Shown: positions 1 through 56,488, counted from the first letter of the stretch. The stretch is 56,488 bases of DNA from Nanobdellota archaeon (GCA_043825215.1 JBDRSD010000065.1:1-56488), one strand, 5' to 3'. Program-made: numbers and translations. Notes: generated from the letters alone by a model not told the origin.

Positions 1-140
1 TATGCTCGTCAGACAATAACACTTTTTGATAAGCCATTAACAAACCACCTCACATTTTATCGTCGATAAACTACTATAAATATGTTACTAATCACACGAG
101 AAATTATAAGCAAAATAACCAAGACTTTATAGACAACCCC

Positions 141-250
141 AATGGCCGCCAAACTTCGTTTGGCGTTTTGTTCCTCACGCATTCGCGCGCGGGTTTTGTC
201 CAGCGCGGGAGCGCTGGTGTCAGGTTGCGGGAGGAAAGGACGACGAACCA
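141..250 (+). ncRNA. Copy A (3'-partial) of the multi-copy hairpin-rich structured RNA-like element ('family 1')
   Basis: Aligns by eye to the 3' ~110 nt of full copies C and D. Contains hairpin CCAGCGC-GGGA-GCGCTGG (200-217), followed by TGTCAGGTTGCGGGAGGAAAGGACGACGAACC. The core 200-249 is identical to the inverted copy B (2356-2404) except for about 1 nt. Confidence 0.55.
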
Positions 251-323
251 CTTGTTCTGGGAAAACGAAATCTTTTTCTGCACAAATCATTTGGTCACCA
301 AATAGATAAATATTAATATACAC

Positions 324-617
324 TTGACTGAATTGAAAACAATGTCTTGGAAAAACATTCCGTTCTGGCTCAGAGGAGGAATTATCGGTTCTGCAATTCT
401 CGCTCTAGCATATATTATTCCTTTGTTCTTCCTTCCGCCTGATTTCATTGTTTTCTTTCGGCCGTATGGGATGCTATTTTGGCTGATTCAATGGATCTCT
501 TTTCTGATCGGCGGCTGGATACTGGCAATCATCATGACAATCCTTTTTCTGGTAGTGATTGGTTTTATTCTCGGCGCACTTGTCGGATTTATTGTGATGA
601 AATTCCTTAAGAAATAA
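324..617 (+). CDS. Small integral membrane protein, unknown family
   Basis: 97-aa ORF with TTG at 324 and an in-frame ATG at 342. About three long hydrophobic segments. No recognisable motif. Confidence 0.5.
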   Translation: MTELKTMSWKNIPFWLRGGIIGSAILALAYIIPLFFLPPDFIVFFRPYGMLFWLIQWISFLIGGWILAIIMTILFLVVIGFILGALVGFIVMKFLKK

Positions 618-639
618 CGAATCTTTGATTTTCTGACTA

Positions 640-1536
640 CTAGAAAAAATACAAGTACCAATGCGGCAGGAATGTCGTTATGAGAAATCCGAAGAGAAAG
701 CTCGGGACAAAGGGAATGCCTATCTTTATCCAGATCTTACTGATCTTTTTCTGTTTCTTGAGGCGTAGGAGTTCTGCGATCTGCTCTTTTGAGATGCCGA
801 GGTCTTTCGGCCCTGTAATGCGTTTTCCTGATACGATGACGTCCTTTAATATCCAGTCTCCTTCAGTGAGCGCTTGGATTGGCACTTCTTTGGTCATGCA
901 GGTGTGCTCGACTGTCTTTGCGATGATCCAGAGGTAGAACATGAAGAATAGTCCTGCAGCTAATGCGAATGTGAGGTAGTTGAAAGGCGGAGAGAGGAAA
1001 AAGAAGGACAAGACACCGAAGATGCCCACAGCCCAGGCAGCATAGCGAAGGCCTCTGAGCTTTCCTGCCTTCATCCGAAATGCGGGATAGAATTGCTTTC
1101 TTTTGACGAAGGCTAAGATGATGACAAAGAAGAAGCCATACACTGCTCCTGCGAGGATGAGGTTCACAATGAAGTCAAAGAGAACTGACATGCGGAAAAT
1201 GCTGAAGCCGGAAAAGATAGATGGGTTGAACCCGATGACAGCACCGAGTCCCATGAGAAGTTTTGCATCTCCGCCTCCCCATTGTCCGGTGTAGTACATG
1301 AAATAGGCGATGGCAACACAGATCACAAGACCGGTAAGTGAGTAGAGCAACGGATGATAATCCCAATAGATAAGAGAGACAAGCACGCCGAATGTGATGC
1401 CGAAGGCGAGAAGCGAGAAGTTCATCCAGTCAGGCACCTCGCGTGTGCGGATGTCGTTCCATGAGCCGACAATAATCGCCACAAGTGAGACTGCCCAAGG
1501 GATGATAAATGGAAAGGAAAATGCGTCAAGTACCAT
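640..1536 (-). CDS. A24-family type IV prepilin/preflagellin peptidase-like membrane protease
   Basis: Polytopic 298-aa ORF. It has both catalytic-Asp contexts typical of prepilin peptidases: 'SWNDIRTREVPDW' and 'GGGDAKLLMGLG'. It carries an extra soluble C-terminal region. Confidence 0.8.
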   Translation of the reverse strand: MVLDAFSFPFIIPWAVSLVAIIVGSWNDIRTREVPDWMNFSLLAFGITFGVLVSLIYWDYHPLLYSLTGLVICVAIAYFMYYTGQWGGGDAKLLMGLGAVIGFNPSIFSGFSIFRMSVLFDFIVNLILAGAVYGFFFVIILAFVKRKQFYPAFRMKAGKLRGLRYAAWAVGIFGVLSFFFLSPPFNYLTFALAAGLFFMFYLWIIAKTVEHTCMTKEVPIQALTEGDWILKDVIVSGKRITGPKDLGISKEQIAELLRLKKQKKISKIWIKIGIPFVPSFLFGFLITTFLPHWYLYFF

Positions 1537-1622
1537 ACATTGCTCTCCTGACGCAGTGGTTTATAAAGATTTAGGATTTACATGGTTCCAAAGAATACCA
1601 AATGGTTCTCAATGTGACCACG

Positions 1623-2264
1623 TCACATTCCTGACAAGAGATCAACTGTCAGTTCTCGTATGCTTCCGATCACCTTGTAAGCGAGAGAGAAGTCATTGTC
1701 TTTCGTGTACGCGTTGGGAATAGCAATCGCTCGCATGCCTGCCCCGACAGCTGCCTTTATTCCTTTTTCTGCGTCTTCGATGACGATCGCATCGAGCGGT
1801 GAGACGGAAAGCGCTTGCGCTCCTTTGAGGAATCCTTCAGGATCAGGCTTGGATGCTGAGACATCGTCGCGGGTAATGACTGCCTGGAAATATTTTCTCA
1901 ACCAGGTGATGTCTAGGATAGCATTGACTTCTGTTTGATAGGATGACGTGACAAGACCCAGTGGATAGGCTTTTGAGAGTTCTGCAAGTTTTTCATGCAC
2001 ACCGTCGTATACGCGAAGTTCTGTCTTGAATTTTTCATGCAGGATCCTGTTCTTGAGCTTTCGTACGTCATCGAGTGAAATCGAAAGCCTGTGCTCGACA
2101 ATGAAGTCTGTGATGCTTTTGCCTGCTCGCGTCCAGTAGGCCAAGTAGAATTCTGGCGTAATGGTGATGCCAAAATGTGCGAGCGCCTCGATGTAACTTG
2201 TGCAGTAGAGGGGTTCTGTGTCGACGAGAACACCGTCGTTGTCGAAGAGGATTGCCTTGATCAT
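1623..2264 (-). CDS. HAD-superfamily hydrolase (beta-phosphoglucomutase-like subfamily)
   Basis: Motif I 'ILFDNDGVLVDTE', 'SKPDPE' and 'IEDAEKGIKAAVGAGM'. The ORF-track start at 2387 runs into RNA copy B, so I prefer the internal ATG at 2264 (MIKAILFDNDG). Confidence 0.8.
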   Translation of the reverse strand: MIKAILFDNDGVLVDTEPLYCTSYIEALAHFGITITPEFYLAYWTRAGKSITDFIVEHRLSISLDDVRKLKNRILHEKFKTELRVYDGVHEKLAELSKAYPLGLVTSSYQTEVNAILDITWLRKYFQAVITRDDVSASKPDPEGFLKGAQALSVSPLDAIVIEDAEKGIKAAVGAGMRAIAIPNAYTKDNDFSLAYKVIGSIRELTVDLLSGM

Positions 2265-2355
2265 GAGAAAAGGAAGTGCGAGGATGTTTATGTAAATTGT
2301 GATTCGAGAGAATACTTGCCGTCCGAAGGCCTGAAAAAGGGCTGGTCGACGATAT

Positions 2356-2436
2356 GTTCGTCGTCTTTTCCTCCCGCAACCTGACACCAGCGCTCCCGCG
2401 CTGGATTTACCCTCGTGTTCCGCGAAGAACTAAACA
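2356..2436 (-). ncRNA. Copy B (3'-partial) of the family-1 structured RNA-like element
   Basis: The reverse complement reads ..GTTTAGTTCTT..CCAGCGC-GGGA-GCGCTGG-TGTCAGGTTGCGGGAGGAAAAGACGACGAAC. It is near-identical to copy A in inverted orientation and sits between the rSAM stop (2443) and the HAD start (2264). Confidence 0.55.
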
Positions 2437-2442
2437 AGAAGG

Positions 2443-3351
2443 TTATGACGATTCAACCGGAGGGTCAGTAAATACCCATTCTTTGGTTATGGTCTTGCAG
2501 GGGCATACTGGGATGCCGTATTGTTCTCGGGTATCTTTTCCAAGTGATACGACAAGACCTTGACAGATGGACGGATCAGCTACGTGGTGCAGGATATATC
2601 CTTTCTCAATAGAGCCGAGACAAAAAGAGGGGTTGTCGAGTAGGAGAACGCAAGGGTAGATGTCACCTAGAGGGTCGACATGGAGGATGTCATCATCGTT
2701 GATCAGGCAAGCCGGATTTTCCATGGATGACGATTGGAGGACGTATGGTGCAATGCGTACTTGCAGTTTCCCTTTGGTCTCTTGAATCTTCTCGACGAGT
2801 TTTTGATATGCGGGGATGGGCAGAGTCATGCCTTCGTGGCATCTGCCGACAGGGGTTGCGTAAAGAAATGAGATCTTGTCAACACCCATGTTTTCACATA
2901 AGGATATGATCTTGGAATACTCGTCGTTGTTGTCTTTCATGATGACTGACCAGACAGCAACATCTATGCTGAGCTCGCGGGCATAGCGTATCATCTCAAC
3001 TGTATGCAGAAAGGTATCAAGTCCTCTGATTTGATCATGCGTCTCTTCCAGGCCGTCTATGCTTACATTTATTTGGAATAGGTATTGCCTGTTTCTCAGG
3101 AGAAATTCTCGTGTCAGGAGATTGCCATTTGTCTCTATCTTGACTTTTGTCCGCTGGCTTGCGTAGGAAATCATGTCTTCAAGGGATGGATGTTTGAGTG
3201 GCTCGCCTCCTCCGATGATGAGAAACTCCATAGGGATAGTGTCTATCATTTTCTTGAATACTGCAGGGTCAATGTAGTCTTCTCGTCTTGGGACTGCACA
3301 ATGCACGCAGTGTGCATTGCAGTCGTAGGTTACATGAAGGAATACTCTCAT
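2443..3351 (-). CDS. Radical SAM enzyme with a Cys-containing C-terminal (SPASM/twitch-like) extension
   Basis: CxxxCxxC 'YDCNAHCVHC'; 'IIGGGEPL'; C-terminal 'VDPLGDIYPC...FCLG'. The start is taken at ATG 3351 (MRVFLHV), which forms an ATGA overlap with the upstream gene's stop. Confidence 0.8.
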   Translation of the reverse strand: MRVFLHVTYDCNAHCVHCAVPRREDYIDPAVFKKMIDTIPMEFLIIGGGEPLKHPSLEDMISYASQRTKVKIETNGNLLTREFLLRNRQYLFQINVSIDGLEETHDQIRGLDTFLHTVEMIRYARELSIDVAVWSVIMKDNNDEYSKIISLCENMGVDKISFLYATPVGRCHEGMTLPIPAYQKLVEKIQETKGKLQVRIAPYVLQSSSMENPACLINDDDILHVDPLGDIYPCVLLLDNPSFCLGSIEKGYILHHVADPSICQGLVVSLGKDTREQYGIPVCPCKTITKEWVFTDPPVESS

Positions 3352-4082
3352 CTGATTTCCCAGTGTGGATTTGTTTTTGAGAAGGTGATTGTGCATGCAG
3401 GGAATTTCTCCCGGAGTCGTTCTGCCAATGCTTCCATTCCGATCTGTTCGGATATGTGACCAATGTCGATGAATGTACAATCATGAAAATGTGCTGCTTC
3501 TGCGAGGTGGTGTGTCATGTCTCCTGCAAGGTAGAGGTCTATGTTTTCCTGTATTGCTTTTTCGACGTGATGCTGGTTGAATCCTTCACCGCCGTGGATC
3601 GCTATTTTTCTGATTGTGGTTTGTTTTTGGATGATGTTGAATGCCGGAAGCTGCAATTGGTGTTTCAACATAGAGATGATGTCATTGAGTTGTAGCGGTG
3701 AAAGTTCGGTGATGACGACTGTTCCATCATCTAATGTCTTAGTTATTGTGCAGGAGGGAAAGAGTGATTTGGCCATTGCCTTGTTGATGTCTCCGCTTTT
3801 GTCGATTCGGGAGTGTAGGACATAGATGTTTGCGTCTTTGTTAAGAAGGGAATAGTACGGATTTGTCACCTTCTTTTCCTTGCCGAATTTTGGGGGGTGA
3901 TGCAGGATGAAGAGGTCCGGTTTTAATGTGATGGCATGAGGATTGAGTTCTGCAGCAACGCAGATTGTCTTGCAGGGTTTGTCCGGTTCTCCTTGGAGAA
4001 ATCCATCTGTTGTATCCCAGGGCGCGCGAAGGCTTTCGGGATAGTTGCGATCCAGGTATTGTGTGATAGCGCGGATGTTCAT
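3348..4082 (-). CDS. NIF3/YbgI-family dinuclear-metal protein (GTP cyclohydrolase 1 type 2 homolog)
   Basis: N-terminal 'ITQYLDRNYPESLRAPWDTTDGFLQG', 'ILHHPPKF', 'IAIHGGEG' and 'AGDMTHH', matching the NIF3 His-rich metal-site pattern. Confidence 0.65.
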   Translation of the reverse strand: MNIRAITQYLDRNYPESLRAPWDTTDGFLQGEPDKPCKTICVAAELNPHAITLKPDLFILHHPPKFGKEKKVTNPYYSLLNKDANIYVLHSRIDKSGDINKAMAKSLFPSCTITKTLDDGTVVITELSPLQLNDIISMLKHQLQLPAFNIIQKQTTIRKIAIHGGEGFNQHHVEKAIQENIDLYLAGDMTHHLAEAAHFHDCTFIDIGHISEQIGMEALAERLREKFPACTITFSKTNPHWEIR

Positions 4083-4092
4083 CAGGTCATGT

Positions 4093-5004
4093 TCAAAAGG
4101 TAATTTTTGTTTCAGGTATTCGGGGATAAGGTTGGATAGTACCTATATTCATCTCATTGATGATGGTTCCGGCAAGCCTTTCAAGGCCTATGCCATACCC
4201 TCCCGTATTGGTTTGATGATGGTCTTTGATGGTTGCGTAGGTCTCCATCTCATCTGTTGACCAGCCTATTGTCCTGAGAAGATGGAAATATGCAGAGATG
4301 TCTTGCCGTCGGAGCCCGCCTGAGCAGATTTCCCATCCTGCTATGAGGTCAAAGCTGTCTGTCACATCATACCTGATGTGATAAAATCCTCTTGATTTTG
4401 CAGGAAAGTCGACGAGATATATCCATCTTTTCTTTGGTGAATTCCGGTTGACATATTCACTGAGGTTTTGTTCAGCGATGCTGTCAATCTCATCTGCTTT
4501 GAGTATTTGAAGCGCTTCCTTGTAGCTTATGTTGATCAGCTCATCCGGAAAGTTCGCATCAATTTTTTCAGCCTTGAGGTATCCCTGCATTTCGCTGTCT
4601 TCCTTGATGAAGAAAATGAGTTGTGTGAGGGAGGTCAGGATTTTGTCAAGATTGTTGGTTTTTAGCTCTGCGTCGATGCCTATGAACTCGTTTGCCCGTC
4701 TGCCATCTCCCTGTGGTTCTCCTCTGAAGACTGGCCCGATCTCGTACACTTTTCCGTTTGCCGATTTGAGGCATGCAATCTCTTTGTAGAGCTGTGGGCT
4801 TCTGGAGAGAAAGAGTTCTTCTTCCCGATCGGTGATATGGACCCTGATGAGGTGGTCTGGATGATCGTCTTTGAATGGGACTATTTTAGGGGATGCGATC
4901 GGATCATATCCTAGACCAAGGTAATATTGGTGCGCTATGCGAAGGAGATGTGATTGCAATTGGAGGCGTTTCTGAAGTTCAATCATGTTTCTCACCCATA
5001 CCAA
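4093..5004 (-). CDS. Class IIb aminoacyl-tRNA-synthetase catalytic-core paralog without an anticodon-binding domain (archaeal AsnA-like)
   Basis: Motif 2 'FRGEPQGDGRRANEFIGIDAE' and motif 3 'GGYGIGLERL'. At about 300 aa it has no N-terminal OB fold. Confidence 0.7.
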   Translation of the reverse strand: MVWVRNMIELQKRLQLQSHLLRIAHQYYLGLGYDPIASPKIVPFKDDHPDHLIRVHITDREEELFLSRSPQLYKEIACLKSANGKVYEIGPVFRGEPQGDGRRANEFIGIDAELKTNNLDKILTSLTQLIFFIKEDSEMQGYLKAEKIDANFPDELINISYKEALQILKADEIDSIAEQNLSEYVNRNSPKKRWIYLVDFPAKSRGFYHIRYDVTDSFDLIAGWEICSGGLRRQDISAYFHLLRTIGWSTDEMETYATIKDHHQTNTGGYGIGLERLAGTIINEMNIGTIQPYPRIPETKITF

Positions 5005-5875
5005 GTTCTGTAAGGTATGCGTTCATCATTCTCTCGACGTCTTTTGGGAATTTGACACGTGCATATTGTTCCAGGATTTTTTTTAGGGGGGAAATTCTCG
5101 TATTTCCTACATATACGTCGATGAATGGATAGGGTTTCACGTCCCCTTGTGGCGTTATGAAGCATTTTCTTTCGTTATTTGGAAATGCCCTGAAAATGCT
5201 TTCTGCATTGAATTGCATATCATATCTTGTTTTAATAGTTTCTGCCTGTGTTTGAACCACAGACATTTTTTCCCTATTTAACCTGAGGATTTGCCAATGG
5301 TTGTACGCGTTGTTCGTGGGCATGGACAATCTCAATCGGACATCACGTAATCCTCTGGAATACAAATCATCAACCATCCGCAGGATGTGGGCATAGTTGA
5401 TGTTATTGACGCTTGTTGTGATCTGGATGGGTATTCCTTCGTCTTGTGCACGTACGAGGTTTGTGACTGCCATTCGGTACACATTTTCTTCGGTTGGTGA
5501 TCTGCGTATTGCATTATGGATATCTTCTGGACCATCTATGCTTGCGCGTATCTTGAGATGCTGTAGGTTGGAGATGTCAGCAAGCAATTCAGAGGTTAAG
5601 TGGGTTGCATTGGTCTCAAGCAGGAAAGCCAGTTTGTTTTCTTCGCAGTCTGTGAGGATGGTTGTTATGTCCGGATGGCTGAGGGGTTCGCCACCGGTGA
5701 TATGCACTTCTGGAAAACCGAGATTGGTTATCTGTTCGATGATATCAAAGAGTTCGTCCAATTCCAATTCATTTTCAATGATATGGTCTGTATTATAGCA
5801 ATGGAGACAATCAAGGCCACATCCATAAGTAATCTCAAGATCAACATTGCCAATTTTCTCAACCAGTTCTTTCAT
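4979..5875 (-). CDS. Radical SAM enzyme (second paralog in the operon)
   Basis: 'ITYGCGLDCLHC' (CxxxCxxC) and 'ITGGEPL'. The start is taken at ATG 5875 (MKELVEK); the longer ORF-track N-terminus lies in a G-poor spacer. It overlaps the next gene by 26 nt. Confidence 0.75.
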   Translation of the reverse strand: MKELVEKIGNVDLEITYGCGLDCLHCYNTDHIIENELELDELFDIIEQITNLGFPEVHITGGEPLSHPDITTILTDCEENKLAFLLETNATHLTSELLADISNLQHLKIRASIDGPEDIHNAIRRSPTEENVYRMAVTNLVRAQDEGIPIQITTSVNNINYAHILRMVDDLYSRGLRDVRLRLSMPTNNAYNHWQILRLNREKMSVVQTQAETIKTRYDMQFNAESIFRAFPNNERKCFITPQGDVKPYPFIDVYVGNTRISPLKKILEQYARVKFPKDVERMMNAYLTELGMGEKHD

Positions 5876-6048
5876 GAAAACCAAAATTGTAGCTAGATTA
5901 TTAAGCTTTTTGCTGATATTTCCGGAGATCTTCCGAAACCAAATCTTTCTATTTGATAAACCACAAACGAATAACCAATAACGAACAACTACCAACCACT
6001 AACCACTCACAACAAACGACAAACCACCAACGACTCACAACAGCAACC

Positions 6049-6056
6049 TTTATAAA
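6049..6056 (+). promoter_or_regulatory. TATA box (TTTATAAA) for the L7Ae-S28e-L24e-ndk operon
   Basis: Canonical archaeal TATA sequence about 95 nt upstream of the rpl7ae ATG. This implies a 5' UTR of about 65-70 nt. Confidence 0.5.
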
Positions 6057-6090
6057 TCCCCCCCTTCTTCTGGAAAATACCTATGATTAA

Positions 6091-6111
6091 TGAGGCCCGA
6101 ATGCGGGCTGA
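6091..6111 (+). promoter_or_regulatory. K-turn-like hairpin in the rpl7ae 5' UTR (possible L7Ae autoregulatory site)
   Basis: UGA-GGCCCG-AAUG-CGGGCU-GA: a 6-bp stem closed by tandem G.A/A.G pairs, flanked by box C/D-like UGA..CUGA. A second hairpin, GGTAAAAC..GTTTTACC (6116-6138), abuts the GGAGG SD. The canonical C-stem is not evident. Confidence 0.3.
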
Positions 6112-6150
6112 ATGAGGTAAAACTTCTCATGTTTTACCGGAGGAAATACA

Positions 6151-6456
6151 ATGGAAAAGGCATACGAGGCAATCGAACTCGCCCGGAAAGGCGGTAAGAT
6201 CATCAAAGGGACAAATGAAGTCACGAAGTCTATCGAGAAAGGCACGGCAAAGATCGTCTTTATCGCGACAGACGTGAATCCAAAGGAAGTGACTATGCAC
6301 ATCCCGCTTCTTGCGAAAGAAAAAGGAATCGCATGTGTCGAGGTTCCAAGTAAAGAAGAGCTTGGTGCTGCAGCAGGAATCCCGTTAGGCACAGCAGCTG
6401 TCGCGATCGTCAAGGAAGGAGAGGCAGCAGACCTTGTCAAGGAACTCTCCAGGTGA
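6151..6456 (+). CDS. rpl7ae: Ribosomal protein L7Ae
   Basis: '[34 protein letters not shown]...[22 protein letters not shown]'. GGAGG lies 8 nt upstream. Confidence 0.9.
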
Positions 6457-6461
6457 ATATA

Positions 6462-6749
6462 ATGGCAAAAAAGATGGTCGGTAAAGCTGGACAGGAAGGA
6501 CAGTCTGATTCTAAGGGAAGAATCAACTTCAATACTGGTTTTCCCTCGCGCGTCGAGGAGATTATGGGACGGACAGGAACAAGGGGAGAAGCGACCCAGG
6601 TCCGTGTGAAGATTCTCGAAGGCAGGGATAAGAACAAGACCATCAGAAGAAATGTTCGAGGCCCAGTGCAATTGGGAGATATCCTCATCCTGATGGAGAC
6701 TGAAATTGAGGCAAGACCCCTCAATAAGGCAGGTAGGGTCAATAACTAG
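6462..6749 (+). CDS. rps28e: Ribosomal protein S28e
   Basis: '[49 protein letters not shown]'. ATG at 6462; the ORF-track GTG at 6453 overlaps the L7Ae stop. Confidence 0.85.
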
Positions 6750-6759
6750 GTGGAATGAA

Positions 6760-7032
6760 ATGGCACGATGCGATTTTTGCAAATCACGGATTGAGCAGGG
6801 AACAGGAAAGAAGTTTATCTATAAGGACGGGCACATTTCGAATTTTTGTTCTTCAAAGTGCGAGCGGCATACATTCAGGCTCAAGCACAAGGGAAGAAAC
6901 GTCAGGTGGACTGAGGAGTACCAAAAGCTCAAGAAATCCGGCAAACTCACAGAGGACGTAGAAATCAAAGCTGAGGATCTGCAGGCAGAAAAGCCAGCAG
7001 AGGATAAACAGAAGAAGGGTGGGAAGAAATGA
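6760..7032 (+). CDS. rpl24e: Ribosomal protein L24e
   Basis: 'MARCDFCKSRIEQGTGKKFIYKDGHISNFCSSKC' zinc-ribbon N-terminus. Internal ATG at 6760. Confidence 0.85.
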   Translation: MARCDFCKSRIEQGTGKKFIYKDGHISNFCSSKCERHTFRLKHKGRNVRWTEEYQKLKKSGKLTEDVEIKAEDLQAEKPAEDKQKKGGKK

Positions 7033-7520
7033 TCGAAAGAACTCTTGTCCTGGTAAAGCCTGATGGTGTGCAACGCTCTCTTGTCGGAAGGATTGTCCAG
7101 CGCTTTGAGGATGCTGGTTTCAAGATTGTCGGCATGAAGATGGTCTGGGCTGATAAGGAGTTTGCAAAGAAGCACTATACTGAGGATATTACAAAAAGGC
7201 GCGGAGAGCATGTGAGAAATTACCTTTTGGATTTCATCTCAGAAGGCCCAGTTATCGCAATGTGCCTTGAGGGCGTGCATGCGATCGAGAATGTGCGAAA
7301 GATCGTGGGATCGACTGAACCAAAGGCCGCACCGCCAGGAACGATTAGAGGGGATTTCTCGCACCAGAGCTATTCCTATTGCGATTCGCACAAGAAGGTC
7401 GTGAAAAACCTCATCCATGCGTCCTCTGATGCTGATGATGCGAAGCGCGAGGTTGACGTGTGGTTCGCAAAAGATGAGCTGCATTCCTACAAGACAGTGC
7501 ACGACGTGCACATACTATAA
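7029..7520 (+). CDS. ndk: Nucleoside diphosphate kinase
   Basis: 'ERTLVLVKPDGVQRSLVGRIVQRFEDAGFKIVGMK', 'GTIRGDF', 'NLIHASD'. ATGA overlap with rpl24e. The L7Ae-S28e-L24e-ndk order is the conserved archaeal cluster. Confidence 0.9.
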   Translation: MIERTLVLVKPDGVQRSLVGRIVQRFEDAGFKIVGMKMVWADKEFAKKHYTEDITKRRGEHVRNYLLDFISEGPVIAMCLEGVHAIENVRKIVGSTEPKAAPPGTIRGDFSHQSYSYCDSHKKVVKNLIHASSDADDAKREVDVWFAKDELHSYKTVHDVHIL

Positions 7521-7582
7521 ACAACAAACACTATAAACGATTAACGACAAACACGATTAACGAATAACTACCAGGTGATATT

Positions 7583-9754
7583 ATGGCAAAGATGGTTGAT
7601 AGGGTGATGAAATGCGTGACCAATCCTGTGCAGATTCGAAACATCGCGATCTGCGCGCATATTGATCATGGCAAGACGACTTTTTCTGATAATCTCATCG
7701 CTGGTTGCGGTATGATGTCAGAGGACTTGGCAGGAAAAGCTTTGCAGCTTGACTTTCATGAGGATGAGCAGGCAAGAGGCATCACGATTGATTCGTCAAA
7801 CATCAACATGGTCCACGAGGTCGAGGGAAAGGAATATTTGATAAATCTTATTGATACTCCCGGGCATGTAGATTTCGGCGGTGACGTAACGAGAGCTATG
7901 CGCGCTGTTGATGGTGCAATTGTCCTGTGCTGTGCTGTTGAAGGTATCATGCCGCAGACAGAGACTGTTTTTCGTCAGGCATTGAAAGAAAGGGTGAAGC
8001 CGATCCTGTTCATTAATAAGGTCGACCGCTTGATTAAGGAACTGAAGTTGACTCCTGAGAAGATGCAGGAGCGTTTTGTCAAGATCATCACAAATGTCAA
8101 TAAGCTTATTGAGGATCTTGCAGAGACGGATTACAAGGAGAAGTGGAAAGTGAATGTGCAGGATGGAAGTGTGTGCTTCGGTTCAGCCTTTCACAACTGG
8201 GGACTCTCACTTGATTACATGCAGAAGAAGAACATCACATTCAAGGACATCATTGACGCGTATGAGAATGACACCTGGAAGGAATTGAAGCATAAGGCCC
8301 CGATCCACGAGGTAGTGTTGAACGCTGTCATCAAGCATCATCCGAACCCGATCGAGGCGCAGAAGTACAGGATCCCGAAGATCTGGCATGGGGATCCTGA
8401 GAGCACTCTCGGAAAGAGCCTTCTTGCGTGCGATCCGAAGGGTCCGCTCGCGTTTGTCGTGACAAAGATTGTCATCGATCCCCAGGCAGGGGAGATCAGT
8501 GCCGGCCGTCTCTTCTCAGGAACCGTAAAGAAGGGTGATTCCATCCATCTCAACAGGGCAAAAATCAGCATGCGCTGCCAGCAGATATATATCTATAATG
8601 GAGCGAAGCGCGAGATTGTGGATAACATCCCTGCAGGAAACATCATCGGTATCGGCGGGCTTAAGGGAGCGTATCCAGGAGAGACGGTGACAAATGAGCC
8701 TGACGAGCCGTTTGAGCAGATCACGCATCTCTTTGATCCGGTCATCACAAAGGCTATCGAAGCGAAGAAACCGTCTGATCTTCCGAAGCTCATTGACGTC
8801 CTTATCATGGTAGGAAAGGAAGATCCGAACATTGTCATCGAGATCAATCACGAGACTGGCGAGCATCTCATGTCTGGAATGGGAGAATTGCATCTTGAGG
8901 TCATTGAGAACAGGATTAAGTCTGAGAAGGGTGTTGACATCCAGACAAGTCCGCCGATCGTTGTCTATAGGGAAGCGATCACGAAAAATTCTGGACGTCA
9001 TTTTGAGGGAAAAAGTCCGAACAAGCATAACAAGCTCTATTTTATCGTCGAACCGCTCGCTCCTGAGATGACCAAGGCGATAAAGGAGAAGAAGATTCCT
9101 GAAGGGCGCATGAAAAAGAAGGATCAGGAACTTTGGAAGGCATTGGAAGAAGGAGGCATGGACTCGCAGGAATCAAGGAGGGTGCGTGATGTCTTCAAGG
9201 GCAACATCTTTATAGATGGAACGCGCGGAATTGTGCATATCGGTGAGATCATCGAGATGGTGCTTGACATGTTTGAGGATGTCATGACTAAGGGCCCGAT
9301 AGCGAACGAGCCATGCATCAACGTGAAAGTGACGTTAGATGATGTCAAGCTGCACGAGGATGCCATCCACAGGGGCCCTGCACAGTTGTATCCTGCTGTC
9401 CGCGAGGGTATCAGGGGCGCGATGAGCCAGGCGGGTCCTCTCATGTACGAGCCAGTACAAGTGCTTCTTTTTGAGGCGCCGGTCGCGTTCATGGGAGAGA
9501 TATCAAAGCTTGTCCAGAACAAACGCGGGCAGCTCCTTGACATGACGCAGGAAGGCGAGTTGGTCGAAGTGAAGGCAAAGCTTCCGGTAGGCGAGATGTT
9601 CGGGATTTCAAGCGAGCTCCGAAGCGCGACAGAAGGGCGCGGCTCGTTCTTTGTCATCGACCAGGCCTTTGAGAAGTTACCAGTTGAATTGCAGGACAAG
9701 ATCGTCAGGAATATCAGAGGCAGGAAAGGATTGAAGACTGACGAAGGCGGATAA
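7583..9754 (+). CDS. fusA: Translation elongation factor aEF-2
   Basis: 'AHIDHGKTT', 'DTPGHVDF', 'NKVDR', and the diphthamide loop 'HEDAIHRGPAQ'. Confidence 0.95.
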   Translation: MAKMVDRVMKCVTNPVQIRNIAICAHIDHGKTTFSDNLIAGCGMMSEDLAGKALQLDFHEDEQARGITIDSSNINMVHEVEGKEYLINLIDTPGHVDFGGDVTRAMRAVDGAIVLCCAVEGIMPQTETVFRQALKERVKPILFINKVDRLIKELKLTPEKMQERFVKIITNVNKLIEDLAETDYKEKWKVNVQDGSVCFGSAFHNWGLSLDYMQKKNITFKDIIDAYENDTWKELKHKAPIHEVVLNAVIKHHPNPIEAQKYRIPKIWHGDPESTLGKSLLACDPKGPLAFVVTKIVIDPQAGEISAGRLFSGTVKKGDSIHLNRAKISMRCQQIYIYNGAKREIVDNIPAGNIIGIGGLKGAYPGETVTNEPDEPFEQITHLFDPVITKAIEAKKPSDLPKLIDVLIMVGKEDPNIVIEINHETGEHLMSGMGELHLEVIENRIKSEKGVDIQTSPPIVVYREAITKNSGRHFEGKSPNKHNKLYFIVEPLAPEMTKAIKEKKIPEGRMKKKDQELWKALEEGGMDSQESRRVRDVFKGNIFIDGTRGIVHIGEIIEMVLDMFEDVMTKGPIANEPCINVKVTLDDVKLHEDAIHRGPAQLYPAVREGIRGAMSQAGPLMYEPVQVLLFEAPVAFMGEISKLVQNKRGQLLDMTQEGELVEVKAKLPVGEMFGISSELRSATEGRGSFFVIDQAFEKLPVELQDKIVRNIRGRKGLKTDEGG

Positions 9755-9755
9755 A

Positions 9756-9771
9756 TTTTTTTATCGTTTTT
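9756..9771 (+). terminator. Oligo-T terminator after fusA
   Basis: TTTTTTT and TTTTT runs immediately after the TAA stop. Confidence 0.45.
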
Positions 9772-9857
9772 CTATATTTTCCTGCCTTGTTACTAAGAGA
9801 CTTTTTCAAGAATGGGCAGGTCATCTTCTCGAACGAACTATTCCCCTTTCCGGACCA

Positions 9858-10036
9858 GTGGTTCGTCGGACATATCTCCCGCATCTGATCCCAGCGCTCA
9901 CGCGCTGGATTAACCCTACTGCAATCGCGCAGGAACTAAACGCCAACGTCGTTGGCGGCCAGTCCCTTGCCTTTGGCAAGGGTTATTCGCGTGCATTGCA
10001 CGAGAAGTGGGGCGGGAGTAAGTCCTCCCTGTCCGT
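9858..10036 (-). ncRNA. Copy C (full-length) of the family-1 structured RNA-like element
   Basis: Read on the minus strand, a long-range helix CTCCCGC (10012-10018) / GCGGGAG (9876-9882) encloses a chain of hairpins: CGTGCA-AUG.., CCCTTGCC-AAA-GGCAAGGG, GCCAACG-AC-GTTGGC and CCAGCGC-GTGA-GCGCTGG (9891-9908). GNRA loops appear only in this orientation. Confidence 0.6.
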
Positions 10037-10078
10037 CTACGATTTTAACTCGAGTTATGGTTCTTACCGAGAAAATGA

Positions 10079-11710
10079 TTATCTTTTGCTTCGTCTAAAT
10101 CCCTTTAAGTATTGGCTGAACTGTCTTGTCATGCGCATGCGTATTTCGTATCCTTGATCCTTCAGGTAGTGAAGTGCAGTCTCTGTTTCTGAAACGAGCA
10201 TTGGGCCTCGGAGTTGATCATTCCACGGCAGGTGTTCTGCGTGGAGTTTCTTTTCATTTCCGTAAGTAGGGTGGATTCTATAGAGGTTTATCACATGTTC
10301 TTTTTTTTGTGTGTGATGGTGGAGTTCCACGAGGAGTATCTTTCCTTTGTGTTTTCCGTCAAGTATTTTTTCGAGAGTGGTTTGTTTTCTTTTCTTCGTG
10401 AGCTTGAATCCGACAAGAAGCATCTCTGTATCGTCCATGTAGGGAAGGCCGTCTTTTGGGAATATCTCTGTCATCTCGTATCCATGGGCATCGCTGAGTT
10501 TTGCGACGAGTTCTCTGCAGAGGGCGTATTGGTCGTCTGTCTGGTAGGCAGGCGTTGTTCCCCCCCTTCCCTGTGCGACACGGATTCTTTCTCGGATAGC
10601 ATCATTGAGCGTCACGAACACGACTGCTTCATCCTTCAGGTGATGGGTGATGAGTTCTGTGAGTGTCTCTTTTCTCTCTTCACACCAGCCGCCGACATAG
10701 TCGAGGAAGGCAAGGTTGAATCGCATATCATAGTATGTCTTGAGCGCATCAAGAATCGGCCCGTGGTGAAGGCGTAGCCTTTTGAAGATCTCACCCCCAG
10801 AAATTTCATCGCAATGAATAATGATGGAGTGCATGTAGTCTGCGACTTTCGGATCAATCTCTGCTGCAAGGCTCTGACAAGAATCAACCTGAAAGTTCTT
10901 TGTAATCTTAATGTAGTCGATGAAGTTTGCGGAAGGAAGGCCTACATACGACAAGTCTTTCGCGCCTGGCAAGTGGCGTTCGATTGCTTTGTTGAGTTCC
11001 TCTCTGGCAAGTCTCTTGTAGGGCCCGTTCCAGTGCTTAGTTCCGACCAGTTGCATCTGTACAAGTGTATCGATGCTTTTAATGGCTTGACGGACATATT
11101 CCTTTCCCAAAACACCAAAGTCGCTGACAAATTTTTTCACTGTGGAACTTCGCAATCGCATCCTGCTCGATATGTCTGACACCTCTAATCCGTCAGAGAT
11201 GGAGTTTCTGATGGTGTCTCTGACTGCATTATCGCTTGGGTTGTCGGGGGAGGAAAAGTATCCCACTTTTCTCCAGTATTCGTACCAGGGTCCAAAGAGA
11301 CTGATGATCTCTCTTGCGGAAGGGACATCGCCATGTCTTTTCGCAGTTCTTCTGAATCTGTCCCATTCTTCTGTAGTTATTGGTGCACTGAATGTCCGGC
11401 CAAGTTCGAGTATGTTTTGTCGGTAGACGCGTTGCTGCCATCTGGTTTTTTTGGAGATACGAGATGGCACTTCAAGAAGTTCTTCTAATGGTTCTTCCTT
11501 TTTCTCGACTGGTTCCTCTCTTGCTTTTCTTTTCGATTCTTTGATGATTGTCTCTGTGAAGTATCCAGCTTGAGTGAGAATCGCTTCGATCTGTTCCTTT
11601 GTCAGGGTATCATCGATATCATATCCGAGATCAAGAGCATAGGAATGGATCTCAGAGAGGGATATGCCCTGCTGTTCAGAAACCCTATAGATACTCGTCG
11701 TCCTGGGCAT
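10079..11710 (-). CDS. Hypothetical 543-aa protein (last gene of island 1)
   Basis: The N-terminal third has 'VPSAREIISLFGPWYEYWRKVGY', resembling the homing-endonuclease-associated HTH repeat (..FGSW..A...G). The C-terminal half has weak Rossmann/methyltransferase-like strand motifs ('DLSYVGLPSANF', 'NLAFLDYVGGW'). No confident family. Confidence 0.55.
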   Translation of the reverse strand: MPRTTSIYRVSEQQGISLSEIHSYALDLGYDIDDTLTKEQIEAILTQAGYFTETIIKESKRKAREEPVEKKEEPLEELLEVPSRISKKTRWQQRVYRQNILELGRTFSAPITTEEWDRFRRTAKRHGDVPSAREIISLFGPWYEYWRKVGYFSSPDNPSDNAVRDTIRNSISDGLEVSDISSRMRLRSSTVKKFVSDFGVLGKEYVRQAIKSIDTLVQMQLVGTKHWNGPYKRLAREELNKAIERHLPGAKDLSYVGLPSANFIDYIKITKNFQVDSCQSLAAEIDPKVADYMHSIIIHCDEISGGEIFKRLRLHHGPILDALKTYYDMRFNLAFLDYVGGWCEERKETLTELITHHLKDEAVVFVTLNDAIRERIRVAQGRGGTTPAYQTDDQYALCRELVAKLSDAHGYEMTEIFPKDGLPYMDDTEMLLVGFKLTKKRKQTTLEKILDGKHKGKILLVELHHHTQKKEHVINLYRIHPTYGNEKKLHAEHLPWNDQLRGPMLVSETETALHYLKDQGYEIRMRMTRQFSQYLKGFRRSKR

Positions 11711-11715
11711 TGGTC

Positions 11716-13029
11716 TTACTTTCTTTTTCTTCGGGTCAGCGTCGCCTCACAGCCGCGTACCTGGTAGTTTTCCCAGCCACGCTTTGCCATTGCTGCATAG
11801 AATGCATCTCTTGATTCTGCATCTTTTTTCACTGCACTAGGTATCACGCCAAGCTCGCGGAGGACTTCTCTCTTCTCGACGAGGTACTTGTCTGTTGCCG
11901 ACATTCCTGAATCTGCAGTTTCGCGAGGGGACTTATGTGCTTTTTTCTCGTATGCGAGATGCCAGCAATGGATTGCCCTGCCATCAATACCTTTTGCATG
12001 GAGATTTTTATATGCTTCTTCATGGGTTTTTCCTGATTCACGAAGAGTTGCATAAGTGCTAGAACCGATCGATTTTTCTCGGGTTCTTTTTCCTGATGTT
12101 GTTTTCCGAAGAACCTTTTCAAATCCCTGCCTGTATCCGTGGACTACTCTGCCGTTGATGCCTGCCGCCTTGAATTGTTCCATGATGGTCGCATGGTCGA
12201 CGCCCTGTTCTCTCAGTCCTTTGTATCCATCATATCTGGTATCGAGTTCTGATTGTTCAGGCGCATCTTGGACAGTGTCGTCGATTGTTGATTCTTGCGT
12301 CAGTTTTTCATGGGTAAAGTAAAGAGCCATATGAAGGCCTATCTTTGCTTGGGCAAATGTCTTGGGATGCGATGATCTCAGGTCGTCAACTATTGCAATG
12401 CCCAGCTCGCGTGCAATCTTCCTGTTCTCGACGGGGATACTGACTGCGACAAGATCCTCTCCATACACTGTCTCTTGTGCCCTGGTTTTGATCTCCATAA
12501 CCTTGAGGCTTTTGGCAACAGCCTTGACTGTGTAGTTGAAGAGGTCTGCTTCAGAGCGTCCTTCTTTGGTATGGCTTCCCTTGTAGACGGGAAGAAGCAC
12601 AGCAACCTGGCTGTCGCTTACCACAGTCACCAGATCAAGGTCCAAGGGCTGGACTGTCTCGATATCCTGTTTTGCAGAAAAGTATTTCTTTCCGATCCGC
12701 CTCACAAGTTCTTGCATATGCGCTGCCGCGGCTTCTTTGACTTTATCTGGCGCGTGTTGCAGGGTTTGCACGTATTCTTCTGAGGTGTAGTAGTGGTATG
12801 CCTCGATATCCTGTTGATGCCCTGTTTCCACCCTCTCGATTATTGCGAGCTTTTCAAGCGTGCGCGTGGATGCGATCCCTCGTTCCTTGAGCGCTTCTGC
12901 CTGCTTCTTGAGTTCTTTCATCATTGCGCGTTCAGTCTTTTGGTCGATTTTCTTGTTGATCGCATCGTATGCGTCTTGTCGTTCTGTTTCAAGCTTTGTT
13001 ATGATGTCATTGACGGACATGTGTTTCAC
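11716..13029 (-). CDS. Hypothetical 437-aa protein with three C-terminal tandem ~40-aa repeats
   Basis: The repeats are 'YKGLREQGVDHATIMEQFKAAGINGRVVHGYRQGFEKV', 'YATLRESGKTHEEAYKNLHAKGIDGRAIHCWHLAYEKK' and a degenerate third. There is a coiled-coil-like N-terminus. Gaps to the neighbouring genes are 26 nt (upstream) and 5 nt (downstream). Confidence 0.6.
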   Translation of the reverse strand: MKHMSVNDIITKLETERQDAYDAINKKIDQKTERAMMKELKKQAEALKERGIASTRTLEKLAIIERVETGHQQDIEAYHYYTSEEYVQTLQHAPDKVKEAAAAHMQELVRRIGKKYFSAKQDIETVQPLDLDLVTVVSDSQVAVLLPVYKGSHTKEGRSEADLFNYTVKAVAKSLKVMEIKTRAQETVYGEDLVAVSIPVENRKIARELGIAIVDDLRSSHPKTFAQAKIGLHMALYFTHEKLTQESTIDDTVQDAPEQSELDTRYDGYKGLREQGVDHATIMEQFKAAGINGRVVHGYRQGFEKVLRKTTSGKRTREKSIGSSTYATLRESGKTHEEAYKNLHAKGIDGRAIHCWHLAYEKKAHKSPRETADSGMSATDKYLVEKREVLRELGVIPSAVKKDAESRDAFYAAMAKRGWENYQVRGCEATLTRRKRK

Positions 13030-13055
13030 CCTTATTTGTTTTCTTCATCTCTTTT

Positions 13056-14672
13056 TTATCGGACTATGCCTAATGCTTTGAGCGTGCTATTATAGATTGT
13101 CAGGAAGACCTCTTGCTGGCGTTGGAGCAGTGTCTGGACAGGAAATTCAGGATTCTTGTCTGTCATGAGCTTTCCTTCGAGCCCTGATATCTCTTTTGCG
13201 AGGATTTCTGCATTGTAGCGCTCGCGTTCCTGGTCAGTGCCATTGGTATGCCTCCTTTCGTAGTCTGGATGCGCTGTGTTGACGCGCAAAAGCCCGTATC
13301 CGGTGTCAAGGATGCTGTGGAGCCCTCGTTCAGGTCCATGGAATTCCTCGTGGAGTGGCTTGAAAGGGAGCCTGCCCTTGGGAGGTTCTCTTGGCGAGTC
13401 AGTGCGTGGATTGGGGGTCCTGTTGATGTCTCGGATGAGCTTCTTTCCTATTTTTTTCTTTTCTGTGATACCTTGTTCTGTCCGTACAAGATCCCAATCG
13501 ATAAGTTCTAACAGGTGTTTCAGGTCGTATGCCTTGAGGAGAGCATTCATGACCTTGTAGGTGATCTCATTGTCTCTATTTCTTGATGTGAATCTCGCAT
13601 TTTCTCTGATGGCTTCGCACATGTCTGGCACAATGTCTGCTTTGACATGGTTTGCAAAGTCCCTGAAGCGGTCATTGTCGCTGATTGCCATGCGCTGGGG
13701 GTCAAGTATGGTCAGGTATCCTTTGGTGTTTGTCGGGTGGGGCCAGACGTTGATGAATCCGTAGAACTTGCCGACTTTTGGCGAGAAGGGGTTCTGGAAT
13801 TTTGTATCCACTCCTTTGAGTTCGTTGATGACTTCCATGAGCTCTTCGTTTTGGTTGAGGTTTCCGATGACCCGGACATCCTGGATGTGGAGTGCGATCT
13901 TTTCGTTGGTGCCGTTCGGGTTCATCCAGAGATGTGCATGGATGGTTCCATAGCTTGTCTCGATTGTCTTGTCAATGACTAGATAGCATTGCACGCCGTG
14001 TATTGCAGGGTCATCATAGTATGGTGCCATGACTTCTGTCTCTTTTGCAGTCTTTCCTCTCTTTCCCCTGTATTTGATGGTGATTTCCGGAGAACGTATT
14101 CCTTCTCGCACGAAAAGCGGTGCATAAGTCTCGCTGAGGAATTCTGCGATCTTTTTTGGTATGAATTTCTGCTCGAAAGTCTTGGCATCGATGCCGTCAA
14201 TCATCACTTCCACGCCGTGGCGGAATCGCCGGTCAGGATCGAAATCGTCAAGCGCGATGTCATCAAGTGATTCCCAGCCTTTTTCAAAGAGCTTTATCCG
14301 AGAATACTGGCTTTCTGACCCGTCCAGTGGTCTTGTTGTTATCATGCAGCTTTCTGCAAAGGTCTGGTAGGCATGCAGTCCGAATTGCTGAAATCCTATC
14401 TTTGTCGGGTCGTGCCTTTTTTTGGAGAGGCCGAATTCTTCAGGTATTGCATACAGTTCCCTATGATGCATTCCAGGACCGTTATCTGTGAGGATGATTC
14501 TCCCGCTCTCCTTGTCTAGGAGGATGTGTATTCTCATGCGTTCATCAGTATGAGTTCTCTCGTCGAGTGAGTTGGATACGTATTCCTTGAGTGCGAGGTA
14601 GGGGTTCTGGAACCGTGCAGTCCTGCTGATCGTGAATGCTTCGTCTCCTATCTTGTATGGTCTCATGGTCAT
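13056..14672 (-). CDS. GHKL-superfamily (Hsp90/MORC-like) ATPase, island-1 paralog
   Basis: N-box 'EYVSNSLDE', G1 'LTDNGPGM', G2 'DPTKIGFQQFGLHAY', and C-terminal 'RVNTAHP', which is shared with the 576-aa GHKL at 25198-26928. Its start overlaps the upstream stop (TAATG). Confidence 0.75.
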   Translation of the reverse strand: MTMRPYKIGDEAFTISRTARFQNPYLALKEYVSNSLDERTHTDERMRIHILLDKESGRIILTDNGPGMHHRELYAIPEEFGLSKKRHDPTKIGFQQFGLHAYQTFAESCMITTRPLDGSESQYSRIKLFEKGWESLDDIALDDFDPDRRFRHGVEVMIDGIDAKTFEQKFIPKKIAEFLSETYAPLFVREGIRSPEITIKYRGKRGKTAKETEVMAPYYDDPAIHGVQCYLVIDKTIETSYGTIHAHLWMNPNGTNEKIALHIQDVRVIGNLNQNEELMEVINELKGVDTKFQNPFSPKVGKFYGFINVWPHPTNTKGYLTILDPQRMAISDNDRFRDFANHVKADIVPDMCEAIRENARFTSRNRDNEITYKVMNALLKAYDLKHLLELIDWDLVRTEQGITEKKKIGKKLIRDINRTPNPRTDSPREPPKGRLPFKPLHEEFHGPERGLHSILDTGYGLLRVNTAHPDYERRHTNGTDQERERYNAEILAKEISGLEGKLMTDKNPEFPVQTLLQRQQEVFLTIYNSTLKALGIVR

Positions 14673-15433
14673 TATTTCACCTTGTGTGGTCCGTTTTCAA
14701 GCTTGACTCGCGTGTCATAGATATGGAATTCTCTTTGCAGTTCTTCTGATGTCTTATGGATGGTCTGGAGGAGGTAGATGAGGTCTCCAAGATCTTTTTT
14801 TGGAAGTGCTTCTTGCAGTTTTTTCCGTCTCGCTTCTGATAAGGCAGGGAGGGAGAGGAGACTATAGGCAAGGTTGTACACGTTATGTACCATCATGCGC
14901 ACATATTCTTCTGGATTATGTGAGGTCATCTTATTGAATTCTTCTGGAGTCTTCACTTGCGGGCCTTTAAGGTATGCGTCAATGCCTTGCAGGAGCGCGC
15001 CGAGTATTTCTCTTGTCTGTTGCAGTGCTTCGGTTCTTGGTGCTTGATAGGTATCGCTTTGTACAGTTGCTTCCAGCGGGGATTCAGGTTCATTTCCTAG
15101 AAGCGGATGTTTTGAGAGTGGAAATTGTTTCACTAATTTTTGGGCTTCTGGCGAATCATAGGGCAGGTTTGCTCGCTCACTCCACGTACTTGGGTGAAGC
15201 AGGGGATCCCTTGTTAATGAATAAATTTTGTCTCGGGTTTTGCAGGGGACATATATCGGATGACTTCCTTCGCGATACAGTTTAGATATTGTAAAATGTG
15301 AAAGGCCTGAAACTCTTGCTGCTTCTGCATAGGTGAATTTAGGATCACCTTTTTGCATGGTATCAAACCATTCTTGAAAGCGTACTGAGAGGATATTCTT
15401 TCTGGCTTTTTGTGATTTTGGCTTTCGTTTCAT
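14672..15433 (-). CDS. HTH-domain protein (first gene of island 1)
   Basis: N-terminal 'KFTYAEAARVSGLSHFTISKLYREG' fits a helix-turn-helix. The rest of the protein is unknown. Confidence 0.6.
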   Translation of the reverse strand: MKRKPKSQKARKNILSVRFQEWFDTMQKGDPKFTYAEAARVSGLSHFTISKLYREGSHPIYVPCKTRDKIYSLTRDPLLHPSTWSERANLPYDSPEAQKLVKQFPLSKHPLLGNEPESPLEATVQSDTYQAPRTEALQQTREILGALLQGIDAYLKGPQVKTPEEFNKMTSHNPEEYVRMMVHNVYNLAYSLLSLPALSEARRKKLQEALPKKDLGDLIYLLQTIHKTSEELQREFHIYDTRVKLENGPHKVK

Positions 15434-15597
15434 AGTGCTAAACCGTTATCTCTCTAGTATAGTCTTCACTCCCCTCTTTTGACATATAGAGAAGTCTATT
15501 GGTATTTTTAAACTTTATTGATATTATCCACTTATAAATGGTAAATTCAAGCATGTTCGGCAAGAGAGCACCCAAATCCGAAAGCGAATACTCTTGA

Positions 15598-15785
15598 GGT
15601 TCGAAATGTGCGCCGGACTTTCCTCCCGCGACCTGACACCAGCCCTCCCGGGCTGGAATAATCCTCGCATTCGCGAGGAACGAAACACCAATCAAAGATT
15701 GGCGGCCAATCCCTTGCTTTCGCAAGGGTTGATTGCGTGCATTGCACGAGAATCGGGCGGGAGCAAATCATCCCCTCCTCCAACC
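15598..15785 (-). ncRNA. Copy D (full-length) of the family-1 structured RNA-like element
   Basis: Minus-strand reading: long-range helix CTCCCGC (15757-15763) / GCGGGAG (15623-15629). Hairpins are CGTGCA.., CCCTTGC-GAAA-GCAAGGG, CCAATC-TTT-GATTGG, CCTCGC-GAAT-GCGAGG and CCAGCCC-GGGA-GGGCTGG (15639-15656). That last stem carries a compensatory G-C/C-G swap relative to copies A, B and C. Confidence 0.6.
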
Positions 15786-15823
15786 AAAAAACATTAAATG
15801 TGAAGCATATCATTGCGTATAGA

Positions 15824-16528
15824 ATGGAAAAGGAACTAGAGAATATCGGCCTCACCCCTATTGAAGCAAAGATCTATCTTGCATTGATCGACCTTGGCCG
15901 CACGCAGGCAGGCGTGCTTTCCAGAAAGACAGGCATCCATAGGAGAAGCATCTATGACGCACTTGACAGGCTGATTGAGAAAGGTATCGTCTCCTATATT
16001 GTAGAGAATAATAAGAGGTATTATATTCCCTCGCACCCGGATGTGTTAAAGGCGATAGCTGATCGCATGCATGGAGAAGTGACAGGAACAATAGATATTC
16101 TCTCCCAGCGATATTCGCTTGAGAAGGAGCGCCAGGAGACTGTATTCTACCGCGGCAAGCAGGGTATCAGGTCTGTCTTTGATGATCAGATCGTGCATAA
16201 GGAACCAGTCTATGTCATCGGCGGAAGGAGGGAGGCTGCAGACATCATGCAATTCTATCTAAAACACTACACTCGAGACAGGATAACACATAACATCAAG
16301 CTTTTCCTTCTCGTGTCTGGAACGACATTGTCCGATAAGATCCCACTCTCAGAAATCCGATACCTTCCTGAGAATTATTTCGGCCTTGTCGCAACAAACA
16401 TCTGGGCAGACAGGGTTGCAATCATCATCTGGCGGGAGAATCCTGCATGCATTCTCATAAAGGACAAGGAGGTCGCAGACTCCTACATGAATTATTTCAA
16501 GATGCTGTGGAAACTCGGGAAGAAGTAA
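15824..16528 (+). CDS. TrmB-family transcriptional regulator
   Basis: 'LENIGLTPIEAKIYLALIDLGRTQAGVLSRKTGIHRRSIYDALDRLIEKGIVSY' winged-helix N-terminus. Internal ATG at 15824; the longer ORF overlaps RNA copy D. Confidence 0.8.
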   Translation: MEKELENIGLTPIEAKIYLALIDLGRTQAGVLSRKTGIHRRSIYDALDRLIEKGIVSYIVENNKRYYIPSHPDVLKAIADRMHGEVTGTIDILSQRYSLEKERQETVFYRGKQGIRSVFDDQIVHKEPVYVIGGRREAADIMQFYLKHYTRDRITHNIKLFLLVSGTTLSDKIPLSEIRYLPENYFGLVATNIWADRVAIIIWRENPACILIKDKEVADSYMNYFKMLWKLGKK

Positions 16529-16691
16529 TCTGGTTCTTTGATCAATCTTGACCTCACCACGAATAATCTACACCCACATGAGGCTATTGGCTTTACCACG
16601 GGTGGCGGCCGGGGGTGTGGAGGGGGTGGCGGGTCGGGAGCAGCTAAGAATGCAAGAGTCAGAAGTCATATCTGCCCATCCAAATCAAAAA

Positions 16692-16703
16692 CTTTATATA
16701 TAT
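16692..16703 (+). promoter_or_regulatory. TATA-like box upstream of vapB (probably a leaderless mRNA)
   Basis: CTTTATATATAT lies about 25-30 nt upstream of ATG 16724. Confidence 0.4.
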
Positions 16704-16723
16704 GAATATACATATGTATAGAT

Positions 16724-16951
16724 ATGGCGAAAACGATCATGATAGGAAATGACATTTATGAAGAATTGAAGAAGCTTAAAGGAGAGAAGAGCTTTACCGA
16801 GATTATCCGGTTTCTTCTCGAGAAGGATAGACCAAAGACTGGAAAGGACCTCATGAAGCATTTTGGAACCATGAAAGGAGACAAAGAATGGGACGAAGTG
16901 CGAAAAGAATTGAAGAAGGGATGGGAAAAATGGAACAGACGGTATGCTTAG
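16724..16951 (+). CDS. vapB: VapB-type antitoxin (archaeal DUF217/COG1753-like)
   Basis: 'MAKTIMIGNDIYEELKKLKGEKSFTEIIRFLLEK' is the typical N-terminus of this antitoxin family. It overlaps the PIN gene. Confidence 0.7.
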   Translation: MAKTIMIGNDIYEELKKLKGEKSFTEIIRFLLEKDRPKTGKDLMKHFGTMKGDKEWDEVRKELKKGWEKWNRRYA

Positions 16952-17301
16952 ATACTGATGTCATTATAGGGCTTCTTCTCGAGGAAGAGCGGGCACAAGC
17001 TCTAGTGAAAAGAATGCACAGCCACACACCCGCCATATCCACTATCAGTCTTTTTGAGCTCTTGTTAAGAAAGACGAATCTTGCAGAGCCAGAACGACTC
17101 ATTGCAAAGATGAAAATGCTGTATTTTGATGATTTTGCAGCACGCCAGGCAAGCATCATCTCAAAATATCTTACGAGAAAGGGCAGGATTATTGATTACC
17201 GGGATATATTTATCGCCGCGACATGTATTGTTAACCAATGTCCACTTGCCACATTCAACAATAGGCATTTCAAGGACATCCCCGATCTCATCCTTTTTTA
17301 A
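16930..17301 (+). CDS. vapC: PIN-domain toxin VapC
   Basis: Acidic residues are present in 'CLDTDVIIG', 'LFELL', 'YRDIFIAA' and 'TFNNRHF'. The start could be ATG 16921 or 16930. Confidence 0.8.
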   Translation: MEQTVCLDTDVIIGLLLEEERAQALVKRMHSHTPAISTISLFELLLRKTNLAEPERLIAKMKMLYFDDFAARQASIISKYLTRKGRIIDYRDIFIAATCIVNQCPLATFNNRHFKDIPDLILF

Positions 17302-17336
17302 GAAAAATTCTTAAACTCCCTCTTTATTGCAAGCGT

Positions 17337-17957
17337 ATGATCAAAGGAATCGCATATGACCTTGATGGGACAATCATTGATAGTGAACCTGTTCACAGAT
17401 CAGCATGGATTAAAGCAGCTGCAAAAACAGGAATCAGTCTTTCTGAAGAGATGTTGATGTCACAAAGGGGTAAGACCGATGCAGAATTCACACGGACAGT
17501 CCATCCGTCATTCTCTCCAGACGAGATTAACGAATTTGTCGCTCTCAAGCAAGGATATGTGTCTGACACCATCTTGAATGCAGTAATCTTTCCAGGATTC
17601 CAGGCAGTTTTAAATGAGTTGCAAACAAAAAATATTCCAGTCGGAATATGCACGTCGGCTGGCAGATGGTTCGTCGATAAGGTAATCGAGAAATACCCGT
17701 TCCTTAAGATCGTGACAATATCAAGTGACATGGTCTCGAAGGGAAAACCTGATCCAGAACCGATTCTTCTCACTTTCAAGAATATGGGGGTCAAGATTGA
17801 AGAAGGATTATATATAGGTGATGCGTATAATGATTATCTTGCTGCAAAGGCGGCAGGGTGCGATTTCGTGCATTTTGGTGCGCTTCGCGATCCGAGAGTG
17901 CCAAAGGATGTGCCGGGGATATTGAGGCATGAGGAAATAAAGCGATTTCTGTCCTAA
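17337..17957 (+). CDS. HAD-superfamily hydrolase (second paralog)
   Basis: 'IAYDLDGTIIDSEPVH', 'SKGKPDPEP', 'IGDAYNDYLAAKAAG'. Confidence 0.8.
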   Translation: MIKGIAYDLDGTIIDSEPVHRSAWIKAAAKTGISLSEEMLMSQRGKTDAEFTRTVHPSFSPDEINEFVALKQGYVSDTILNAVIFPGFQAVLNELQTKNIPVGICTSAGRWFVDKVIEKYPFLKIVTISSDMVSKGKPDPEPILLTFKNMGVKIEEGLYIGDAYNDYLAAKAAGCDFVHFGALRDPRVPKDVPGILRHEEIKRFLS

Positions 17958-17989
17958 CATTTTTAATCTCAAGACTATTCTCATCAGGT

Positions 17990-18532
17990 ATGTGGATTGC
18001 AAAAGGTAGGCCTGGTCAGACTGGTTTTAAGAAGAGTGAGTTAGAAGCAGAGCTCAACAAGGAATATGGAGAGAGAAATTGGAGAAGGGTACATGAGTTT
18101 AATGGGAGAATTCTGAAAAAACCTGAGATATTCTCTATCTGCGAGGCAGCATACCTCATGCACTCACTAGACCGGGAGGAGTATTGGAAGCATCTTCTCG
18201 TTGACGCAAAGGATATCTATGACATGAAAATGGAAGAGACCGAATCAGGCTTAGATTATACTATCCAGCATGAATTCACCAGGTTTCACGACATCTGCAT
18301 TCGCAATGTGGTTTATAAGAGAGGATGGCAGTTCAGCGGAGACAAGCTTATCCAGATTCGTTGGAATGAGGCTGAACCGGATTGGTATTCCATTCATTTC
18401 GACCCTGGTAAGGTTCCCTTTCATCGTCCTGATTTGATCATAGCACCACACCTGAAGGGTTGGTGGGATGACAATTCTGTTGAGGATTTCTACCAAAGCA
18501 ATAAAATCCTGCAGGTTTGGCAAAATGATTAG
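17990..18532 (+). CDS. Hypothetical 180-aa protein
   Basis: Clean ORF with no recognisable motif. Confidence 0.45.
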   Translation: MWIAKGRPGQTGFKKSELEAELNKEYGERNWRRVHEFNGRILKKPEIFSICEAAYLMHSLDREEYWKHLLVDAKDIYDMKMEETESGLDYTIQHEFTRFHDICIRNVVYKRGWQFSGDKLIQIRWNEAEPDWYSIHFDPGKVPFHRPDLIIAPHLKGWWDDNSVEDFYQSNKILQVWQND

Positions 18533-18671
18533 CATCCTCTATTTTTCCGCAAGCTTTTTAAACCCCTCATTTTTCCTATGACCTGACGAAAAGAGCAGAT
18601 GCCTGGTCGCGGCACGAGTTCGGACTAGGCTGAACGCAATTTCACGTTTAAAAACTATCGGAGGGTGAACA

Positions 18672-19964
18672 ATGGCAAAAGGAAAAGAACACATCAATAT
18701 CGTCTTTATCGGTCACGTCGACCATGGCAAGAGTACCACAGTAGGTCGCTTGCTGTTCGACACAGGAAATATTACAGAGCAGGCTTTGAGAAAGCTCAAG
18801 GATAAGGCTCAGCAGCTTGGAAAGGCTGGTTTCGAGTTCGCATTCGTCATGGACAACCTCAAGGAAGAGCAGGAAAGAGGGGTCACAATCGACCTTGCGC
18901 ACAAGAAGTTCGAGACCGCAAAATACTACTTTACAATAATCGATGCTCCTGGCCACAGGGATTTTATCAAGAACATGATTACAGGAGCTGCGCAGGCAGA
19001 TGCTGCTGTCCTTGTCGTCTCTGGTAATCCTGGCGATGGCGTCCAGGCGCAGACAAGGGAGCACGCGTACCTTGCAAAGGTCTTGGGTGTCAACCAGCTC
19101 ATCGTTGCCGTCAATAAGATGGACATGGCAAAGTATGATGAGAAGCGTTACGCACAGGTCAAGGAAGAGGTCACGAATCTCCTGAAGAGCGTCGGATACA
19201 AGGTGGACGCTGTCCAGTTTATCGCGATCGCATCTTTCCCAGGAGATAATGTCGCAAAGAAGAGCACGAACATGCCCTGGTATACTGGATCTACGCTTCT
19301 TGAGGCGCTTGACAACTTGGCTGTTCCTGAAAAGCCAACATCTCTTCCGCTCAGGCTTCCCATCCAGGATGTCTATAACATCACTGGTATCGGTGTCGTT
19401 CCTGTCGGTCGCGTTGAGACTGGTAAGATGAAGATCGGTGACAAGGTCATCGCAGTCCCGGGAAGAGAAGGTAAGGGAATAATTGGCGAAGTCAAGACGA
19501 TCGAGATGCACCACGAGCAGATGCAGGAAGCGCTTCCCGGAGACAACATCGGCTTTAACGTACGCGGATTTGGCAAGAAGGATATCGCAAGAGGCGATGT
19601 CATAGGGCCTGTCGATAATCCTCCGACGATCGCTCAGGAGTTCACCGCACAGATAATCGTGCTCAACCATCCGAGCGTCATAACTGTCGGATACACGCCG
19701 GTCTTCCACATCCATACCGCTCAGGTGGCATGCCAGTTCACGAAGATATTGAAGAAGCTGAACCCGATGACTGGAGAGGTTCTCCAGGAGAATCCGGACT
19801 TCATCAAGAACGGGGACGCTGCAATTGTCCAGATAAAGCCTGTCCAGGCGGTTGTCATCGAGAAGAAGTCGGACATCCCGCAATTGTCGAACTTTGCGAT
19901 CAGGGACTCTGGCTCAACGGTTGCGGCAGGACTCTGCATGGATATCGTGAAGAAGCAAATCTAA
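18672..19964 (+). CDS. tuf: Translation elongation factor aEF-1alpha
   Basis: 'GHVDHGKST', 'DAPGHRDF', 'NKMD'. GGAGGGTGA SD upstream. Confidence 0.95.
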
Positions 19965-20003
19965 ATTTTTTTATGGAATTTTTTTTGATTATCGGAGACG
20001 AAT

Positions 20004-20315
20004 ATGCAAAAGGCAAGGATCAAGCTCGCATCAACGGATATTAACAAGATTAACATGACCTGTGAGTACATCAAGGGAATCGCGGATAAGACAGGAGTTG
20101 CCCTTCGCGGTCCCATTCCCTTGCCGACGAAAAAACTCAAGCTTGCGACGAGAAAGAGCCCGTGCGGAAATGGCACAGCAACCTGGGAACGCTATGAGAT
20201 GCGCGTGCACAAACGTTTGATTGATCTTGGCATTGACGAGCGGGCACTTCGACTGGTCATGCGTGTTCCGATCCCTGAAGGCCTCAATATAGAAATTGAG
20301 ATGATTGACACATAG
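20004..20315 (+). CDS. rps10: Ribosomal protein S10
   Basis: 'KARIKLASTDINKINMTCEYIKGIADKTGVALRGPIPLPTKKL..' lies immediately after tuf, as in the archaeal str cluster. Confidence 0.9.
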   Translation: MQKARIKLASTDINKINMTCEYIKGIADKTGVALRGPIPLPTKKLKLATRKSPCGNGTATWERYEMRVHKRLIDLGIDERALRLVMRVPIPEGLNIEIEMIDT

Positions 20316-20431
20316 ATTTCTTCAATATACTCCATTTCGAAATGTCATTTCTCTTTTTTTCTGTGTTCTGTAATTCGTTGAAGTAGTAATTCAGGTTCTT
20401 TCCATGCGCATGACAATTTGCCAGAAACATC

Positions 20432-20505
20432 CCGAAGCGTAAGCTTCGGTATAACATAAAGAATAACGCCGCTTGCGCGGCAAAGTATTTCCGTGCCTTG
20501 CACGG
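20432..20505. repeat. Cluster of three short GC-stem hairpins, including a two-hairpin module repeated at 34452-34494
   Basis: CCGAAGC-GTAA-GCTTCGG (20432-20449), GCCGC-TTGC-GCGGC (20468-20481) and CCGTGC-CTT-GCACGG (20491-20505). The last two plus their spacer match the reverse complement of 34452-34494 at about 33/39 positions by eye, and the differences lie in the loops. Confidence 0.4.
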
Positions 20506-20571
20506 GTGCAGTTCATCTTTCAGATAATCTCTCCACTAGCGACAAACTAATAACTACACACTACCAACTAT

Positions 20572-20865
20572 TTACTCGATCTTCACGACAATTCCGCCGA
20601 CCCAGCTTGCTAAGAGGTTGTAGACTGCTGCCGTGCATACTCCCATCAGGAATCCGATGATGCCGTAGAGGATGGGAAAGACTATGATGAGCCCCCAGCT
20701 CAAGCTTGCAAGGGGTTCGAATCCCGTGACCTCCGTTCCCGTACCACCCCCGAAGTTGACAACTATGGCCATGATGAGCCCATAGATGAGCCCAAAGAGG
20801 GCCATGCCAGGCATCATGATTTTTCCATAGGACACAGGTCCGATTCTTGTTAGTTTTCCTTCCAT
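20572..20865 (-). CDS. Small membrane protein (terminal gene of the GHKL/MoxR operon)
   Basis: 2-3 hydrophobic helices and a Gly-rich loop 'NFGGGTGTEVTG'. ATG 20865 is preceded by GGAGGAAT; an alternative ATG at 20880 abuts the nuclease gene's stop. Confidence 0.55.
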   Translation of the reverse strand: MEGKLTRIGPVSYGKIMMPGMALFGLIYGLIMAIVVNFGGGTGTEVTGFEPLASLSWGLIIVFPILYGIIGFLMGVCTAAVYNLLASWVGGIVVKIE

Positions 20866-20880
20866 TTTATTCCTCCGCAT

Positions 20881-21174
20881 CTAAGTGATGCATTCAATTG
20901 TCTTTGAAGTTCCACAGTAAAAGTAATATCCTGCGTTTTTTCCGATGTATTTTCTGATCTTTTGTAGTTGACGCCTGGCTTTGATGATGCGAAATGAGCA
21001 TTTGACTTCGAAGATGTCGACGCGCTCGCCCCAGACTCCGACAAGGTCGATCTCGCCGACGAGCCTGCCGCGGGAGGAGATGAGAGGGATATGCCTCAGG
21101 AAATAGTCGTATTCTCCCTGTATCCTCGCGTACAGGTCTTCCACGAAAGTGTCATGCTTGCTTGTCTTCTGCAA
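20881..21174 (-). CDS. Small PD-(D/E)xK nuclease-fold protein (YraN/Hjc-like)
   Basis: 'GRLVGEIDLVGVWGERVDIFEVKCS' gives the D...(D/E)xK signature spacing. 97 aa. Confidence 0.6.
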   Translation of the reverse strand: MQKTSKHDTFVEDLYARIQGEYDYFLRHIPLISSRGRLVGEIDLVGVWGERVDIFEVKCSFRIIKARRQLQKIRKYIGKNAGYYFYCGTSKTIECIT

Positions 21175-21232
21175 GGCTAATCCCTATCTTTTTTTGGGAA
21201 AGGAGGTATTTATAGTTTGCTATCCTGAAGTG

Positions 21233-24200
21233 TTATGCATTCCAGGCGACAGGATTTTGGGTTTGCTGCGGAGGTGGAGGGGCAGGTTTTGGCTTGATGA
21301 TAGGGTAGTGTTCCTCGTAACGCTTATTAGCGACACACACTCCTGGAACATTGTTTTCCTTTGGACGTGCATCGAATGCTATGTCCTGTTTTTTAAGTTC
21401 CCGCACTCGCTGTTCTTCTTCGTATAGACGGCGGAGTGTCATGTGGGCAAGCTGGTTGAGATAGCGAAGATCGAAGTAATCATAGGGTTCTCTCTTGTGA
21501 AGGGAGAGGCCGATGCGTTCCTGGAGATTGAGTCCTTGCTGTTCCATGTAGTCCATAATTTTCCATCGGAGTTCTTGTTTCTTCCTGTATAATCCTTCGA
21601 TTTTTTCAGCGTCGCAGAAGGTATCCCCAAGTCTGAAGCTTTCATCTGTTCCGATGGCCTCGTGCGCATAGATGTGCAGCATCCTGTCGAGCAGGGTGAG
21701 TGCAACGGCATCTATTCTATTCTTGCTGCCAGTCGCGTATGCTTTATCAAGCTGTTTTAAAGGAGTATGAAGATTGTTGAGGTGGATTGTCCAGACTCCT
21801 TTCTTCTTTGAGGTGATGCCGATATGGCTTGGCTGGCTGACGAGAGTGACGTCGTTATAGGCGAGCTGAATTCTGTGGGGTTCTGTCCTGATCGCTTCGG
21901 AAAGGAGGGAGTCTAGGCTTTCTATCGCGTGGACATAGTCGCGAAGTGTTCTTCCGCAGTCGACGGTCGAGAGCATCTTGTCCAACCTGTCCAGAGGCAT
22001 GTCGTCGAATGAGTCTCCTGAACGGATGCCATCACCGAGGAAGTTGTAGACGACGCTGTTATAATACCAGTCCTTGATATTAGCAAGGAAGTTGTTCCAT
22101 TTATTCTTTCGGTTCTTATGCTGTTCTGCGCGAAGCAGGGCTTTGACTTCAGCCTTTCTTGCCCGCTCCAGTTCTTGTGCTTCCCTTTGTCGTCGATTTT
22201 CGAGCTCTTTGGCTATCCTGTCTTGTTCGTCTCGTTCTTTCTTGTATTTCTTCCGATTTGCTCTCTTTTCCTTCTTCTTTGTTGCTTGTTCTTGGTGGCG
22301 GTGATACCACGCATTGATTTTTTCTATCGTCTGCGGAATGTCACGAGGATCAAGAACTTGAACCAATGGCAAAAGGCCGTTCGTATACGTCCACTTCCCT
22401 GCAAGTCCTGCTCCCTTCCCTCCATAATAGAGAGCAATTGCAGGTGATATGAGCGCGATTCCTGAATATTTCGCAATCTTTCGCCCTTTCGTCTTCGCCC
22501 AATGATGTACTCGCTCAGGGGTATTTTGGAGGTATTGCACGAACCTGTATGCATAGTACTTTCCTGGAGAATAGGATCGACGAAGCTCGTCGATTTGAGT
22601 AGGTGCGCCATCTCTGAATCCTTCTCGGGTTTCTTTGATTAAGTAGATGCCTATGTGAGCCATGCCTATGGGTGAAAGATAATAAAGGACAGAGGCAAGT
22701 CCCTTTGCTTTCTTTTTCAGGTTATCGAGGTGGTCTTCAAGTATCTTGACGTCGTAGGTGCTGCCGACTTTGTATTTGATCTCTTCGAGCCTGGACATGA
22801 CTGCCTCGACGATTGGGTTGGTCTTGTCAACGACGTATTCGTCATGGCTTGGACAGCCGCCAGTGATGAGTTTTCTCCTGAGGTAAAGGTCGACAAGGTC
22901 GTCGATGGAGAGCTTGACTGTCTGTTTCTTGAGGGAAGCATCTTTATCTCTGCTTCCCTGGCTGCGGTCATAGTCAAATCGCTGTGACCATTGTTCTCCC
23001 CATAATGCCTCTTCGAAGCGTTCGAGTATTGACTTTTTCTCTGCTTCTTCTCCGATTGTCCCCGTAACAGGTTTCTCTTTTTGTTCCCTATAGAAATAGG
23101 TGGCGTTGATGATTTTCTTTTCCATGATCTTTTGGAAGAAGGCGTCCTTGCGCATGTTGGAGAGGTATTTCTTGGTGATCTTCTCCCGTTGCTTGTTCAT
23201 CTTCCGTGTTCTTTTTTCTTCGACATTGACATAGAGGCCAAGGCCGTGGAGTGCTCGTTGTCCAAGGTAGTGCAGTCCGTCATAGATGTTGACAGGGATG
23301 TGGACAAGAGCGCTTCCTATCGCTGGCAGCGCGTGATAGATGGTGGTGACAAGGTCGGAGAGAGAATGATGTTCAGTGTCATTGCGTCTGTTTGATTTTT
23401 GCCTTTTGGACTTCATCTGTTCCCGGTTCTCCCTGGCGAGCTTTATTCTTGAGAAATAGTCGACAAGATCGTCGATACAGCCAGGGATTGCCTTTGCGAG
23501 ACGATAGATGCCATATCCTGCAAGTCCGGTGGCTGCTGCCAGAACAAGACCCTTTCCCACGTATTCTAATGGCTTCCAGCCCCAATGCTTGACTGTTTCG
23601 TAGAGGCCAAATCCGAGAGCTCCTGCACCGATGACGTATGGCGCTGCTTGCTTTGCTCTGTGGGAGATCCTGTGGCCGAGGTATGCAAGGTCTGCCAGAT
23701 TTTTTTCTCTTGCCAGTCTTCGTCTCTCTTTCCTGTTTGGAGCATCTGCCTTCCATTTGGCTATTGCTTCTGAGATGTCATTAGGAAGGTCGGTGAAGGG
23801 ATACGTGACAGTCTTGTATATGGAATAACCGCCCAGATAGAGGATGCGAAAAGGCAGCTTTGCAGCAACGGTTGCTCCGTCGAGGGTTGCAGAGATGCCT
23901 TTGGCGAGGTATGTTCCCATGCGTCGCTTGAACGTGTATTCTTTCTGTCTTGCTGCGTAGACCTGGTTGTTATACCGTTTGGTAAAGATGTCGCTTAAGG
24001 TCTGCATGAGGCTTCCTGAAGAGTGGTAGACGATCTCTTCATCAGCGAGGATGACGTCGAGGAAGAGCTCTTCAAATCCTGCGTAGATGCCATCCAGGAC
24101 TGCTGGGGAGTGGTCTGCTATGATATTGTTCCTCCCTTTGGTGAGGGTGACATGGTCCGGCACGTCGACCCAGAAGTCGAGGCCTATATCTGTAAGGGAA

Positions 24201-25201
24201 TTCAGAAGGGTTCTATGGATGGACTGGTCGCTGAAATCCGCATTGTCATACTTGATGAAGAGGCCTCGTTGGGTGAATAGGATTTTGTTGAGGTTCTGGT
24301 TTCGGTATTTGAACCGTGGGTCGGTGAACCTGCCTGCGAGCTCTCGTTTTGACACTCCAAGAGTCATTAGTTTTGTGACATCATCAAGCGTGATAAGGAC
24401 AGGTGATGATTTCGAATAGGTACTCCTGAGCGTGTTTATCTGGTCATCGTCAAATGTTATATCTGCGGCGGCCTCGTCGACCATGCCCAGGTGTTGGTAG
24501 AGTGCATCCTTGATCTGTTGTCTGGATGTCTTATGCGTCGGTATGAATGCAGTCACTTCTGTCCCTTGTTCTCTGGTGTTCAAGGGAGGGTGGAAGCCGT
24601 TCATGGATTGTGGTATGAATCTTGCCATCCACGTGCCGTCCTCTGAGTAGACGTATGCCTGTGCCACGTTTTCCCTACCAGGTGTCCTCGTAACGACCTT
24701 GACGAGATCCGCAAAGTCAACGATGGAATACCAGCCAATGCCGTGTTCTCCGATCTTGGTGGGGTCGAACTCTTTTCCTGAATTGTAGGGGATGATGAGA
24801 TCGCGGACCAATGTCTTGAGATCCATGCCGCAACCATAGTCACGGACGTGGAGGACGAGGTGTTCTGGTTGTTCTTCCAATGAGAAGATGACCCTTCTGT
24901 CGGTTGATCTTGCGTCGTAGGAATCGATGGCATTCTGGCCGAGCTCGCGCAGTGTGGTATGCTGTTCTCCGAACTGCGATTCGATCGTGCGTTCGACGAT
25001 CTTCGGATAGAGTTTATGGGCTGTTGTGGATTCCCTTGTTTCTTCGATGAGTTGGTCAAGTTCCTCTTCTTCGACATCCGGTTTTGCTACCTCTGCTAAG
25101 AAATGGTCGAAGTCCCCTGCCATCTGCATCATGACAAGATCTGCTATGGGGATGTCGATCGATTTCTCTTCTTTGGTGATCTCTTCGAGGAGTTGTTTCA
25201 T
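21233..25201 (-). CDS. 1322-aa protein with an N-terminal Hsp90-like GHKL ATPase, membrane segments and a Lys/Arg/Glu coiled coil
   Basis: N-box 'RELGQNAIDSYDA', G1 'VRDYGCGM', G2 'DPTKIGEHGIGWYS'. Several hydrophobic helices (e.g. 'AAPYVIGAGALGFGLY', 'GLVLAAATGLAGYGIY', 'IALISPAIALYYGG'). A charged coiled coil 'KKKEKRANRKKYKKERDEQDRIAKELENRRQREAQELERARKAE'. ATGA overlap with the upstream gene. Confidence 0.8.
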   Translation of the reverse strand: MKQLLEEITKEEKSIDIPIADLVMMQMAGDFDHFLAEVAKPDVEEEELDQLIEETRESTTAHKLYPKIVERTIESQFGEQHTTLRELGQNAIDSYDARSTDRRVIFSLEEQPEHLVLHVRDYGCGMDLKTLVRDLIIPYNSGKEFDPTKIGEHGIGWYSIVDFADLVKVVTRTPGRENVAQAYVYSEDGTWMARFIPQSMNGFHPPLNTREQGTEVTAFIPTHKTSRQQIKDALYQHLGMVDEAAADITFDDDQINTLRSTYSKSSPVLITLDDVTKLMTLGVSKRELAGRFTDPRFKYRNQNLNKILFTQRGLFIKYDNADFSDQSIHRTLLNSLTDIGLDFWVDVPDHVTLTKGRNNIIADHSPAVLDGIYAGFEELFLDVILADEEIVYHSSGSLMQTLSDIFTKRYNNQVYAARQKEYTFKRRMGTYLAKGISATLDGATVAAKLPFRILYLGGYSIYKTVTYPFTDLPNDISEAIAKWKADAPNRKERRRLAREKNLADLAYLGHRISHRAKQAAPYVIGAGALGFGLYETVKHWGWKPLEYVGKGLVLAAATGLAGYGIYRLAKAIPGCIDDLVDYFSRIKLARENREQMKSKRQKSNRRNDTEHHSLSDLVTTIYHALPAIGSALVHIPVNIYDGLHYLGQRALHGLGLYVNVEEKRTRKMNKQREKITKKYLSNMRKDAFFQKIMEKKIINATYFYREQKEKPVTGTIGEEAEKKSILERFEEALWGEQWSQRFDYDRSQGSRDKDASLKKQTVKLSIDDLVDLYLRRKLITGGCPSHDEYVVDKTNPIVEAVMSRLEEIKYKVGSTYDVKILEDHLDNLKKKAKGLASVLYYLSPIGMAHIGIYLIKETREGFRDGAPTQIDELRRSYSPGKYYAYRFVQYLQNTPERVHHWAKTKGRKIAKYSGIALISPAIALYYGGKGAGLAGKWTYTNGLLPLVQVLDPRDIPQTIEKINAWYHRHQEQATKKKEKRANRKKYKKERDEQDRIAKELENRRQREAQELERARKAEVKALLRAEQHKNRKNKWNNFLANIKDWYYNSVVYNFLGDGIRSGDSFDDMPLDRLDKMLSTVDCGRTLRDYVHAIESLDSLLSEAIRTEPHRIQLAYNDVTLVSQPSHIGITSKKKGVWTIHLNNLHTPLKQLDKAYATGSKNRIDAVALTLLDRMLHIYAHEAIGTDESFRLGDTFCDAEKIEGLYRKKQELRWKIMDYMEQQGLNLQERIGLSLHKREPYDYFDLRYLNQLAHMTLRRLYEEEQRVRELKKQDIAFDARPKENNVPGVCVANKRYEEHYPIIKPKPAPPPPQQTQNPVAWNA

Positions 25202-26928
25202 GTGGGATGGCTCCGTTTTTTGTATGGTGTGCCGATGTAGCGGAGGGCTTCTTGGAGGTCTCTTTCCCTGATATTATCAGGTACTGGTTCGTTTCTCAAA
25301 TCGTTGATGGAACTTCCTTGTTGCGAATAGTATTCTGCAAGGACGCAATATGAGATGAGAGGATCATATGGTCTTGTCATGCAGGGATGTGCAGTATTGA
25401 TGTGGAGTATTCTTTCTACCCCGGTGAACCTGTTGTCTTCGAGCAAGACCGGGGAATGCCCGTAGGCAGGGATGTTGACGAGATGGATATTGGTTGTAGG
25501 AATGAACCTGTTCTTGACGGCGTTCTGGTTGTCGAATTCCCGTCCGAGGAGGTGGAGGTTAGGATATTCTCCGGAGTCGAGTCTTCTATAGAGTTCGCTC
25601 CTGTCGAATGTCTCGACCGGGACGAGCATCTTGAAGGTGAGATTGTGTGCTTGTTCATAGAGTTCGCTCCAGTACTGTACGGATTCTGGCAACACGATGA
25701 ATGTCTGTTGCATGATGTCCTCTCCGAAGAAGAGAGAATATCGTTCATGTTGCTGTCTTGTCAACACATATGATTTTCCAGGAATGAATGAGTCGCAGAT
25801 GTCACGGACGTGGGGGATATCTGTCAATGTCGTCATCCCAAATGCAGAGGCAAGAGCAGGTAGGAAGTCTCCCATGGCGCGGATGAATGGTTCTGTATGT
25901 TCCTGTCCTTTGAGGAAGTCCTGCAATGCGACGAAGACACCTGCGACTGAGATGTGATAGTTCTGGTCGATCTTGAACTCGTCGCGGCCTTCCACTACGC
26001 GTACTCCTGAAGGAAAGCTTACCCGTACGCTTCCTCTGCGAAGGCCGTGTTTGACAACGAAGATGCCTTGGTTTGTCAGGGTGAGATAGCTATTTTCTCT
26101 GCGTTCGTATTCGAAATTCTCGATCTTGAGGCCCACTGTCTGGCTGACTTTTTTTCCTCGTATTTCAAGCATGACAGGGGCCGTGTGCCAGGGATGTTTC
26201 TCATCTTCATTGAGGGTGTGCCGTCCTGCAGTGATCCTTGCCCTGTAGAGGGGAATATCCTGGACGTATCGTTTGATATATTCGTATGGGTCCACTTCTA
26301 TTGAATACTCGCTTGGTCGTCTTCCGAATTGGCTTCGCGTGATCGACACTTTTGTGCAAGCATATTTACGTGGTTTTTTTTTCTCGACAGTCATGTGCAT
26401 GTCGGTGACGTTATTGCTTGTGGAATAGAAGGTGAGCTTGTAGCGTTCGTTGCCAGCTTGCGTGTCGACATTGACTTTTGCTTTGCCTGGATTCTTGACG
26501 CAGTAATTGAAGGTGGAGAGGAATCCGACGCCGAACCAGCCGATCTGGTCGATTCCATTCTTGTCTGAGTTGAAAGGAATGATAAGCACGCGAAGGATGT
26601 CTGCAAGGTTCATGCCGTCTCCGTTGTCTTCGCAGGAGAATTTCGAGTATCCTATCTTGAGCTTGATATGGTATTCTCCTTCGAATCCTGTCGGTCGTGC
26701 ATCGATCGCATTCGTGATGACTTGGAACATGGGCTGGAGATGATCACTGAACTGCTTGACTAACTCTTCGCGGAGGATCTTCTCGAGATATTTCTGGTTT
26801 TTCGGGTGGGTGGTCCCTGAAGGGAGTTCTTGGTCGTGTTGCACGGCAGTGACAGTTGCCTCCAAGGAGTGTCTGTTGAGACCGTTGCTGATCCAAGTGA
26901 CGAGAGGAAGGTCGTATTGTCGGCTCAT
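25198..26928 (-). CDS. 576-aa Hsp90-like GHKL ATPase
   Basis: N-box 'QVITNAIDA', G1 'CEDNGDGM', and G2 'IGWFGVGFLSTF' (compare the Hsp90 'IGQFGVGFYS'). C-terminal 'HINTAHP'. ATGA overlaps on both sides. Confidence 0.8.
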   Translation of the reverse strand: MSRQYDLPLVTWISNGLNRHSLEATVTAVQHDQELPSGTTHPKNQKYLEKILREELVKQFSDHLQPMFQVITNAIDARPTGFEGEYHIKLKIGYSKFSCEDNGDGMNLADILRVLIIPFNSDKNGIDQIGWFGVGFLSTFNYCVKNPGKAKVNVDTQAGNERYKLTFYSTSNNVTDMHMTVEKKKPRKYACTKVSITRSQFGRRPSEYSIEVDPYEYIKRYVQDIPLYRARITAGRHTLNEDEKHPWHTAPVMLEIRGKKVSQTVGLKIENFEYERRENSYLTLTNQGIFVVKHGLRRGSVRVSFPSGVRVVEGRDEFKIDQNYHISVAGVFVALQDFLKGQEHTEPFIRAMGDFLPALASAFGMTTLTDIPHVRDICDSFIPGKSYVLTRQQHERYSLFFGEDIMQQTFIVLPESVQYWSELYEQAHNLTFKMLVPVETFDRSELYRRLDSGEYPNLHLLGREFDNQNAVKNRFIPTTNIHLVNIPAYGHSPVLLEDNRFTGVERILHINTAHPCMTRPYDPLISYCVLAEYYSQQGSSINDLRNEPVPDNIRERDLQEALRYIGTPYKKRSHPT

Positions 26929-29102
26929 GCTGTCGCCTCCGCATACAGGTCTTTGGTTATTTTGATTGAGCCTGTGAGAAAGTCTTCCACTTTGCTGATG
27001 AGGGGGACTTGGATTCCTCTATCCTGCATGGCAAGGGAGAAGGTGGTGTGGAATGTGCCGATCTGGAAGGGGAAGATACCAATCCCTCGTGTCTGGAGCA
27101 TCTGGTCGATTTCGTAAAGGACTTCTTGTTGGTTGGTCTCGAAGTTGAAGGCAAAGTCAGAGAGCATGAAGAGGATGAAGTTGTCATGCCTTTCTCGTCG
27201 GAGGCGTGAGAATTCGTATGGGTCTAGGACTGTTGCAGAGCCTGTCTTATTGAAGAGGGTCCTCTTGAATTGCATCTGCTCGCTATACGTGCACCAGCCG
27301 CTTGAGCGTGTCTTGTTGGAGAAGGTCATCATATTATAGTTGAGGAGCGGGGCGATGCCTTCCTGTTCGAGATAGTTGAGCATGGAGTAGATGGTGAGCG
27401 CTGCGATATGATATTCTCCTTCTCCCTTTTCTGGATCAAAGTACATGCTGGGGCTGCAGTCGACGACCCACGCGATGTCAGGAAGCCCTCCTTTGATGCC
27501 GCCTCCTTCGATGGGGAGAGTGAGGGGGTTGGTCTTCCTGTAGAGCTTGACTTCTTTTTTTCCGGAATCTTTTGTAAAGACGCGTGTCTGTGACCAGTCG
27601 ATGTGTTCAGATGAGAATTCATCAAAGGGCATCTCTTCTGTGCTGAGCATATGCTCTTCGAGGTCTCCTTGGTCTTTTTCTTCTTCGCCGATGATCTTGA
27701 TCCTGCCTGCTCGTCTGCGGTAGAGCATGTCCATCCGCGGCAAGACAAGGACGTGTGGTGAGTCTTCATCTTTCTCGTCCTTGAGCATCTCTTTGATGAT
27801 GGGGTAGAACCTGTCGTTTTCTTGTCGTTGCAGGTCTTGGTACCATTTTGGTACTTCGAAGTGTTTCTTGTCAGGCTGGCCGCTGCTTGGGATGAGGACA
27901 TACATTTCCTCATCACCTGATCGCTCATCATTTTCTGATGGATGGGACTGTTCTTTCTTGCCTTTTCCTTTCTTTTCCTTGTTTTTCTTCCCTTTTCCAA
28001 TCTGAGGTTGTGCCTCCTTTTCGTCGTGCTTTCCTCCCCCATTGTCCTTATCGCCTTGGGTTCCGCTGCCGTTGTCCTTTCCTTGTTGGTTGCTGTCATC
28101 TCTCTGTTGAGGCGAATTCTTGCCGTCGGAGGATTGCTTTTGTTGTCCGCTGTTTCCTTTCTGCGGTCTCTGGTTCTGTCGTGATGACGGGCTTCTGGTA
28201 AACGAGTTCTGGTAGGCTTCGTCCGGTTCTTTGATGAATGGATAGATTGCGCTTGTGTAGTCGTAGGACATCTGTTTCCAAAGCGACGTATCCCGCAGCC
28301 TGTTGACAAGTCGTTGTTGGTCCCCTGGAGGGAGGGTTCCGTCGAGCACTTGCTGTGTGTAGAGGTCGTTTCCGGTAAAGACAGTGATGAGCTTTTGCCT
28401 GTAGCGTTCGAACTCGAAGAAGGTGCCGACAGGAAGGAACTTGAGCCGGTTGTGGGTGATGATGCGCGGGGTGAAGTAGTTCTCGACCTTTTTGCGAAGC
28501 GTCGGTTCAATCTGGCAGAGGGCAAGTTCTGTGCCGACCATGATGGATGATCCTTTGTCGATGTATCTCGTTCCCATCCCTCGCATGAAGTAGTAGTTCA
28601 TGAGGAATATATGGGCGAGCCCTTCCTTGTAGCGGTTCTTGTCCCTGTCTGTCAAAGCATTGATTGTATTGAGGATGGTATCTTCGAAGAAGTTTGCGAC
28701 GGTTAAGCATTTGTCGATGGTGTCGCGTTCGCTTCTTTCGCGTCCATGGAGGAAATCATATGCACCTTGTATGATGAGCTGGAAGAGTTCCTGGTTCCTC
28801 GGGCACTCCCAGTGGTGGTCGAATTCGTGCCCGATGACTGCATACATGAGGGAATCGAAGAATTCCCCGGCATTGATGCGACGGTCTCCTCGTCTGAGCT
28901 GTTCGTCATGGGTGATATCCGCAACAAGGTAATCGAAGAGTTCTGTTGTCGCGATGTAGATCTTGCGGTCGTTTAGCGTGATGAGTGCACTGATCGGAGC
29001 TCCAAATGACATGACGGAGACGATCGGGTCGTGGTATTGGGTCTGTCCCATCTCATCAAGCAATTGTCTTCCTTTCTTCCTGATGCGCGCCTCAAGGGTC
29101 AT
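26925..29102 (-). CDS. Fusion of an HExxH metallopeptidase-like domain, a low-complexity linker and a C-terminal vWA domain (COG3864/DUF2201-like partner of MoxR ATPases)
   Basis: 'VIGHEFDHHWE' (HExxH, nt ~28815-28829). Q/G/K/D-rich linker (nt ~27909-28196). vWA MIDAS 'VVDCSPS' = DxSxS (nt 27447-27461). The start is taken at ATG 29102 (MTLEARIRKK), because the longer ORF overlaps the upstream gene by 188 nt. Confidence 0.8.
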   Translation of the reverse strand: MTLEARIRKKGRQLLDEMGQTQYHDPIVSVMSFGAPISALITLNDRKIYIATTELFDYLVADITHDEQLRRGDRRINAGEFFDSLMYAVIGHEFDHHWECPRNQELFQLIIQGAYDFLHGRERSERDTIDKCLTVANFFEDTILNTINALTDRDKNRYKEGLAHIFLMNYYFMRGMGTRYIDKGSSIMVGTELALCQIEPTLRKKVENYFTPRIITHNRLKFLPVGTFFEFERYRQKLITVFTGNDLYTQQVLDGTLPPGDQQRLVNRLRDTSLWKQMSYDYTSAIYPFIKEPDEAYQNSFTRSPSSRQNQRPQKGNSGQQKQSSDGKNSPQQRDDSNQQGKDNGSGTQGDKDNGGGKHDEKEAQPQIGKGKKNKEKKGKGKKEQSHPSENDERSGDEEMYVLIPSSGQPDKKHFEVPKWYQDLQRQENDRFYPIIKEMLKDEKDEDSPHVLVLPRMDMLYRRRAGRIKIIGEEEKDQGDLEEHMLSTEEMPFDEFSSEHIDWSQTRVFTKDSGKKEVKLYRKTNPLTLPIEGGGIKGGLPDIAWVVDCSPSMYFDPEKGEGEYHIAALTIYSMLNYLEQEGIAPLLNYNMMTFSNKTRSSGWCTYSEQMQFKRTLFNKTGSATVLDPYEFSRLRRERHDNFILFMLSDFAFNFETNQQEVLYEIDQMLQTRGIGIFPFQIGTFHTTFSLAMQDRGIQVPLISKVEDFLTGSIKITKDLYAEATA

Positions 29103-29877
29103 GGTAAAAGGCCTCCTGGGGAAGGGTGAATGTGAGGTGGTGATGGGCGGCGAGGGTGAACTGGTGTCGTACGCTGTCAAAGAAGGATCCGGCTCTTGTG
29201 AGTTGGTTTGCAGGGAGCCCTGAATGGTGGGGGCTTTCGAGTGTGTAGTCAAGATGGGTACCGTCGTCGGATCTGACAAGTGTTACGCGCTCTTTGAGGA
29301 ATTCGTGGCGAATGTCAGTTCCATTGTAGAATCCGTGGTCTGAACTGATCTGGTCGGCTATGCTGAGCAGGGCGAGGAGGAGGGCTTCTGTCTGCGATTG
29401 GTGCTCTTGACGGAATGATCTTGTCAGGTCTCCTTTGCTTGTGCCATATATGATGAGCTGCTTGACAAGGTCTGGGGTGTCTGGGTGTTCTGAGAAGACA
29501 AGTGTCATGCCTGGGAGATGGACAAAATTGTTGCGTCGCCTTTCTGTAATGAGTGATTGGAGGTCGGGAGGCAGAGAATAACTGGAAAGAGTGTCGTAAT
29601 ATGCTTCGATCTCTCCTCTGAGCAGGGAGATAATGTCTGTTTGGGCGATTCCTTTCAGGCGGATGCTTGTGACGTCTGGCCTGTTGTATGCCATCTCTAT
29701 CATGAAAGATAGTGTCCCTCCTTTTTCAGCGATTGTCGCTTGCCTTGTTTGCAGGTCATCTGCGTACCTGCGAGCATATTCTACAAGTCCATAGTGTAGG
29801 AATGCGTCGAGGGAAACACGTTTGTTGCCTCCTTTCTCTTCATAGAAGAGCTCTCCGATTCTGGAATAGTCTTTCAT
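29092..29877 (-). CDS. Hypothetical 261-aa protein (second gene of the operon)
   Basis: Clean ORF with an ATGA overlap to the MoxR gene's stop. No recognisable motif. Confidence 0.6.
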   Translation of the reverse strand: MKDYSRIGELFYEEKGGNKRVSLDAFLHYGLVEYARRYADDLQTRQATIAEKGGTLSFMIEMAYNRPDVTSIRLKGIAQTDIISLLRGEIEAYYDTLSSYSLPPDLQSLITERRRNNFVHLPGMTLVFSEHPDTPDLVKQLIIYGTSKGDLTRSFRQEHQSQTEALLLALLSIADQISSDHGFYNGTDIRHEFLKERVTLVRSDDGTHLDYTLESPHHSGLPANQLTRAGSFFDSVRHQFTLAAHHHLTFTLPQEAFYHDP

Positions 29878-31487
29878 GTGTATAGGTCATCCTTGATATC
29901 TTGTGTTGATTTTTCTTCTCGGTGGTCCATGTAAGGTGCTACAGCCCTAAGAAGCCATGGGTTCTCTTTTTCGCAATATGCCGCAAATTCAGCAGCGTCT
30001 TCTCGTCCTTTTGTACCATTGAGGAGGTCTACGAGGATTTCTTGTGAGGCAGGGGCTGCAAGCCCGTCCTTGAATTTCCCAGACACTTCATTGGAAAATG
30101 CCTGGACAGCACCGTAGATGCTTCCTTGGTAGTGTTTTTCGATCCAGAGGGGGGAGATGCCGATCTTGGAATATGCCACGAAGACGAAAGCCGATTCAAA
30201 GTCCTCTTGCAGCACTTCGAGGTTGTCGACGTATTTTGCAAGGGCTTTTTTTGCTAAGGGTCTTCCGGTGAGGGGCGTTTCTGTATAGTCTTGGAGGGCT
30301 GTCTCGACGAGTCCTGGTTCTGGTGTGAATCGTCCGGCGTCTCCAGTAACATATGCTGAGAGGAATTCTACGAATTTCGTCGCCCGAAGGAGGGTAAATC
30401 CTTTTGCGACCTTGCGTAGGTTCCCTGAGATGCCAGGAGTTAGTCCGCTGACATAGGGGCACATCTCGTGCTTGAATGCGACGAGGTATTCGCAGCCTAT
30501 GCCTTCTTGGATCTCGGTGTTCCCTATCTGCATGGGTTTTGCGCAGACATGCCTGATGCTTCCTTGTTTCTTTGCGACGGCGTCCTTGTCGCCTGTAAAC
30601 GAGTGTTTGCAGTAGTCGAATGATTCTATGTAGGCATTGTAGAGGTCGGCAAGGGGATGGAGGTTTATGTCCTGGAGGACTTTCCTATAAGAAAGGATGG
30701 TCTCCAGCTGCGATACTGTCTCTGGTAGTAGTATGGGCTTTCCGTCGCGTTCGCGGAGGATCTTTTCGTCCCGTGCAGTAAGAGAGAAGACGTCCATGGG
30801 AATTTCAATGGTCGTCCTTCGGCGAAGCGCCTTATCGATGTCAAATGTGCCTGAGTAGTCTTTTCCTTCGTTGATGGTTGCAATCTGGAATTGGTAGGTC
30901 GTGCCGTCAGGAAGTTGCATTCCTATCTTGACGCGTTGTCCGTTCGGAAGTGTGATCTCTTTTTCTTCGCCGATGATGTGGAGTGCCTTTGCGCTCTGTT
31001 TGGCATGTGTCCGATTCAATTCGTCGGCAATGAATCCTGGAAGCGAGAGCCAGGGTTGTGCGCGGTAGAAATCAGAGAGTGTCATCCCTTCTTTCTGGAA
31101 GAAGTCTGAGGAGACGTCTGAGACGCTGTCCCTACCAAAGTCTGTGTCAAAGTCTAGTTTGTGCCATCCTTGTTCTTCTGAGCCAAGGAGGGAGTTCATG
31201 ACAAGTTTTGCAAGTGTCGTCTTTCCTGTGTCTGTTCCTCCTGTCATGAGGATGGGGCTTTCGGTGATTGCTCCGATCAGAAGGAGGTCTTTGAGGTCAT
31301 AGGTGACAGAGAATGGGAATTTGATGCCGTGGGGGAGGATGAGGTGGGAACTTGTGACGGCAAGTGTCCTTGAATGCACGTATGCTTCGGTGTCATTGTG
31401 CATCTTGGTGTTGAGCTCGTCTAGTGTGCGGATGGATTCTTTTTCAATTGCCATAGGTATCGCCCTCGCCTCTTTTTTTTGAGTCAT
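29874..31487 (-). CDS. MoxR-like AAA+ ATPase (long form)
   Basis: Walker A 'GGTDTGKT', MoxR-type Walker B 'FIADELNR', sensor-1 'ATINEG', 'ALRRR'. The start is probably ATG 31487 (MTQKKE) or 31454; the ORF-track GTG at 31556 lies upstream of a TATA-like box. Confidence 0.8.
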   Translation of the reverse strand: MTQKKEARAIPMAIEKESIRTLDELNTKMHNDTEAYVHSRTLAVTSSHLILPHGIKFPFSVTYDLKDLLLIGAITESPILMTGGTDTGKTTLAKLVMNSLLGSEEQGWHKLDFDTDFGRDSVSDVSSDFFQKEGMTLSDFYRAQPWLSLPGFIADELNRTHAKQSAKALHIIGEEKEITLPNGQRVKIGMQLPDGTTYQFQIATINEGKDYSGTFDIDKALRRRTTIEIPMDVFSLTARDEKILRERDGKPILLPETVSQLETILSYRKVLQDINLHPLADLYNAYIESFDYCKHSFTGDKDAVAKKQGSIRHVCAKPMQIGNTEIQEGIGCEYLVAFKHEMCPYVSGLTPGISGNLRKVAKGFTLLRATKFVEFLSAYVTGDAGRFTPEPGLVETALQDYTETPLTGRPLAKKALAKYVDNLEVLQEDFESAFVFVAYSKIGISPLWIEKHYQGSIYGAVQAFSNEVSGKFKDGLAAPASQEILVDLLNGTKGREDAAEFAAYCEKENPWLLRAVAPYMDHREEKSTQDIKDDLYT

Positions 31488-31532
31488 ACTGGAATGAACA
31501 ACACAATCACTCTTCAGTAGAAACAATATTGC

Positions 31533-31550
31533 CTTTTTAAAGGTTTTTAT
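31533..31550 (-). promoter_or_regulatory. TATA-like element upstream of the MoxR/vWA/GHKL operon
   Basis: The minus strand reads ATAAAAACCTTTAAAAAGG, about 45-60 nt upstream of ATG 31487. Confidence 0.35.
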
Positions 31551-31636
31551 CTTCACTGTCGTAAAGTGGTGAAAATAAGGCCTTTTTCTTCATAAAAACC
31601 TTAAGAATCATGTGGGAAGGTGAAGAATAGGAGATT

Positions 31637-32884
31637 TCACTTGATGACACGGACTTCCTTTATACGATAGCTATCGACATCCTCTATGACAAAGGTGGCT
31701 TTTCCGATTTTGAGTTTCTCTCCTTTTTGGGGTATGCGTTCTATCTTGTCAAGGATGTAACCTCCAAGTGTTTCAAAGTTCTTGCGTTTCTGAAGGCGGA
31801 TCTTTAGGGCCTTATTGACATCGTTGACATCGATTGATCCCTTGAATATCCATTCATTCTTTTTCACTTTTCTCGTGTCCGGGCTTGTTTCGTCTGTCTC
31901 GTCGTATATCTCTCCGACGATCTCTTCAAGGACATCTTCTATGGTGACGATACCACTCACCGATCCATGCTCGTCGACGACTATTGCGATGTGGTTTTTC
32001 TTGTTCTTGAAATAAGTGAGAAGACTGTCTATCTTCTTGGATTCTGGGATGAAATAGGGTTTTTCAACGACGTCTTTGACTTTGACATTGAGTTCTTTTC
32101 GCAGGACATGCGATATGATGTTTTTCATGTAGAGGATGCCCACGATATTGTCTCTTGTCTTGATGAAGACAGGGACTCTTGAAAAGCTATGCTGGAGCAG
32201 TTCTGGAAGGATGTCTTGGAGCGTTTTTTCCCCGTCGATATAAAATATTGCCCGTCGAGGAGTCATGATTTGATTGACGGTTATCTCATCAAACTTGAAG
32301 ACGTTTTGGATGAGTTGGCCCTCGATCTCTGTGATCTGTCCTGACCTCTCACCGATTGAGACGAGTGCTACGAGCTCTTTTTCAGTAATGGGAGGCCTTT
32401 CTACCTTTCCTGATAGATTTGTGATCCAGCCCGTGATTGCATAGAGTGGCTTTATGATTGGGCTTAAGATAAGTGAGAGATAGTAGAGGGGCCGGGCAGC
32501 AATGAAAGAAAGTGTTTCTGCGTGCCTGATGGCAAGGCTTTTTGGGGTGATTTCGCAGAAGATGAGGACGATGAGTGTGAGAATGCCAGTAGTGATTGCG
32601 ACAGGATTTTTGAACGGCAGGTTGTAGATCATAAATATCTCAAGGGCGAGGAGTGTTGCGACAGCTGAGGCGCCGATGTTTGCGATGTTGTTTCCGACAA
32701 GGATTGTTGTGATGAGCTTTTGGGGATGATCTTTTAAGCGTTTGACAAAGTCAGCTCCTTTTTTCTTCTTTTCTACAAGATAGAGGAGTCGAAGCTTTCC
32801 AAGGGAGAAGAATGCTGTCTCTGCAGCGGAGAAGAATGCAGAGAGGGCGAGGAGTATTACGAGGGTGATGATCTTTGTGAGCAT
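31637..32884 (-). CDS. CNNM/CorB-HlyC family transporter-like protein (DUF21 + CBS pair + CorC_HlyC)
   Basis: N-terminal 4-TM region 'LSAFFSAAETAFFS', CBS region 'IMTPRRAIFYID..', and C-terminal 'ETLGGYILDKIERIPQKGEKLKI'. Confidence 0.8.
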   Translation of the reverse strand: MLTKIITLVILLALSAFFSAAETAFFSLGKLRLLYLVEKKKKGADFVKRLKDHPQKLITTILVGNNIANIGASAVATLLALEIFMIYNLPFKNPVAITTGILTLIVLIFCEITPKSLAIRHAETLSFIAARPLYYLSLILSPIIKPLYAITGWITNLSGKVERPPITEKELVALVSIGERSGQITEIEGQLIQNVFKFDEITVNQIMTPRRAIFYIDGEKTLQDILPELLQHSFSRVPVFIKTRDNIVGILYMKNIISHVLRKELNVKVKDVVEKPYFIPESKKIDSLLTYFKNKKNHIAIVVDEHGSVSGIVTIEDVLEEIVGEIYDETDETSPDTRKVKKNEWIFKGSIDVNDVNKALKIRLQKRKNFETLGGYILDKIERIPQKGEKLKIGKATFVIEDVDSYRIKEVRVIK

Positions 32885-32962
32885 ATAAAAATCCTGTTGG
32901 ATAGGGGTTATTTAAATGTTGTGAGCAGCATATTTAAAAGATAAGCGCATTCCCTAGCGGTT

Positions 32963-34141
32963 ATGGTCATCAAGAGAACATCGTATCATTCCTGGAAAAA
33001 GGGAGAGCTTGCGAAGGGTTGCATGTCGTGCGTGAAAGGTGAGAAGATGGTTGTCTTCATCACAGGCGTCTGCAACAATAAGTGTTTCTATTGTCCGGTG
33101 TCTGAGCAGAAGAACCTGAAGGATGTCGTGTATGCGAACGAGTGGAATGCGAAATTCGTAGGCAGGTTCGACGAGCCGTTGAAAAGAGGGGAACTTAATG
33201 TGTTTTTTGAGGAGGCACGATTGACTGAAGCTCGGGGCTGTGGCATTACAGGGGGTGATCCACTGCTTGTCCCCAAGAGGACGGCGTCTCTCATCCGCGC
33301 GCTCAAGAAGAAGTTTGGGAAGAAATTTCACATTCATCTGTATACGCCGTTGAGAAATCTGACGAAAGAGAAGCTGAGGCTCCTTGCAAAGGCAGGTCTT
33401 GATGAGATCAGGTTTCACCCGGATGTCTGGGATAAGAAGTTTTGGGATCGCATTGACTGGGCTAAACATTACCAATGGACAATAGGCGTCGAGATTCCTG
33501 CGCTTCCTGGTTTCGAGAAGCAGACAAAAGAATTGTGCGATTTTATTGAAGACAAAATATCTTTCCTGAACCTGAACGAGCTTGAGATTTCAGATACCAA
33601 TGCATCTGATCTTGTCGGGAAGGGATTTCTCCCCAAAGACAGAATATCCTATGGCGTCAAGGGAAGCGAAGCTGTCGCCAAGCGCCTCCTCAGGTATTGC
33701 GAAAAAAAACATTACTCTGTGCATTATTGCACGACCAAACTGAAGGACAGCGTACAACTTGCGCAACGCATGAAGAGGAGAAGCAAGAATGCCCGCTTGA
33801 AGACAGATATAGTGACTGAGGACGGCATGCTCGTGAGAGGGGTCATCTATCTTAAGAAGACTGAGCCGACGTTCTCGTATCGCAAGCGCATCTTTTCTTT
33901 TTCCGAGAAGGAGAGAGAAAAGGTGCTGGCAAGACTAGAGAAAACAAAAGAACTGCTTGTGAAAGAATATAAGATTCTCCCATCCCATGTCACAATTGAT
34001 AATTTAAAGCTGAGGATTCTCACATCAGAGCGAATCGTCCGAATGCTTTCCCCAATCCTCAAGAAAAAGAAGCTTCTTCCCGCTGTCGTCGAGGAATATC
34101 CCACGTGGGATGGCATGGAAATCGAAGTGGAGATGTTATGA
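32963..34141 (+). CDS. Radical SAM protein (COG2108-like, PFL-activase related)
   Basis: 'ITGVCNNKCFYCPVSE' CxxxCxxC and 'GITGGDPL'. Confidence 0.7.
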   Translation: MVIKRTSYHSWKKGELAKGCMSCVKGEKMVVFITGVCNNKCFYCPVSEQKNLKDVVYANEWNAKFVGRFDEPLKRGELNVFFEEARLTEARGCGITGGDPLLVPKRTASLIRALKKKFGKKFHIHLYTPLRNLTKEKLRLLAKAGLDEIRFHPDVWDKKFWDRIDWAKHYQWTIGVEIPALPGFEKQTKELCDFIEDKISFLNLNELEISDTNASDLVGKGFLPKDRISYGVKGSEAVAKRLLRYCEKKHYSVHYCTTKLKDSVQLAQRMKRRSKNARLKTDIVTEDGMLVRGVIYLKKTEPTFSYRKRIFSFSEKEREKVLARLEKTKELLVKEYKILPSHVTIDNLKLRILTSERIVRMLSPILKKKKLLPAVVEEYPTWDGMEIEVEML

Positions 34142-34383
34142 TTCTTCAAAGATATTTAGGGCGGCGTGGGCGAGATAACCGGAATCTCTGCAGATTCTTT
34201 CGAACTCGCACGAGACTCGGTAAGTCTCACCAGGTTGACAATCTGGTGTTTTTTCTTCTTCATAAGCCTTGCAGTAAAAAATCATCAATTGTTTCGATAT
34301 TCCCGAACTTTTTTCAGAGTAATTTTTCCAATTGAAACACTGACGGGATTCTGTAGACGAGGTTCGGGGAGTTTTTGTTTTTC

Positions 34384-34501
34384 ATTGGACAAGCCAGGCC
34401 TTGCCTGGCATCTATTTTCCGTCTTCGGCGGAAAAATTGTCATAAATAGACGTCCGTGCGAAGCACGGAAACCTTTGCCGCGCATGCGGCAACTGTCTAA
34501 T
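34384..34501. ncRNA. Candidate structured RNA: four GC-stem hairpins enclosed by an 8-bp helix
   Basis: Outer helix ATTGGACA (34384-91) / TGTCTAAT (34494-501, one G.U). Hairpins are GCCAGGC-CTT-GCCTGGC, TTTTCCG-TCTTCGG-CGGAAAA, CCGTGC-GAA-GCACGG and TTGCCGC-GCAT-GCGGCAA. It lies in a 455-nt intergenic gap. Confidence 0.4.
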
Positions 34502-34596
34502 GAAAAAGAAATAGAAATACTACCTCAATAGATTATAATCGCATAAGAATCTGGTAAACAAGAGCATTTTTAAGCCCTGCAACCTTTACTTCCAGA

Positions 34597-34956
34597 ATGA
34601 AATTCAAGAAGCTCACAAAAGATGAAGAGCAAATCATTGTTCATAAGGGCACAGAGCCTCCTGGAACTGGCGAGTATGACAAGTTCTTTGAGGAGGGAAC
34701 CTACACCTGTAGGAGATGTAACGCTTCTCTATATCACTCGAAGGACAAATTTGATGCGCATTGCGGCTGGCCTGCCTTTGATGACGAGATTGCAGGAAGT
34801 GTGAAGCGCCTCCCTGATGCAGATGGAAGACGAACCGAAATCCAGTGTAAAAAGTGCGGTGCACATCTCGGACATGTTTTCTTAGGCGAACGCTTGACAA
34901 AGAAGAATACGCGCCATTGCGTCAACTCGCGTTCTATGAAGTTCATCCCAAAATGA
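34597..34956 (+). CDS. msrB: Peptide-methionine (R)-S-oxide reductase MsrB
   Basis: Two CxxC pairs ('CRRCNASL', 'CKKCGAHLGHVF') and 'GWPAF', 'RHCVNS'. Confidence 0.9.
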   Translation: MKFKKLTKDEEQIIVHKGTEPPGTGEYDKFFEEGTYTCRRCNASLYHSKDKFDAHCGWPAFDDEIAGSVKRLPDADGRRTEIQCKKCGAHLGHVFLGERLTKKNTRHCVNSRSMKFIPK

Positions 34957-35911
34957 TCGATTCTGCATGAGAAAGGTCTGGCGGATAAGCGCTGACTTGT
35001 TTGACGATCTGTGCTGCAACGTATGATCCGAGGTGTCCGCATTTTTCAAGAGGATATCCCTTGACAAGTCCGTGGAGGAATCCTGCAGCATACATGTCTC
35101 CTGCGCCAGTTGTATCGACTGCGTCGACTTTGACCACAGGCACTCTGATTATTTCTGTCCCATCGCTGATGAGTGAGCCACTCTCTCCTGTCTTTACGAT
35201 GACAATCTGTCCTTCTTTTTTCAGCAGGTTCAATGCCTCTTCAGGGTTCCTGCCTGTGAGTGCCTGTGCCTCAGTCTCGTTCATGAATGTGATGTCTGCA
35301 AAGCTTGTGATGACAAGTCTTATCAGGTCTTTGTTTCGCTGGATGAGGCTTGCGTCTGCACAGTCGAATGCTACCTTTTTTCCAAGCTTTTTCGCATGTT
35401 CGATAAGCAGGATGGCTTCTTTCCTAAGATGCGGATCGTCTAGCACGTATCCTGTGAGGTAGACGATGTCTGCCATAGATATTGCCTTCTTGTGTTGTTC
35501 ATTTGCTTGAAAGAGAAGAGCTGCTCCAAGATGTGTTGCCATGGTCCGTTCAGTATCAGGTGAGACAAGGGAGATGACTCCTCCTGTCCTACCCTCACGT
35601 CCCAGAAGAGGAAAGACCCCTGTTGCGCGGATTGATTCTTCATAGGTTGTTCCGTCAGTGTCAGACCCGACGTTTCCGCAGAATATTGCCCGCGTGCCAA
35701 GTCGTGCGAGCCCCATCATCGTATTGGCACATGATCCTGCAGCTTGTCTGGTGATGATTGCCTGGGGGAAGAATCCTTGGATCTTGTTGAAGTCTGCTTC
35801 ATTGACAAGGTGCATGCTTCCTTTCTTGAATCCGAAGTTGACAAGGACGTCGTCCTGGATGTGCACGACTGAGTCAAGGAGTGGATTTCCAATTCCAAAA
35901 ATTGTGCTCAT
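34943..35911 (-). CDS. PfkB-family carbohydrate/nucleoside kinase (adenosine-kinase-like)
   Basis: 'GIGNPLLD', 'AGSCANT', 'DTTGAGDMYAAGFLHG'. ATG at 35911; the ORF-track GTG is at 35923. Confidence 0.8.
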   Translation of the reverse strand: MSTIFGIGNPLLDSVVHIQDDVLVNFGFKKGSMHLVNEADFNKIQGFFPQAIITRQAAGSCANTMMGLARLGTRAIFCGNVGSDTDGTTYEESIRATGVFPLLGREGRTGGVISLVSPDTERTMATHLGAALLFQANEQHKKAISMADIVYLTGYVLDDPHLRKEAILLIEHAKKLGKKVAFDCADASLIQRNKDLIRLVITSFADITFMNETEAQALTGRNPEEALNLLKKEGQIVIVKTGESGSLISDGTEIIRVPVVKVDAVDTTGAGDMYAAGFLHGLVKGYPLEKCGHLGSYVAAQIVKQVSAYPPDLSHAESIILG

Positions 35912-36006
35912 GAATTGTATCACTCGCGGGTATTATAAAAACTTGATGTTTTGTTGGAGAAAGAAAGTTTCTTCTGTCTATGCAAAGGCGGTATTTTAAG
36001 GGAGTT

Positions 36007-38763
36007 TTAACTGCTTGACGTCTTCTGGGGGTTCTGGGTTTTTAGGCCGAGAACTATTTTACTCACTTCCATGAGGACGAACCCCATACTTGAGATTCCT
36101 ATTATTTTAATCCAGTCCAAAAGGAGGAGGGGTACTGTGCCGAATATTGCCTGTGCTGGCTGCCAGTAGATGACGATGATTTGGATGATAACAGAGAGGA
36201 AGACGCCGCCAAGCAACCAGAGATTAGAGAATGGATTGAGGTGGGATGGTGAGAAGTACAATGTTCTGCTGCTCATGACGGCGAACATCTGGAACATGAC
36301 GAGAGTCGTGAACGCGACAGTTTGTGCTTTGATGAGGCTGTCTGCACTGTAGTGCATGAAAAGGAGCAGTGTCCCAGCGCCCATCAAGGCGCCGAAGATG
36401 AGTATGGTGATGAACATGGACTTTGAGATGGGGTTGTCCTTGGGATTTCTTGGAGAACGCTCCATAATCCCCTCTTCAGGAGATTCGAACCCTAAGCCGA
36501 GCGCTGGAAAGTTGTCAGTGAGCATGTTGATCATGAGTATTTGCAGGGGAAGAAGAGGGATTGGCAGGCGAAACATTATCGCTAGAAAGACTGAGATTAT
36601 CTCCCCAGCGTTGCAGGAGAGGAAGAATTTTGCCGATTTTATGATCTTGTCATATATATTTCTTCCTTCTTCTATCGCGTTCACGATTGTCGCGAAGTTG
36701 TCATCAATGAGTATTGCTTTGGCAACTTCTTTTGCCACATCTGTTCCTGTTATTCCCATGGCAATGCCTATATTTGCCTTTTTAAGTGCGGGAGCATCGT
36801 TGACGCCGTCACCTGTCATGGCGACTATGTGCCCTTTTTTCTGCAGGATGTCGACGATTCGGGATTTCTGTATGGGAAGCGCACGTGCTATTATCCTGAT
36901 ATGGTCCATCTTCTTTCCCAGTTCGTCATCACTCATCTTCTCGACGTCATCCCCGGTGAGCACGATGTCCCCTTCCTTGAACATGCCTATCTGCCGTGCG
37001 ACTGCGCGCGCTGTTACTGCATGGTCACCTGTGATCATCATGACTTTTATGCCTGCACGCGTGCATTGTTCTATCGCAGGCTTGATCTCGTCGCGCGGAG
37101 GATCAATCATTCCCACAAGACCTACAAATATCAGGTTCTTTTCGACGGTCTTATAGTCATAGTCATCGGTCTTGGTATCAGCAAGTTCGGTATATGCGAG
37201 GCCGAGAACTCGCAGTGCCTGCTCTGCAAAGCTATCATTCTTTTGGAGGATAAAGTCCCTGTCTTTTTTCGTGAGTTTTCTGATCTTTCCATTCTCAAGA
37301 ATCCTGTCGCAGACACTGAGCAGGATGTCTGGTGCTCCTTTGACATACGCCTCTTTACTCTTGGTTATTTTGTTGAAGAATATGACTGACATTCGTTTTC
37401 TGTCAGAGTCGAATGGGATTTCTTGTAAGAATGTATATTTTTCGTGGAGGTCTTCTTCTTCAAGCCTTCCTTTTTTCCCGAGGACAATGAGGGATCCTTC
37501 TGTTGGGTCTCCGATGATTTCAAGTTTTCCTTTATCTGCTGTAAGTTTGGCGCTGTTACACAGGTAGCCTATGCGCAAAAGCAGTTCGAACTGCTGAGGG
37601 TTTGCTTCTTTTTTTTCATCAGTTCCTGCATCTGTGAAGAATTTTCCCTCTGGTTCATACCCGGTGCCACTGACGAAGAAGGTCTGCCGGTCTGTATAAA
37701 TACGGGTGATGGTCATCTGGTTTTTTGTGATTGTTCCTGTCTTGTCACTGACGATTATCGTGCATGCGCCGAGACCTTCTGCAGCAGAGAGCTTCTTGAC
37801 AAGCATATTCTTTTTAACCAAGCGTTTCGTTCCCATGGAGAGCCCTGCTGTGACGACGAGAGGAAGCGCATTGGGAACGACAGCAACAGTCAGGGTTAGT
37901 GCGATGAGCAGCATCTTTCCGAAGGTAAGCGTTCCTTGCAGTGTCCCTGCCACGAGAACGATGATGATGAGTATCACTGCAGTTATGCCTATCTGTTTTG
38001 CCAATTTGTTGAATTTCAATTGGAGCGGTGTCTGCACGTCTTTTGTTGTCTGGAGAGAGTCTGCGATTCTGCCGAATTCTGTGTTCATGCCGGTTTGGGT
38101 GACTACGCTTTTCCCTTTACCGTAGGTTACGATCGTTCCCATGAATGCCATATTCTCCTGGTCTGTCACCGATGTCTCGAGAGAGAAGGGATCGATGACT
38201 TTTTTTGAGGGCACTGATTCTCCTGTCAATGATGCTTCATCTATTTGGAGGCTTGCAATCTCAAAGAGTCGAGAGTCTGCAGCGACTATGTCTCCTGCTT
38301 CAAGGACGAGGATGTCTCCTGGGACAAGTTCCCTTGCAGGGATTTTGTGTTCTTTCCCGTCTCGGATGACTGTCGCCATGGGCGCAGAGATTTTTTTAAG
38401 TGCTTCAATTGCCTTCTCTGCTTTGTATTCCTGGATGAACCCGAGGAGGGTATTGAGCAGTATTATTACCGCTATCGCTATCGCTTCAACTAGCTCTCCA
38501 AGTGCCAAGGAGAGTGCTCCTGCAAACACGAGGAGAAGAATGAGCCCGTCCTTGAACTGGTTCATATACAACGAGAACGCCGTCCTTTTTTTCTCTTTTT
38601 TCAGCTCATTAGGCCCGTACTCGATAAGTCTCTTCTTTGCTTCCTGTGATGTCAGGCCGTTTGAAGATGTATGGAGCTGTAAGATCGCTTCGTTCGCTGA
38701 GATGCTGTAGTAATCGACCATTGTGCTGGAAAAGGAGTGCTGCCCCTTTCGTGATAATCCCAT
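36007..38763 (-). CDS. P-type cation-transporting ATPase (type II, Ca2+/cation class)
   Basis: 'DKTGTITKN', 'TGDHAVTA', 'MTGDGVNDAPALKKA', 'TGES'. An alternative start is ATG 38721. Confidence 0.9.
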   Translation of the reverse strand: MGLSRKGQHSFSSTMVDYYSISANEAILQLHTSSNGLTSQEAKKRLIEYGPNELKKEKKRTAFSLYMNQFKDGLILLLVFAGALSLALGELVEAIAIAVIILLNTLLGFIQEYKAEKAIEALKKISAPMATVIRDGKEHKIPARELVPGDILVLEAGDIVAADSRLFEIASLQIDEASLTGESVPSKKVIDPFSLETSVTDQENMAFMGTIVTYGKGKSVVTQTGMNTEFGRIADSLQTTKDVQTPLQLKFNKLAKQIGITAVILIIIVLVAGTLQGTLTFGKMLLIALTLTVAVVPNALPLVVTAGLSMGTKRLVKKNMLVKKLSAAEGLGACTIIVSDKTGTITKNQMTITRIYTDRQTFFVSGTGYEPEGKFFTDAGTDEKKEANPQQFELLLRIGYLCNSAKLTADKGKLEIIGDPTEGSLIVLGKKGRLEEEDLHEKYTFLQEIPFDSDRKRMSVIFFNKITKSKEAYVKGAPDILLSVCDRILENGKIRKLTKKDRDFILQKNDSFAEQALRVLGLAYTELADTKTDDYDYKTVEKNLIFVGLVGMIDPPRDEIKPAIEQCTRAGIKVMMITGDHAVTARAVARQIGMFKEGDIVLTGDDVEKMSDDELGKKMDHIRIIARALPIQKSRIVDILQKKGHIVAMTGDGVNDAPALKKANIGIAMGITGTDVAKEVAKAILIDDNFATIVNAIEEGRNIYDKIIKSAKFFLSCNAGEIISVFLAIMFRLPIPLLPLQILMINMLTDNFPALGLGFESPEEGIMERSPRNPKDNPISKSMFITILIFGALMGAGTLLLFMHYSADSLIKAQTVAFTTLVMFQMFAVMSSRTLYFSPSHLNPFSNLWLLGGVFLSVIIQIIVIYWQPAQAIFGTVPLLLLDWIKIIGISSMGFVLMEVSKIVLGLKTQNPQKTSSS

Positions 38764-38831
38764 ATGATTTGCTTTATAAATATTTCTTTTCGAAGGTTAT
38801 GGACTAATTGGAGGTAATAAATTTTGATAGC

Positions 38832-40520
38832 CTATATTATCTTCTTGACCATGTACGGCCCTTCTTTCCTATACCCGAGCTTGCGATAATAATCACGCAC
38901 ACCAATTCCACTGATGACAACGAGTTTGTCCTTGTAGTAGGTCTTTGCGATTTCTTCTGCTGCCTTGAGGAGGCACTTTCCGTATCCTTTATGTTGTGAC
39001 TGTCCTTTCTTTGGTTTCTGCCCGATGCCTACCTGGGAAGAATACACATGCAATTCTCTGATGAGTGCAGTTTCTGGCGTGATCTCCTTTCGCAAGCATT
39101 GGGAGGGAAAGCGAAGACGAAGAAATCCGAGGAGCGCATTCTTGGTCTCGATGGTGATGAAGAACTCGTTTCCCTGTGAGGCGATGTAGTGGTGTATCTT
39201 GAGTTTTGGCTTTCCGATGAGTTTTCCTTTGGGTTCTCTGCAGCGGATGCAATGGCACGTGTATCCTTTTTTGTGCATGATAGCTGTGATGTATTGGCGA
39301 AGGTTGTTCTTGTCAACTCCTGCCGCAGAGAATTTTGTCGGGATGTCTCGTTGGACCCGCATGATGCGTACATAGGGCGGGATGTCTTTTTTCATTTCAG
39401 ATATGATCTCTGCGGCGCCTGCTGTCGTGAGTGGGATAAATTTTCCTTTTTTCCAGTCATCGTAGAGCGGTGTTCCTGGCATGACCATAAGCGGGTACAC
39501 TTTGAGCATGTCTGGCCTGTAGTCCTCGTCTTCGAAAAGGAGCTGCAATCCTTTGACGTCCCGCTTCCTGGCAATCCCTGGTATTCCAGGCATGACGTGT
39601 AAGTTGAGCTTGAATCCGAGGTCCTTTAGTTCGCGTATGGATGCGATGGATTCTGCTGTCGTATGCCCTCTGTTGAGCCGGGCAAGGGCGTGGCCGTAGA
39701 CAGACTGCACGCCAAGCTCTATTCTCGTAATTCCGAAGTCAAGCATGCGGTTCCCCTGTTTTTTCCTGCCCCAGTCTGGCCTTGTCTCAATCGTCATTCC
39801 TACGCAGCGCACGTCTGCTTTCTCGTTCTTTTTTTGTTCGCGAAGGAGGTTTCCTTTTCCTTTCCTCTTCAGGAGTTCTGCATGGATCTTCTCGATCCGT
39901 TCAGGGGATGCGACAGGCCCTGGCATCATGAAGAAGCGCTTGAATGCGAGGATGTCAAGGTGCCCTTTCGTATAGAAGAGCTTTGAGAAGTCATTCATTG
40001 CCTTGTAGCAGTAGGTGACAAATTCTTTTTGGTAGGTGGAGGGCATTGCAGGAAATGTTCCTCCCATGATGATGAGCTCCACCTTTTCTGCATCCTGTCC
40101 AAGGACGACGTATTGCTCGAGGCGATTCATCACCTGTAGGTACGCGTCATAGTTATTCCGAATGCCGCGCATGGTCGCGGGCTCGTTTCCTGTGTAAGAC
40201 TGAGGAACGTCACCAAAGTGGCTATTTGGCCCACCTGGGCACATCGTGCATTTCCCATGCGGGCATCCAAAGGGCTTTGTCATGACGGCAATGACGGCAA
40301 CTCCGCTTCCGCTTCGCACAGGCTTTGTCTGCAAGAGATATTTGATCTTCTTGATGTCTTTCTCGTCAGCGTTGAGCAGGATCTCGATGTCTGTCGGCAT
40401 CTCTTTCCTGCCGTGTTTCTTGCAGAGCTGCATCTTATAATTCGAGAGCTTCTGTTTCGTAAGCTTTCTTTTCTTGATCGCTGTGATGAGTTCGTGATAA
40501 AAGGGTTCTTGCATTATCAA
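38832..40520 (-). CDS. elp3: Elp3-family radical SAM/GNAT tRNA-modification enzyme
   Basis: rSAM cluster 'CPHGKCTMCPGG' and a C-terminal GNAT 'QHKGYGKCLLKAAEEIA'. 562 aa. Confidence 0.9.
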   Translation of the reverse strand: MIMQEPFYHELITAIKKRKLTKQKLSNYKMQLCKKHGRKEMPTDIEILLNADEKDIKKIKYLLQTKPVRSGSGVAVIAVMTKPFGCPHGKCTMCPGGPNSHFGDVPQSYTGNEPATMRGIRNNYDAYLQVMNRLEQYVVLGQDAEKVELIIMGGTFPAMPSTYQKEFVTYCYKAMNDFSKLFYTKGHLDILAFKRFFMMPGPVASPERIEKIHAELLKRKGKGNLLREQKKNEKADVRCVGMTIETRPDWGRKKQGNRMLDFGITRIELGVQSVYGHALARLNRGHTTAESIASIRELKDLGFKLNLHVMPGIPGIARKRDVKGLQLLFEDEDYRPDMLKVYPLMVMPGTPLYDDWKKGKFIPLTTAGAAEIISEMKKDIPPYVRIMRVQRDIPTKFSAAGVDKNNLRQYITAIMHKKGYTCHCIRCREPKGKLIGKPKLKIHHYIASQGNEFFITIETKNALLGFLRLRFPSQCLRKEITPETALIRELHVYSSQVGIGQKPKKGQSQHKGYGKCLLKAAEEIAKTYYKDKLVVISGIGVRDYYRKLGYRKEGPYMVKKII

Positions 40521-40597
40521 AGGTCAGGGGAGACTATTTAAAAAGGTGCCGGACAAAAAAAGGTATGCTTAAAAAGAATTGAGCATTTGCGTATCTC

Positions 40598-41011
40598 ATG
40601 GCTGAAAGAATTGCGGTCTATTCAACAATGAACACGTTGAATCAGCTCTATTTTGAGTTGTCCATGGACAATGTACCGGCAAGGGATGTTGACGGATGCC
40701 TCTGCGAGAATCCTTTGGTCGAGGCAGAGATTGTGGTCGTGCATCCGCATGGTGAGAATGAACCAGGAGGCGGCACCTGTTGGAAGACCATTGATGCAGT
40801 CATCGATCAGAATCCGCAGGTCGATTTCTTCATGCTCGTGACTGGAGGGAACAGGGGATATGATGCAAATGGTATTTTTCGAAATATAAGAATGGAATAT
40901 TTTGGTAAAAAGCCAAACCTTGTGTACATCAATTTTGATACGGTCGGTGAATTTGTGAAGAATCCAAGCCAATATATCCAAGCGAATCGGCCAAGAAGGG
41001 AGGAGACATGA
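40598..41011 (+). CDS. Hypothetical 137-aa protein
   Basis: ORF with an ATGA overlap to the downstream ITPase gene. No motif recognised. Confidence 0.45.
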   Translation: MAERIAVYSTMNTLNQLYFELSMDNVPARDVDGCLCENPLVEAEIVVVHPHGENEPGGGTCWKTIDAVIDQNPQVDFFMLVTGGNRGYDANGIFRNIRMEYFGKKPNLVYINFDTVGEFVKNPSQYIQANRPRREET

Positions 41012-41580
41012 ACCAGGTTCATTTCGCAACGACAAATGCTGGAAAGGTAGCGACTATTCGTGAAGACCTCAGTCCATTCGGTATCGAAGTCATTCACAAG
41101 CACATGGATATCTCTGAGCCGAGGTCGGATGATATCAGGGAGATTGCAAGGATAAAGGCACTCACTGCGTTTGAAAAGATACGAAAGCCTGTCATTGTGA
41201 ACGATTCTTCTTTCCATCTTGCAGCATGGAATGGCTTTCCGCGTGCGAATGTGAACTTTGCCCTGCAGACAATCGGCAACAAGGGAATTCTCAAGCTCGT
41301 GCATGGCGAAGAGAGGCATTGTCATTTCCGGTCGTGCCTTGCCTTTTATGACGGGAAAGAGGTTCAGTTCTTCGAATCTGAAACACCAGGAACCATTTGC
41401 GAAGGGGAACGAGGGCAAGCAAGGAAATACAACTGGTCATCACTCTATCTCATTTTCATCCCGGAGGGTGAGAAGAAGACGCTTGCAGAGATGACTGAGG
41501 AGGAGTTTCTTGCATGGCGGAAAAAACGCTTTCCATTCTCGAATGTGAGCAAGTTTGCAGAATGGTTCTTGAAGGGATGA
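41008..41580 (+). CDS. Non-canonical purine NTP pyrophosphatase (Ham1/RdgB/ITPase family)
   Basis: 'VHFATTNAGKVATIRE', 'EPRSDDIREIA', and a family-typical length of 190 aa. Confidence 0.7.
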   Translation: MNQVHFATTNAGKVATIREDLSPFGIEVIHKHMDISEPRSDDIREIARIKALTAFEKIRKPVIVNDSSFHLAAWNGFPRANVNFALQTIGNKGILKLVHGEERHCHFRSCLAFYDGKEVQFFESETPGTICEGERGQARKYNWSSLYLIFIPEGEKKTLAEMTEEEFLAWRKKRFPFSNVSKFAEWFLKG

Positions 41581-41584
41581 CCGT

Positions 41585-42259
41585 TTATTCTGAAAGGCTA
41601 TCAAGGAATGTCTGATAGACTTGTATTCTTTCGATGATTACCCCCAAGACGGATTTGATTTTGCCATCTGTCAAATCCAATTGCCTCATATAACTGAGTT
41701 CCACCTGCCATTTCTGCAATAATTCGATTCGTTGCTTAGCGAGACTGGCGAGAAAGTTGATGAGCGCTTGCCTGAATTGTGGAGTTTCCCTAGCAACGTC
41801 ACTATCTGCATATCTTCTGGCTTCGATAAGATAAATTATTCCATTATCATTCAACCATAAGTCATGTATCTTTTTTTCCTTATATTCTTTGAGTTGCGTA
41901 CCGAAATTATTATAAACAAGATAATTGGTATTATACGTGCTCATGATGCGCAGTATGTCACGCAGTATCTTCAGCTGTCCTTCGAGAAGCTCGTATTTCG
42001 TGTCTGTTTTCGATAGCGTATCTGCAAGTGTCCAGGCAAAATAGATGGCCTTGCTTGCTTCTTCAGTTTTTCCCTGTTCAAGGAGGTTTGTGATGTGCTC
42101 GACTTCAGCACTGAGTTTCTTATGCTCCTGCACGATTGCTGTCCTCGCTGTCACTGGGAGTCTGTCGCTATTTATCTTCGAATTTTTTCCAATACCCCAT
42201 GCTGCTGCAAGTGCCGCGACTGCAACTGCGAGTGTTGCCAGAACCCTTTTTGTACCCAT
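41585..42259 (-). CDS. Hypothetical membrane-anchored/secreted 224-aa protein
   Basis: N-terminal hydrophobic 'VLATLAVAVAALAAAWG'. The rest is helical with no motif. Confidence 0.5.
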   Translation of the reverse strand: MGTKRVLATLAVAVAALAAAWGIGKNSKINSDRLPVTARTAIVQEHKKLSAEVEHITNLLEQGKTEEASKAIYFAWTLADTLSKTDTKYELLEGQLKILRDILRIMSTYNTNYLVYNNFGTQLKEYKEKKIHDLWLNDNGIIYLIEARRYADSDVARETPQFRQALINFLASLAKQRIELLQKWQVELSYMRQLDLTDGKIKSVLGVIIERIQVYQTFLDSLSE

Positions 42260-42298
42260 TACTTGAATTTTTGATTCAAGGTTTAAATATATTTCGAT

Positions 42299-43255
42299 TT
42301 ATTTCTTCTTTATCTTCGCCACAAAGAATCCTTCTGTATCGTTGTCCTGCGGATAAATACGTAGGCACTTTTCGACGCTAGAATGATAGTCTTCCCCGTC
42401 CCATGAAGTGATTGCTTTACTTCTCTTGATCTTGAGCTTGATCTCCTCAACCTTCGCATCAGGATATTTCTCAAGCAGCCACGACACGACGCCTTCGTTT
42501 TCTTCTGGTTCTTGGGTGCAGGTGGAATAGACGAGCGTTCCGCTTTTCTTCAGGACTGAAAATCCTGTCTCAATCAGGTGTTTTTGTTCTTTTGCGAATT
42601 TTCTGACCAGATGCGGTGACCACATGTTCAGAGATGACAAGCTTCGCCTGATAGTGCCAGTTCCCGAACAGGGGGCGTCGACGAGCACCCGGTCAAAGGT
42701 GTTTCCTGAGTGCGCAAGCTGCATTCCCCTGTTGATGGTGATGATCGTGTTTGCGACGCCGCACCTTTGCAGGTTCAAGCCTAGTGCTTTTATTCTGTCT
42801 GCATTGATGTCATTTGCAACAATCACTCCTTGGTTTTTCATCAGCGCTACAAGCTGCGTTGTCTTGCTTCCTGGCGCAGCGCACATATCGAGAACTTTAT
42901 CTCCTGGTTTTGGAGAGAGAACGATGGGAGGTATCATGGATGCGGGATCCTGCACGTAAATATAGCCAAGAGCGTGCTCAGGCAAGTTCCCGATATCGTA
43001 GCGTTCATCACTTCCCTTGAACCGAATGTAGAATCCTTCTTTTGCCCAGGGGACTTGTTCGAGATCCCATCGTGTTTTCAGTCGAGAGACGAGCCTCTTC
43101 ACGTCTATCTTGAGCGTGTTGACTCGTATTGCCTTTCGGATGTAAGACGTGCTATAGTCGATGTATTCTTCATATCTGTCACCGAGTATTTTCCGATATC
43201 TTTCTTCAAAGACAGGCTTGATATGCAGGTCGGAAATGGGGATCTTCTCAGGCAT
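42299..43255 (-). CDS. NOL1/NOP2/Sun-family RNA (cytosine-C5) methyltransferase
   Basis: 'VLDMCAAPGSKTT', 'DRVLVDAPCSGTG', 'LVYSTCT'. Confidence 0.85.
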   Translation of the reverse strand: MPEKIPISDLHIKPVFEERYRKILGDRYEEYIDYSTSYIRKAIRVNTLKIDVKRLVSRLKTRWDLEQVPWAKEGFYIRFKGSDERYDIGNLPEHALGYIYVQDPASMIPPIVLSPKPGDKVLDMCAAPGSKTTQLVALMKNQGVIVANDINADRIKALGLNLQRCGVANTIITINRGMQLAHSGNTFDRVLVDAPCSGTGTIRRSLSSLNMWSPHLVRKFAKEQKHLIETGFSVLKKSGTLVYSTCTQEPEENEGVVSWLLEKYPDAKVEEIKLKIKRSKAITSWDGEDYHSSVEKCLRIYPQDNDTEGFFVAKIKKK

Positions 43256-43304
43256 GATACGACTTAAATCGCAGTATTCCTTAAATGTTACGATTTCCGT
43301 TATC

Positions 43305-43312
43305 TTTATAAA
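43305..43312 (+). promoter_or_regulatory. TATA box (TTTATAAA) for rpl21e-rpoF, likely leaderless
   Basis: It starts 31 nt upstream of ATG 43336. No SD lies in between. Confidence 0.5.
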
Positions 43313-43335
43313 TACTCCACCTTTCCAGAGAATTC

Positions 43336-43629
43336 ATGGCAAGAAAAGGCGGAAGCAAGCGAAAGACCCGTCATATTTTCAAGAAGCACATGCGGGAGAA
43401 GGGAAAGATATCTATCAGGCGATTCCTCCACGAGTTCAAGGCAGGAGATAAGGTTGTCCTGAAGGGAGAGCCTGCATACCAGAAGGGGCTCTATTTCAGG
43501 CGGTTCCACGGCAAGCAAGGGATTATCGTTTCTCGCAGAGGATTCTGCTATCTCGTGGCAATCAAGGATGCGAACAAGGAAAAGGCAGTGTATGTGCACC
43601 CTGTGCACCTGCGGGAGGTGACGACATGA
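43336..43629 (+). CDS. rpl21e: Ribosomal protein L21e
   Basis: 'RKTRHIFKKHMREKGKISIRRFLHEFKAGDKVVLKGEPAYQKGLYFRRFHGKQGII'. Confidence 0.9.
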   Translation: MARKGGSKRKTRHIFKKHMREKGKISIRRFLHEFKAGDKVVLKGEPAYQKGLYFRRFHGKQGIIVSRRGFCYLVAIKDANKEKAVYVHPVHLREVTT

Positions 43630-43979
43630 CCGGCCCGGAAGTCATCGAACGGGTTCCTATGAATCTCGTGCAGGTGAAAGAAGAGCTGACAAAGATCAGG
43701 AAGCGTGACGGTGACTTGGATATCAGGGGGACGAAGACAGAGGAGTATTCCCAGAATTTTGCCGCTCTTTCCAAGAAGGATGCTGAGGACTTGTATGCGA
43801 AGCTCGAAAAGCTGAACGTGCCGCGCATGAAGGACATCCACATCCATAAGCTCATTGACATGCTTCCAGGAACAGTTCCTGAACTCAAGGTAGTCATGCA
43901 GGGGTATTCCATAACAATCACTGCTGAAAACATGAAGAAGATCGTGGATACGATCGAGTCTTTTAAGAACAAGAAATGA
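43626..43979 (+). CDS. rpoF: RNA polymerase subunit Rpo4/RpoF
   Basis: ATGA-coupled to rpl21e in the conserved archaeal position. Helical 117-aa protein, 'VQVKEELTKIRKRDG...TKTEEYSQNF'. Confidence 0.65.
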   Translation: MTGPEVIERVPMNLVQVKEELTKIRKRDGDLDIRGTKTEEYSQNFAALSKKDAEDLYAKLEKLNVPRMKDIHIHKLIDMLPGTVPELKVVMQGYSITITAENMKKIVDTIESFKNKK

Positions 43980-43991
43980 TTCCCAGTTTCT

Positions 43992-44846
43992 ATGAGAAAA
44001 AGATTCCTCATCCCTTTGCTGGCTCTCTCCCTGGGACATGGAGCATCCGGTCTTGAGGTGATGATGCCAAACTCTGTCCGAGAGGAGAGAGTGAATTCGT
44101 TAGAACTGACAGTCACAGGAGCCAACGAAAAAAACCTGCGGTCATACATCATGGACGAGATACACGCAAACTACCCGTCTATCAGGGTATTCGGGTGCTA
44201 TCTTGACCAGATCGAGAATCACCTCACGCCATTTGTCGAGTACATCCCTCCCGATTCCACCTTCGCCTTCACAATTGACATCCCCAAGTATTTCTTCAGG
44301 GAAGAGATCGGTGTATGGGTTAAAATCAAGCGGAAGGAAAAGACTCTTGAATTGTTTTCCACAAATCCCAAGGATAGCCTGCTTTTTAAGACCGATGTCG
44401 CCCTTGGAGGTCGGCATGAGAACCCGCGTACAGGGAAGGAACAGGATTTTTTTACAGCCAGAGGAACATATTTTTTCAATAGAATCGTGAAAGACCCCTG
44501 GTGGTATCCTGACGACTGGTCTGAGTATGAGGAACCCTTTCCTCCGGGTGTGGGAAACCCTTTTGGTGGGTGGATGACGGAATTGGCCAGGAGTCCAGTC
44601 AGGGGATTATACGATTTTAAGGCAGCGCGAAACCAGACTGGGATGCGCATCCATTCAACGTGGTATTCTCCGCGCTTCCATTATACAATCTCAACACACG
44701 GATGCGTCCGCATGCAAAAGGATGCTGCTGACGAGATCTTCCACGCGCTTCTCCGCTATCTCCCGCACAGGGAGCCGATGACGACGAATCGGGGAACCAT
44801 TTATCCGCTTCTCACCCCGATCAAGGTCGTTATCTGTGACGAGTAA
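43992..44846 (+). CDS. Secreted YkuD-family L,D-transpeptidase-like protein
   Basis: Signal peptide 'MRKRFLIPLLALSLGHGASG' and the catalytic signature 'IHSTWYSPRFHYTISTHGCVRM' (His...(S/T)HGC(I/V)R). Confidence 0.75.
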   Translation: MRKRFLIPLLALSLGHGASGLEVMMPNSVREERVNSLELTVTGANEKNLRSYIMDEIHANYPSIRVFGCYLDQIENHLTPFVEYIPPDSTFAFTIDIPKYFFREEIGVWVKIKRKEKTLELFSTNPKDSLLFKTDVALGGRHENPRTGKEQDFFTARGTYFFNRIVKDPWWYPDDWSEYEEPFPPGVGNPFGGWMTELARSPVRGLYDFKAARNQTGMRIHSTWYSPRFHYTISTHGCVRMQKDAADEIFHALLRYLPHREPMTTNRGTIYPLLTPIKVVICDE

Positions 44847-44933
44847 ACTGCTCCTGCTGTGCCCATCCAGCGTAAAGTATATAAATGCGTTCTCAATAAA
44901 GGGAGTCCATACGAAGGATTATGAGGGGAGACT

Positions 44934-45488
44934 ATGAGAAAGAAGGAAGAGAACGCTATCGTCTTGGATTTCTTGCCGAACGGCTATCCCTTCGACATGC
45001 GCCCCATCCATCAGAAGACTGCGATCGCCCAGGCGTTGGGCAAGGATAATTTCACGCTTCTTGAGCTTGTCCCGAAGAAAGGGATTTTCCTGCAGCCGCT
45101 TGAAGAAGTCTACATCGGAGACCAGAAGCGGGACAAGATCCATCACATCAATGGAAAGATTGATGCGGATAAGCTGACGCAGACTGCGCGGGCTGAGCTT
45201 GAGCACGTTGTGGACAAGCTGGTCCAGACAAGCCCGCAGCGCTTTGTGGATTTCTTCAATTCTGCCCAGCCGCTCTCGACGCGTATGCATACGATCGAGC
45301 TTCTCCCAGGGGTTGGAAAGAAGCACATGTGGGAGATCATCGAACAAAGGAAAGAGAAGCCTTTTGAGAGTTTTGAGGACATCAAGAAACGCGTGAAGCT
45401 CATCTCTGAACCCCAGAAGATCGTCTCACGGCGAATCATTTCTGAAGTGCTGGGAAAAGAGAAGCATAAGATTTTTGTGGAGAGATGA
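44934..45488 (+). CDS. DUF655-family archaeal RNA/nucleotide-binding protein
   Basis: 'EENAIVLDFLPNGYPFD' N-terminus and a C-terminal HhH-like 'LLPGVGKKHMWEIIEQR'. Own TATA (GTATATAAAT, ~44877-44886). Confidence 0.7.
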   Translation: MRKKEENAIVLDFLPNGYPFDMRPIHQKTAIAQALGKDNFTLLELVPKKGIFLQPLEEVYIGDQKRDKIHHINGKIDADKLTQTARAELEHVVDKLVQTSPQRFVDFFNSAQPLSTRMHTIELLPGVGKKHMWEIIEQRKEKPFESFEDIKKRVKLISEPQKIVSRRIISEVLGKEKHKIFVER

Positions 45489-45847
45489 TGACCTATTCAT
45501 TAAGTCCTATGGAGAGACTGTGTATTGCAACCAAATCAATTGTTAAGACAACCCAAGTTTGTTTAACAGCACTGGTTGACGATCGTACAATTGCTAATCT
45601 TATGTATGTTGAAAATGCCAATACGCAGTCACAACTTCCGCATAATTTCGATTCAATTTTAACAACAGAACTTGAGTATCCTCCTTCTTTTCAAATGGAA
45701 AATCACGCAAAGCAAATCCAGAGAGACAGTGCTCCTCTTCCCATCTTTAATCCTGCTCTTACAGAGAGAATTTATAGATATTTTACCATGAAGTATGCCT
45801 ACAAAGCTGAATACACAAAACGAGTGGCCTTATCCGTCGTCGAATAA
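45485..45847 (+). CDS. Hypothetical 120-aa protein
   Basis: ATGA overlap with the DUF655 gene. No motif. Confidence 0.4.
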   Translation: MMTYSLSPMERLCIATKSIVKTTQVCLTALVDDRTIANLMYVENANTQSQLPHNFDSILTTELEYPPSFQMENHAKQIQRDSAPLPIFNPALTERIYRYFTMKYAYKAEYTKRVALSVVE

Positions 45848-45918
45848 TCTATATTTGATGATCTTCTCGAATACGAAAAGACAGGAAGAATAAAAGAAGA
45901 AAGAAAACTTAAAAAAAA

Positions 45919-46488
45919 TTAATGCCGTCTCAGATTCGCGCGTCTGCTCGGTCGGATCTTTTCTGCGCCCTTTCCTTTGCGCAGGAATCCTCTGGATTTC
46001 TTGCCAGATGAGGTGAGCCCTCGCTTCACGCGGCCGTGCTCATTTGCAATCCATGATATTCTTTGATCAGATAGGATGGATGGGTGGCTTCTGTCTACGA
46101 GGATGATCTCGTACCAGTAGGACACGCCGTCTTTTGCGACCCAGTAAGAATTCAGGACCTCGCAATTCGGGTACTTACTGACTGCACGGTCTTCTGCGAC
46201 GCGTTGGTAGTTGATGCGAAGGTCCAGTTTTTGTGATGAGTGTGCTGTGCGACGGCCTCCTTTGATGTCAGGTCTCCTTTTCCCGCCTCTTTTTATGCGT
46301 TGTCGAACAATGACGTAGCCTTCTTTTGCTTTATAGCCAAGGCTTCGTGCTCTATCAATTCGTGTAGGATGTTCTATTCGTGTTGTGACATTATCTTTTC
46401 TCCAAAGAATGAGTCGTTCTTTCCACAGCGCTTTAAGGTTTTTCTTTGGCTGTTTCCATGCTTGTCTGACGTATTTGAGATATCCCAT
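45919..46488 (-). CDS. rpl15e: Ribosomal protein L15e
   Basis: 'MGYLKYVRQAWKQPKK...TRIEHPTRIDRARSLGYKAKEGYVIVRQRIKRGG'. An alternative ATG is at 46500. Confidence 0.9.
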   Translation of the reverse strand: MGYLKYVRQAWKQPKKNLKALWKERLILWRKDNVTTRIEHPTRIDRARSLGYKAKEGYVIVRQRIKRGGKRRPDIKGGRRTAHSSQKLDLRINYQRVAEDRAVSKYPNCEVLNSYWVAKDGVSYWYEIILVDRSHPSILSDQRISWIANEHGRVKRGLTSSGKKSRGFLRKGKGAEKIRPSRRANLRRH

Positions 46489-46759
46489 TTCGGCCTCCAT
46501 AGCAAGGGATCAGAACTCAGCCGGCCGCTAACCGGTGCTGGTGTTGCCCCTTTGCCTTTTTTTATGCTGACGAATGGCGTGCCGCAACCGTTGGCTGCGT
46601 TCCGACCGCTGTCAGCTGTCTTCCGATTCAGGCAAGCCATCGCCTACAGCTCGGAGAACTAGTATGAAAAACCGCGGGTCTTTTATAAAGGTATCGGGAA
46701 GTTTGTTCTGTGAATGGAAGGCATAACATTTATATACCTCCAAACCTTAGCAGGATGTT

Positions 46760-47086
46760 ATGGAGACAAATGATAGTGACTTGCTTGCTTTGGGGGGAAA
46801 TATTCAGCTTGCTGGTTTTTCTGTTCTTGATAAGTCTGAGCTTATCGTCGTGAAGAAGGTTGTGGGAAGCTATGCGAGAAAGTTCTCTGACCAGTACACG
46901 GGATTTCAGGGCCTGCATTTGACCTTGAAGGAGCTTCATAAGCGGGAGAAGTCTGAGATCTTCCAGGTGTCTGGCAGGGTAATCATTGACGGCAAGACGC
47001 ATGCTGTCGAGGATGATGACAGGAACCTGTTCTTCTGCATTGATGCGGTGATGAAGAAGTTGGAGACGGTTGCCCTGAAAGGGTGA
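46760..47086 (+). CDS. Hypothetical 108-aa protein
   Basis: Clean ORF ending 1 nt before the convergent rpl31e stop. Its alternating beta/alpha pattern is faintly HPF/YfiA-like, but this is unsupported. Confidence 0.4.
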   Translation: METNDSDLLALGGNIQLAGFSVLDKSELIVVKKVVGSYARKFSDQYTGFQGLHLTLKELHKREKSEIFQVSGRVIIDGKTHAVEDDDRNLFFCIDAVMKKLETVALKG

Positions 47087-47626
47087 TCACTCGGGATCAG
47101 TTTTTGGTTTTGCTTTTTTAGGAGTTTTTGCAGGGGCTTTTTTGCTCTTCTTTGGTTCTGTTGCTTTTTTCGCAGGTTCTTTGGTTGGGATTTCTTCCTT
47201 TTGTGCTGTCTCAGGTATTGTTTCTGCTGGCTCTTCTTTTTTTGCTGGCTCTTCCTGTTTTATCTCTTCTGTCTTCTTTTCTTCTTTTTCGTCAACACCG
47301 AGTTTTTTTGCGAGCTTGTCCTTGAGGGTCTTTGGCCCTTCCTTCTTCTTGGCTTTGACAGCTTCCTTGAATACATAACCAGAGAGTTCTGCTTTTGCAT
47401 GGTCATCTTCGATCCACACGTCTACTTTGATGTGGTGGGGAGGGTTCTTTCCGCCGTGCTTCCAGATGCGCTCGTTTAAGTGCATGCCGATCTTGACATC
47501 CTCTCGCTTGGTGTGCTGGATGAGGAATTCCCTGAGAATCGTGATTGCTTTTTTCGTGCGCTTCCAGCGCGGCGTGTTCATAAAGCCTGTTCGCAGGGGG
47601 ACGTTGTAGGATCGTTCGGTTGCCAT
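47087..47626 (-). CDS. rpl31e: Ribosomal protein L31e with a Lys/Glu/Pro-rich C-terminal extension
   Basis: 'ERSYNVPLRTGFMNTPRWKRTKKAITILREFLIQHTK..VKIGMHLNERIWKHGGKNPPHHIKV'. Internal ATG at 47626. Confidence 0.85.
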   Translation of the reverse strand: MATERSYNVPLRTGFMNTPRWKRTKKAITILREFLIQHTKREDVKIGMHLNERIWKHGGKNPPHHIKVDVWIEDDHAKAELSGYVFKEAVKAKKKEGPKTLKDKLAKKLGVDEKEEKKTEEIKQEEPAKKEEPAETIPETAQKEEIPTKEPAKKATEPKKSKKAPAKTPKKAKPKTDPE

Positions 47627-47799
47627 TATGCTTTGGTCTTGATGCGTCTCCAGCTGCGCTTGACTGTGGTATGGCGGCCAGGATGGACTCGTCGTCCGCG
47701 ACCGTATTTTTTTGGTACTGTCCAGAATGGCGCCCATTTGGTCTTTGTGCCCAGCTTTGTGAGTCTTTTTTTCCTGCTCTTGTGCTTGTAGGTCGCCAT
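47626..47799 (-). CDS. rpl39e: Ribosomal protein L39e (57 aa; not in the supplied ORF track)
   Basis: My own translation is MATYKHKSRKKRLTKLGTKTKWAPFWTVPKKYGRGRRVHPGRHTTVKRSWRRIKTKA*. The 'RSWRRIK' tail resembles the L39e 'RHWRRTK' tail. Its stop overlaps the rpl31e start (TAATG), and L39e-L31e is the conserved order. Confidence 0.75.
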   Translation of the reverse strand: MATYKHKSRKKRLTKLGTKTKWAPFWTVPKKYGRGRRVHPGRHTTVKRSWRRIKTKA

Positions 47800-47804
47800 G
47801 GTGT

Positions 47805-48218
47805 TTATGCTTTTGTTTTTTTGAAGTCGGAGAAGAGGATGTTTTGGCCTTTTGGGGTGATGACGCGGCCTTTGTGCTTGCCTTTGGCCTCTTGCTTGAC
47901 CAGGCCCTTTTGTTCGAGCTGCTGGAGGATGGTTCTGAGGATCTTTCCTGATCCCCGATAGAAGCGTTCTGTCTTATGCCCGCGATTTTTTATGCCGCCG
48001 TATTTTGTCCTGAGTTTTGACACGCCGATTGGCCCCATGCGATTCACCGTGCGAAGGACTGATGCTGCACGGGCATAGTACCAGTTCTCGTCTGTGGGTG
48101 CTCGTTCCTTGTGCATGCCTGTCTTGACCCACTGCGCCCATTCTGGCTTGTCTATGACTCCCTTGAGCTTTTCTGCTGCTTGCGCTGTTATTTGTGCTTC
48201 TGATGCTTTGACGACCAT
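47805..48218 (-). CDS. rps19e: Ribosomal protein S19e
   Basis: 'PEWAQWVKTGMHKERAPTDENWYYARAASVLRTVNRMGPIGVSKLRTKYGG'. Internal ATG at 48218 (MVVKASE). Confidence 0.9.
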   Translation of the reverse strand: MVVKASEAQITAQAAEKLKGVIDKPEWAQWVKTGMHKERAPTDENWYYARAASVLRTVNRMGPIGVSKLRTKYGGIKNRGHKTERFYRGSGKILRTILQQLEQKGLVKQEAKGKHKGRVITPKGQNILFSDFKKTKA

Positions 48219-48333
48219 TTTTTTCAGAAAATAAGGGCGGTTTAAAAAGCTTTTGCTTAGGCATCGAGGAGAGGACCTATAGAAACATTTATAAATCACG
48301 GCATCCCTAAAAAAACAAAAAGAGGTGACAGGT

Positions 48334-48948
48334 ATGCATAAGAAAGGTTCGCTCTCTTTAAGCGTCAATGCGATTGTGGTTTTCATTCTTGCTTTTGCCA
48401 TGCTTGGCGTCGGGCTCTTCTTTGTCAACAAGGTGCGTGGGTCTATTGATATTGATCCGAACTCGTTTTTGCCGAGCGACCAGTTGAAGAATCCTCCGAG
48501 TTCTGATGATCCTTTGACTATTGATAATGAGATCAAGATGAAGGCAAGAGACCAGAAGAAAGTGCTTGTCGGGTTTTATGCGAAGGGACAGGGATTCTCG
48601 TATGGGATTGAGTTCTCGATGCTGGAATGCACGAATGCAGAGACAGGAAAGAAATTGTACAGGACAATCAATGAAGAAAAGCTTGTGCCTGCTGTTAAGT
48701 GCTCAGCTCCAGAAGGTAGTTTATGTGTAGAACCATATTCACTCCCCAGCATCCTTCCGGCAGTTTCTGCAAGTATTCCTCAGGGCGAGCCAAAGGGCAT
48801 CCCTCAGATCCTCTCAGGCCAGAACGCCCTTTCAGTGGGCAGTTATGTCTGTACCATGGTCGCTGTCATACCTGATATTGCACCTTATCCAAATGAACGA
48901 GGGAAGGTTGTCGGCTCGAAATCGTTTTACTTGACTATCCAACCGTAG
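48334..48948 (+). CDS. Type IV pilin-like protein with a class III signal peptide
   Basis: 'MHKKG/SLSLSVNAIVVFILAFAMLGVGLFF': a short basic N-terminus, Gly, then a hydrophobic helix, which is a prepilin-peptidase substrate pattern. SD AGAGGTGA upstream. Confidence 0.65.
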   Translation: MHKKGSLSLSVNAIVVFILAFAMLGVGLFFVNKVRGSIDIDPNSFLPSDQLKNPPSSDDPLTIDNEIKMKARDQKKVLVGFYAKGQGFSYGIEFSMLECTNAETGKKLYRTINEEKLVPAVKCSAPEGSLCVEPYSLPSILPAVSASIPQGEPKGIPQILSGQNALSVGSYVCTMVAVIPDIAPYPNERGKVVGSKSFYLTIQP

Positions 48949-48961
48949 AGGTGAATGTGTT

Positions 48962-49180
48962 ATGAAAAGGCATATGACTCGGCAAGAGGAGTTTGAGATC
49001 ATGAAGCTTGTCCTGGACAAGTTCTTGTGGCTTGGCGTCCTCATCATGGGCTATGGATTCTATAAGATAATAACTCTTGACGACACGCTCTCCTATGGGT
49101 TCTCGATCATGCTTGCAGGAGCAATCATCCTCGTCATCTTCATGGTGCTCCTGGTCAAGGAATATAATTTCATGAAGTGA
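48962..49180 (+). CDS. Small 2-TM membrane protein in the pilin locus
   Basis: 72-aa ORF with two hydrophobic helices. It ends 1 nt before the next gene. Confidence 0.45.
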   Translation: MKRHMTRQEEFEIMKLVLDKFLWLGVLIMGYGFYKIITLDDTLSYGFSIMLAGAIILVIFMVLLVKEYNFMK

Positions 49181-49181
49181 A

Positions 49182-49727
49182 ATGAAAAAGGGAGTCGAAC
49201 TTGCTGTCAATTTTCTTGTCATCTTCATCCTGATGCTGGTGACGCTTGGAATAGGTCTTGCGCTTTTCTTCAAGATTAAGGCATCGACTGAGAAGATCAA
49301 CCAGGATGTGTCTGATGAGATCCGAAAGCAGATCGAGCAGGAGATGATCGATTCCGGATCGCGAATTGTCATCCCCTTCACCCTGCAGAAGATCAAGCGT
49401 GACAAGTCAGGGTATTTCTTCATAGGAATTGAGAACGTGAATGATGAAGAGCACACGTTTAAGATTCTGGTGACGCCCGTAACGGAAGAGAATGATATGC
49501 CCAGGTATATTGCCGCAGATGACGTGTTTAAGATAGATCCGCATGAGCGGGCGTATAGAAAAGTGTGGTTCTTTGTGCCAAAAGCGTCAAAACAGAAGCA
49601 GTTCATCTATGATGTGCGGATATGCTATAACATAGAAGGCGAGGATAATAATGAATGTCAAACCGATTCAGCTGCAACACCCGCTGCCTATCCTCCACTC
49701 AATAAGGTGTATGTGACACCGAAGTGA
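49182..49727 (+). CDS. Second type IV pilin-like protein
   Basis: 'MKKG/VELAVNFLVIFILMLVTLGIGLALFF' class III signal-peptide pattern. Confidence 0.65.
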   Translation: MKKGVELAVNFLVIFILMLVTLGIGLALFFKIKASTEKINQDVSDEIRKQIEQEMIDSGSRIVIPFTLQKIKRDKSGYFFIGIENVNDEEHTFKILVTPVTEENDMPRYIAADDVFKIDPHERAYRKVWFFVPKASKQKQFIYDVRICYNIEGEDNNECQTDSAATPAAYPPLNKVYVTPK

Positions 49728-49777
49728 TGTCTGTTATTCTATTACATATCGGTGAATGTCTTTACTTTCTTGCTTGA

Positions 49778-49985
49778 AGCGCCGTCTATGGCGGTGCGAC
49801 GGACAAATCTTCGCTATGCTCGATTTGTCCTACCTGCCAGCCCGGAGGGCCCATCCCCAGGCAGGTCGCACGCCACGACGGCGCAGACGCGTCGGGGGAC
49901 TTGCCCCCTTCGGGGTGACGCGTAGGATGCGCGAAGTGAAACGGAGCGCATCCGTCTGCCGCCGTTGGCGTGGCGTGCGTCATCA
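49778..49985 (+). ncRNA. GC-rich structured RNA candidate, distantly related to the family-1 element
   Basis: It is visibly more GC-rich than its flanks. Helices include GGACAAATC/GATTTGTCC, CCTGCC/GGCAGG, ACGCGTC/GACGCGT, CCCC-UUCG-GGGG and GGATGCGC/GCGCATCC. A long helix pairs GCACGCCACGACGGCGCAGAC with GTCTGCCGCCGTTGGCGTGGCGTGC. It shares CCAGCCCGG(G)AGGGC followed shortly by CAGGTCGC with copy D. The overlapping 83-aa Arg-rich ORF looks spurious. Confidence 0.55.
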
Positions 49986-50021
49986 GAAAAAGATAAACAG
50001 CATATAATGAATCAGCATTAT

Positions 50022-50693
50022 CTATAATACACTTACCATCTCAAACAATATCTTTTCAGGATCCTCTGCCTTGACTATTCCTGATGCGAGAAGTATTCCC
50101 TGCGCTCCAAGCTCAAGCGCGCGTTTCACGTCTTCTTTGGTCTTCACTCCTGCTCCGCAGAGGACGGGAATATCGGCAATCTTGTGCACGCGTTCGACTG
50201 TTTCCTTGATGACTTCCGGCCTTGCTGTGGAAACTGAGATGTCCCCGCCGATGAGTTCTGGCGGCTCGACTGCGATGAAATCAGGGTGGAATGCGGCGAC
50301 TGCTTCTGCGATGTCTGCGTTGTTTGCGCACACGACACTGATAAGTGCTGTTTCGCGTGCCCTGTCGACTGCTTTTTCGAGGACGTCTATTCGGTATTGG
50401 TCTTCGGAATGGTTGAGGAGCGTCCCTACGGCCCCGTTGTCCCGCAGGTTCTCTGCGAGTATCTTTCCTGTGTGGCTGCCATATTCGTCTGGGTCCATGT
50501 GCTGTGAGAGGACAGGGATAGATACAAGGGAGGATATCCTGTTCACGTCAGCAGGGGTCACTGCTATGGCGATTGATTTCTGTGTCTGAAGCTGTACTTT
50601 CTCGCAAAGGCGCGCGAGGTTGTCAGCATGGGCTCCTACGGATTCCTTGTAGGTCTTGAAGTTGATGATGAGAATGGGAAGTTGCAGCTTCAT
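50022..50693 (-). CDS. tpiA: Triosephosphate isomerase (archaeal type)
   Basis: 'ILIINFKTYKES', 'GTLLNHSE', 'VCANN', 'IAVEPPELIG'. 223 aa. Confidence 0.9.
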   Translation of the reverse strand: MKLQLPILIINFKTYKESVGAHADNLARLCEKVQLQTQKSIAIAVTPADVNRISSLVSIPVLSQHMDPDEYGSHTGKILAENLRDNGAVGTLLNHSEDQYRIDVLEKAVDRARETALISVVCANNADIAEAVAAFHPDFIAVEPPELIGGDISVSTARPEVIKETVERVHKIADIPVLCGAGVKTKEDVKRALELGAQGILLASGIVKAEDPEKILFEMVSVL

Positions 50694-50753
50694 ATCTCAC
50701 TTCAGGCATATAGGGGTTTATATAGCTTGTGCAGATAATTGAAAGAAATAGCT

Positions 50754-51125
50754 TCAGATGTCGAATTTTCTTCTCATCTTCTCGTATTCTTCGCGCTTTT
50801 TTCGCAGGTCTGCTGAGTCTCCGCTGACGTTCCGTATGCCCTTCGCTTCTGCCTTTCTTCCTGAGACTGTCTTTTGCACGTATTCCTTTCCTTCTTCGAG
50901 CTCTTCTTCAGTGAGCGTGGGATCGACATTCTCCCGTCCCCTGCTCGCTATTGACCTGTTGATATGTCCGAGCTCGTGGAAGGGGAGCCGTCCTGTGCAG
51001 CTCATGCAGTATTTCTTTCCTGCTGCCTCGTCGATGCACTCCTCGCAGATGGGCCTTGAGCACCATTCGCAAAGCCCTGCCTTGTCCAGGTTGTGTTCCT
51101 GGCATAGCCAATCCATGGTCACCAC
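50754..51125 (-). CDS. Zinc-finger (B-box-like) protein
   Basis: 'CQEH..CEWCSRPICEECI...KKYCMSC' Cys/His ladder with a charged C-terminus. Confidence 0.5.
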   Translation of the reverse strand: MVTMDWLCQEHNLDKAGLCEWCSRPICEECIDEAAGKKYCMSCTGRLPFHELGHINRSIASRGRENVDPTLTEEELEEGKEYVQKTVSGRKAEAKGIRNVSGDSADLRKKREEYEKMRRKFDI

Positions 51126-51231
51126 CCCGGGTTCACCATGGTATCTATGGTGGAACTAGTAGATAAATGTTGTGATTCATGAATGAAATAGTAAGGACAC
51201 AATTGATAATAGGTGTCTGTCATTCACTAAA

Positions 51232-51546
51232 ATGGGGGAAAATCTTTTAAAAGGGAGCTATTCTTTCTTCATGGATTCGGAGGCCACCATGAAACTTGTC
51301 AAGCATTTCAAGAAGAAATTTTTCAACAAGGCATTTGCCATCTATTTTGGCGTCGGCATCTTTTTCACCATATTAAGCTCGATCGGAGCGACGGTCGCAG
51401 GGGTCTTCTTACACGAAAGCCCGCAAACACTGTTCTGGACAAATTTCCTGCTTGTGAATGGCGTGCTTTTCATACTCAAGTACCTGACCTTTCTCAAGGT
51501 CGGCTTTGTGTCCGAGAAGAACCAGAAGAGAAAAATCCTTGTCTGA
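51232..51546 (+). CDS. Small membrane protein
   Basis: 2-3 hydrophobic helices, with several possible starts. Its 3' end overlaps the convergent lgt by about 50 nt. Confidence 0.4.
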   Translation: MGENLLKGSYSFFMDSEATMKLVKHFKKKFFNKAFAIYFGVGIFFTILSSIGATVAGVFLHESPQTLFWTNFLLVNGVLFILKYLTFLKVGFVSEKNQKRKILV

Positions 51547-52330
51547 TAAGAAGTATTGATCCGATGATGAACATGAAGAGGCTGAACCATTGGGCTTCCG
51601 CAATGCCTGTCCCGAAGATTCCTGGCTCGTCGCGGGTGAATGTGGTCAAGAAACGCAGGATGCCATAGAGGGTGATGAAGAGGTAGAAGTAGAATCCTGT
51701 CCCAAAGCGTCGTGTTTTTCTTTTCTCATCTTTCCTGAACAAAAAGTATTGCACGCCGGCGATGAAGAACGAATAGATCGCTTCATAGATCTGCGACGGG
51801 TGCCTGCACCCCTCAGGCGCATTTTGAATGTACTGGCTCTTGGAGTAATCAATGCACCAGGACACGTCTGTGATCTTTCCGTAGAGTTCGCCGTTGATAT
51901 AGTTTGCGATTCTCCCAAGACCCAGGAAGAGGCCGATTATTATTGCTGACCCGTCTGCTAGCGCGAGAAGCCGTACCTTGTATTTTCTTGAGAAGAGTAG
52001 GCCTGCAAGTATTCCGCCGATAAGACCACCATGGAAGGAGAGGCCGCCGTGCCAGATTTTCAGGATGTCTGCCGGATGAGAAAGATAATAGCCAGGTTCG
52101 AATACAAAGGTGTGGAAGAATCTGGCGCCGAGGATGATGCCGATGACGAGAACGATAATCAGACGATCAACAAGGTTTGGTGTGAGGTTCTTTATCTTTC
52201 CCTTCTTCGCAAGCCAAGTGTAGAAATAGTAGAGTGCGATAAATCCGATGATGTAGGCAAGGCTGTACCATCGGATGCCAAAGTCCCCCCATATCCTGAT
52301 GATGTAGGGGCTGATGTTATGCTGGAGCAC
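51494..52330 (-). CDS. lgt: Prolipoprotein diacylglyceryl transferase (bacterial-type Lgt)
   Basis: 'IRWYSLAYIIGF', 'WHGGLSFHGGLIGG', 'GRIANYINGELYG', 'RHPSQIYEA', 'YGILRFLTTFTRD'. These match the signature blocks of E. coli Lgt. Confidence 0.85.
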   Translation of the reverse strand: MLQHNISPYIIRIWGDFGIRWYSLAYIIGFIALYYFYTWLAKKGKIKNLTPNLVDRLIIVLVIGIILGARFFHTFVFEPGYYLSHPADILKIWHGGLSFHGGLIGGILAGLLFSRKYKVRLLALADGSAIIIGLFLGLGRIANYINGELYGKITDVSWCIDYSKSQYIQNAPEGCRHPSQIYEAIYSFFIAGVQYFLFRKDEKRKTRRFGTGFYFYLFITLYGILRFLTTFTRDEPGIFGTGIAEAQWFSLFMFIIGSILLIRQGFFSSGSSRTQSRP

Positions 52331-52865
52331 TGCCTCCTCCTGGTTTTGGCCTTGGCTTGAATTTCTGCGGTATCAGGAATGCCTTGTCGTCGAGGGGCGT
52401 GAATTCGTCTGCTTCATCGACGAGGAGCTTTGATGCGGTCTTTCTAAAGCTCATGACTTCAAGGCGACAGCCCATGCTTTTCACGTATTTGACAAGGTCG
52501 GTGAAGTCGCCATCGCCTGAGACGAGGACGATCGTGTCAAGCTTTGGCGCCATCCGGATAAGATCCATCGCTATCCCTACGTCCCAGTCGCCTTTCTTTG
52601 CGCCGCCGTAGAATATCTGCAAATCCTTTGCCCGTATTTCGTAGCCGATCTTCGTGAGTGCGTCAAAGAATCCTTTCTCCTCCTCGATGTCTGCGCGAAT
52701 CACATAGGCAAGGGCTCTGATGAGCTGCCGTCCTGCGACTGCCCTTTTTAATATCTCGGTAAAGTTGGTCTTTTGCTGGTAGACCTGCCGTGCTGAATAG
52801 TACATGTTCTGGACGTCGACAAAGACGCCTACGCGCTGGCTTTTGTGCTTGACGATGGTTTTCAC
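52317..52865 (-). CDS. NYN/LabA-like domain protein (predicted RNase fold)
   Basis: 'RVGVFVDVQNMYYSAR' and 'IVLVSGDGDFTDLVKYV'. Confidence 0.75.
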   Translation of the reverse strand: MKTIVKHKSQRVGVFVDVQNMYYSARQVYQQKTNFTEILKRAVAGRQLIRALAYVIRADIEEEKGFFDALTKIGYEIRAKDLQIFYGGAKKGDWDVGIAMDLIRMAPKLDTIVLVSGDGDFTDLVKYVKSMGCRLEVMSFRKTASKLLVDEADEFTPLDDKAFLIPQKFKPRPKPGGGSAPA

Positions 52866-52874
52866 CCCATTTGA

Positions 52875-53036
52875 TTATTGTTTCTTGATTTTTTCCGTTA
52901 TCTTCAAGTGCTGCCTTCGGAAGAGGATGTTGCATCCCTTGCAGAAGAACAGGTACGTGTCATTCCCTTTCACATCAGAAAGGCATATCGGGCATCCCTG
53001 CTCGATGGTCTCGATGATGGTTGTTTCAAGTCTCAT
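52875..53036 (-). CDS. 53-aa zinc-ribbon protein (not in the ORF track)
   Basis: My own translation is MRLETTIIETIEQGCPICLSDVKGNDTYLFFCKGCNILFRRQHLKITEKIKKQ*. It has two CxxC pairs and ends 9 nt upstream of the NYN gene's start. Confidence 0.4.
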   Translation of the reverse strand: MRLETTIIETIEQGCPICLSDVKGNDTYLFFCKGCNILFRRQHLKITEKIKKQ

Positions 53037-53075
53037 CGAATAGTCTTCAATCTTCCCCTCTTTAAATAGTTAATG

Positions 53076-53097
53076 AAAAAAAAAAGAGAAAAAAAAT
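53076..53097 (-). terminator. Oligo-T terminator (minus strand)
   Basis: The minus strand reads TTTTTTTCTCTTTTTTTTTT immediately after the stop of 53098-53439. The same motif recurs at 54653-54670. Confidence 0.5.
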
Positions 53098-53439
53098 TTA
53101 TCTGCAACGCCCACCCATACAAGTCCACGAGGAATTGAGTTGTGAACAGTTCTGTTGTGTTGAATTTGGAGAATTCCCAGTGCAGAACCACTCGTTCAGG
53201 AACCCGTTATTCAGGCAGAAATCAGGGTAGTTATAGAATGTTCCATTGTAGAGTCTTCCACTGACATTGCCATAGACCTGATAGTTCTGTCCTCCGTCGC
53301 TGTCAAAGCATGTCGAATCGTACCCTCCACCGCCGCCACCTGGCGCCCGTACTGCTTGAGACGCTTGTCCGGTGTTGCTACAGGCACTGATCAGAAATGC
53401 CACAACAAAAATGCTTCCAAAAAACAAAACATATTTCAT
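53098..53439 (-). CDS. Lipobox lipoprotein with one Cys-rich 'CxD(S/T)DGG' module
   Basis: 'MKYVLFFGSIFVVAFLISAC' (lipobox L-I-S-A-C), a Gly run, then 'CFDSDGGQNYQVYG...DFC...EWFC...NC...C..GRC'. Internal ATG at 53439. Confidence 0.7.
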   Translation of the reverse strand: MKYVLFFGSIFVVAFLISACSNTGQASQAVRAPGGGGGGYDSTCFDSDGGQNYQVYGNVSGRLYNGTFYNYPDFCLNNGFLNEWFCTGNSPNSTQQNCSQLNSSWTCMGGRCR

Positions 53440-53536
53440 GTTTTCACCTTTTAATGGTTGTTCGAGTATCTTTCTGGTTAAGGATATATATATTTCGGTT
53501 TCGCGCAAAAAAGAGGAAAAAAATTATGAAAAAGAT

Positions 53537-54577
53537 TCAGATGCACCTTCCCCACTGGCAGTGTGTTGTCAGGTTGCCAAGGCAGCTCACGTTTGCTGTA
53601 TACGCAGAGGTGCCCACGCAATAGTTTTCCTGAAGGGTAAGATTTGTCAGGCAGGTGTCGCTGTAGTTGTAGTAGTTGTTGTAGTTCCACCCGTAGGTGA
53701 AACCAAAGTTGTAGATGTCATACCCGCCATCTGTTTCTGCGCAGGAGTTTGGCGTGTTGTTCACAAAGAGGTTTTCAATTCGCAGTTCGCTTGCCAATTC
53801 TCCATCATATGCCTGTGCGACTATTGTTGCTGGTCCCTGGTAGTCATAGGTATTCACGATGCTATTGTATGGTGGCGTGTAATCCCATGTTGTCCCTTTC
53901 CAGATGCCGTTCTCGTAATAGCTCATATTCACATATTGAATGGTCGAGTTGCCGTCAGGGTCGTATGCCCACGCGGTGAAGGTGATGATGCCTCGGGGCT
54001 CTGTCCAGGTGATATCGTAGACGACTGGTGCATGGTTGGTCTGGTTGGTCTCGTTGACAACGCAGCGTCCTGCCACACAGTTGTCTCCTGCATTGCAGTT
54101 CATGTTATTATATTGTGCCTGGGTTCCGCTGCAGTACCACTCCTTCACCTGGATTGGTGAGTTGCACGTATCTGGATTAGTGTACGGGTTCCCGCCAGCA
54201 TATCCAGTGACCTGCCCGAAGGTGTATGGGTATTGTCCGCCGTCAGTGTCGCTGCACGAGTCTGGAGTCTGGTTCAGGACACACGCACCCATATTGCAGA
54301 CGTAGTTGCCCATGTTCTGGCAGTTGTAGTTGACGGATTTCGGGTTTCTTCCCTGGCAGTACCATTCGGTGAGCGTTGCCGTGTTCTGGCAGTAATCAAA
54401 GTACTGGTAATTGCTGTTGTTCGACAGGTTGCCATAGACTGAGCCAAACACAGGATAATTGAGCCCTCCGTCGGTGTCATCGCAGGTGAGATAGCGGACA
54501 CGAGCGTTTGAGGGTATTGCTTGCACTAAAGATAGTGTCAGGCTCAAAAGAATTATTCCAAGTATCAATTGTTTCAC
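53537..54577 (-). CDS. Secreted protein with three Cys-rich 'CxD(S/T)DGG' modules and a central beta-rich domain
   Basis: Signal peptide 'MKQLILGIILLSLTLSLVQA'. Modules begin 'CDDTDGG', 'CSDTDGG' and 'CAETDGG'. Many NxS/T sequons. GTG start preceded by GAGGTGG. Confidence 0.75.
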   Translation of the reverse strand: MKQLILGIILLSLTLSLVQAIPSNARVRYLTCDDTDGGLNYPVFGSVYGNLSNNSNYQYFDYCQNTATLTEWYCQGRNPKSVNYNCQNMGNYVCNMGACVLNQTPDSCSDTDGGQYPYTFGQVTGYAGGNPYTNPDTCNSPIQVKEWYCSGTQAQYNNMNCNAGDNCVAGRCVVNETNQTNHAPVVYDITWTEPRGIITFTAWAYDPDGNSTIQYVNMSYYENGIWKGTTWDYTPPYNSIVNTYDYQGPATIVAQAYDGELASELRIENLFVNNTPNSCAETDGGYDIYNFGFTYGWNYNNYYNYSDTCLTNLTLQENYCVGTSAYTANVSCLGNLTTHCQWGRCI

Positions 54578-54652
54578 ATAACCACCTCTGGTTGTTGTTA
54601 TGCAGGAGTATATTCTAAGAAGTACTTAATAGTTTCGTTGTACCTAAGAAGT

Positions 54653-54670
54653 AAAAAAAAGAGAAAAAAA
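54653..54670 (-). terminator. Oligo-T terminator (minus strand)
   Basis: The minus strand reads TTTTTTTCTCTTTTTTTT directly after the stop at 54672. Confidence 0.5.
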
Positions 54671-54671
54671 T

Positions 54672-55958
54672 TTAGATGCACCTGCCTCCGCTGCATCCTG
54701 TCCAGTTGCCTGTGCAGCTTGCATTGATTGATGTGGCTGTTGTTCCTGTGCAGTACCATTCGACGAGCGTCACGTTTGTCACGCAGCTGTCGTTGATCGC
54801 ATAGGGGTATCCGTTGTAGTTCCCATAGACGGTGCCAAAGACAGGAGGGTTGTATCCGCCATCGGTGTCAGTGCAGGAATTGTTCTGGGCTTGGTTTTGA
54901 ACGCATCTTCCTCCATCGCAATGATAATTTACTCCACAGAAGACATTTGTTCCTGTCGGTGTCAGATTGTTACACGTCCATTCTTTTACAGTAGTTGAAC
55001 TATAACAGCTGTCATTGTAATTGAATTCTTGACCATTAACCAAGGTGCCCCATATGTAGCCGAATGTGTAGATATTATTCCCGTCGCTGTCATTGCAGGA
55101 TCTTTGATCGAGACCTCCATGGAAATAGAATGACTCAGAATACCAGTCTCCCCAGATATCTCCATCGTTTGCTCTTGCAGAAATCTGTACTGTGCCTTCT
55201 GGCAGTCCTGTCGCGTTCCACACATAGGTAAAAACCGGTCCTTGGGTGTCGATATAGTGTTCTCCAGTGAGATTGTTGAGGAATTCAACACGCACCACCT
55301 GGTCCCCTGGATCTGGATCAGATGCTGTGGCGGTATAGGTATACACATACCACTCAGTACCCAGTTCTTGTCTAAGATCAGTTACGACCGGTGCATGGTT
55401 GCTTTGGTTCGTTTCATTCACGACACAAACACCGTTCTGGCAGTTGTCTCCTGCATTGCAGTTCATGTTGGAGTATTGCGCTGCGGTCCCGCTGCAGTAC
55501 CACTCTTTCACTTGCGTTGGTGAGTTGCACGTGTCAGGATTGGTGTACGGGTTCCCGCCAGCATATCCAGTGACTTGTCCGAACGTGTAAGGATATTGTC
55601 CACCATCACTGTCACCGCAGGAGTCTGGCGTCTGGTTGATTACGCACGCCCCGTCCGCGCAGACGTAGTTTCCCATGTTCTGGCAGTTGTAGTTGAGATA
55701 TTTTGGGGTTGTTCTCTGGCAGTACCATTCTTTCACGCTGAGTTGGCTGACACAAGAATCCCAGTTCTCATAAGGTCCTTGGTTAGTGTCCCCAAACACG
55801 CGTCCTTTCACGACAAAGTTCTGGCCTCCGTCAGAATCGATGCAGTTCAAATATTTTACTGCTGCCACTTTTGCTGCCTGTCCTGACAGGTTTTGCTCGC
55901 ACGCGACGAGAAACATACTGATTATTACGAGTCCGAAGACCAGAGAAATCGCTTTCAT
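54672..55958 (-). CDS. Lipobox lipoprotein with four Cys-rich 'CxD(S/T)DGG' modules and a central beta-rich domain
   Basis: 'MKAISLVFGLVIISMFLVAC' (lipobox L-V-A-C). Modules begin 'CIDSDGG', 'CGDSDGG', 'CNDSDGN' and 'CTDTDGG'. Internal ATG at 55958. Confidence 0.75.
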   Translation of the reverse strand: MKAISLVFGLVIISMFLVACEQNLSGQAAKVAAVKYLNCIDSDGGQNFVVKGRVFGDTNQGPYENWDSCVSQLSVKEWYCQRTTPKYLNYNCQNMGNYVCADGACVINQTPDSCGDSDGGQYPYTFGQVTGYAGGNPYTNPDTCNSPTQVKEWYCSGTAAQYSNMNCNAGDNCQNGVCVVNETNQSNHAPVVTDLRQELGTEWYVYTYTATASDPDPGDQVVRVEFLNNLTGEHYIDTQGPVFTYVWNATGLPEGTVQISARANDGDIWGDWYSESFYFHGGLDQRSCNDSDGNNIYTFGYIWGTLVNGQEFNYNDSCYSSTTVKEWTCNNLTPTGTNVFCGVNYHCDGGRCVQNQAQNNSCTDTDGGYNPPVFGTVYGNYNGYPYAINDSCVTNVTLVEWYCTGTTATSINASCTGNWTGCSGGRCI

Positions 55959-56113
55959 GCTATCACCTTCTGGGAATATGCCCATGTTCTCTTTTTCCGA
56001 TGAAGATAGTTTAAATAGTTTACTATTATCCGGTTGGTCGCTTGGAGTAACGACAAACTAAACAACCACTCTCTGTCGAAACAATTATAAATATCACTCA
56101 ACTTTTTTGTCTT

Positions 56114-56488
56114 ATGGCTATCGGGAAACGGTATGATTTCAGGTCCATTGAAAAGGAAGTCCAGGCGGTCTGGGATTCTGAGAAGGAACTGATAGACGAG
56201 AGTCTGCTCTTCCCGAAGGATAAAAAGAAGATATTTTCCTGGCTTGAGGGCCCCCCGACGGCAAACGCCCCTCCTGCGATCCATCATGTGGAAGCTCGAG
56301 TGTATAAGGATATCGTCCTGAGGTATAAGCACATGCAGGGTTTTTCAGTCCCGCGCAAGGGCGGCTGGGATTGCCATGGCCTGCCTGTTGAAGTGCAGGT
56401 GGAAAAGAAATTGAAGCTTGACCATAAGAAGGATGTCATCAAGTTCGGCATCAATAAATTCATCAATGAGTGCAAGACTGACGTCTTC
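56114..56488 (+). CDS. ileS: Isoleucyl-tRNA synthetase, N-terminal fragment (runs off the window)
   Basis: My own translation is MAIGKRYDFRSIEKEVQAVWDSEKE...FSWLEGPPTANAPPAIHHVEARVYKDIVLRYKHMQGFSVPRKGGWDCHGLPVEVQVEKKL. It matches the IleRS N-terminal pattern (GPPTAN..H..R..KD..RY..M.G..V.R..GWD.HGLP.E). The frame is open to the end of the window. Confidence 0.85.
   Translation, partial: MAIGKRYDFRSIEKEVQAVWDSEKELIDESLLFPKDKKKIFSWLEGPPTANAPPAIHHVEARVYKDIVLRYKHMQGFSVPRKGGWDCHGLPVEVQVEKKLKLDHKKDVIKFGINKFINECKTDVF

Follow-up and report, generated by a model that had tools for sequence, protein, structure and literature searches.

Interspersed hairpin-chain elements with conserved stems in the chromosome of a Woesearchaeota/Nanoarchaeota-like DPANN archaeon

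In a 56,488-nucleotide stretch of archaeal DNA, referred to here as the window, we describe a small non-coding element that is present in four copies, none longer than 195 nt, and that folds into a chain of short hairpins held within a closing helix. The stems of this hairpin chain have been kept between copies that otherwise differ at a quarter of their positions, the element comes and goes between close relatives of the host, and an insertion sequence has landed in or beside such chains at several sites. Our preferred interpretation, which we put forward tentatively, is that the element may be a lineage-specific and modular interspersed multi-hairpin repeat, REP/BIME- or MITE-like in character, constrained as a single strand and probably transcribed together with its neighbours.

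Copies, fold and stem constraint

Two of the four copies are full length, copy D at 15597-15790 and copy C at 9850-10045, both on the minus strand, and a full unit measures about 180-195 nt. The other two are partial, copy A at 141-259 on the plus strand and copy B at 2345-2441 on the minus strand. A covariance model built from copies A, B, C and D and run over the whole window scored 195.5 bits for D (span 15597-15772, minus), 187.3 bits for C (span 9850-10027, minus), 108.1 bits for A and 87.9 bits for B, while the best score in the window outside the copies was 14.2 bits. The motif CCAGNNNGNNANNNCTGGNNTCAGN{2,3}GCGGGAG, which covers the final hairpin plus the 3' side of P1, the closing helix, was seen four times over the whole window against an expectation of zero, at 200-233(+), 2371-2404(-), 9876-9908(-) and 15623-15656(-). 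The original prediction, made from the sequence by eye, had placed four copies near these positions and had judged C and D to be roughly three-quarters identical, and both statements hold: C and D agree at 129 of 173 aligned columns (74.6%), with 8 indel columns besides. The GTTTNGTTC linker is likewise kept among the copies, as had been noticed. The 3' tail, also described as conserved, is well conserved in A, B and C only, and the 3' ends of A and B are 98% identical over the last 50 nt. A divergent fifth relative had been suggested at 49778-49985, and we rejected it: the model built from A-D gave no match there at E<=10, and the region folds into long helices of a different architecture. 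A search of the same region against Rfam returned no match.

The minimum-free-energy folds of C and D both place five hairpins within the long-range helix CTCCCGC/GCGGGAG that had been proposed to enclose them. This helix, P1, has 7 bp (CUCCCGC/GCGGGAG) and is lengthened across an internal loop by the 4-bp helix P0 (GGAY/GUCC, in copy D GGAU/GUCC), and a search by eye for a K-turn or a bulge-helix-bulge at the P0/P1 internal loop found neither. The five hairpins of one unit are short and G+C-rich and differ from each other in sequence; in the full copies they read CGUGC-AAU-GCACG (H1), CCCUUGC...GCAAGGG (H2), CGCCAA...UUGGYG (H3), a CCUC/GAGG-type stem (H4) and CCAGCSC-GKGA-GSGCUGG (H5). Copy D forms P1 by pairing 15757-15763 with 15623-15629, and its hairpins lie at 15736-15748 (H1), 15711-15728 (H2), 15686-15704 (H3), 15663-15678 (H4) and 15639-15656 (H5). 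The corresponding pairing in copy C is that of 10012-10018 with 9876-9882, and the hairpins located there are H1 at 9990-10002, H2 at 9964-9982, H3 at 9941-9957 and H5 at 9891-9908. The strand that had been proposed as sense gives the better fold in all four copies, with -86.7 kcal/mol sense versus -77.9 antisense for D (z -3.4), -90.0 versus -86.2 for C (z -6.3), -46.4 versus -41.3 for A and -36.3 versus -26.5 for B. G-U pairs are commoner on the sense strand in B, C and D, with A as the exception.

With the pairs defined on D (36 pairs) and then checked on C, differences between the two copies fall at 5 of 72 paired positions and at 39 of 101 unpaired positions (Fisher p = 1e-6). Not one of the 36 pairs is broken, whereas 12.7 broken pairs would be expected for 44 randomly placed substitutions, and none of 20,000 random-placement simulations was as good as the observed case. 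The stems stay paired while the loops and linkers drift, and in this respect the element is more than a simple repeat, as had been argued. Within the stems, C and D differ by two double compensatory replacements, U-A by C-G in H3 and C-G by G-C in H5, and by one change of G-U to G-C. The change in H5 is the swap already recognized in the terminal hairpin, CCAGCGC/GCGCTGG in A, B and C versus CCAGCCC/GGGCTGG in D. The GNRA loops ascribed to the element are borne out for H5, whose loops are GGGA or GTGA, whereas the GAAA loop is seen in D only. On these few sequences, however, the covariation that had been claimed appears thin in spite of the swaps: most of the modelled pairs are invariant among the four copies, only 3 of 36 have changed on both sides (one of these counting the poorly aligned copy B), and this count was reached in 18 of 500 shuffles, with 99% of cells pairing among 4-5 sequences.

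The persistence of five intact hairpins at 25% divergence would imply either a selected single-strand (RNA) function or a mechanism that maintains palindromes in the DNA. Palindrome-restoring template switching is an alternative source of conserved stems (PMC8794818), and the stems could reflect DNA palindromes or such template switching rather than selection on RNA. A coding interpretation was considered and rejected: D has an ORF with SD and AUG that is absent in C, the indels between C and D are not in threes, and the short ORFs are unshared. No coding signal was found for the element.

Gene neighbourhood, partial copies and an insertion sequence

The window is chromosomal and carries genes for L7Ae, S28e, L24e, NDK, EF-2, EF-1alpha, S10, an archaeal prepilin peptidase and Elp3. 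Judged by its gene sequences, the host is a Woesearchaeota/Nanoarchaeota-like DPANN archaeon, the nearest EF-2 sequences being those of MAGs labelled Woesearchaeota, Nanoarchaeota or 'archaeon', with a top identity of 90%. The organism occurs in SRR26275509, JGI Ga0180009 and SRR6514730. ARAGORN detected no tRNA genes in the window. Apart from the end of an insertion sequence at the left edge, the window holds no integrase, TnpB, reverse transcriptase or transposase, Y1 transposases included, and no TnpB, IscB or IS110 gene was found among the larger ORFs scanned, which included the neighbours of all four copies. The EF-2 and EF-1alpha genes, adjacent in most relatives, are here 8.9 kb apart, and the interval between them holds copy C, a cassette of four orphan genes, copy D, and TrmB, PIN and HAD genes. 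C and D thereby stand as direct repeats on either side of the 5.5-kb cassette, and C itself is flanked by two converging genes, EF-2 (+, ends 9754) and one for a 543-aa protein (-, ends 10079). A homologue search with the GHKL protein of the cassette returned only that protein, and searches with the cassette proteins against PADLOC, NCBIfam, PHROGs and PDB yielded no useful information. Between C and B lie core ribosomal and translation genes.

Both partial copies may be seen as products of secondary damage, A by an insertion sequence and B by truncation or decay that spared its last hairpins and T-run. Copy A retains hairpins H3 to H5 along with the 3' side of P1 and the tail, and is followed by a T5 run at 273-277. 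Its 5' edge at 140|141, directly past the position of H2, is the junction with the insertion sequence, and we therefore infer that A was once a full copy. The description of A and B as 3'-partial copies thus stands as far as their present extent is concerned, but A is partial because an IS1182-family element cut its 5' side and not as a 3' fragment by origin. The terminal 140 nt of this element occupy positions 1-140 on the minus strand and truncate A, the plus strand finishing in ...GACAACCCC, and window positions 1-141 are 100% identical to positions 555-415 of locus L071 and to the IS end on locus L073. A JGI contig of the same species (L003, with 1 substitution in 455 nt) continues leftward past the window start and holds, just left of the window, a 575-aa DDE transposase ORF (DUF772 + DDE_Tnp_1_6), which the source annotation names an IS1182 family transposase. 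The whole insertion sequence is 1834 bp long and has the ends GGGGTTGTC...GACAACCCC. What remains of copy B is the linker, H4 and H5, together with the 3' side of P1 and the tail. A radical SAM gene (2443..3480, minus) has its stop codon 2 nt before B begins, and it is at this codon that B is truncated or decayed. Downstream of B come a small hairpin, a T5 run (2334-2338) and then a HAD hydrolase gene, and T-runs of this kind had been noted after both partial copies.

All three known sites of this insertion sequence, those in the window, on L071 and on L073, are in or beside hairpin-chain sequence, and two of the three insertions, of opposite orientation, fall at the H2|H3 junction of the C/D family. 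On L071, an IS with a 100% identical transposase lies inside a chain of about 500 nt and roughly 14 hairpins. The IS flank on L073 is a homologue of the H1/H2 linker and H2, in which the innermost pair of H2 is swapped (CUUGGC-AAA-GCCAAG). Related IS copies elsewhere, with transposases 71-74% identical, had no hairpin chains at their sites. That the IS has landed in this way at every known site parallels the bacterial insertion sequences that target REPs, and hairpin chains would be a naturally occurring case in which structure-directed targeting by archaeal transposons could be studied.

A second family, distribution and placement at gene ends

Two further elements of the window, F at 34340-34530 (+) and G at 20355-20570 (-), are built like C and D, with four or five short hairpins inside a closing helix. 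F has a 14-bp closing helix around about five hairpins (-76.6 kcal/mol, z -6.55), and G is a paralogue of F that carries other accessory hairpins and gives a weak match of 13.4 bits to the covariance model. G starts right after the stop codon of a gene for a 102-aa protein (20572..20880, minus) and faces the gene for ribosomal protein S10. F and G have in common a core of about 45 nt, some 90% identical by eye, together with the tail, and since core and tail stay while the accessory hairpins differ, the make-up of these elements is modular. An H1-like hairpin, CGTGC-NNN-GCACG, is common to F, G, C and D along with the linker that follows it. The window has four occurrences of this pattern where 0.02 would be expected, and the other compared loci (about 1 Mb) have none, except L001, which is the same DNA as the window. 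In a sister species (L068), the EF-2 stop is immediately followed, on the strand of that gene, by a closed chain of seven hairpins whose sequence is unrelated; two of its loops are C(UNCG)G, and it finishes in a T7 run (z -8.45). For both the L068 and the L071 chain the opposite strand gives an equal or better fold, a point against our preferred interpretation.

As far as public data show, the element family appears to be confined to this species or genus, because the searches made elsewhere were empty. The strict motif had no match in 185,579 GTDB species genomes, and its matches in JGI metagenomes were limited to this species' own copy A and a single chance sequence; two patterns gave no matches in viral contigs, and blastn found nothing in phage and plasmid records. 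The EF-2 loci of about 60 Woesearchaeota, together about 0.83 Mb, contained no match to the covariance model, none came from the four closest relatives either, and no hairpin chains were seen in other Woesearchaeota loci. A hairpin cluster on locus L039 was set aside as an unrelated tandem repeat.

The presence of the element varies even between close relatives. Two of them, L004 and L067, have EF-2 proteins 89-90% identical to that of the host, and neither has anything after EF-2, the gap being 6 nt between EF-2 and the cassette in L004 and 32 nt in L067 (EF-2 89% identical), whereas L068 (EF-2 88%) has the different and unrelated chain described above. The original suggestion of a mobile element is to this extent supported, by the absence after EF-2 in two close relatives and by the unrelated contexts of the copies. 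The short L004 contig carries three cassette genes next to EF-2 in a syntenic arrangement without C, with protein identities of 27-50%. Because the L004 cassette lacks C and L067 is bare too, C is neither part of an inserted island nor an att site.

Extragenic placement 3' of a gene is found for B, C, G and the L068 chain, each of which begins within about 35 nt of a same-strand stop codon (at most about 20 nt for B, G and the L068 chain, about 35 nt for C), and C and G are located between convergent genes. Runs of T serve as a termination signal in archaea, and T5-T7 runs end A, B, the L068 chain and the right flank of L071. On the other hand, C and G are without clear T-runs on their own strand, and D sits in a divergent promoter region, downstream of no gene, and yet is fully intact, all of which argues against a 3'-end reading. 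For each of the six elements of the window (A, B, C, D, F and G), the strand that is coding in the co-directional neighbour gives the better fold, by 3.8-13.2 kcal/mol, and G-U pairs are commoner on that strand in all of them but A. Since only B, F and A are informative, this agreement between strand and neighbour lends weak support.

Candidate explanations and known counterparts

Under the interspersed-repeat interpretation that we tentatively prefer, it can be proposed that the units spread or duplicate as DNA, given their unrelated contexts, their presence and absence between relatives, and the gain and loss of hairpin modules. The element would be active in single-stranded form, most likely as an RNA that is transcribed along with the co-directional neighbour gene, and its usual seat would be the interval from a stop codon to an oligo-T terminator, or that between convergent genes. 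A hairpin cage at such a place would block 3'-to-5' decay, as with bacterial REP/BIME arrays, and would moreover reinforce termination and insulate neighbouring transcription units. A bolder version of this proposal, and to our minds a distinctly unlikely one, would make the closed hairpin-chain units a new class of archaeal (DPANN) structured RNA, modular and mobile, built as a multi-way junction around CGUGC-NNN-GCACG and endowed with a dedicated cellular role, for example in capping or insulating the 3' ends of transcripts or as a protein scaffold. The resident IS1182-family element would then specifically recognize the units as its landing site.

The alternative that survives best, unlikely as we hold it to be, is a family of stand-alone, stable sRNA genes (~175-190 nt) with their own TATA promoters, whose products would serve in trans as scaffold or regulator and of which A and B would be pseudogene fragments. 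Several observations could be accommodated in this way: the paired ends (P0/P1) recall those of many stable RNAs, loops of GNRA type are confined to the sense strand, the stems are kept at 25% overall divergence, D is intact outside any gene's 3' region, and the conserved H1 hairpin, which F and G share, could be a protein-binding handle. The A/T-rich boxes that had been noted before both full copies do exist, at 10042-10049 for C and 15793-15799 for D, and they resemble TATA boxes some 20-25 nt upstream of P0. The box of D, however, is 26 nt before the ATG (15824) of the divergent leaderless TrmB gene, and because this spacing suits a leaderless TrmB mRNA, the box cannot be claimed as the promoter of D; it sits where the TrmB promoter belongs, and its A-rich upstream side suits the plus strand. 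That of C lies about 20 nt from P0 and would put the start inside P0/P1. Moreover, no clear terminator follows C or D, absence from the closest relatives would be unusual for a functional trans-acting RNA, and the modularity of F and G together with the ~500-nt L071 chain look like arrays rather than discrete genes.

A second alternative, which we regard as improbable, is that of a purely selfish, non-autonomous MITE, in which the closing helix would correspond to terminal inverted repeats and the palindromes would be kept by template switching or gene conversion at the DNA level, with no role for RNA. Prokaryotic MITEs and structured interspersed repeats of the Correia, ERIC, BOX and bcr1 type have been reviewed (PMC10969869, PMC11602168). 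The element is like these in being 100-200 nt, non-coding, intergenic and multi-copy, in having inverted-repeat-like ends (14 bp in F, and P0 + P1 of 4 + 7 bp in C and D), in varying in presence between relatives and in being modular as BOX is, and some of these repeats also show conserved RNA folds. Perfect palindromes would in addition fold on either strand, and one template-switching event can yield a double 'compensatory' change (PMC8794818). Nevertheless, neither a target-site duplication nor sharp termini nor a parent IS was found; the boundaries are fuzzy, and the empty sites of relatives are too diverged to align for a target-site duplication. The homology of C with D and of F with G continues beyond the closing helices, and the element is a multi-branch ring of five hairpins and not one long terminal-repeat hairpin. 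The putative inverted repeats are unlike the GGGGTTGTC ends of the sole IS seen, which ends in GGGGTTGTCTATAAAG, and there is no transposase within the 56-kb window. The strand asymmetry with its G-U pairs argues for function on one strand, and linkers such as GTTTNGTTC are conserved too.

In our interpretation the element is no diverged relative of a known RNA gene. A highly diverged known RNA beyond the reach of Rfam, such as a reduced RNase P, an SRP RNA, a riboswitch or leader, a TnpB/IscB omega-RNA or an IS110 bridge RNA, is accordingly a very improbable explanation. Its main appeal is that D carries the 15-nt string GGGAGGAAAGUCCGG, which we take to be the universal CR-I/P4 sequence of RNase P RNA, with a hairpin preceding it, and that DPANN RNAs are often atypical. 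RNase P identity was nonetheless rejected, as C (GAGAUAUGUCC), A (GGAAAGGAC) and B (GGAAAAGAC) do not keep the string and there is no model match. The GUCC of the string pairs with the 5' GGAY as P0 in C and D, no counterpart of the other conserved regions of RNase P RNA was seen downstream by eye, where the cassette promoter follows about 100 nt on, and the CR-I likeness of D is a chance resemblance. Rfam 15 gave no match over the whole window at gathering scores (Archaea_SRP, RNaseP_arch, RNaseP-T, riboswitches and HEARO/omega-RNA included), and at the permissive E<=10 nothing relevant over 9700-16000 or 15400-15830; together with the empty ARAGORN search this agrees with the original view that no known class fits. 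Two full copies at 75% identity, accompanied by fragments, are also unlike an essential single-copy RNA. Copy C is not a leader, because it lies between convergent genes, and an omega- or bridge RNA is disfavoured in that no TnpB, IscB or IS110 gene is nearby.

Duplicated att sites of integrative elements targeting the 3' end of an RNA gene, an origin that had also been suggested and that would suit full copies alongside 3'-partial ones as well as direct repeats C and D around a cassette at a variable spot between EF-2 and EF-1alpha, are hardly credible, given that no integrase or recombinase gene lies within the cassette or close to it, that C and D, neither of them shortened, show only 75% identity, that L004 has the cassette beside EF-2 without C, that A is partial through IS insertion, and that A and B are inverted and not direct, with core genes between B and C.

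Regarded, as we prefer, as a lineage-specific interspersed repeat, the element has its closest counterparts in the REP/BIME sequences, which are likewise short, G+C-rich hairpin clusters in extragenic positions, typically after stops or between convergent genes, are thought to act on transcript 3' ends, and are favoured targets of particular insertion sequences, as the hairpin chains here are at three of three sites of the IS1182-family element. REPs differ in that a single palindrome, its 5' GTAG conserved, is reiterated many times and is mobilised by RAYT transposases, none of which was seen in the window. In the hairpin-chain element each hairpin has its own sequence, there is a long-range closing helix, copies seem to be few and the host is archaeal. 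Fungal mitochondria contain GC clusters and double-hairpin elements, short G+C-rich modules that shuffle in the intergenic DNA of a compact genome. They resemble the present element as hairpin modules accumulating between genes, and differ in being organellar, with two hairpins per unit, no closing helix and no conserved multi-hairpin order. Set against the REP/BIME and MITE repeats, the element stands apart in its archaeal setting, in the fixed order of five different hairpins within a closing helix, in the modularity across families, and in lacking the sequence that defines REPs and, as far as was seen, a RAYT gene and MITE termini. To our knowledge, DPANN archaea, with their tiny, compact genomes, have almost no described non-coding biology, and in the literature on hairpin, intergenic, repeat or RNA elements of Woesearchaeota and DPANN we found no description of such elements. 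In practice, these elements would be miscalled as small ORFs, and they break assemblies, L001 ending inside the A/B repeat.

Insertion sites of an IS1182-family element

An IS1182-family insertion sequence, 1834 bp in length and with the ends GGGGTTGTC...GACAACCCC, reaches into the window with its terminal 140 nt (positions 1-140) and is found again at 21-1748(-) of L003, a contig of the same species, at 416-2249 of L071 and at 31-1864 of L073, with a transposase that is 100% identical across all contigs. These occurrences represent three distinct sites, all of which lie within or adjoin hairpin-chain sequence, and in two of the three the target is the H2|H3 junction, between the second and third hairpins of the C/D family of ~180-nt non-coding elements, with the IS in opposite orientations. 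Taken together, the location of all three sites in or beside hairpin chains, two of them at H2|H3, suggests that targeting is structure-directed or element-directed. In the metagenome contig L074, a gene for a Y1 (IS200/IS605 TnpA-type) transposase (4716-5246(-)) directly adjoins a related IS1182-family element.

Hairpin chains outside the window

The chain interrupted by the IS in L071 (150-415 and 2250-2370) consists of ~14 short hairpins over ~500 nt and is placed between the end of one gene and a T6 run, and thus the hairpin chains of this lineage can reach lengths far above 180 nt. A closed chain of seven hairpins was also seen in L068, a contig from a sister species (EF-2 identity 88%), directly 3' of the EF-2 stop codon (3138-3350(+)). 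Its sequence is unrelated; it carries two C(UNCG)G tetraloops, ends in a T7 run and has a z of -8.45.

Orphan genes in the window

An 8.9-kb insert separates the genes for EF-2 and EF-1alpha, which are usually side by side, and contains an orphan cassette of four genes encoding proteins of 253, 538, 437 and 543 aa (10079-15433(-)). Searches of the four proteins against PADLOC and PDB returned zero matches. Only the 538-aa protein has a weak GHKL/MutL-type ATPase fold, and the same protein gave the single weak PHROG match, of unknown function; the 437-aa protein repeats internally. Homologues of the cassette were seen only in the MAG DeMMO2_30, at 27-50% identity, whereas EF-2 is 90% identical there.

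Large orphan genes form a second block at 21233-31556(-), possibly an island with a defence function or of mobile origin, and the hairpin-chain element G is found immediately to the left of this block. Its products include two sacsin/HSP90-like GHKL ATPases of 1322 and 576 aa, with weak, TmtA-like PADLOC matches, and proteins of 784, 261 and 560 aa for which domain matches were not found.

Other structured and repeated sequences

The intergenic region at 49750-50020, flanked by the genes for a 223-aa protein and for triosephosphate isomerase, is G+C-rich and contains the stretch (49778-49985) that the original prediction proposed as a divergent relative of the C/D family; it was rejected as unrelated. 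Its structure is very stable, at -122 kcal/mol and, whichever strand is folded, with a z of about -5. Rfam returned nothing for it at a cut-off as permissive as E<=10, and the region could be an RNA gene that has so far escaped recognition. Also unrelated to the family is a tandem repeat of ~2.5 copies of a ~53-nt unit in L039 (3127-3247), intergenic and upstream of the L7Ae gene of a different Woesearchaeote. Copy D of the family contains GGGAGGAAAGUCCGG (15617-15631(-)), which exactly matches CR-I/P4, a universal sequence of RNase P RNA; the resemblance was judged coincidental, as the other copies do not conserve the string and no RNase P model matched.

Two paralogous genes of 346 and 437 aa at 53070-55990, one of them with a bacterial Ig-like domain, share internal segments (54078-54367 and 55441-55730) at 84% identity, and in this region the A-rich sequence AAAAAAAGAGAAAAAAAATTTA is repeated beside three genes. 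Position 1 of the Logan contig L001, from the same organism, corresponds to window position 2367, exactly within the 50-nt segment common to copies A and B, which indicates that the repeat fragments short-read assemblies.

Follow-up and report, generated by a model that had tools for sequence, protein, structure and literature searches.

An archaeal operon coupling a MoxR-vWA pair to two Hsp90-like GHKL ATPases: a possible virus-host conflict system

Organization of the locus

The window analyzed here, a 56,488-nucleotide stretch of DNA from a Nanobdellota archaeon, contains five minus-strand genes (21233-31454), designated G1 to G5 in order of transcription, which overlap consecutively by ATGA or by 11 nt and are followed by two small genes, G6 and G7. 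The features referred to below are as follows.

29874..31454, minus strand: G1, divergent MoxR/AAA_5-type AAA+ ATPase, 526 aa (motifs, PDB profile match, sub-threshold Pfam matches)
29092..29877, minus strand: G2, 261 aa, always between G1 and G3 and syntenic in all full loci
26925..29102, minus strand: G3, 725 aa, HExxH domain, linker, and vWA domain (conserved motifs, fold matches)
28815-28829, minus strand: HEFDH codons in the N-terminal helical HExxH domain of G3
~27692-28205, minus strand: Q/G/K-rich, disordered low-complexity linker of G3
27447-27461, minus strand: DxSxS MIDAS in the C-terminal vWA domain of G3
25198..26928, minus strand: G4, soluble Hsp90-like GHKL ATPase, 576 aa (Pfam, PDB profile, AF2 model with Foldseek)
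21233..25201, minus strand: G5, 1322 aa, with Hsp90-like N and middle domains at aa 1-~470
23282-23644, minus strand: Gly/Ala-rich hydrophobic hairpin helices of G5, aa ~520-640
22637-22693, minus strand: hydrophobic segment of G5, aa 837-855
22052-22249, minus strand: charged, lineage-specific segment of G5
21662-21676, minus strand: HxxxH of the G5 C-terminal domain, H1176/H1180
21207..21214, minus strand: TATAAATA, putative TATA-box-like archaeal element read from the sequence, in the G5-G6 gap, with the G6 start ~36 nt downstream
20881..21174, minus strand: G6, 97 aa, TTG start, GEIDLV-x11-DIFEVK motif
20572..20880, minus strand: G7, 102 aa, abutting G6, two strongly hydrophobic helices (KD 2.17 and 2.54)
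20432..20482, minus strand: two hairpins rich in G+C, with T-rich tracts after them, directly downstream of G7, a candidate transcription-unit end (consensus scan)

Re-reading of the sequence agreed with the ORFs and overlap junctions given in an earlier sequence-only reading of this DNA: ATGA is common to G1 and G2 (29874-77), to G3 and G4 (26925-28), and to G4 and G5 (25198-201), and G2 and G3 share 11 nt (ATGACCCTTGA, 29092-29102). One start had to be moved, that of G1, which had been placed at the GTG at 31556; the ORF does reach that codon, but alignment with homologues favours the ATG at 31454 (526 aa).

The order G1-G5 is repeated in 25 loci from approximately 19 lineages (counted as loci distinct at 90% G1 identity), with protein identities of 36-55% among the lineages, an arrangement far beyond chance. 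All contigs that carry G1 and are long enough also carry G2-G5, except for one decayed deletion remnant. This neighbourhood survey bears out the previous proposal of a true operon: G1-G5 constitute a conserved, translationally coupled archaeal operon of two modules, namely a chaperone/co-chaperone couple (G1 and G3) with a fast-evolving adaptor (G2) encoded between its members, and a paralogous pair of very divergent Hsp90-like GHKL ATPases (G4 and G5).

The alternative that a MoxR-vWA system and an unrelated GHKL pair are merely adjacent has a near-vanishing probability. Each module does occur somewhere without the other, but 4-nt start/stop overlaps join G3 to G4 and G4 to G5, the same order persists in ~19 lineages at 36-55% protein identity, and the G1 subfamily never appears without G4 and G5 where the contig allows, bar the one remnant. 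Simple adjacency is effectively ruled out by this synteny.

The two downstream genes abut each other (TAGATG) and are separated from G5 by a 58-nt gap. Because no counterparts were found downstream of G5 in any of the 23 other loci, and because the TATA-like box lies in the G5-G6 gap, G6 and G7 are probably a lineage-specific, separate unit outside the G1-G5 system, contrary to the original proposal that the nuclease and membrane tail genes belong to it. As to the nuclease assignment, the PD-(D/E)xK-type motif is present, the match to UPF0102 (NCBIfam PRK14676, E 0.055) is sub-threshold, its 13.6 bits comparing with a cut-off of 190, and a PDB search returned no match; G6 is possibly a YraN/UPF0102-like PD-(D/E)xK nuclease. 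The total of hairpin/T-tract sites in the region was not above the shuffled expectation.

The MoxR-vWA couple

G1 has the Walker A, Walker B, sensor-1, and arginine-finger motifs of an AAA+ core: GGTDxGKT, LPGFIADE, INEG..GTF, and ALRRR are invariant across 11 homologues. Four invariant cysteines (C316, C338, C355, and C366 in ORF numbering) lie in a C-terminal extension of ~250 aa. The best PDB match of the G1 profile is the MoxR-like structure 2r44 (E 0.014). The window copy scores below the Pfam cut-off (AAA_3, 14 bits against 27), and sub-threshold matches to AAA_5 and AAA_3 occur in 9/11 and 7/11 members, respectively, with best values among homologues of E 7e-4 (AAA_5) and 1.7e-3 (AAA_3); bpMoxR matches were marginal. 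The same profile finds four proteins of distant loci (E 1e-39 to 1e-70) that have precomputed AAA_5 and/or AAA_3 matches.

Every full locus combines G1 with G3, and so do five distant loci from archaea. The HExxH site of G3 (H92/E93/H96) lies within a predicted helix (residues 78-98 of a low-confidence model) and, together with N137, D141, and N145, is invariant in 24 sequences, distant archaeal ones included; among the 152 representatives of the family, HExxH is retained in 112 of 116. PDB and Pfam searches with this domain returned no peptidase match, and we regard it as a putative, zincin-like zinc peptidase. The MIDAS residues D548/S550/S552/T624/D649 do not vary among 12 homologues; across the 152 representatives they are retained in 139-146, which amounts to every sequence covering the site (142/142). 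Confidence in the G3 model is low (pLDDT 51 overall, 30-70 over the vWA region); Foldseek searches with it returned vWA domains exclusively, including TFIIH p44 (1e-4), NorD (8.7e-4), Rpn10, and CMG2, as well as full-length matches to 'VWFA domain' proteins of phages and haloarchaeal viruses (E 1.6e-8 to 2e-5). Pfam VWA is matched neither by the window protein nor by 11 close homologues; the distant family member P0148 exceeds its cut-off (24.9 bits against 23.8), and another, P0145, reaches E 0.007.

The order of HExxH and vWA domains and the pairing with a MoxR-like ATPase recall the COG3864/DUF2201 partners of MoxR, the group to which G3 had been compared in the sequence-only reading. That comparison was not borne out, since DUF2201 profiles (PF13203, PF09967) gave no match to the G3 proteins scanned (12 members, E<=1; 10 distant members, E<=0.05), and G3 differs further in its long low-complexity linker. 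G2 is the fastest-evolving component of the operon (17-25% identity in an alignment of homologues), with no match in a PDB search and no reproducible Pfam match.

The Hsp90-like ATPase pair

G4 matches Pfam HATPase_c_3 (25.7 bits), and its profile finds HtpG in the PDB (E 4e-4). When its AF2 model (pLDDT 85.8, pTM 0.82) was compared with the PDB by Foldseek, the best 37 matches were all members of the Hsp90 family (HtpG, TRAP1, and GRP94; E 1e-16 to 1e-10), mostly full-length chains aligned over ~660-700 columns at 11-15% identity, with SMCHD1, MutL, and MORC3 ranked below them. The G4 model spans whole Hsp90 chains and the protein is similar in size to HtpG (576 versus 624 aa), with N, middle, and C-terminal dimerisation domains, whereas only the N and middle domains are retained in G5. 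The G5 profile matches the Hsp90 N-domain in the PDB (E 7.5e-11), and hhalign aligned the G5 and G4 families over 399 columns (99% probability, E 2.4e-18); judged by this alignment, G5 is a paralogue of G4 over ~400 residues.

Both proteins share with Hsp90 the Bergerat N-domain motifs ExxxNxxDA, DxGxGM, and IGxFGxGF, which are conserved across their homologues, and a conserved GR in both middle domains (EGRDEFK, TKGRNN) is a candidate for the catalytic-loop arginine (Hsp90 R380). Neither matches Pfam HSP90 (PF00183), and their scores on NCBIfam NF010683 (12-19 bits) fall far short of its cut-off of 455. They also differ from the Hsp90 family in forming a paralogous pair, in the hydrophobic hairpins and HxxxH domain that replace the C-domain in G5, in being encoded with MoxR-vWA genes, and in the absence of the catalytic Glu from the window copy of G4. 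The latter protein has Gln at that position (Q69) and at R65, and the Glu is present in 34 of 37 homologues; E86/N90/D93 of G5 are invariant among homologues. In the window, only G5 thus retains the catalytic Glu. The four domain assignments first made from the sequence alone (MoxR-like AAA+, HExxH plus vWA/MIDAS, and two Hsp90-like GHKL ATPases) are therefore upheld by motif, profile, and fold matches. Most archaea are not known to carry Hsp90. What is known of the family concerns the folding of proteins and not immunity.

The hydrophobic segments of G5 are in register across homologues and are directly followed by a conserved, basic amphipathic stretch. Previously noted as hydrophobic helices, they hold up better in homologues (KD up to 2.6) than in the window copy, where their hydrophobicity is moderate (KD 1.2-1.4); G5 is probably membrane-anchored, with these segments presumed to insert. 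The highly charged coiled coil that had also been described for G5 did not generalize, as the corresponding residues (aa ~985-1050) are mostly gaps in homologues. HxxxH is found in most G5 copies and HExxH in 3/24; a PDB search with the C-terminal domain returned no match, and the C-terminal half as a whole is hypervariable.

This architecture raises the alternative of GHKL-driven membrane remodelling or tethering, in which ATP-dependent N-domain dimerisation, hairpins, and the basic amphipathic segment of G5 would act in the manner of atlastin or mitofusin and serve symbiont-host contact or virus entry and egress. DPANN archaea, in which the operon occurs, depend on cell-cell contact, and the make-up of G5, a dimerising ATPase joined to paired Gly/Ala-rich hydrophobic helices kept in register and a basic amphipathic stretch, speaks for this alternative. 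The analogy is purely architectural, however; the short G5 of stand-alone G4-G5 pairs has no hydrophobic segments, hydrophobicity in the window is marginal for transmembrane helices, and the peptidase and vWA domain are left unexplained, making this a very improbable reading.

The main alternative, possible but rather doubtful, is a dedicated proteostasis or assembly machine, in which a membrane-tethered Hsp90-like heterodimer would fold or hold one client or a small number of them, in the membrane or at the surface, the MoxR-vWA couple would load, release, or metallate them in the manner of NorQ/NorD, CbbQ/CbbO, and RavA/ViaA, and the zincin would trim them, for cellular maintenance or host attachment and not for conflict. 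The best structural matches of G4 are Hsp90 chaperones, and the vWA protein of the NorQ-NorD complex is among the fold matches of G3. Known MoxR-vWA pairs are maturation factors (Kaur, Burroughs, Iyer, and Aravind, 2020, eLife; PMC7159879), and huge phages carry chaperones (Iyer et al., 2021, Viruses; PMC7824862). The distribution of the operon bears on this alternative in both directions.

Distribution and genomic setting

The system is rare and patchy: a search of 185,579 species genomes gave 20 loci, and one of 1.84 billion representatives gave 374 clusters. The operon was found in tiny-genome DPANN archaea and on some virus- or MGE-like contigs. Its modules also separate: G4 and G5 occur without the remaining genes, and in other archaea G1 and G3 pair either with a BrxL-like ATPase (two loci only, from Asgard and Bathyarchaeota) or with different partners. 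In one case, two systems lie on a single contig. The window copy and two others (L003 and L058) have a housekeeping chromosomal setting and host-like G+C; the window copy is flanked by the EF-1alpha region and a CorC transporter gene, no viral genes accompany it, its reading frames are intact, and its active sites are conserved. Other copies lie on one-strand, tRNA-rich, putatively viral contigs with RNA-repair, HNH, or AcrVA2-like genes; some of these virus-like contigs carry tRNA arrays and a suppressor tRNA, and one lineage is in IMG/VR. No conserved client gene was seen in the neighbourhoods of annotated loci, and no toxic effector (nuclease, NADase, or pore former) conserved with the operon was recognised.

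For the proteostasis alternative, the chromosomal copies amid housekeeping genes with host-like G+C and the want of a conserved toxin-like effector are favourable. Against it stand the rare, patchy occurrence with loss or duplication in individual lineages, the missing conserved client gene, the recombination of modules with unrelated partners (the BrxL-like ATPase included), and the hypervariability of G2 and the G5 C-terminal half.

The virus-like contigs invite another explanation, that of a virus-derived morphogenesis module in which both pairs would assemble and proteolytically process virion or egress structures, with chromosomal copies as proviral remnants. Its models are the jumbo-phage pair of a MoxR ATPase and an N-terminal-metallopeptidase-vWA protein, for which a role in virion assembly has been proposed, and the ATV p618/p892 pair cited in the same work, for which such a role has been shown (Iyer et al., 2021; PMC7824862). 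Their two-gene logic matches that seen here, and their domain order is that of G3 (metallopeptidase, then vWA), but the phage pairs have not been reported with GHKL partners or a G2-like gene. While the published pair, the full-length fold matches of G3 to viral VWFA proteins, and the tRNA arrays, suppressor tRNA, one-strand order, and IMG/VR listing of some contigs are consistent with this explanation, the window copy has the EF-1alpha region and the CorC gene as neighbours, intact frames, conserved active sites, and no viral genes. Moreover, only a single match was found among 2.9 million IMG/VR contigs and none among 50,697 GenBank phage records searched by sequence, PHROG yielded nothing beyond a generic AAA+ family, and no capsid, portal, or terminase gene was seen at any annotated locus within 10 kb. 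We consider a morphogenesis module quite unlikely.

Comparison with known systems

The claim that no described system combines these genes has withstood the searches made: as had been anticipated, PADLOC-DB v2 returned no named system, giving only GHKL-core matches to Tiamat TmtA (10-16 bits) and a P-loop match to mad8 (13 bits), and the gene combination is not described in the literature searched. The nearest counterparts are the MoxR-vWA-centric 'ternary' conflict systems (Kaur et al., 2020; PMC7159879), in which peptidase-fused MoxR-vWA couples are regarded as thresholding modules (PMC7159879; PMC12839542). They resemble G1-G5 in joining a MoxR-clade AAA+ ATPase, a vWA (MIDAS) co-chaperone, a peptidase, and at least one large extra component in one operon, and in their patchy distribution and fast-evolving parts. 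Their third components are VMAP, iSTAND, FtsH, or beta-propeller proteins, none of which appeared in Pfam/NCBIfam scans of the window proteins, whereas here this place is taken by an Hsp90-like GHKL pair; Hsp90, GHKL, and HATPase are unmentioned in that study (PMC7159879). They are also systems of multicellular bacteria, in contrast to the tiny-genome archaea considered here, and no EAD-type effector domains were detected in our case.

T4 rIIA, annotated as a 'membrane integrity protector' in the T4 record and discussed as a phage counter-defence system that is poorly understood (PMC7824862), and Tiamat TmtA are like G5 in that a GHKL ATPase at the N terminus precedes a long C-terminal region of high variability. 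For both, the weak similarity is confined to the ATP-binding core, and the relationship does not go beyond the superfamily: the family HMMs give 4-7 bits, compared with 22-44 bits for Hsp90, and the TmtA matches reach 13-16 bits over ~90 residues. Neither has been described with a paired paralogue or a MoxR-vWA partner.

Proposed mechanism and role

We tentatively propose, with a probability of about 0.4, that G1-G5 represent a new MoxR-vWA-centred, accessory, horizontally mobile virus-host conflict system with an Hsp90-like clamp as its third component. G4 and G5 would form an asymmetric, ATP-driven Hsp90-type clamp, presumably a heterodimer, held on the cytoplasmic side of the membrane; the G3 MIDAS would bind a peptide belonging either to a client or to the clamp; the G3-bound complex would be remodelled by the G1 hexamer with ATP; and the putative G3 peptidase would then process the target. 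Such a system might serve defence when chromosomal, and counter-defence or exclusion when element-borne. The sequence-only reading had left the choice between a sensor-effector conflict machine and an envelope machine; it is the rare, patchy distribution and the modularity that lean toward conflict, although no toxic effector is conserved. Also counted against conflict were the several copies in housekeeping settings instead of defence islands, the established role of Hsp90 in folding, and the restriction of the BrxL-like link to two loci.

A more specific version, which we hold to be unlikely, is that G4 and G5 are an Hsp90 branch of archaea and viruses that had not been recognised before, a membrane-anchored asymmetric clamp acting as the sensor-effector of an immune or exclusion system with the MoxR-vWA-zincin couple as its threshold switch. 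If true, this would be the first Hsp90-type machine in virus-host conflict or membrane remodelling instead of general folding, and it would pass back and forth between DPANN archaea and mobile elements or large viruses.

Among the smaller observations counted for the conflict reading are the occurrence on both chromosomal and virus-like contigs and the weak similarity to the TmtA GHKL core, taken as the sole one in PADLOC. The two systems on one contig, the deletion remnant, and the fast evolution of G2 and of the C-terminal half of G5 were likewise counted on this side.

Operon layout and genomic setting

Seven open reading frames follow one another on the minus strand of the region, of which five overlap (G1 to G5) and two small ones lie downstream of G5 (G6 and G7).

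21233-31454, minus strand: G1 (MoxR-like AAA+ ATPase), G2 (261-aa protein), G3 (HExxH domain, linker and vWA domain), and G4 and G5 (Hsp90-like GHKL ATPases)
30456-30611, minus strand: cysteine segment in the C-terminal extension of G1
26698-26736, minus strand: residues 65-77 of G4, including the catalytic-Glu position

A common ATGA joins the stop and start codons of G1/G2, G3/G4 and G4/G5, G2 and G3 have 11 nt in common (ATGACCCTTGA), and a gap of 58 nt separates G5 from G6, which abuts G7; these junctions, first described in a sequence-only reading, proved exact when the sequence was re-read. Alignment with homologues placed the start of G1 at ATG 31454, giving a protein of 526 aa, and upheld ATG 29102 as the start of G3. 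The window derives from an archaeal cellular chromosome, with genes for EF-2, EF-1alpha, NDK, ELP3, TrmB, a P-type ATPase, CorC, and a class II aminoacyl-tRNA synthetase (tRNA-synt_2 family). Where the homologues of its operon proteins are named, they belong to MAGs of Woese-, Pace- and Nanoarchaeota. The G+C and GC3 of the operon are the same as those of the flanking genes, and a recent horizontal gain of this copy is therefore not indicated.

Conservation of the five-gene order

A search anchored on G4 returned 40 homologous proteins and 20 genome loci, and one anchored on G1 returned 24 metagenome loci. Using family HMMs, the order G1-G2-G3-G4-G5 was found in 25 loci, which represent approximately 19 lineages distinct at 90% G1 identity (median G1 identity, 48%), confirming that the proposed operon is a real cluster. 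Among G1-anchored contigs of sufficient length, all except one (L043) carried the other four genes. On L043 (10001-11227), a shortened G1 gene (408 aa) abuts SecD/F genes and G2-G5 are missing, apparently the remnant of a deleted operon.

The sequence-only reading had also counted a nuclease gene and a membrane protein gene at the end of the operon (G6 and G7) as members of the system. Downstream of G5, neither has a counterpart in the 23 other loci, and three loci of one lineage (L001, L002, and L030) carry two unrelated small genes there instead. Given this lack of counterparts and the presence of a TATAAATA element ~36 nt upstream of G6, G6-G7 was treated as a separate, lineage-specific unit; not being conserved, the two genes were ruled out as effectors. 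In another locus (L017, 4948-8775), a seeming G3-G4 fusion ORF of 1275 aa would have offered Rosetta-stone evidence; it was judged a scaffolding artefact because a run of N (XX) occupies the junction at ~6960 (residue ~675).

An Hsp90-like pair

Direct searches with the window proteins produced hardly any matches that passed the cut-offs of Pfam, NCBIfam, PHROGs, and PADLOC, and the component assignments needed profiles and structure models; the components themselves fall in known superfamilies. The G4 model was confident (pLDDT 85.8, pTM 0.82), and its top 37 matches in the PDB all belong to the Hsp90 family (HtpG, TRAP1, GRP94, and Hsp90; E 1e-16 to 1e-10), most of them full-length Hsp90 chains aligned over ~660-700 columns, with SMCHD1, MutL, MORC3, and topoisomerase II ranking below. 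HtpG was also the first PDB match of the G4 sequence profile. The G5 profile matches the Hsp90 N-domain (E 7.5e-11), and G5 is paralogous to G4 across the N and middle domains (~400 columns; hhalign 99%, E 2.4e-18). T4 rIIA is related to G4 and G5 at the superfamily level only and was rejected as their closest relative, reaching 4-7 bits with the family HMMs versus 22-44 bits for Hsp90. To our knowledge, most archaea lack Hsp90; G4 and G5 seem to make up a new Hsp90-like family, archaeal or viral.

Past residue ~470, G5 carries Gly/Ala-rich hydrophobic helices that are in register across homologues, strongly hydrophobic in those homologues and marginally so in the window copy, followed by conserved basic and acidic segments. 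Membrane remodelling as the role of the system appears highly improbable. The G5 C-terminal domain contains a near-invariant HxxxH, which reads HExxH in 3 of 24 sequences; a profile of this domain alone had no meaningful match in the PDB, and no relationship with the G3 N-domain was detectable by hhalign. The highly charged coiled coil of G5, noted in the sequence-only reading, is confined to the window lineage.

In the window copy of G4, Gln occupies both the catalytic-Glu position (69) and the co-varying Arg position (65), a state shared with only two other lineages of 37, and the catalytic Glu of G5 is kept in all sequences. Judged from these residues, this suggests that one ATP site of the presumed G4:G5 heterodimer would be hydrolysis-deficient in the window.

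The MoxR and HExxH-vWA components

In G3, H92, E93, H96, N137, D141, and N145 are invariant, including in Asgard and Bathyarchaeota relatives, and the vWA domain has a full MIDAS (DxSxS...T...D). A word-indexed search for homologues returned only four proteins, even with a 12-sequence profile, and an index-free search returned 374 clusters; we suspect that the low-complexity linker accounts for the low word-indexed yield. Among 152 representatives of these 374 clusters, 112 of 116 retain the HExxH, and every representative that covers the MIDAS retains that site. The AF2 model of G3, built from an alignment of five sequences, was of low quality (pLDDT 51), and the PDB matches of its C-terminal region were exclusively vWA domains (TFIIH p44, NorD complexed with NorQ, Rpn10, and CMG2); one distant family member passed the Pfam VWA cut-off. 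An N-domain-only profile gave no meaningful PDB match, and no DUF2201/COG3864 match to the G3 family was found. Against viral models, the G3 matches spanned both of its domains and were to 'VWFA domain' proteins of phages and haloarchaeal viruses that are similar to G3 in length (E 1.6e-8 to 2e-5).

The AAA+ motifs of G1 are invariant. The best PDB match of its family profile is the MoxR-like 2r44, a weak one (E 0.014), and the AAA_5 and AAA_3 matches of its members are sub-threshold; the same profile matches (E 1e-39 to 1e-70) four proteins from distant loci that themselves have AAA_5 and/or AAA_3 hits in Pfam. The C-terminal extension holds four invariant cysteines (C316, C338, C355, and C366, ORF numbering), with conserved histidines also within residues 316-366. 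This segment may be a metal-binding module, and we know of no such module in typical MoxR ATPases. G2 is the fastest-evolving component (17-25% identity), with no relatives detected in the PDB or Pfam; a DUF7825 match, seen in one of nine members over 60 residues (E 3e-4, below cut-off), was dismissed as noise.

Module exchange and genomic contexts

The two halves of the operon also occur apart. G4 and G5 are found without G1-G3 in five loci, in four of which G5 is short (~700-775 aa) and devoid of hydrophobic segments, and contig CAYOKQ010000009.1 (L012 and L020) carries both a full five-gene operon and, ~6 kb away and convergent, a stand-alone pair of G4 and short G5. The G1+G3 couple without GHKL genes is present in several settings. 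For example, in one Promethearchaeota contig (Asgard; L051, 1-5396) and one Bathyarchaeota contig (L055, 1165-7506), a BrxL-like (BREX Lon-like) ATPase gene is immediately followed by G1-like MoxR and G3-like HExxH-vWA genes, seemingly a separate three-gene arrangement that is apparently undescribed. In L054 (7494-13807), three tandem paralogues (339, 350, and 304 aa; ~72% identical), none of which matched any family, flank the MoxR and G3-like genes, and there is an AbiEii gene close by. In L052 (1-9000 and 14549-15418), a G1/G3 pair sits amid NAD-salvage genes on a 478-kb contig. Its neighbours encode QRPTase, NAD synthase, NUDIX, ADP-ribosyl glycohydrolase, and two isochorismatase-family proteins, and almost all genes of the contig are on a single strand.

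The system is rare, with 20 loci among 185,579 species genomes in a non-exhaustive pattern search. Some copies, including those in the window, L003, L014, and L058, have ordinary chromosomal contexts, and others lie on contigs whose genes almost all share a strand. There, tRNA arrays flank the operon, with 18 and 11 tRNAs within 21 kb (L031, 3893-9157 and 20169-21511; L057, 15651-21464), L056 encodes a suppressor tRNA with anticodon CTA (4929-5002), and the contigs also carry RNA ligase, PNKP and Tpt1 genes, or AcrVA2-like, SNase, and HNH genes. Transfer RNA arrays, suppressor tRNAs, and one-strand gene order are typical of huge viruses and large mobile elements, and these contigs are suggested to be such entities. 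One lineage with such contigs (L001/L002) appears in IMG/VR as a viral genome of 329.8 kb; searches of GenBank phage and plasmid records found homologues of neither G1 nor G3-family proteins. A role of the system in viral morphogenesis is improbable. The flanks of L001/L002 (e.g., L001 3589-4341 and 16430-18333) encode RNA-repair-type proteins (Tpt1-like 2'-phosphotransferase, RNA ligase, and PNKP), and WGR, HD, and histidine phosphatase genes also surround the operon.

Relation to known systems and possible function

In group 2.2 jumbo phages, a couple of MoxR and a metallopeptidase-vWA protein has been noted, and rIIA-type GHKL proteins with variable tails have been noted as counter-defence factors of phages (PMC7824862). 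Ternary MoxR-vWA systems have VMAP, iSTAND, FtsH, or a beta-propeller as third component and are described without GHKL or Hsp90 proteins (PMC7159879). PADLOC has no model for the five-gene system, and the combination is not described in the searched literature. The cluster stands as a real, apparently undescribed system, as first proposed, with the putative nuclease and membrane protein genes outside it; it belongs with MoxR-vWA-centred multi-component systems as a variant with an Hsp90-like pair.

Domain identities, conserved active-site residues, gene coupling, and modular evolution are established here. Hsp90 is a dimer whose N-terminal dimerisation is driven by ATP. In MoxR-vWA couples, the AAA+ ring remodels a MIDAS-bound peptide (PMC7159879). 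Since both behaviours are established, we infer that G4 and G5 could together act as an asymmetric clamp of the Hsp90 type, located at the membrane, that the G3 MIDAS would take a peptide of the client or of the clamp, and that G1 would then remodel the complex, the target being cut by the G3 zincin.

An accessory conflict system is our tentative reading (probability roughly 0.4). It fits better than a housekeeping chaperone because the operon is rare, has been gained, lost, and duplicated, and occurs on both chromosomes and element-like contigs, because its modules recombine with other ATPases (one BrxL-like), and because G2 and the G5 C-terminus evolve fast. That the operon encodes a chaperone or assembly machine is a somewhat doubtful alternative, favoured by Hsp90 being a chaperone by nature and by the fact that no toxic effector is conserved with the operon.

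The MoxR-vWA-peptidase module recurs in prokaryotic conflict systems and jumbo phages, and the Hsp90-like pair is a new partner hard-wired to it. DPANN archaea conserve this deeply divergent pair, and for their reduced genomes ~10 kb of coding sequence is a considerable cost. A conflict system would introduce a novel class of NTPase machinery as well as a novel application of the Hsp90 fold; a chaperone system would point to an unknown client important for the symbiont lifestyle. The MoxR and HExxH-vWA genes beside BrxL-like ATPases in Asgard and Bathyarchaeota provide a second lead, and the same pair on tRNA-rich, virus-like contigs offers an entry into archaeal virus-host interplay.

A second cluster in the window

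A second, unrelated four-gene cluster was observed in the window.

10079-15433, minus strand: genes for proteins of 253, 538, 437, and 543 aa

The 538-aa protein is another HATPase_c_3 GHKL protein, and the other three had no match in Pfam or PADLOC. EF-2 lies on one side of the cluster and the TrmB/EF-1alpha genes on the other; because this site is usually a compact translation-factor operon, the cluster may be an inserted island.
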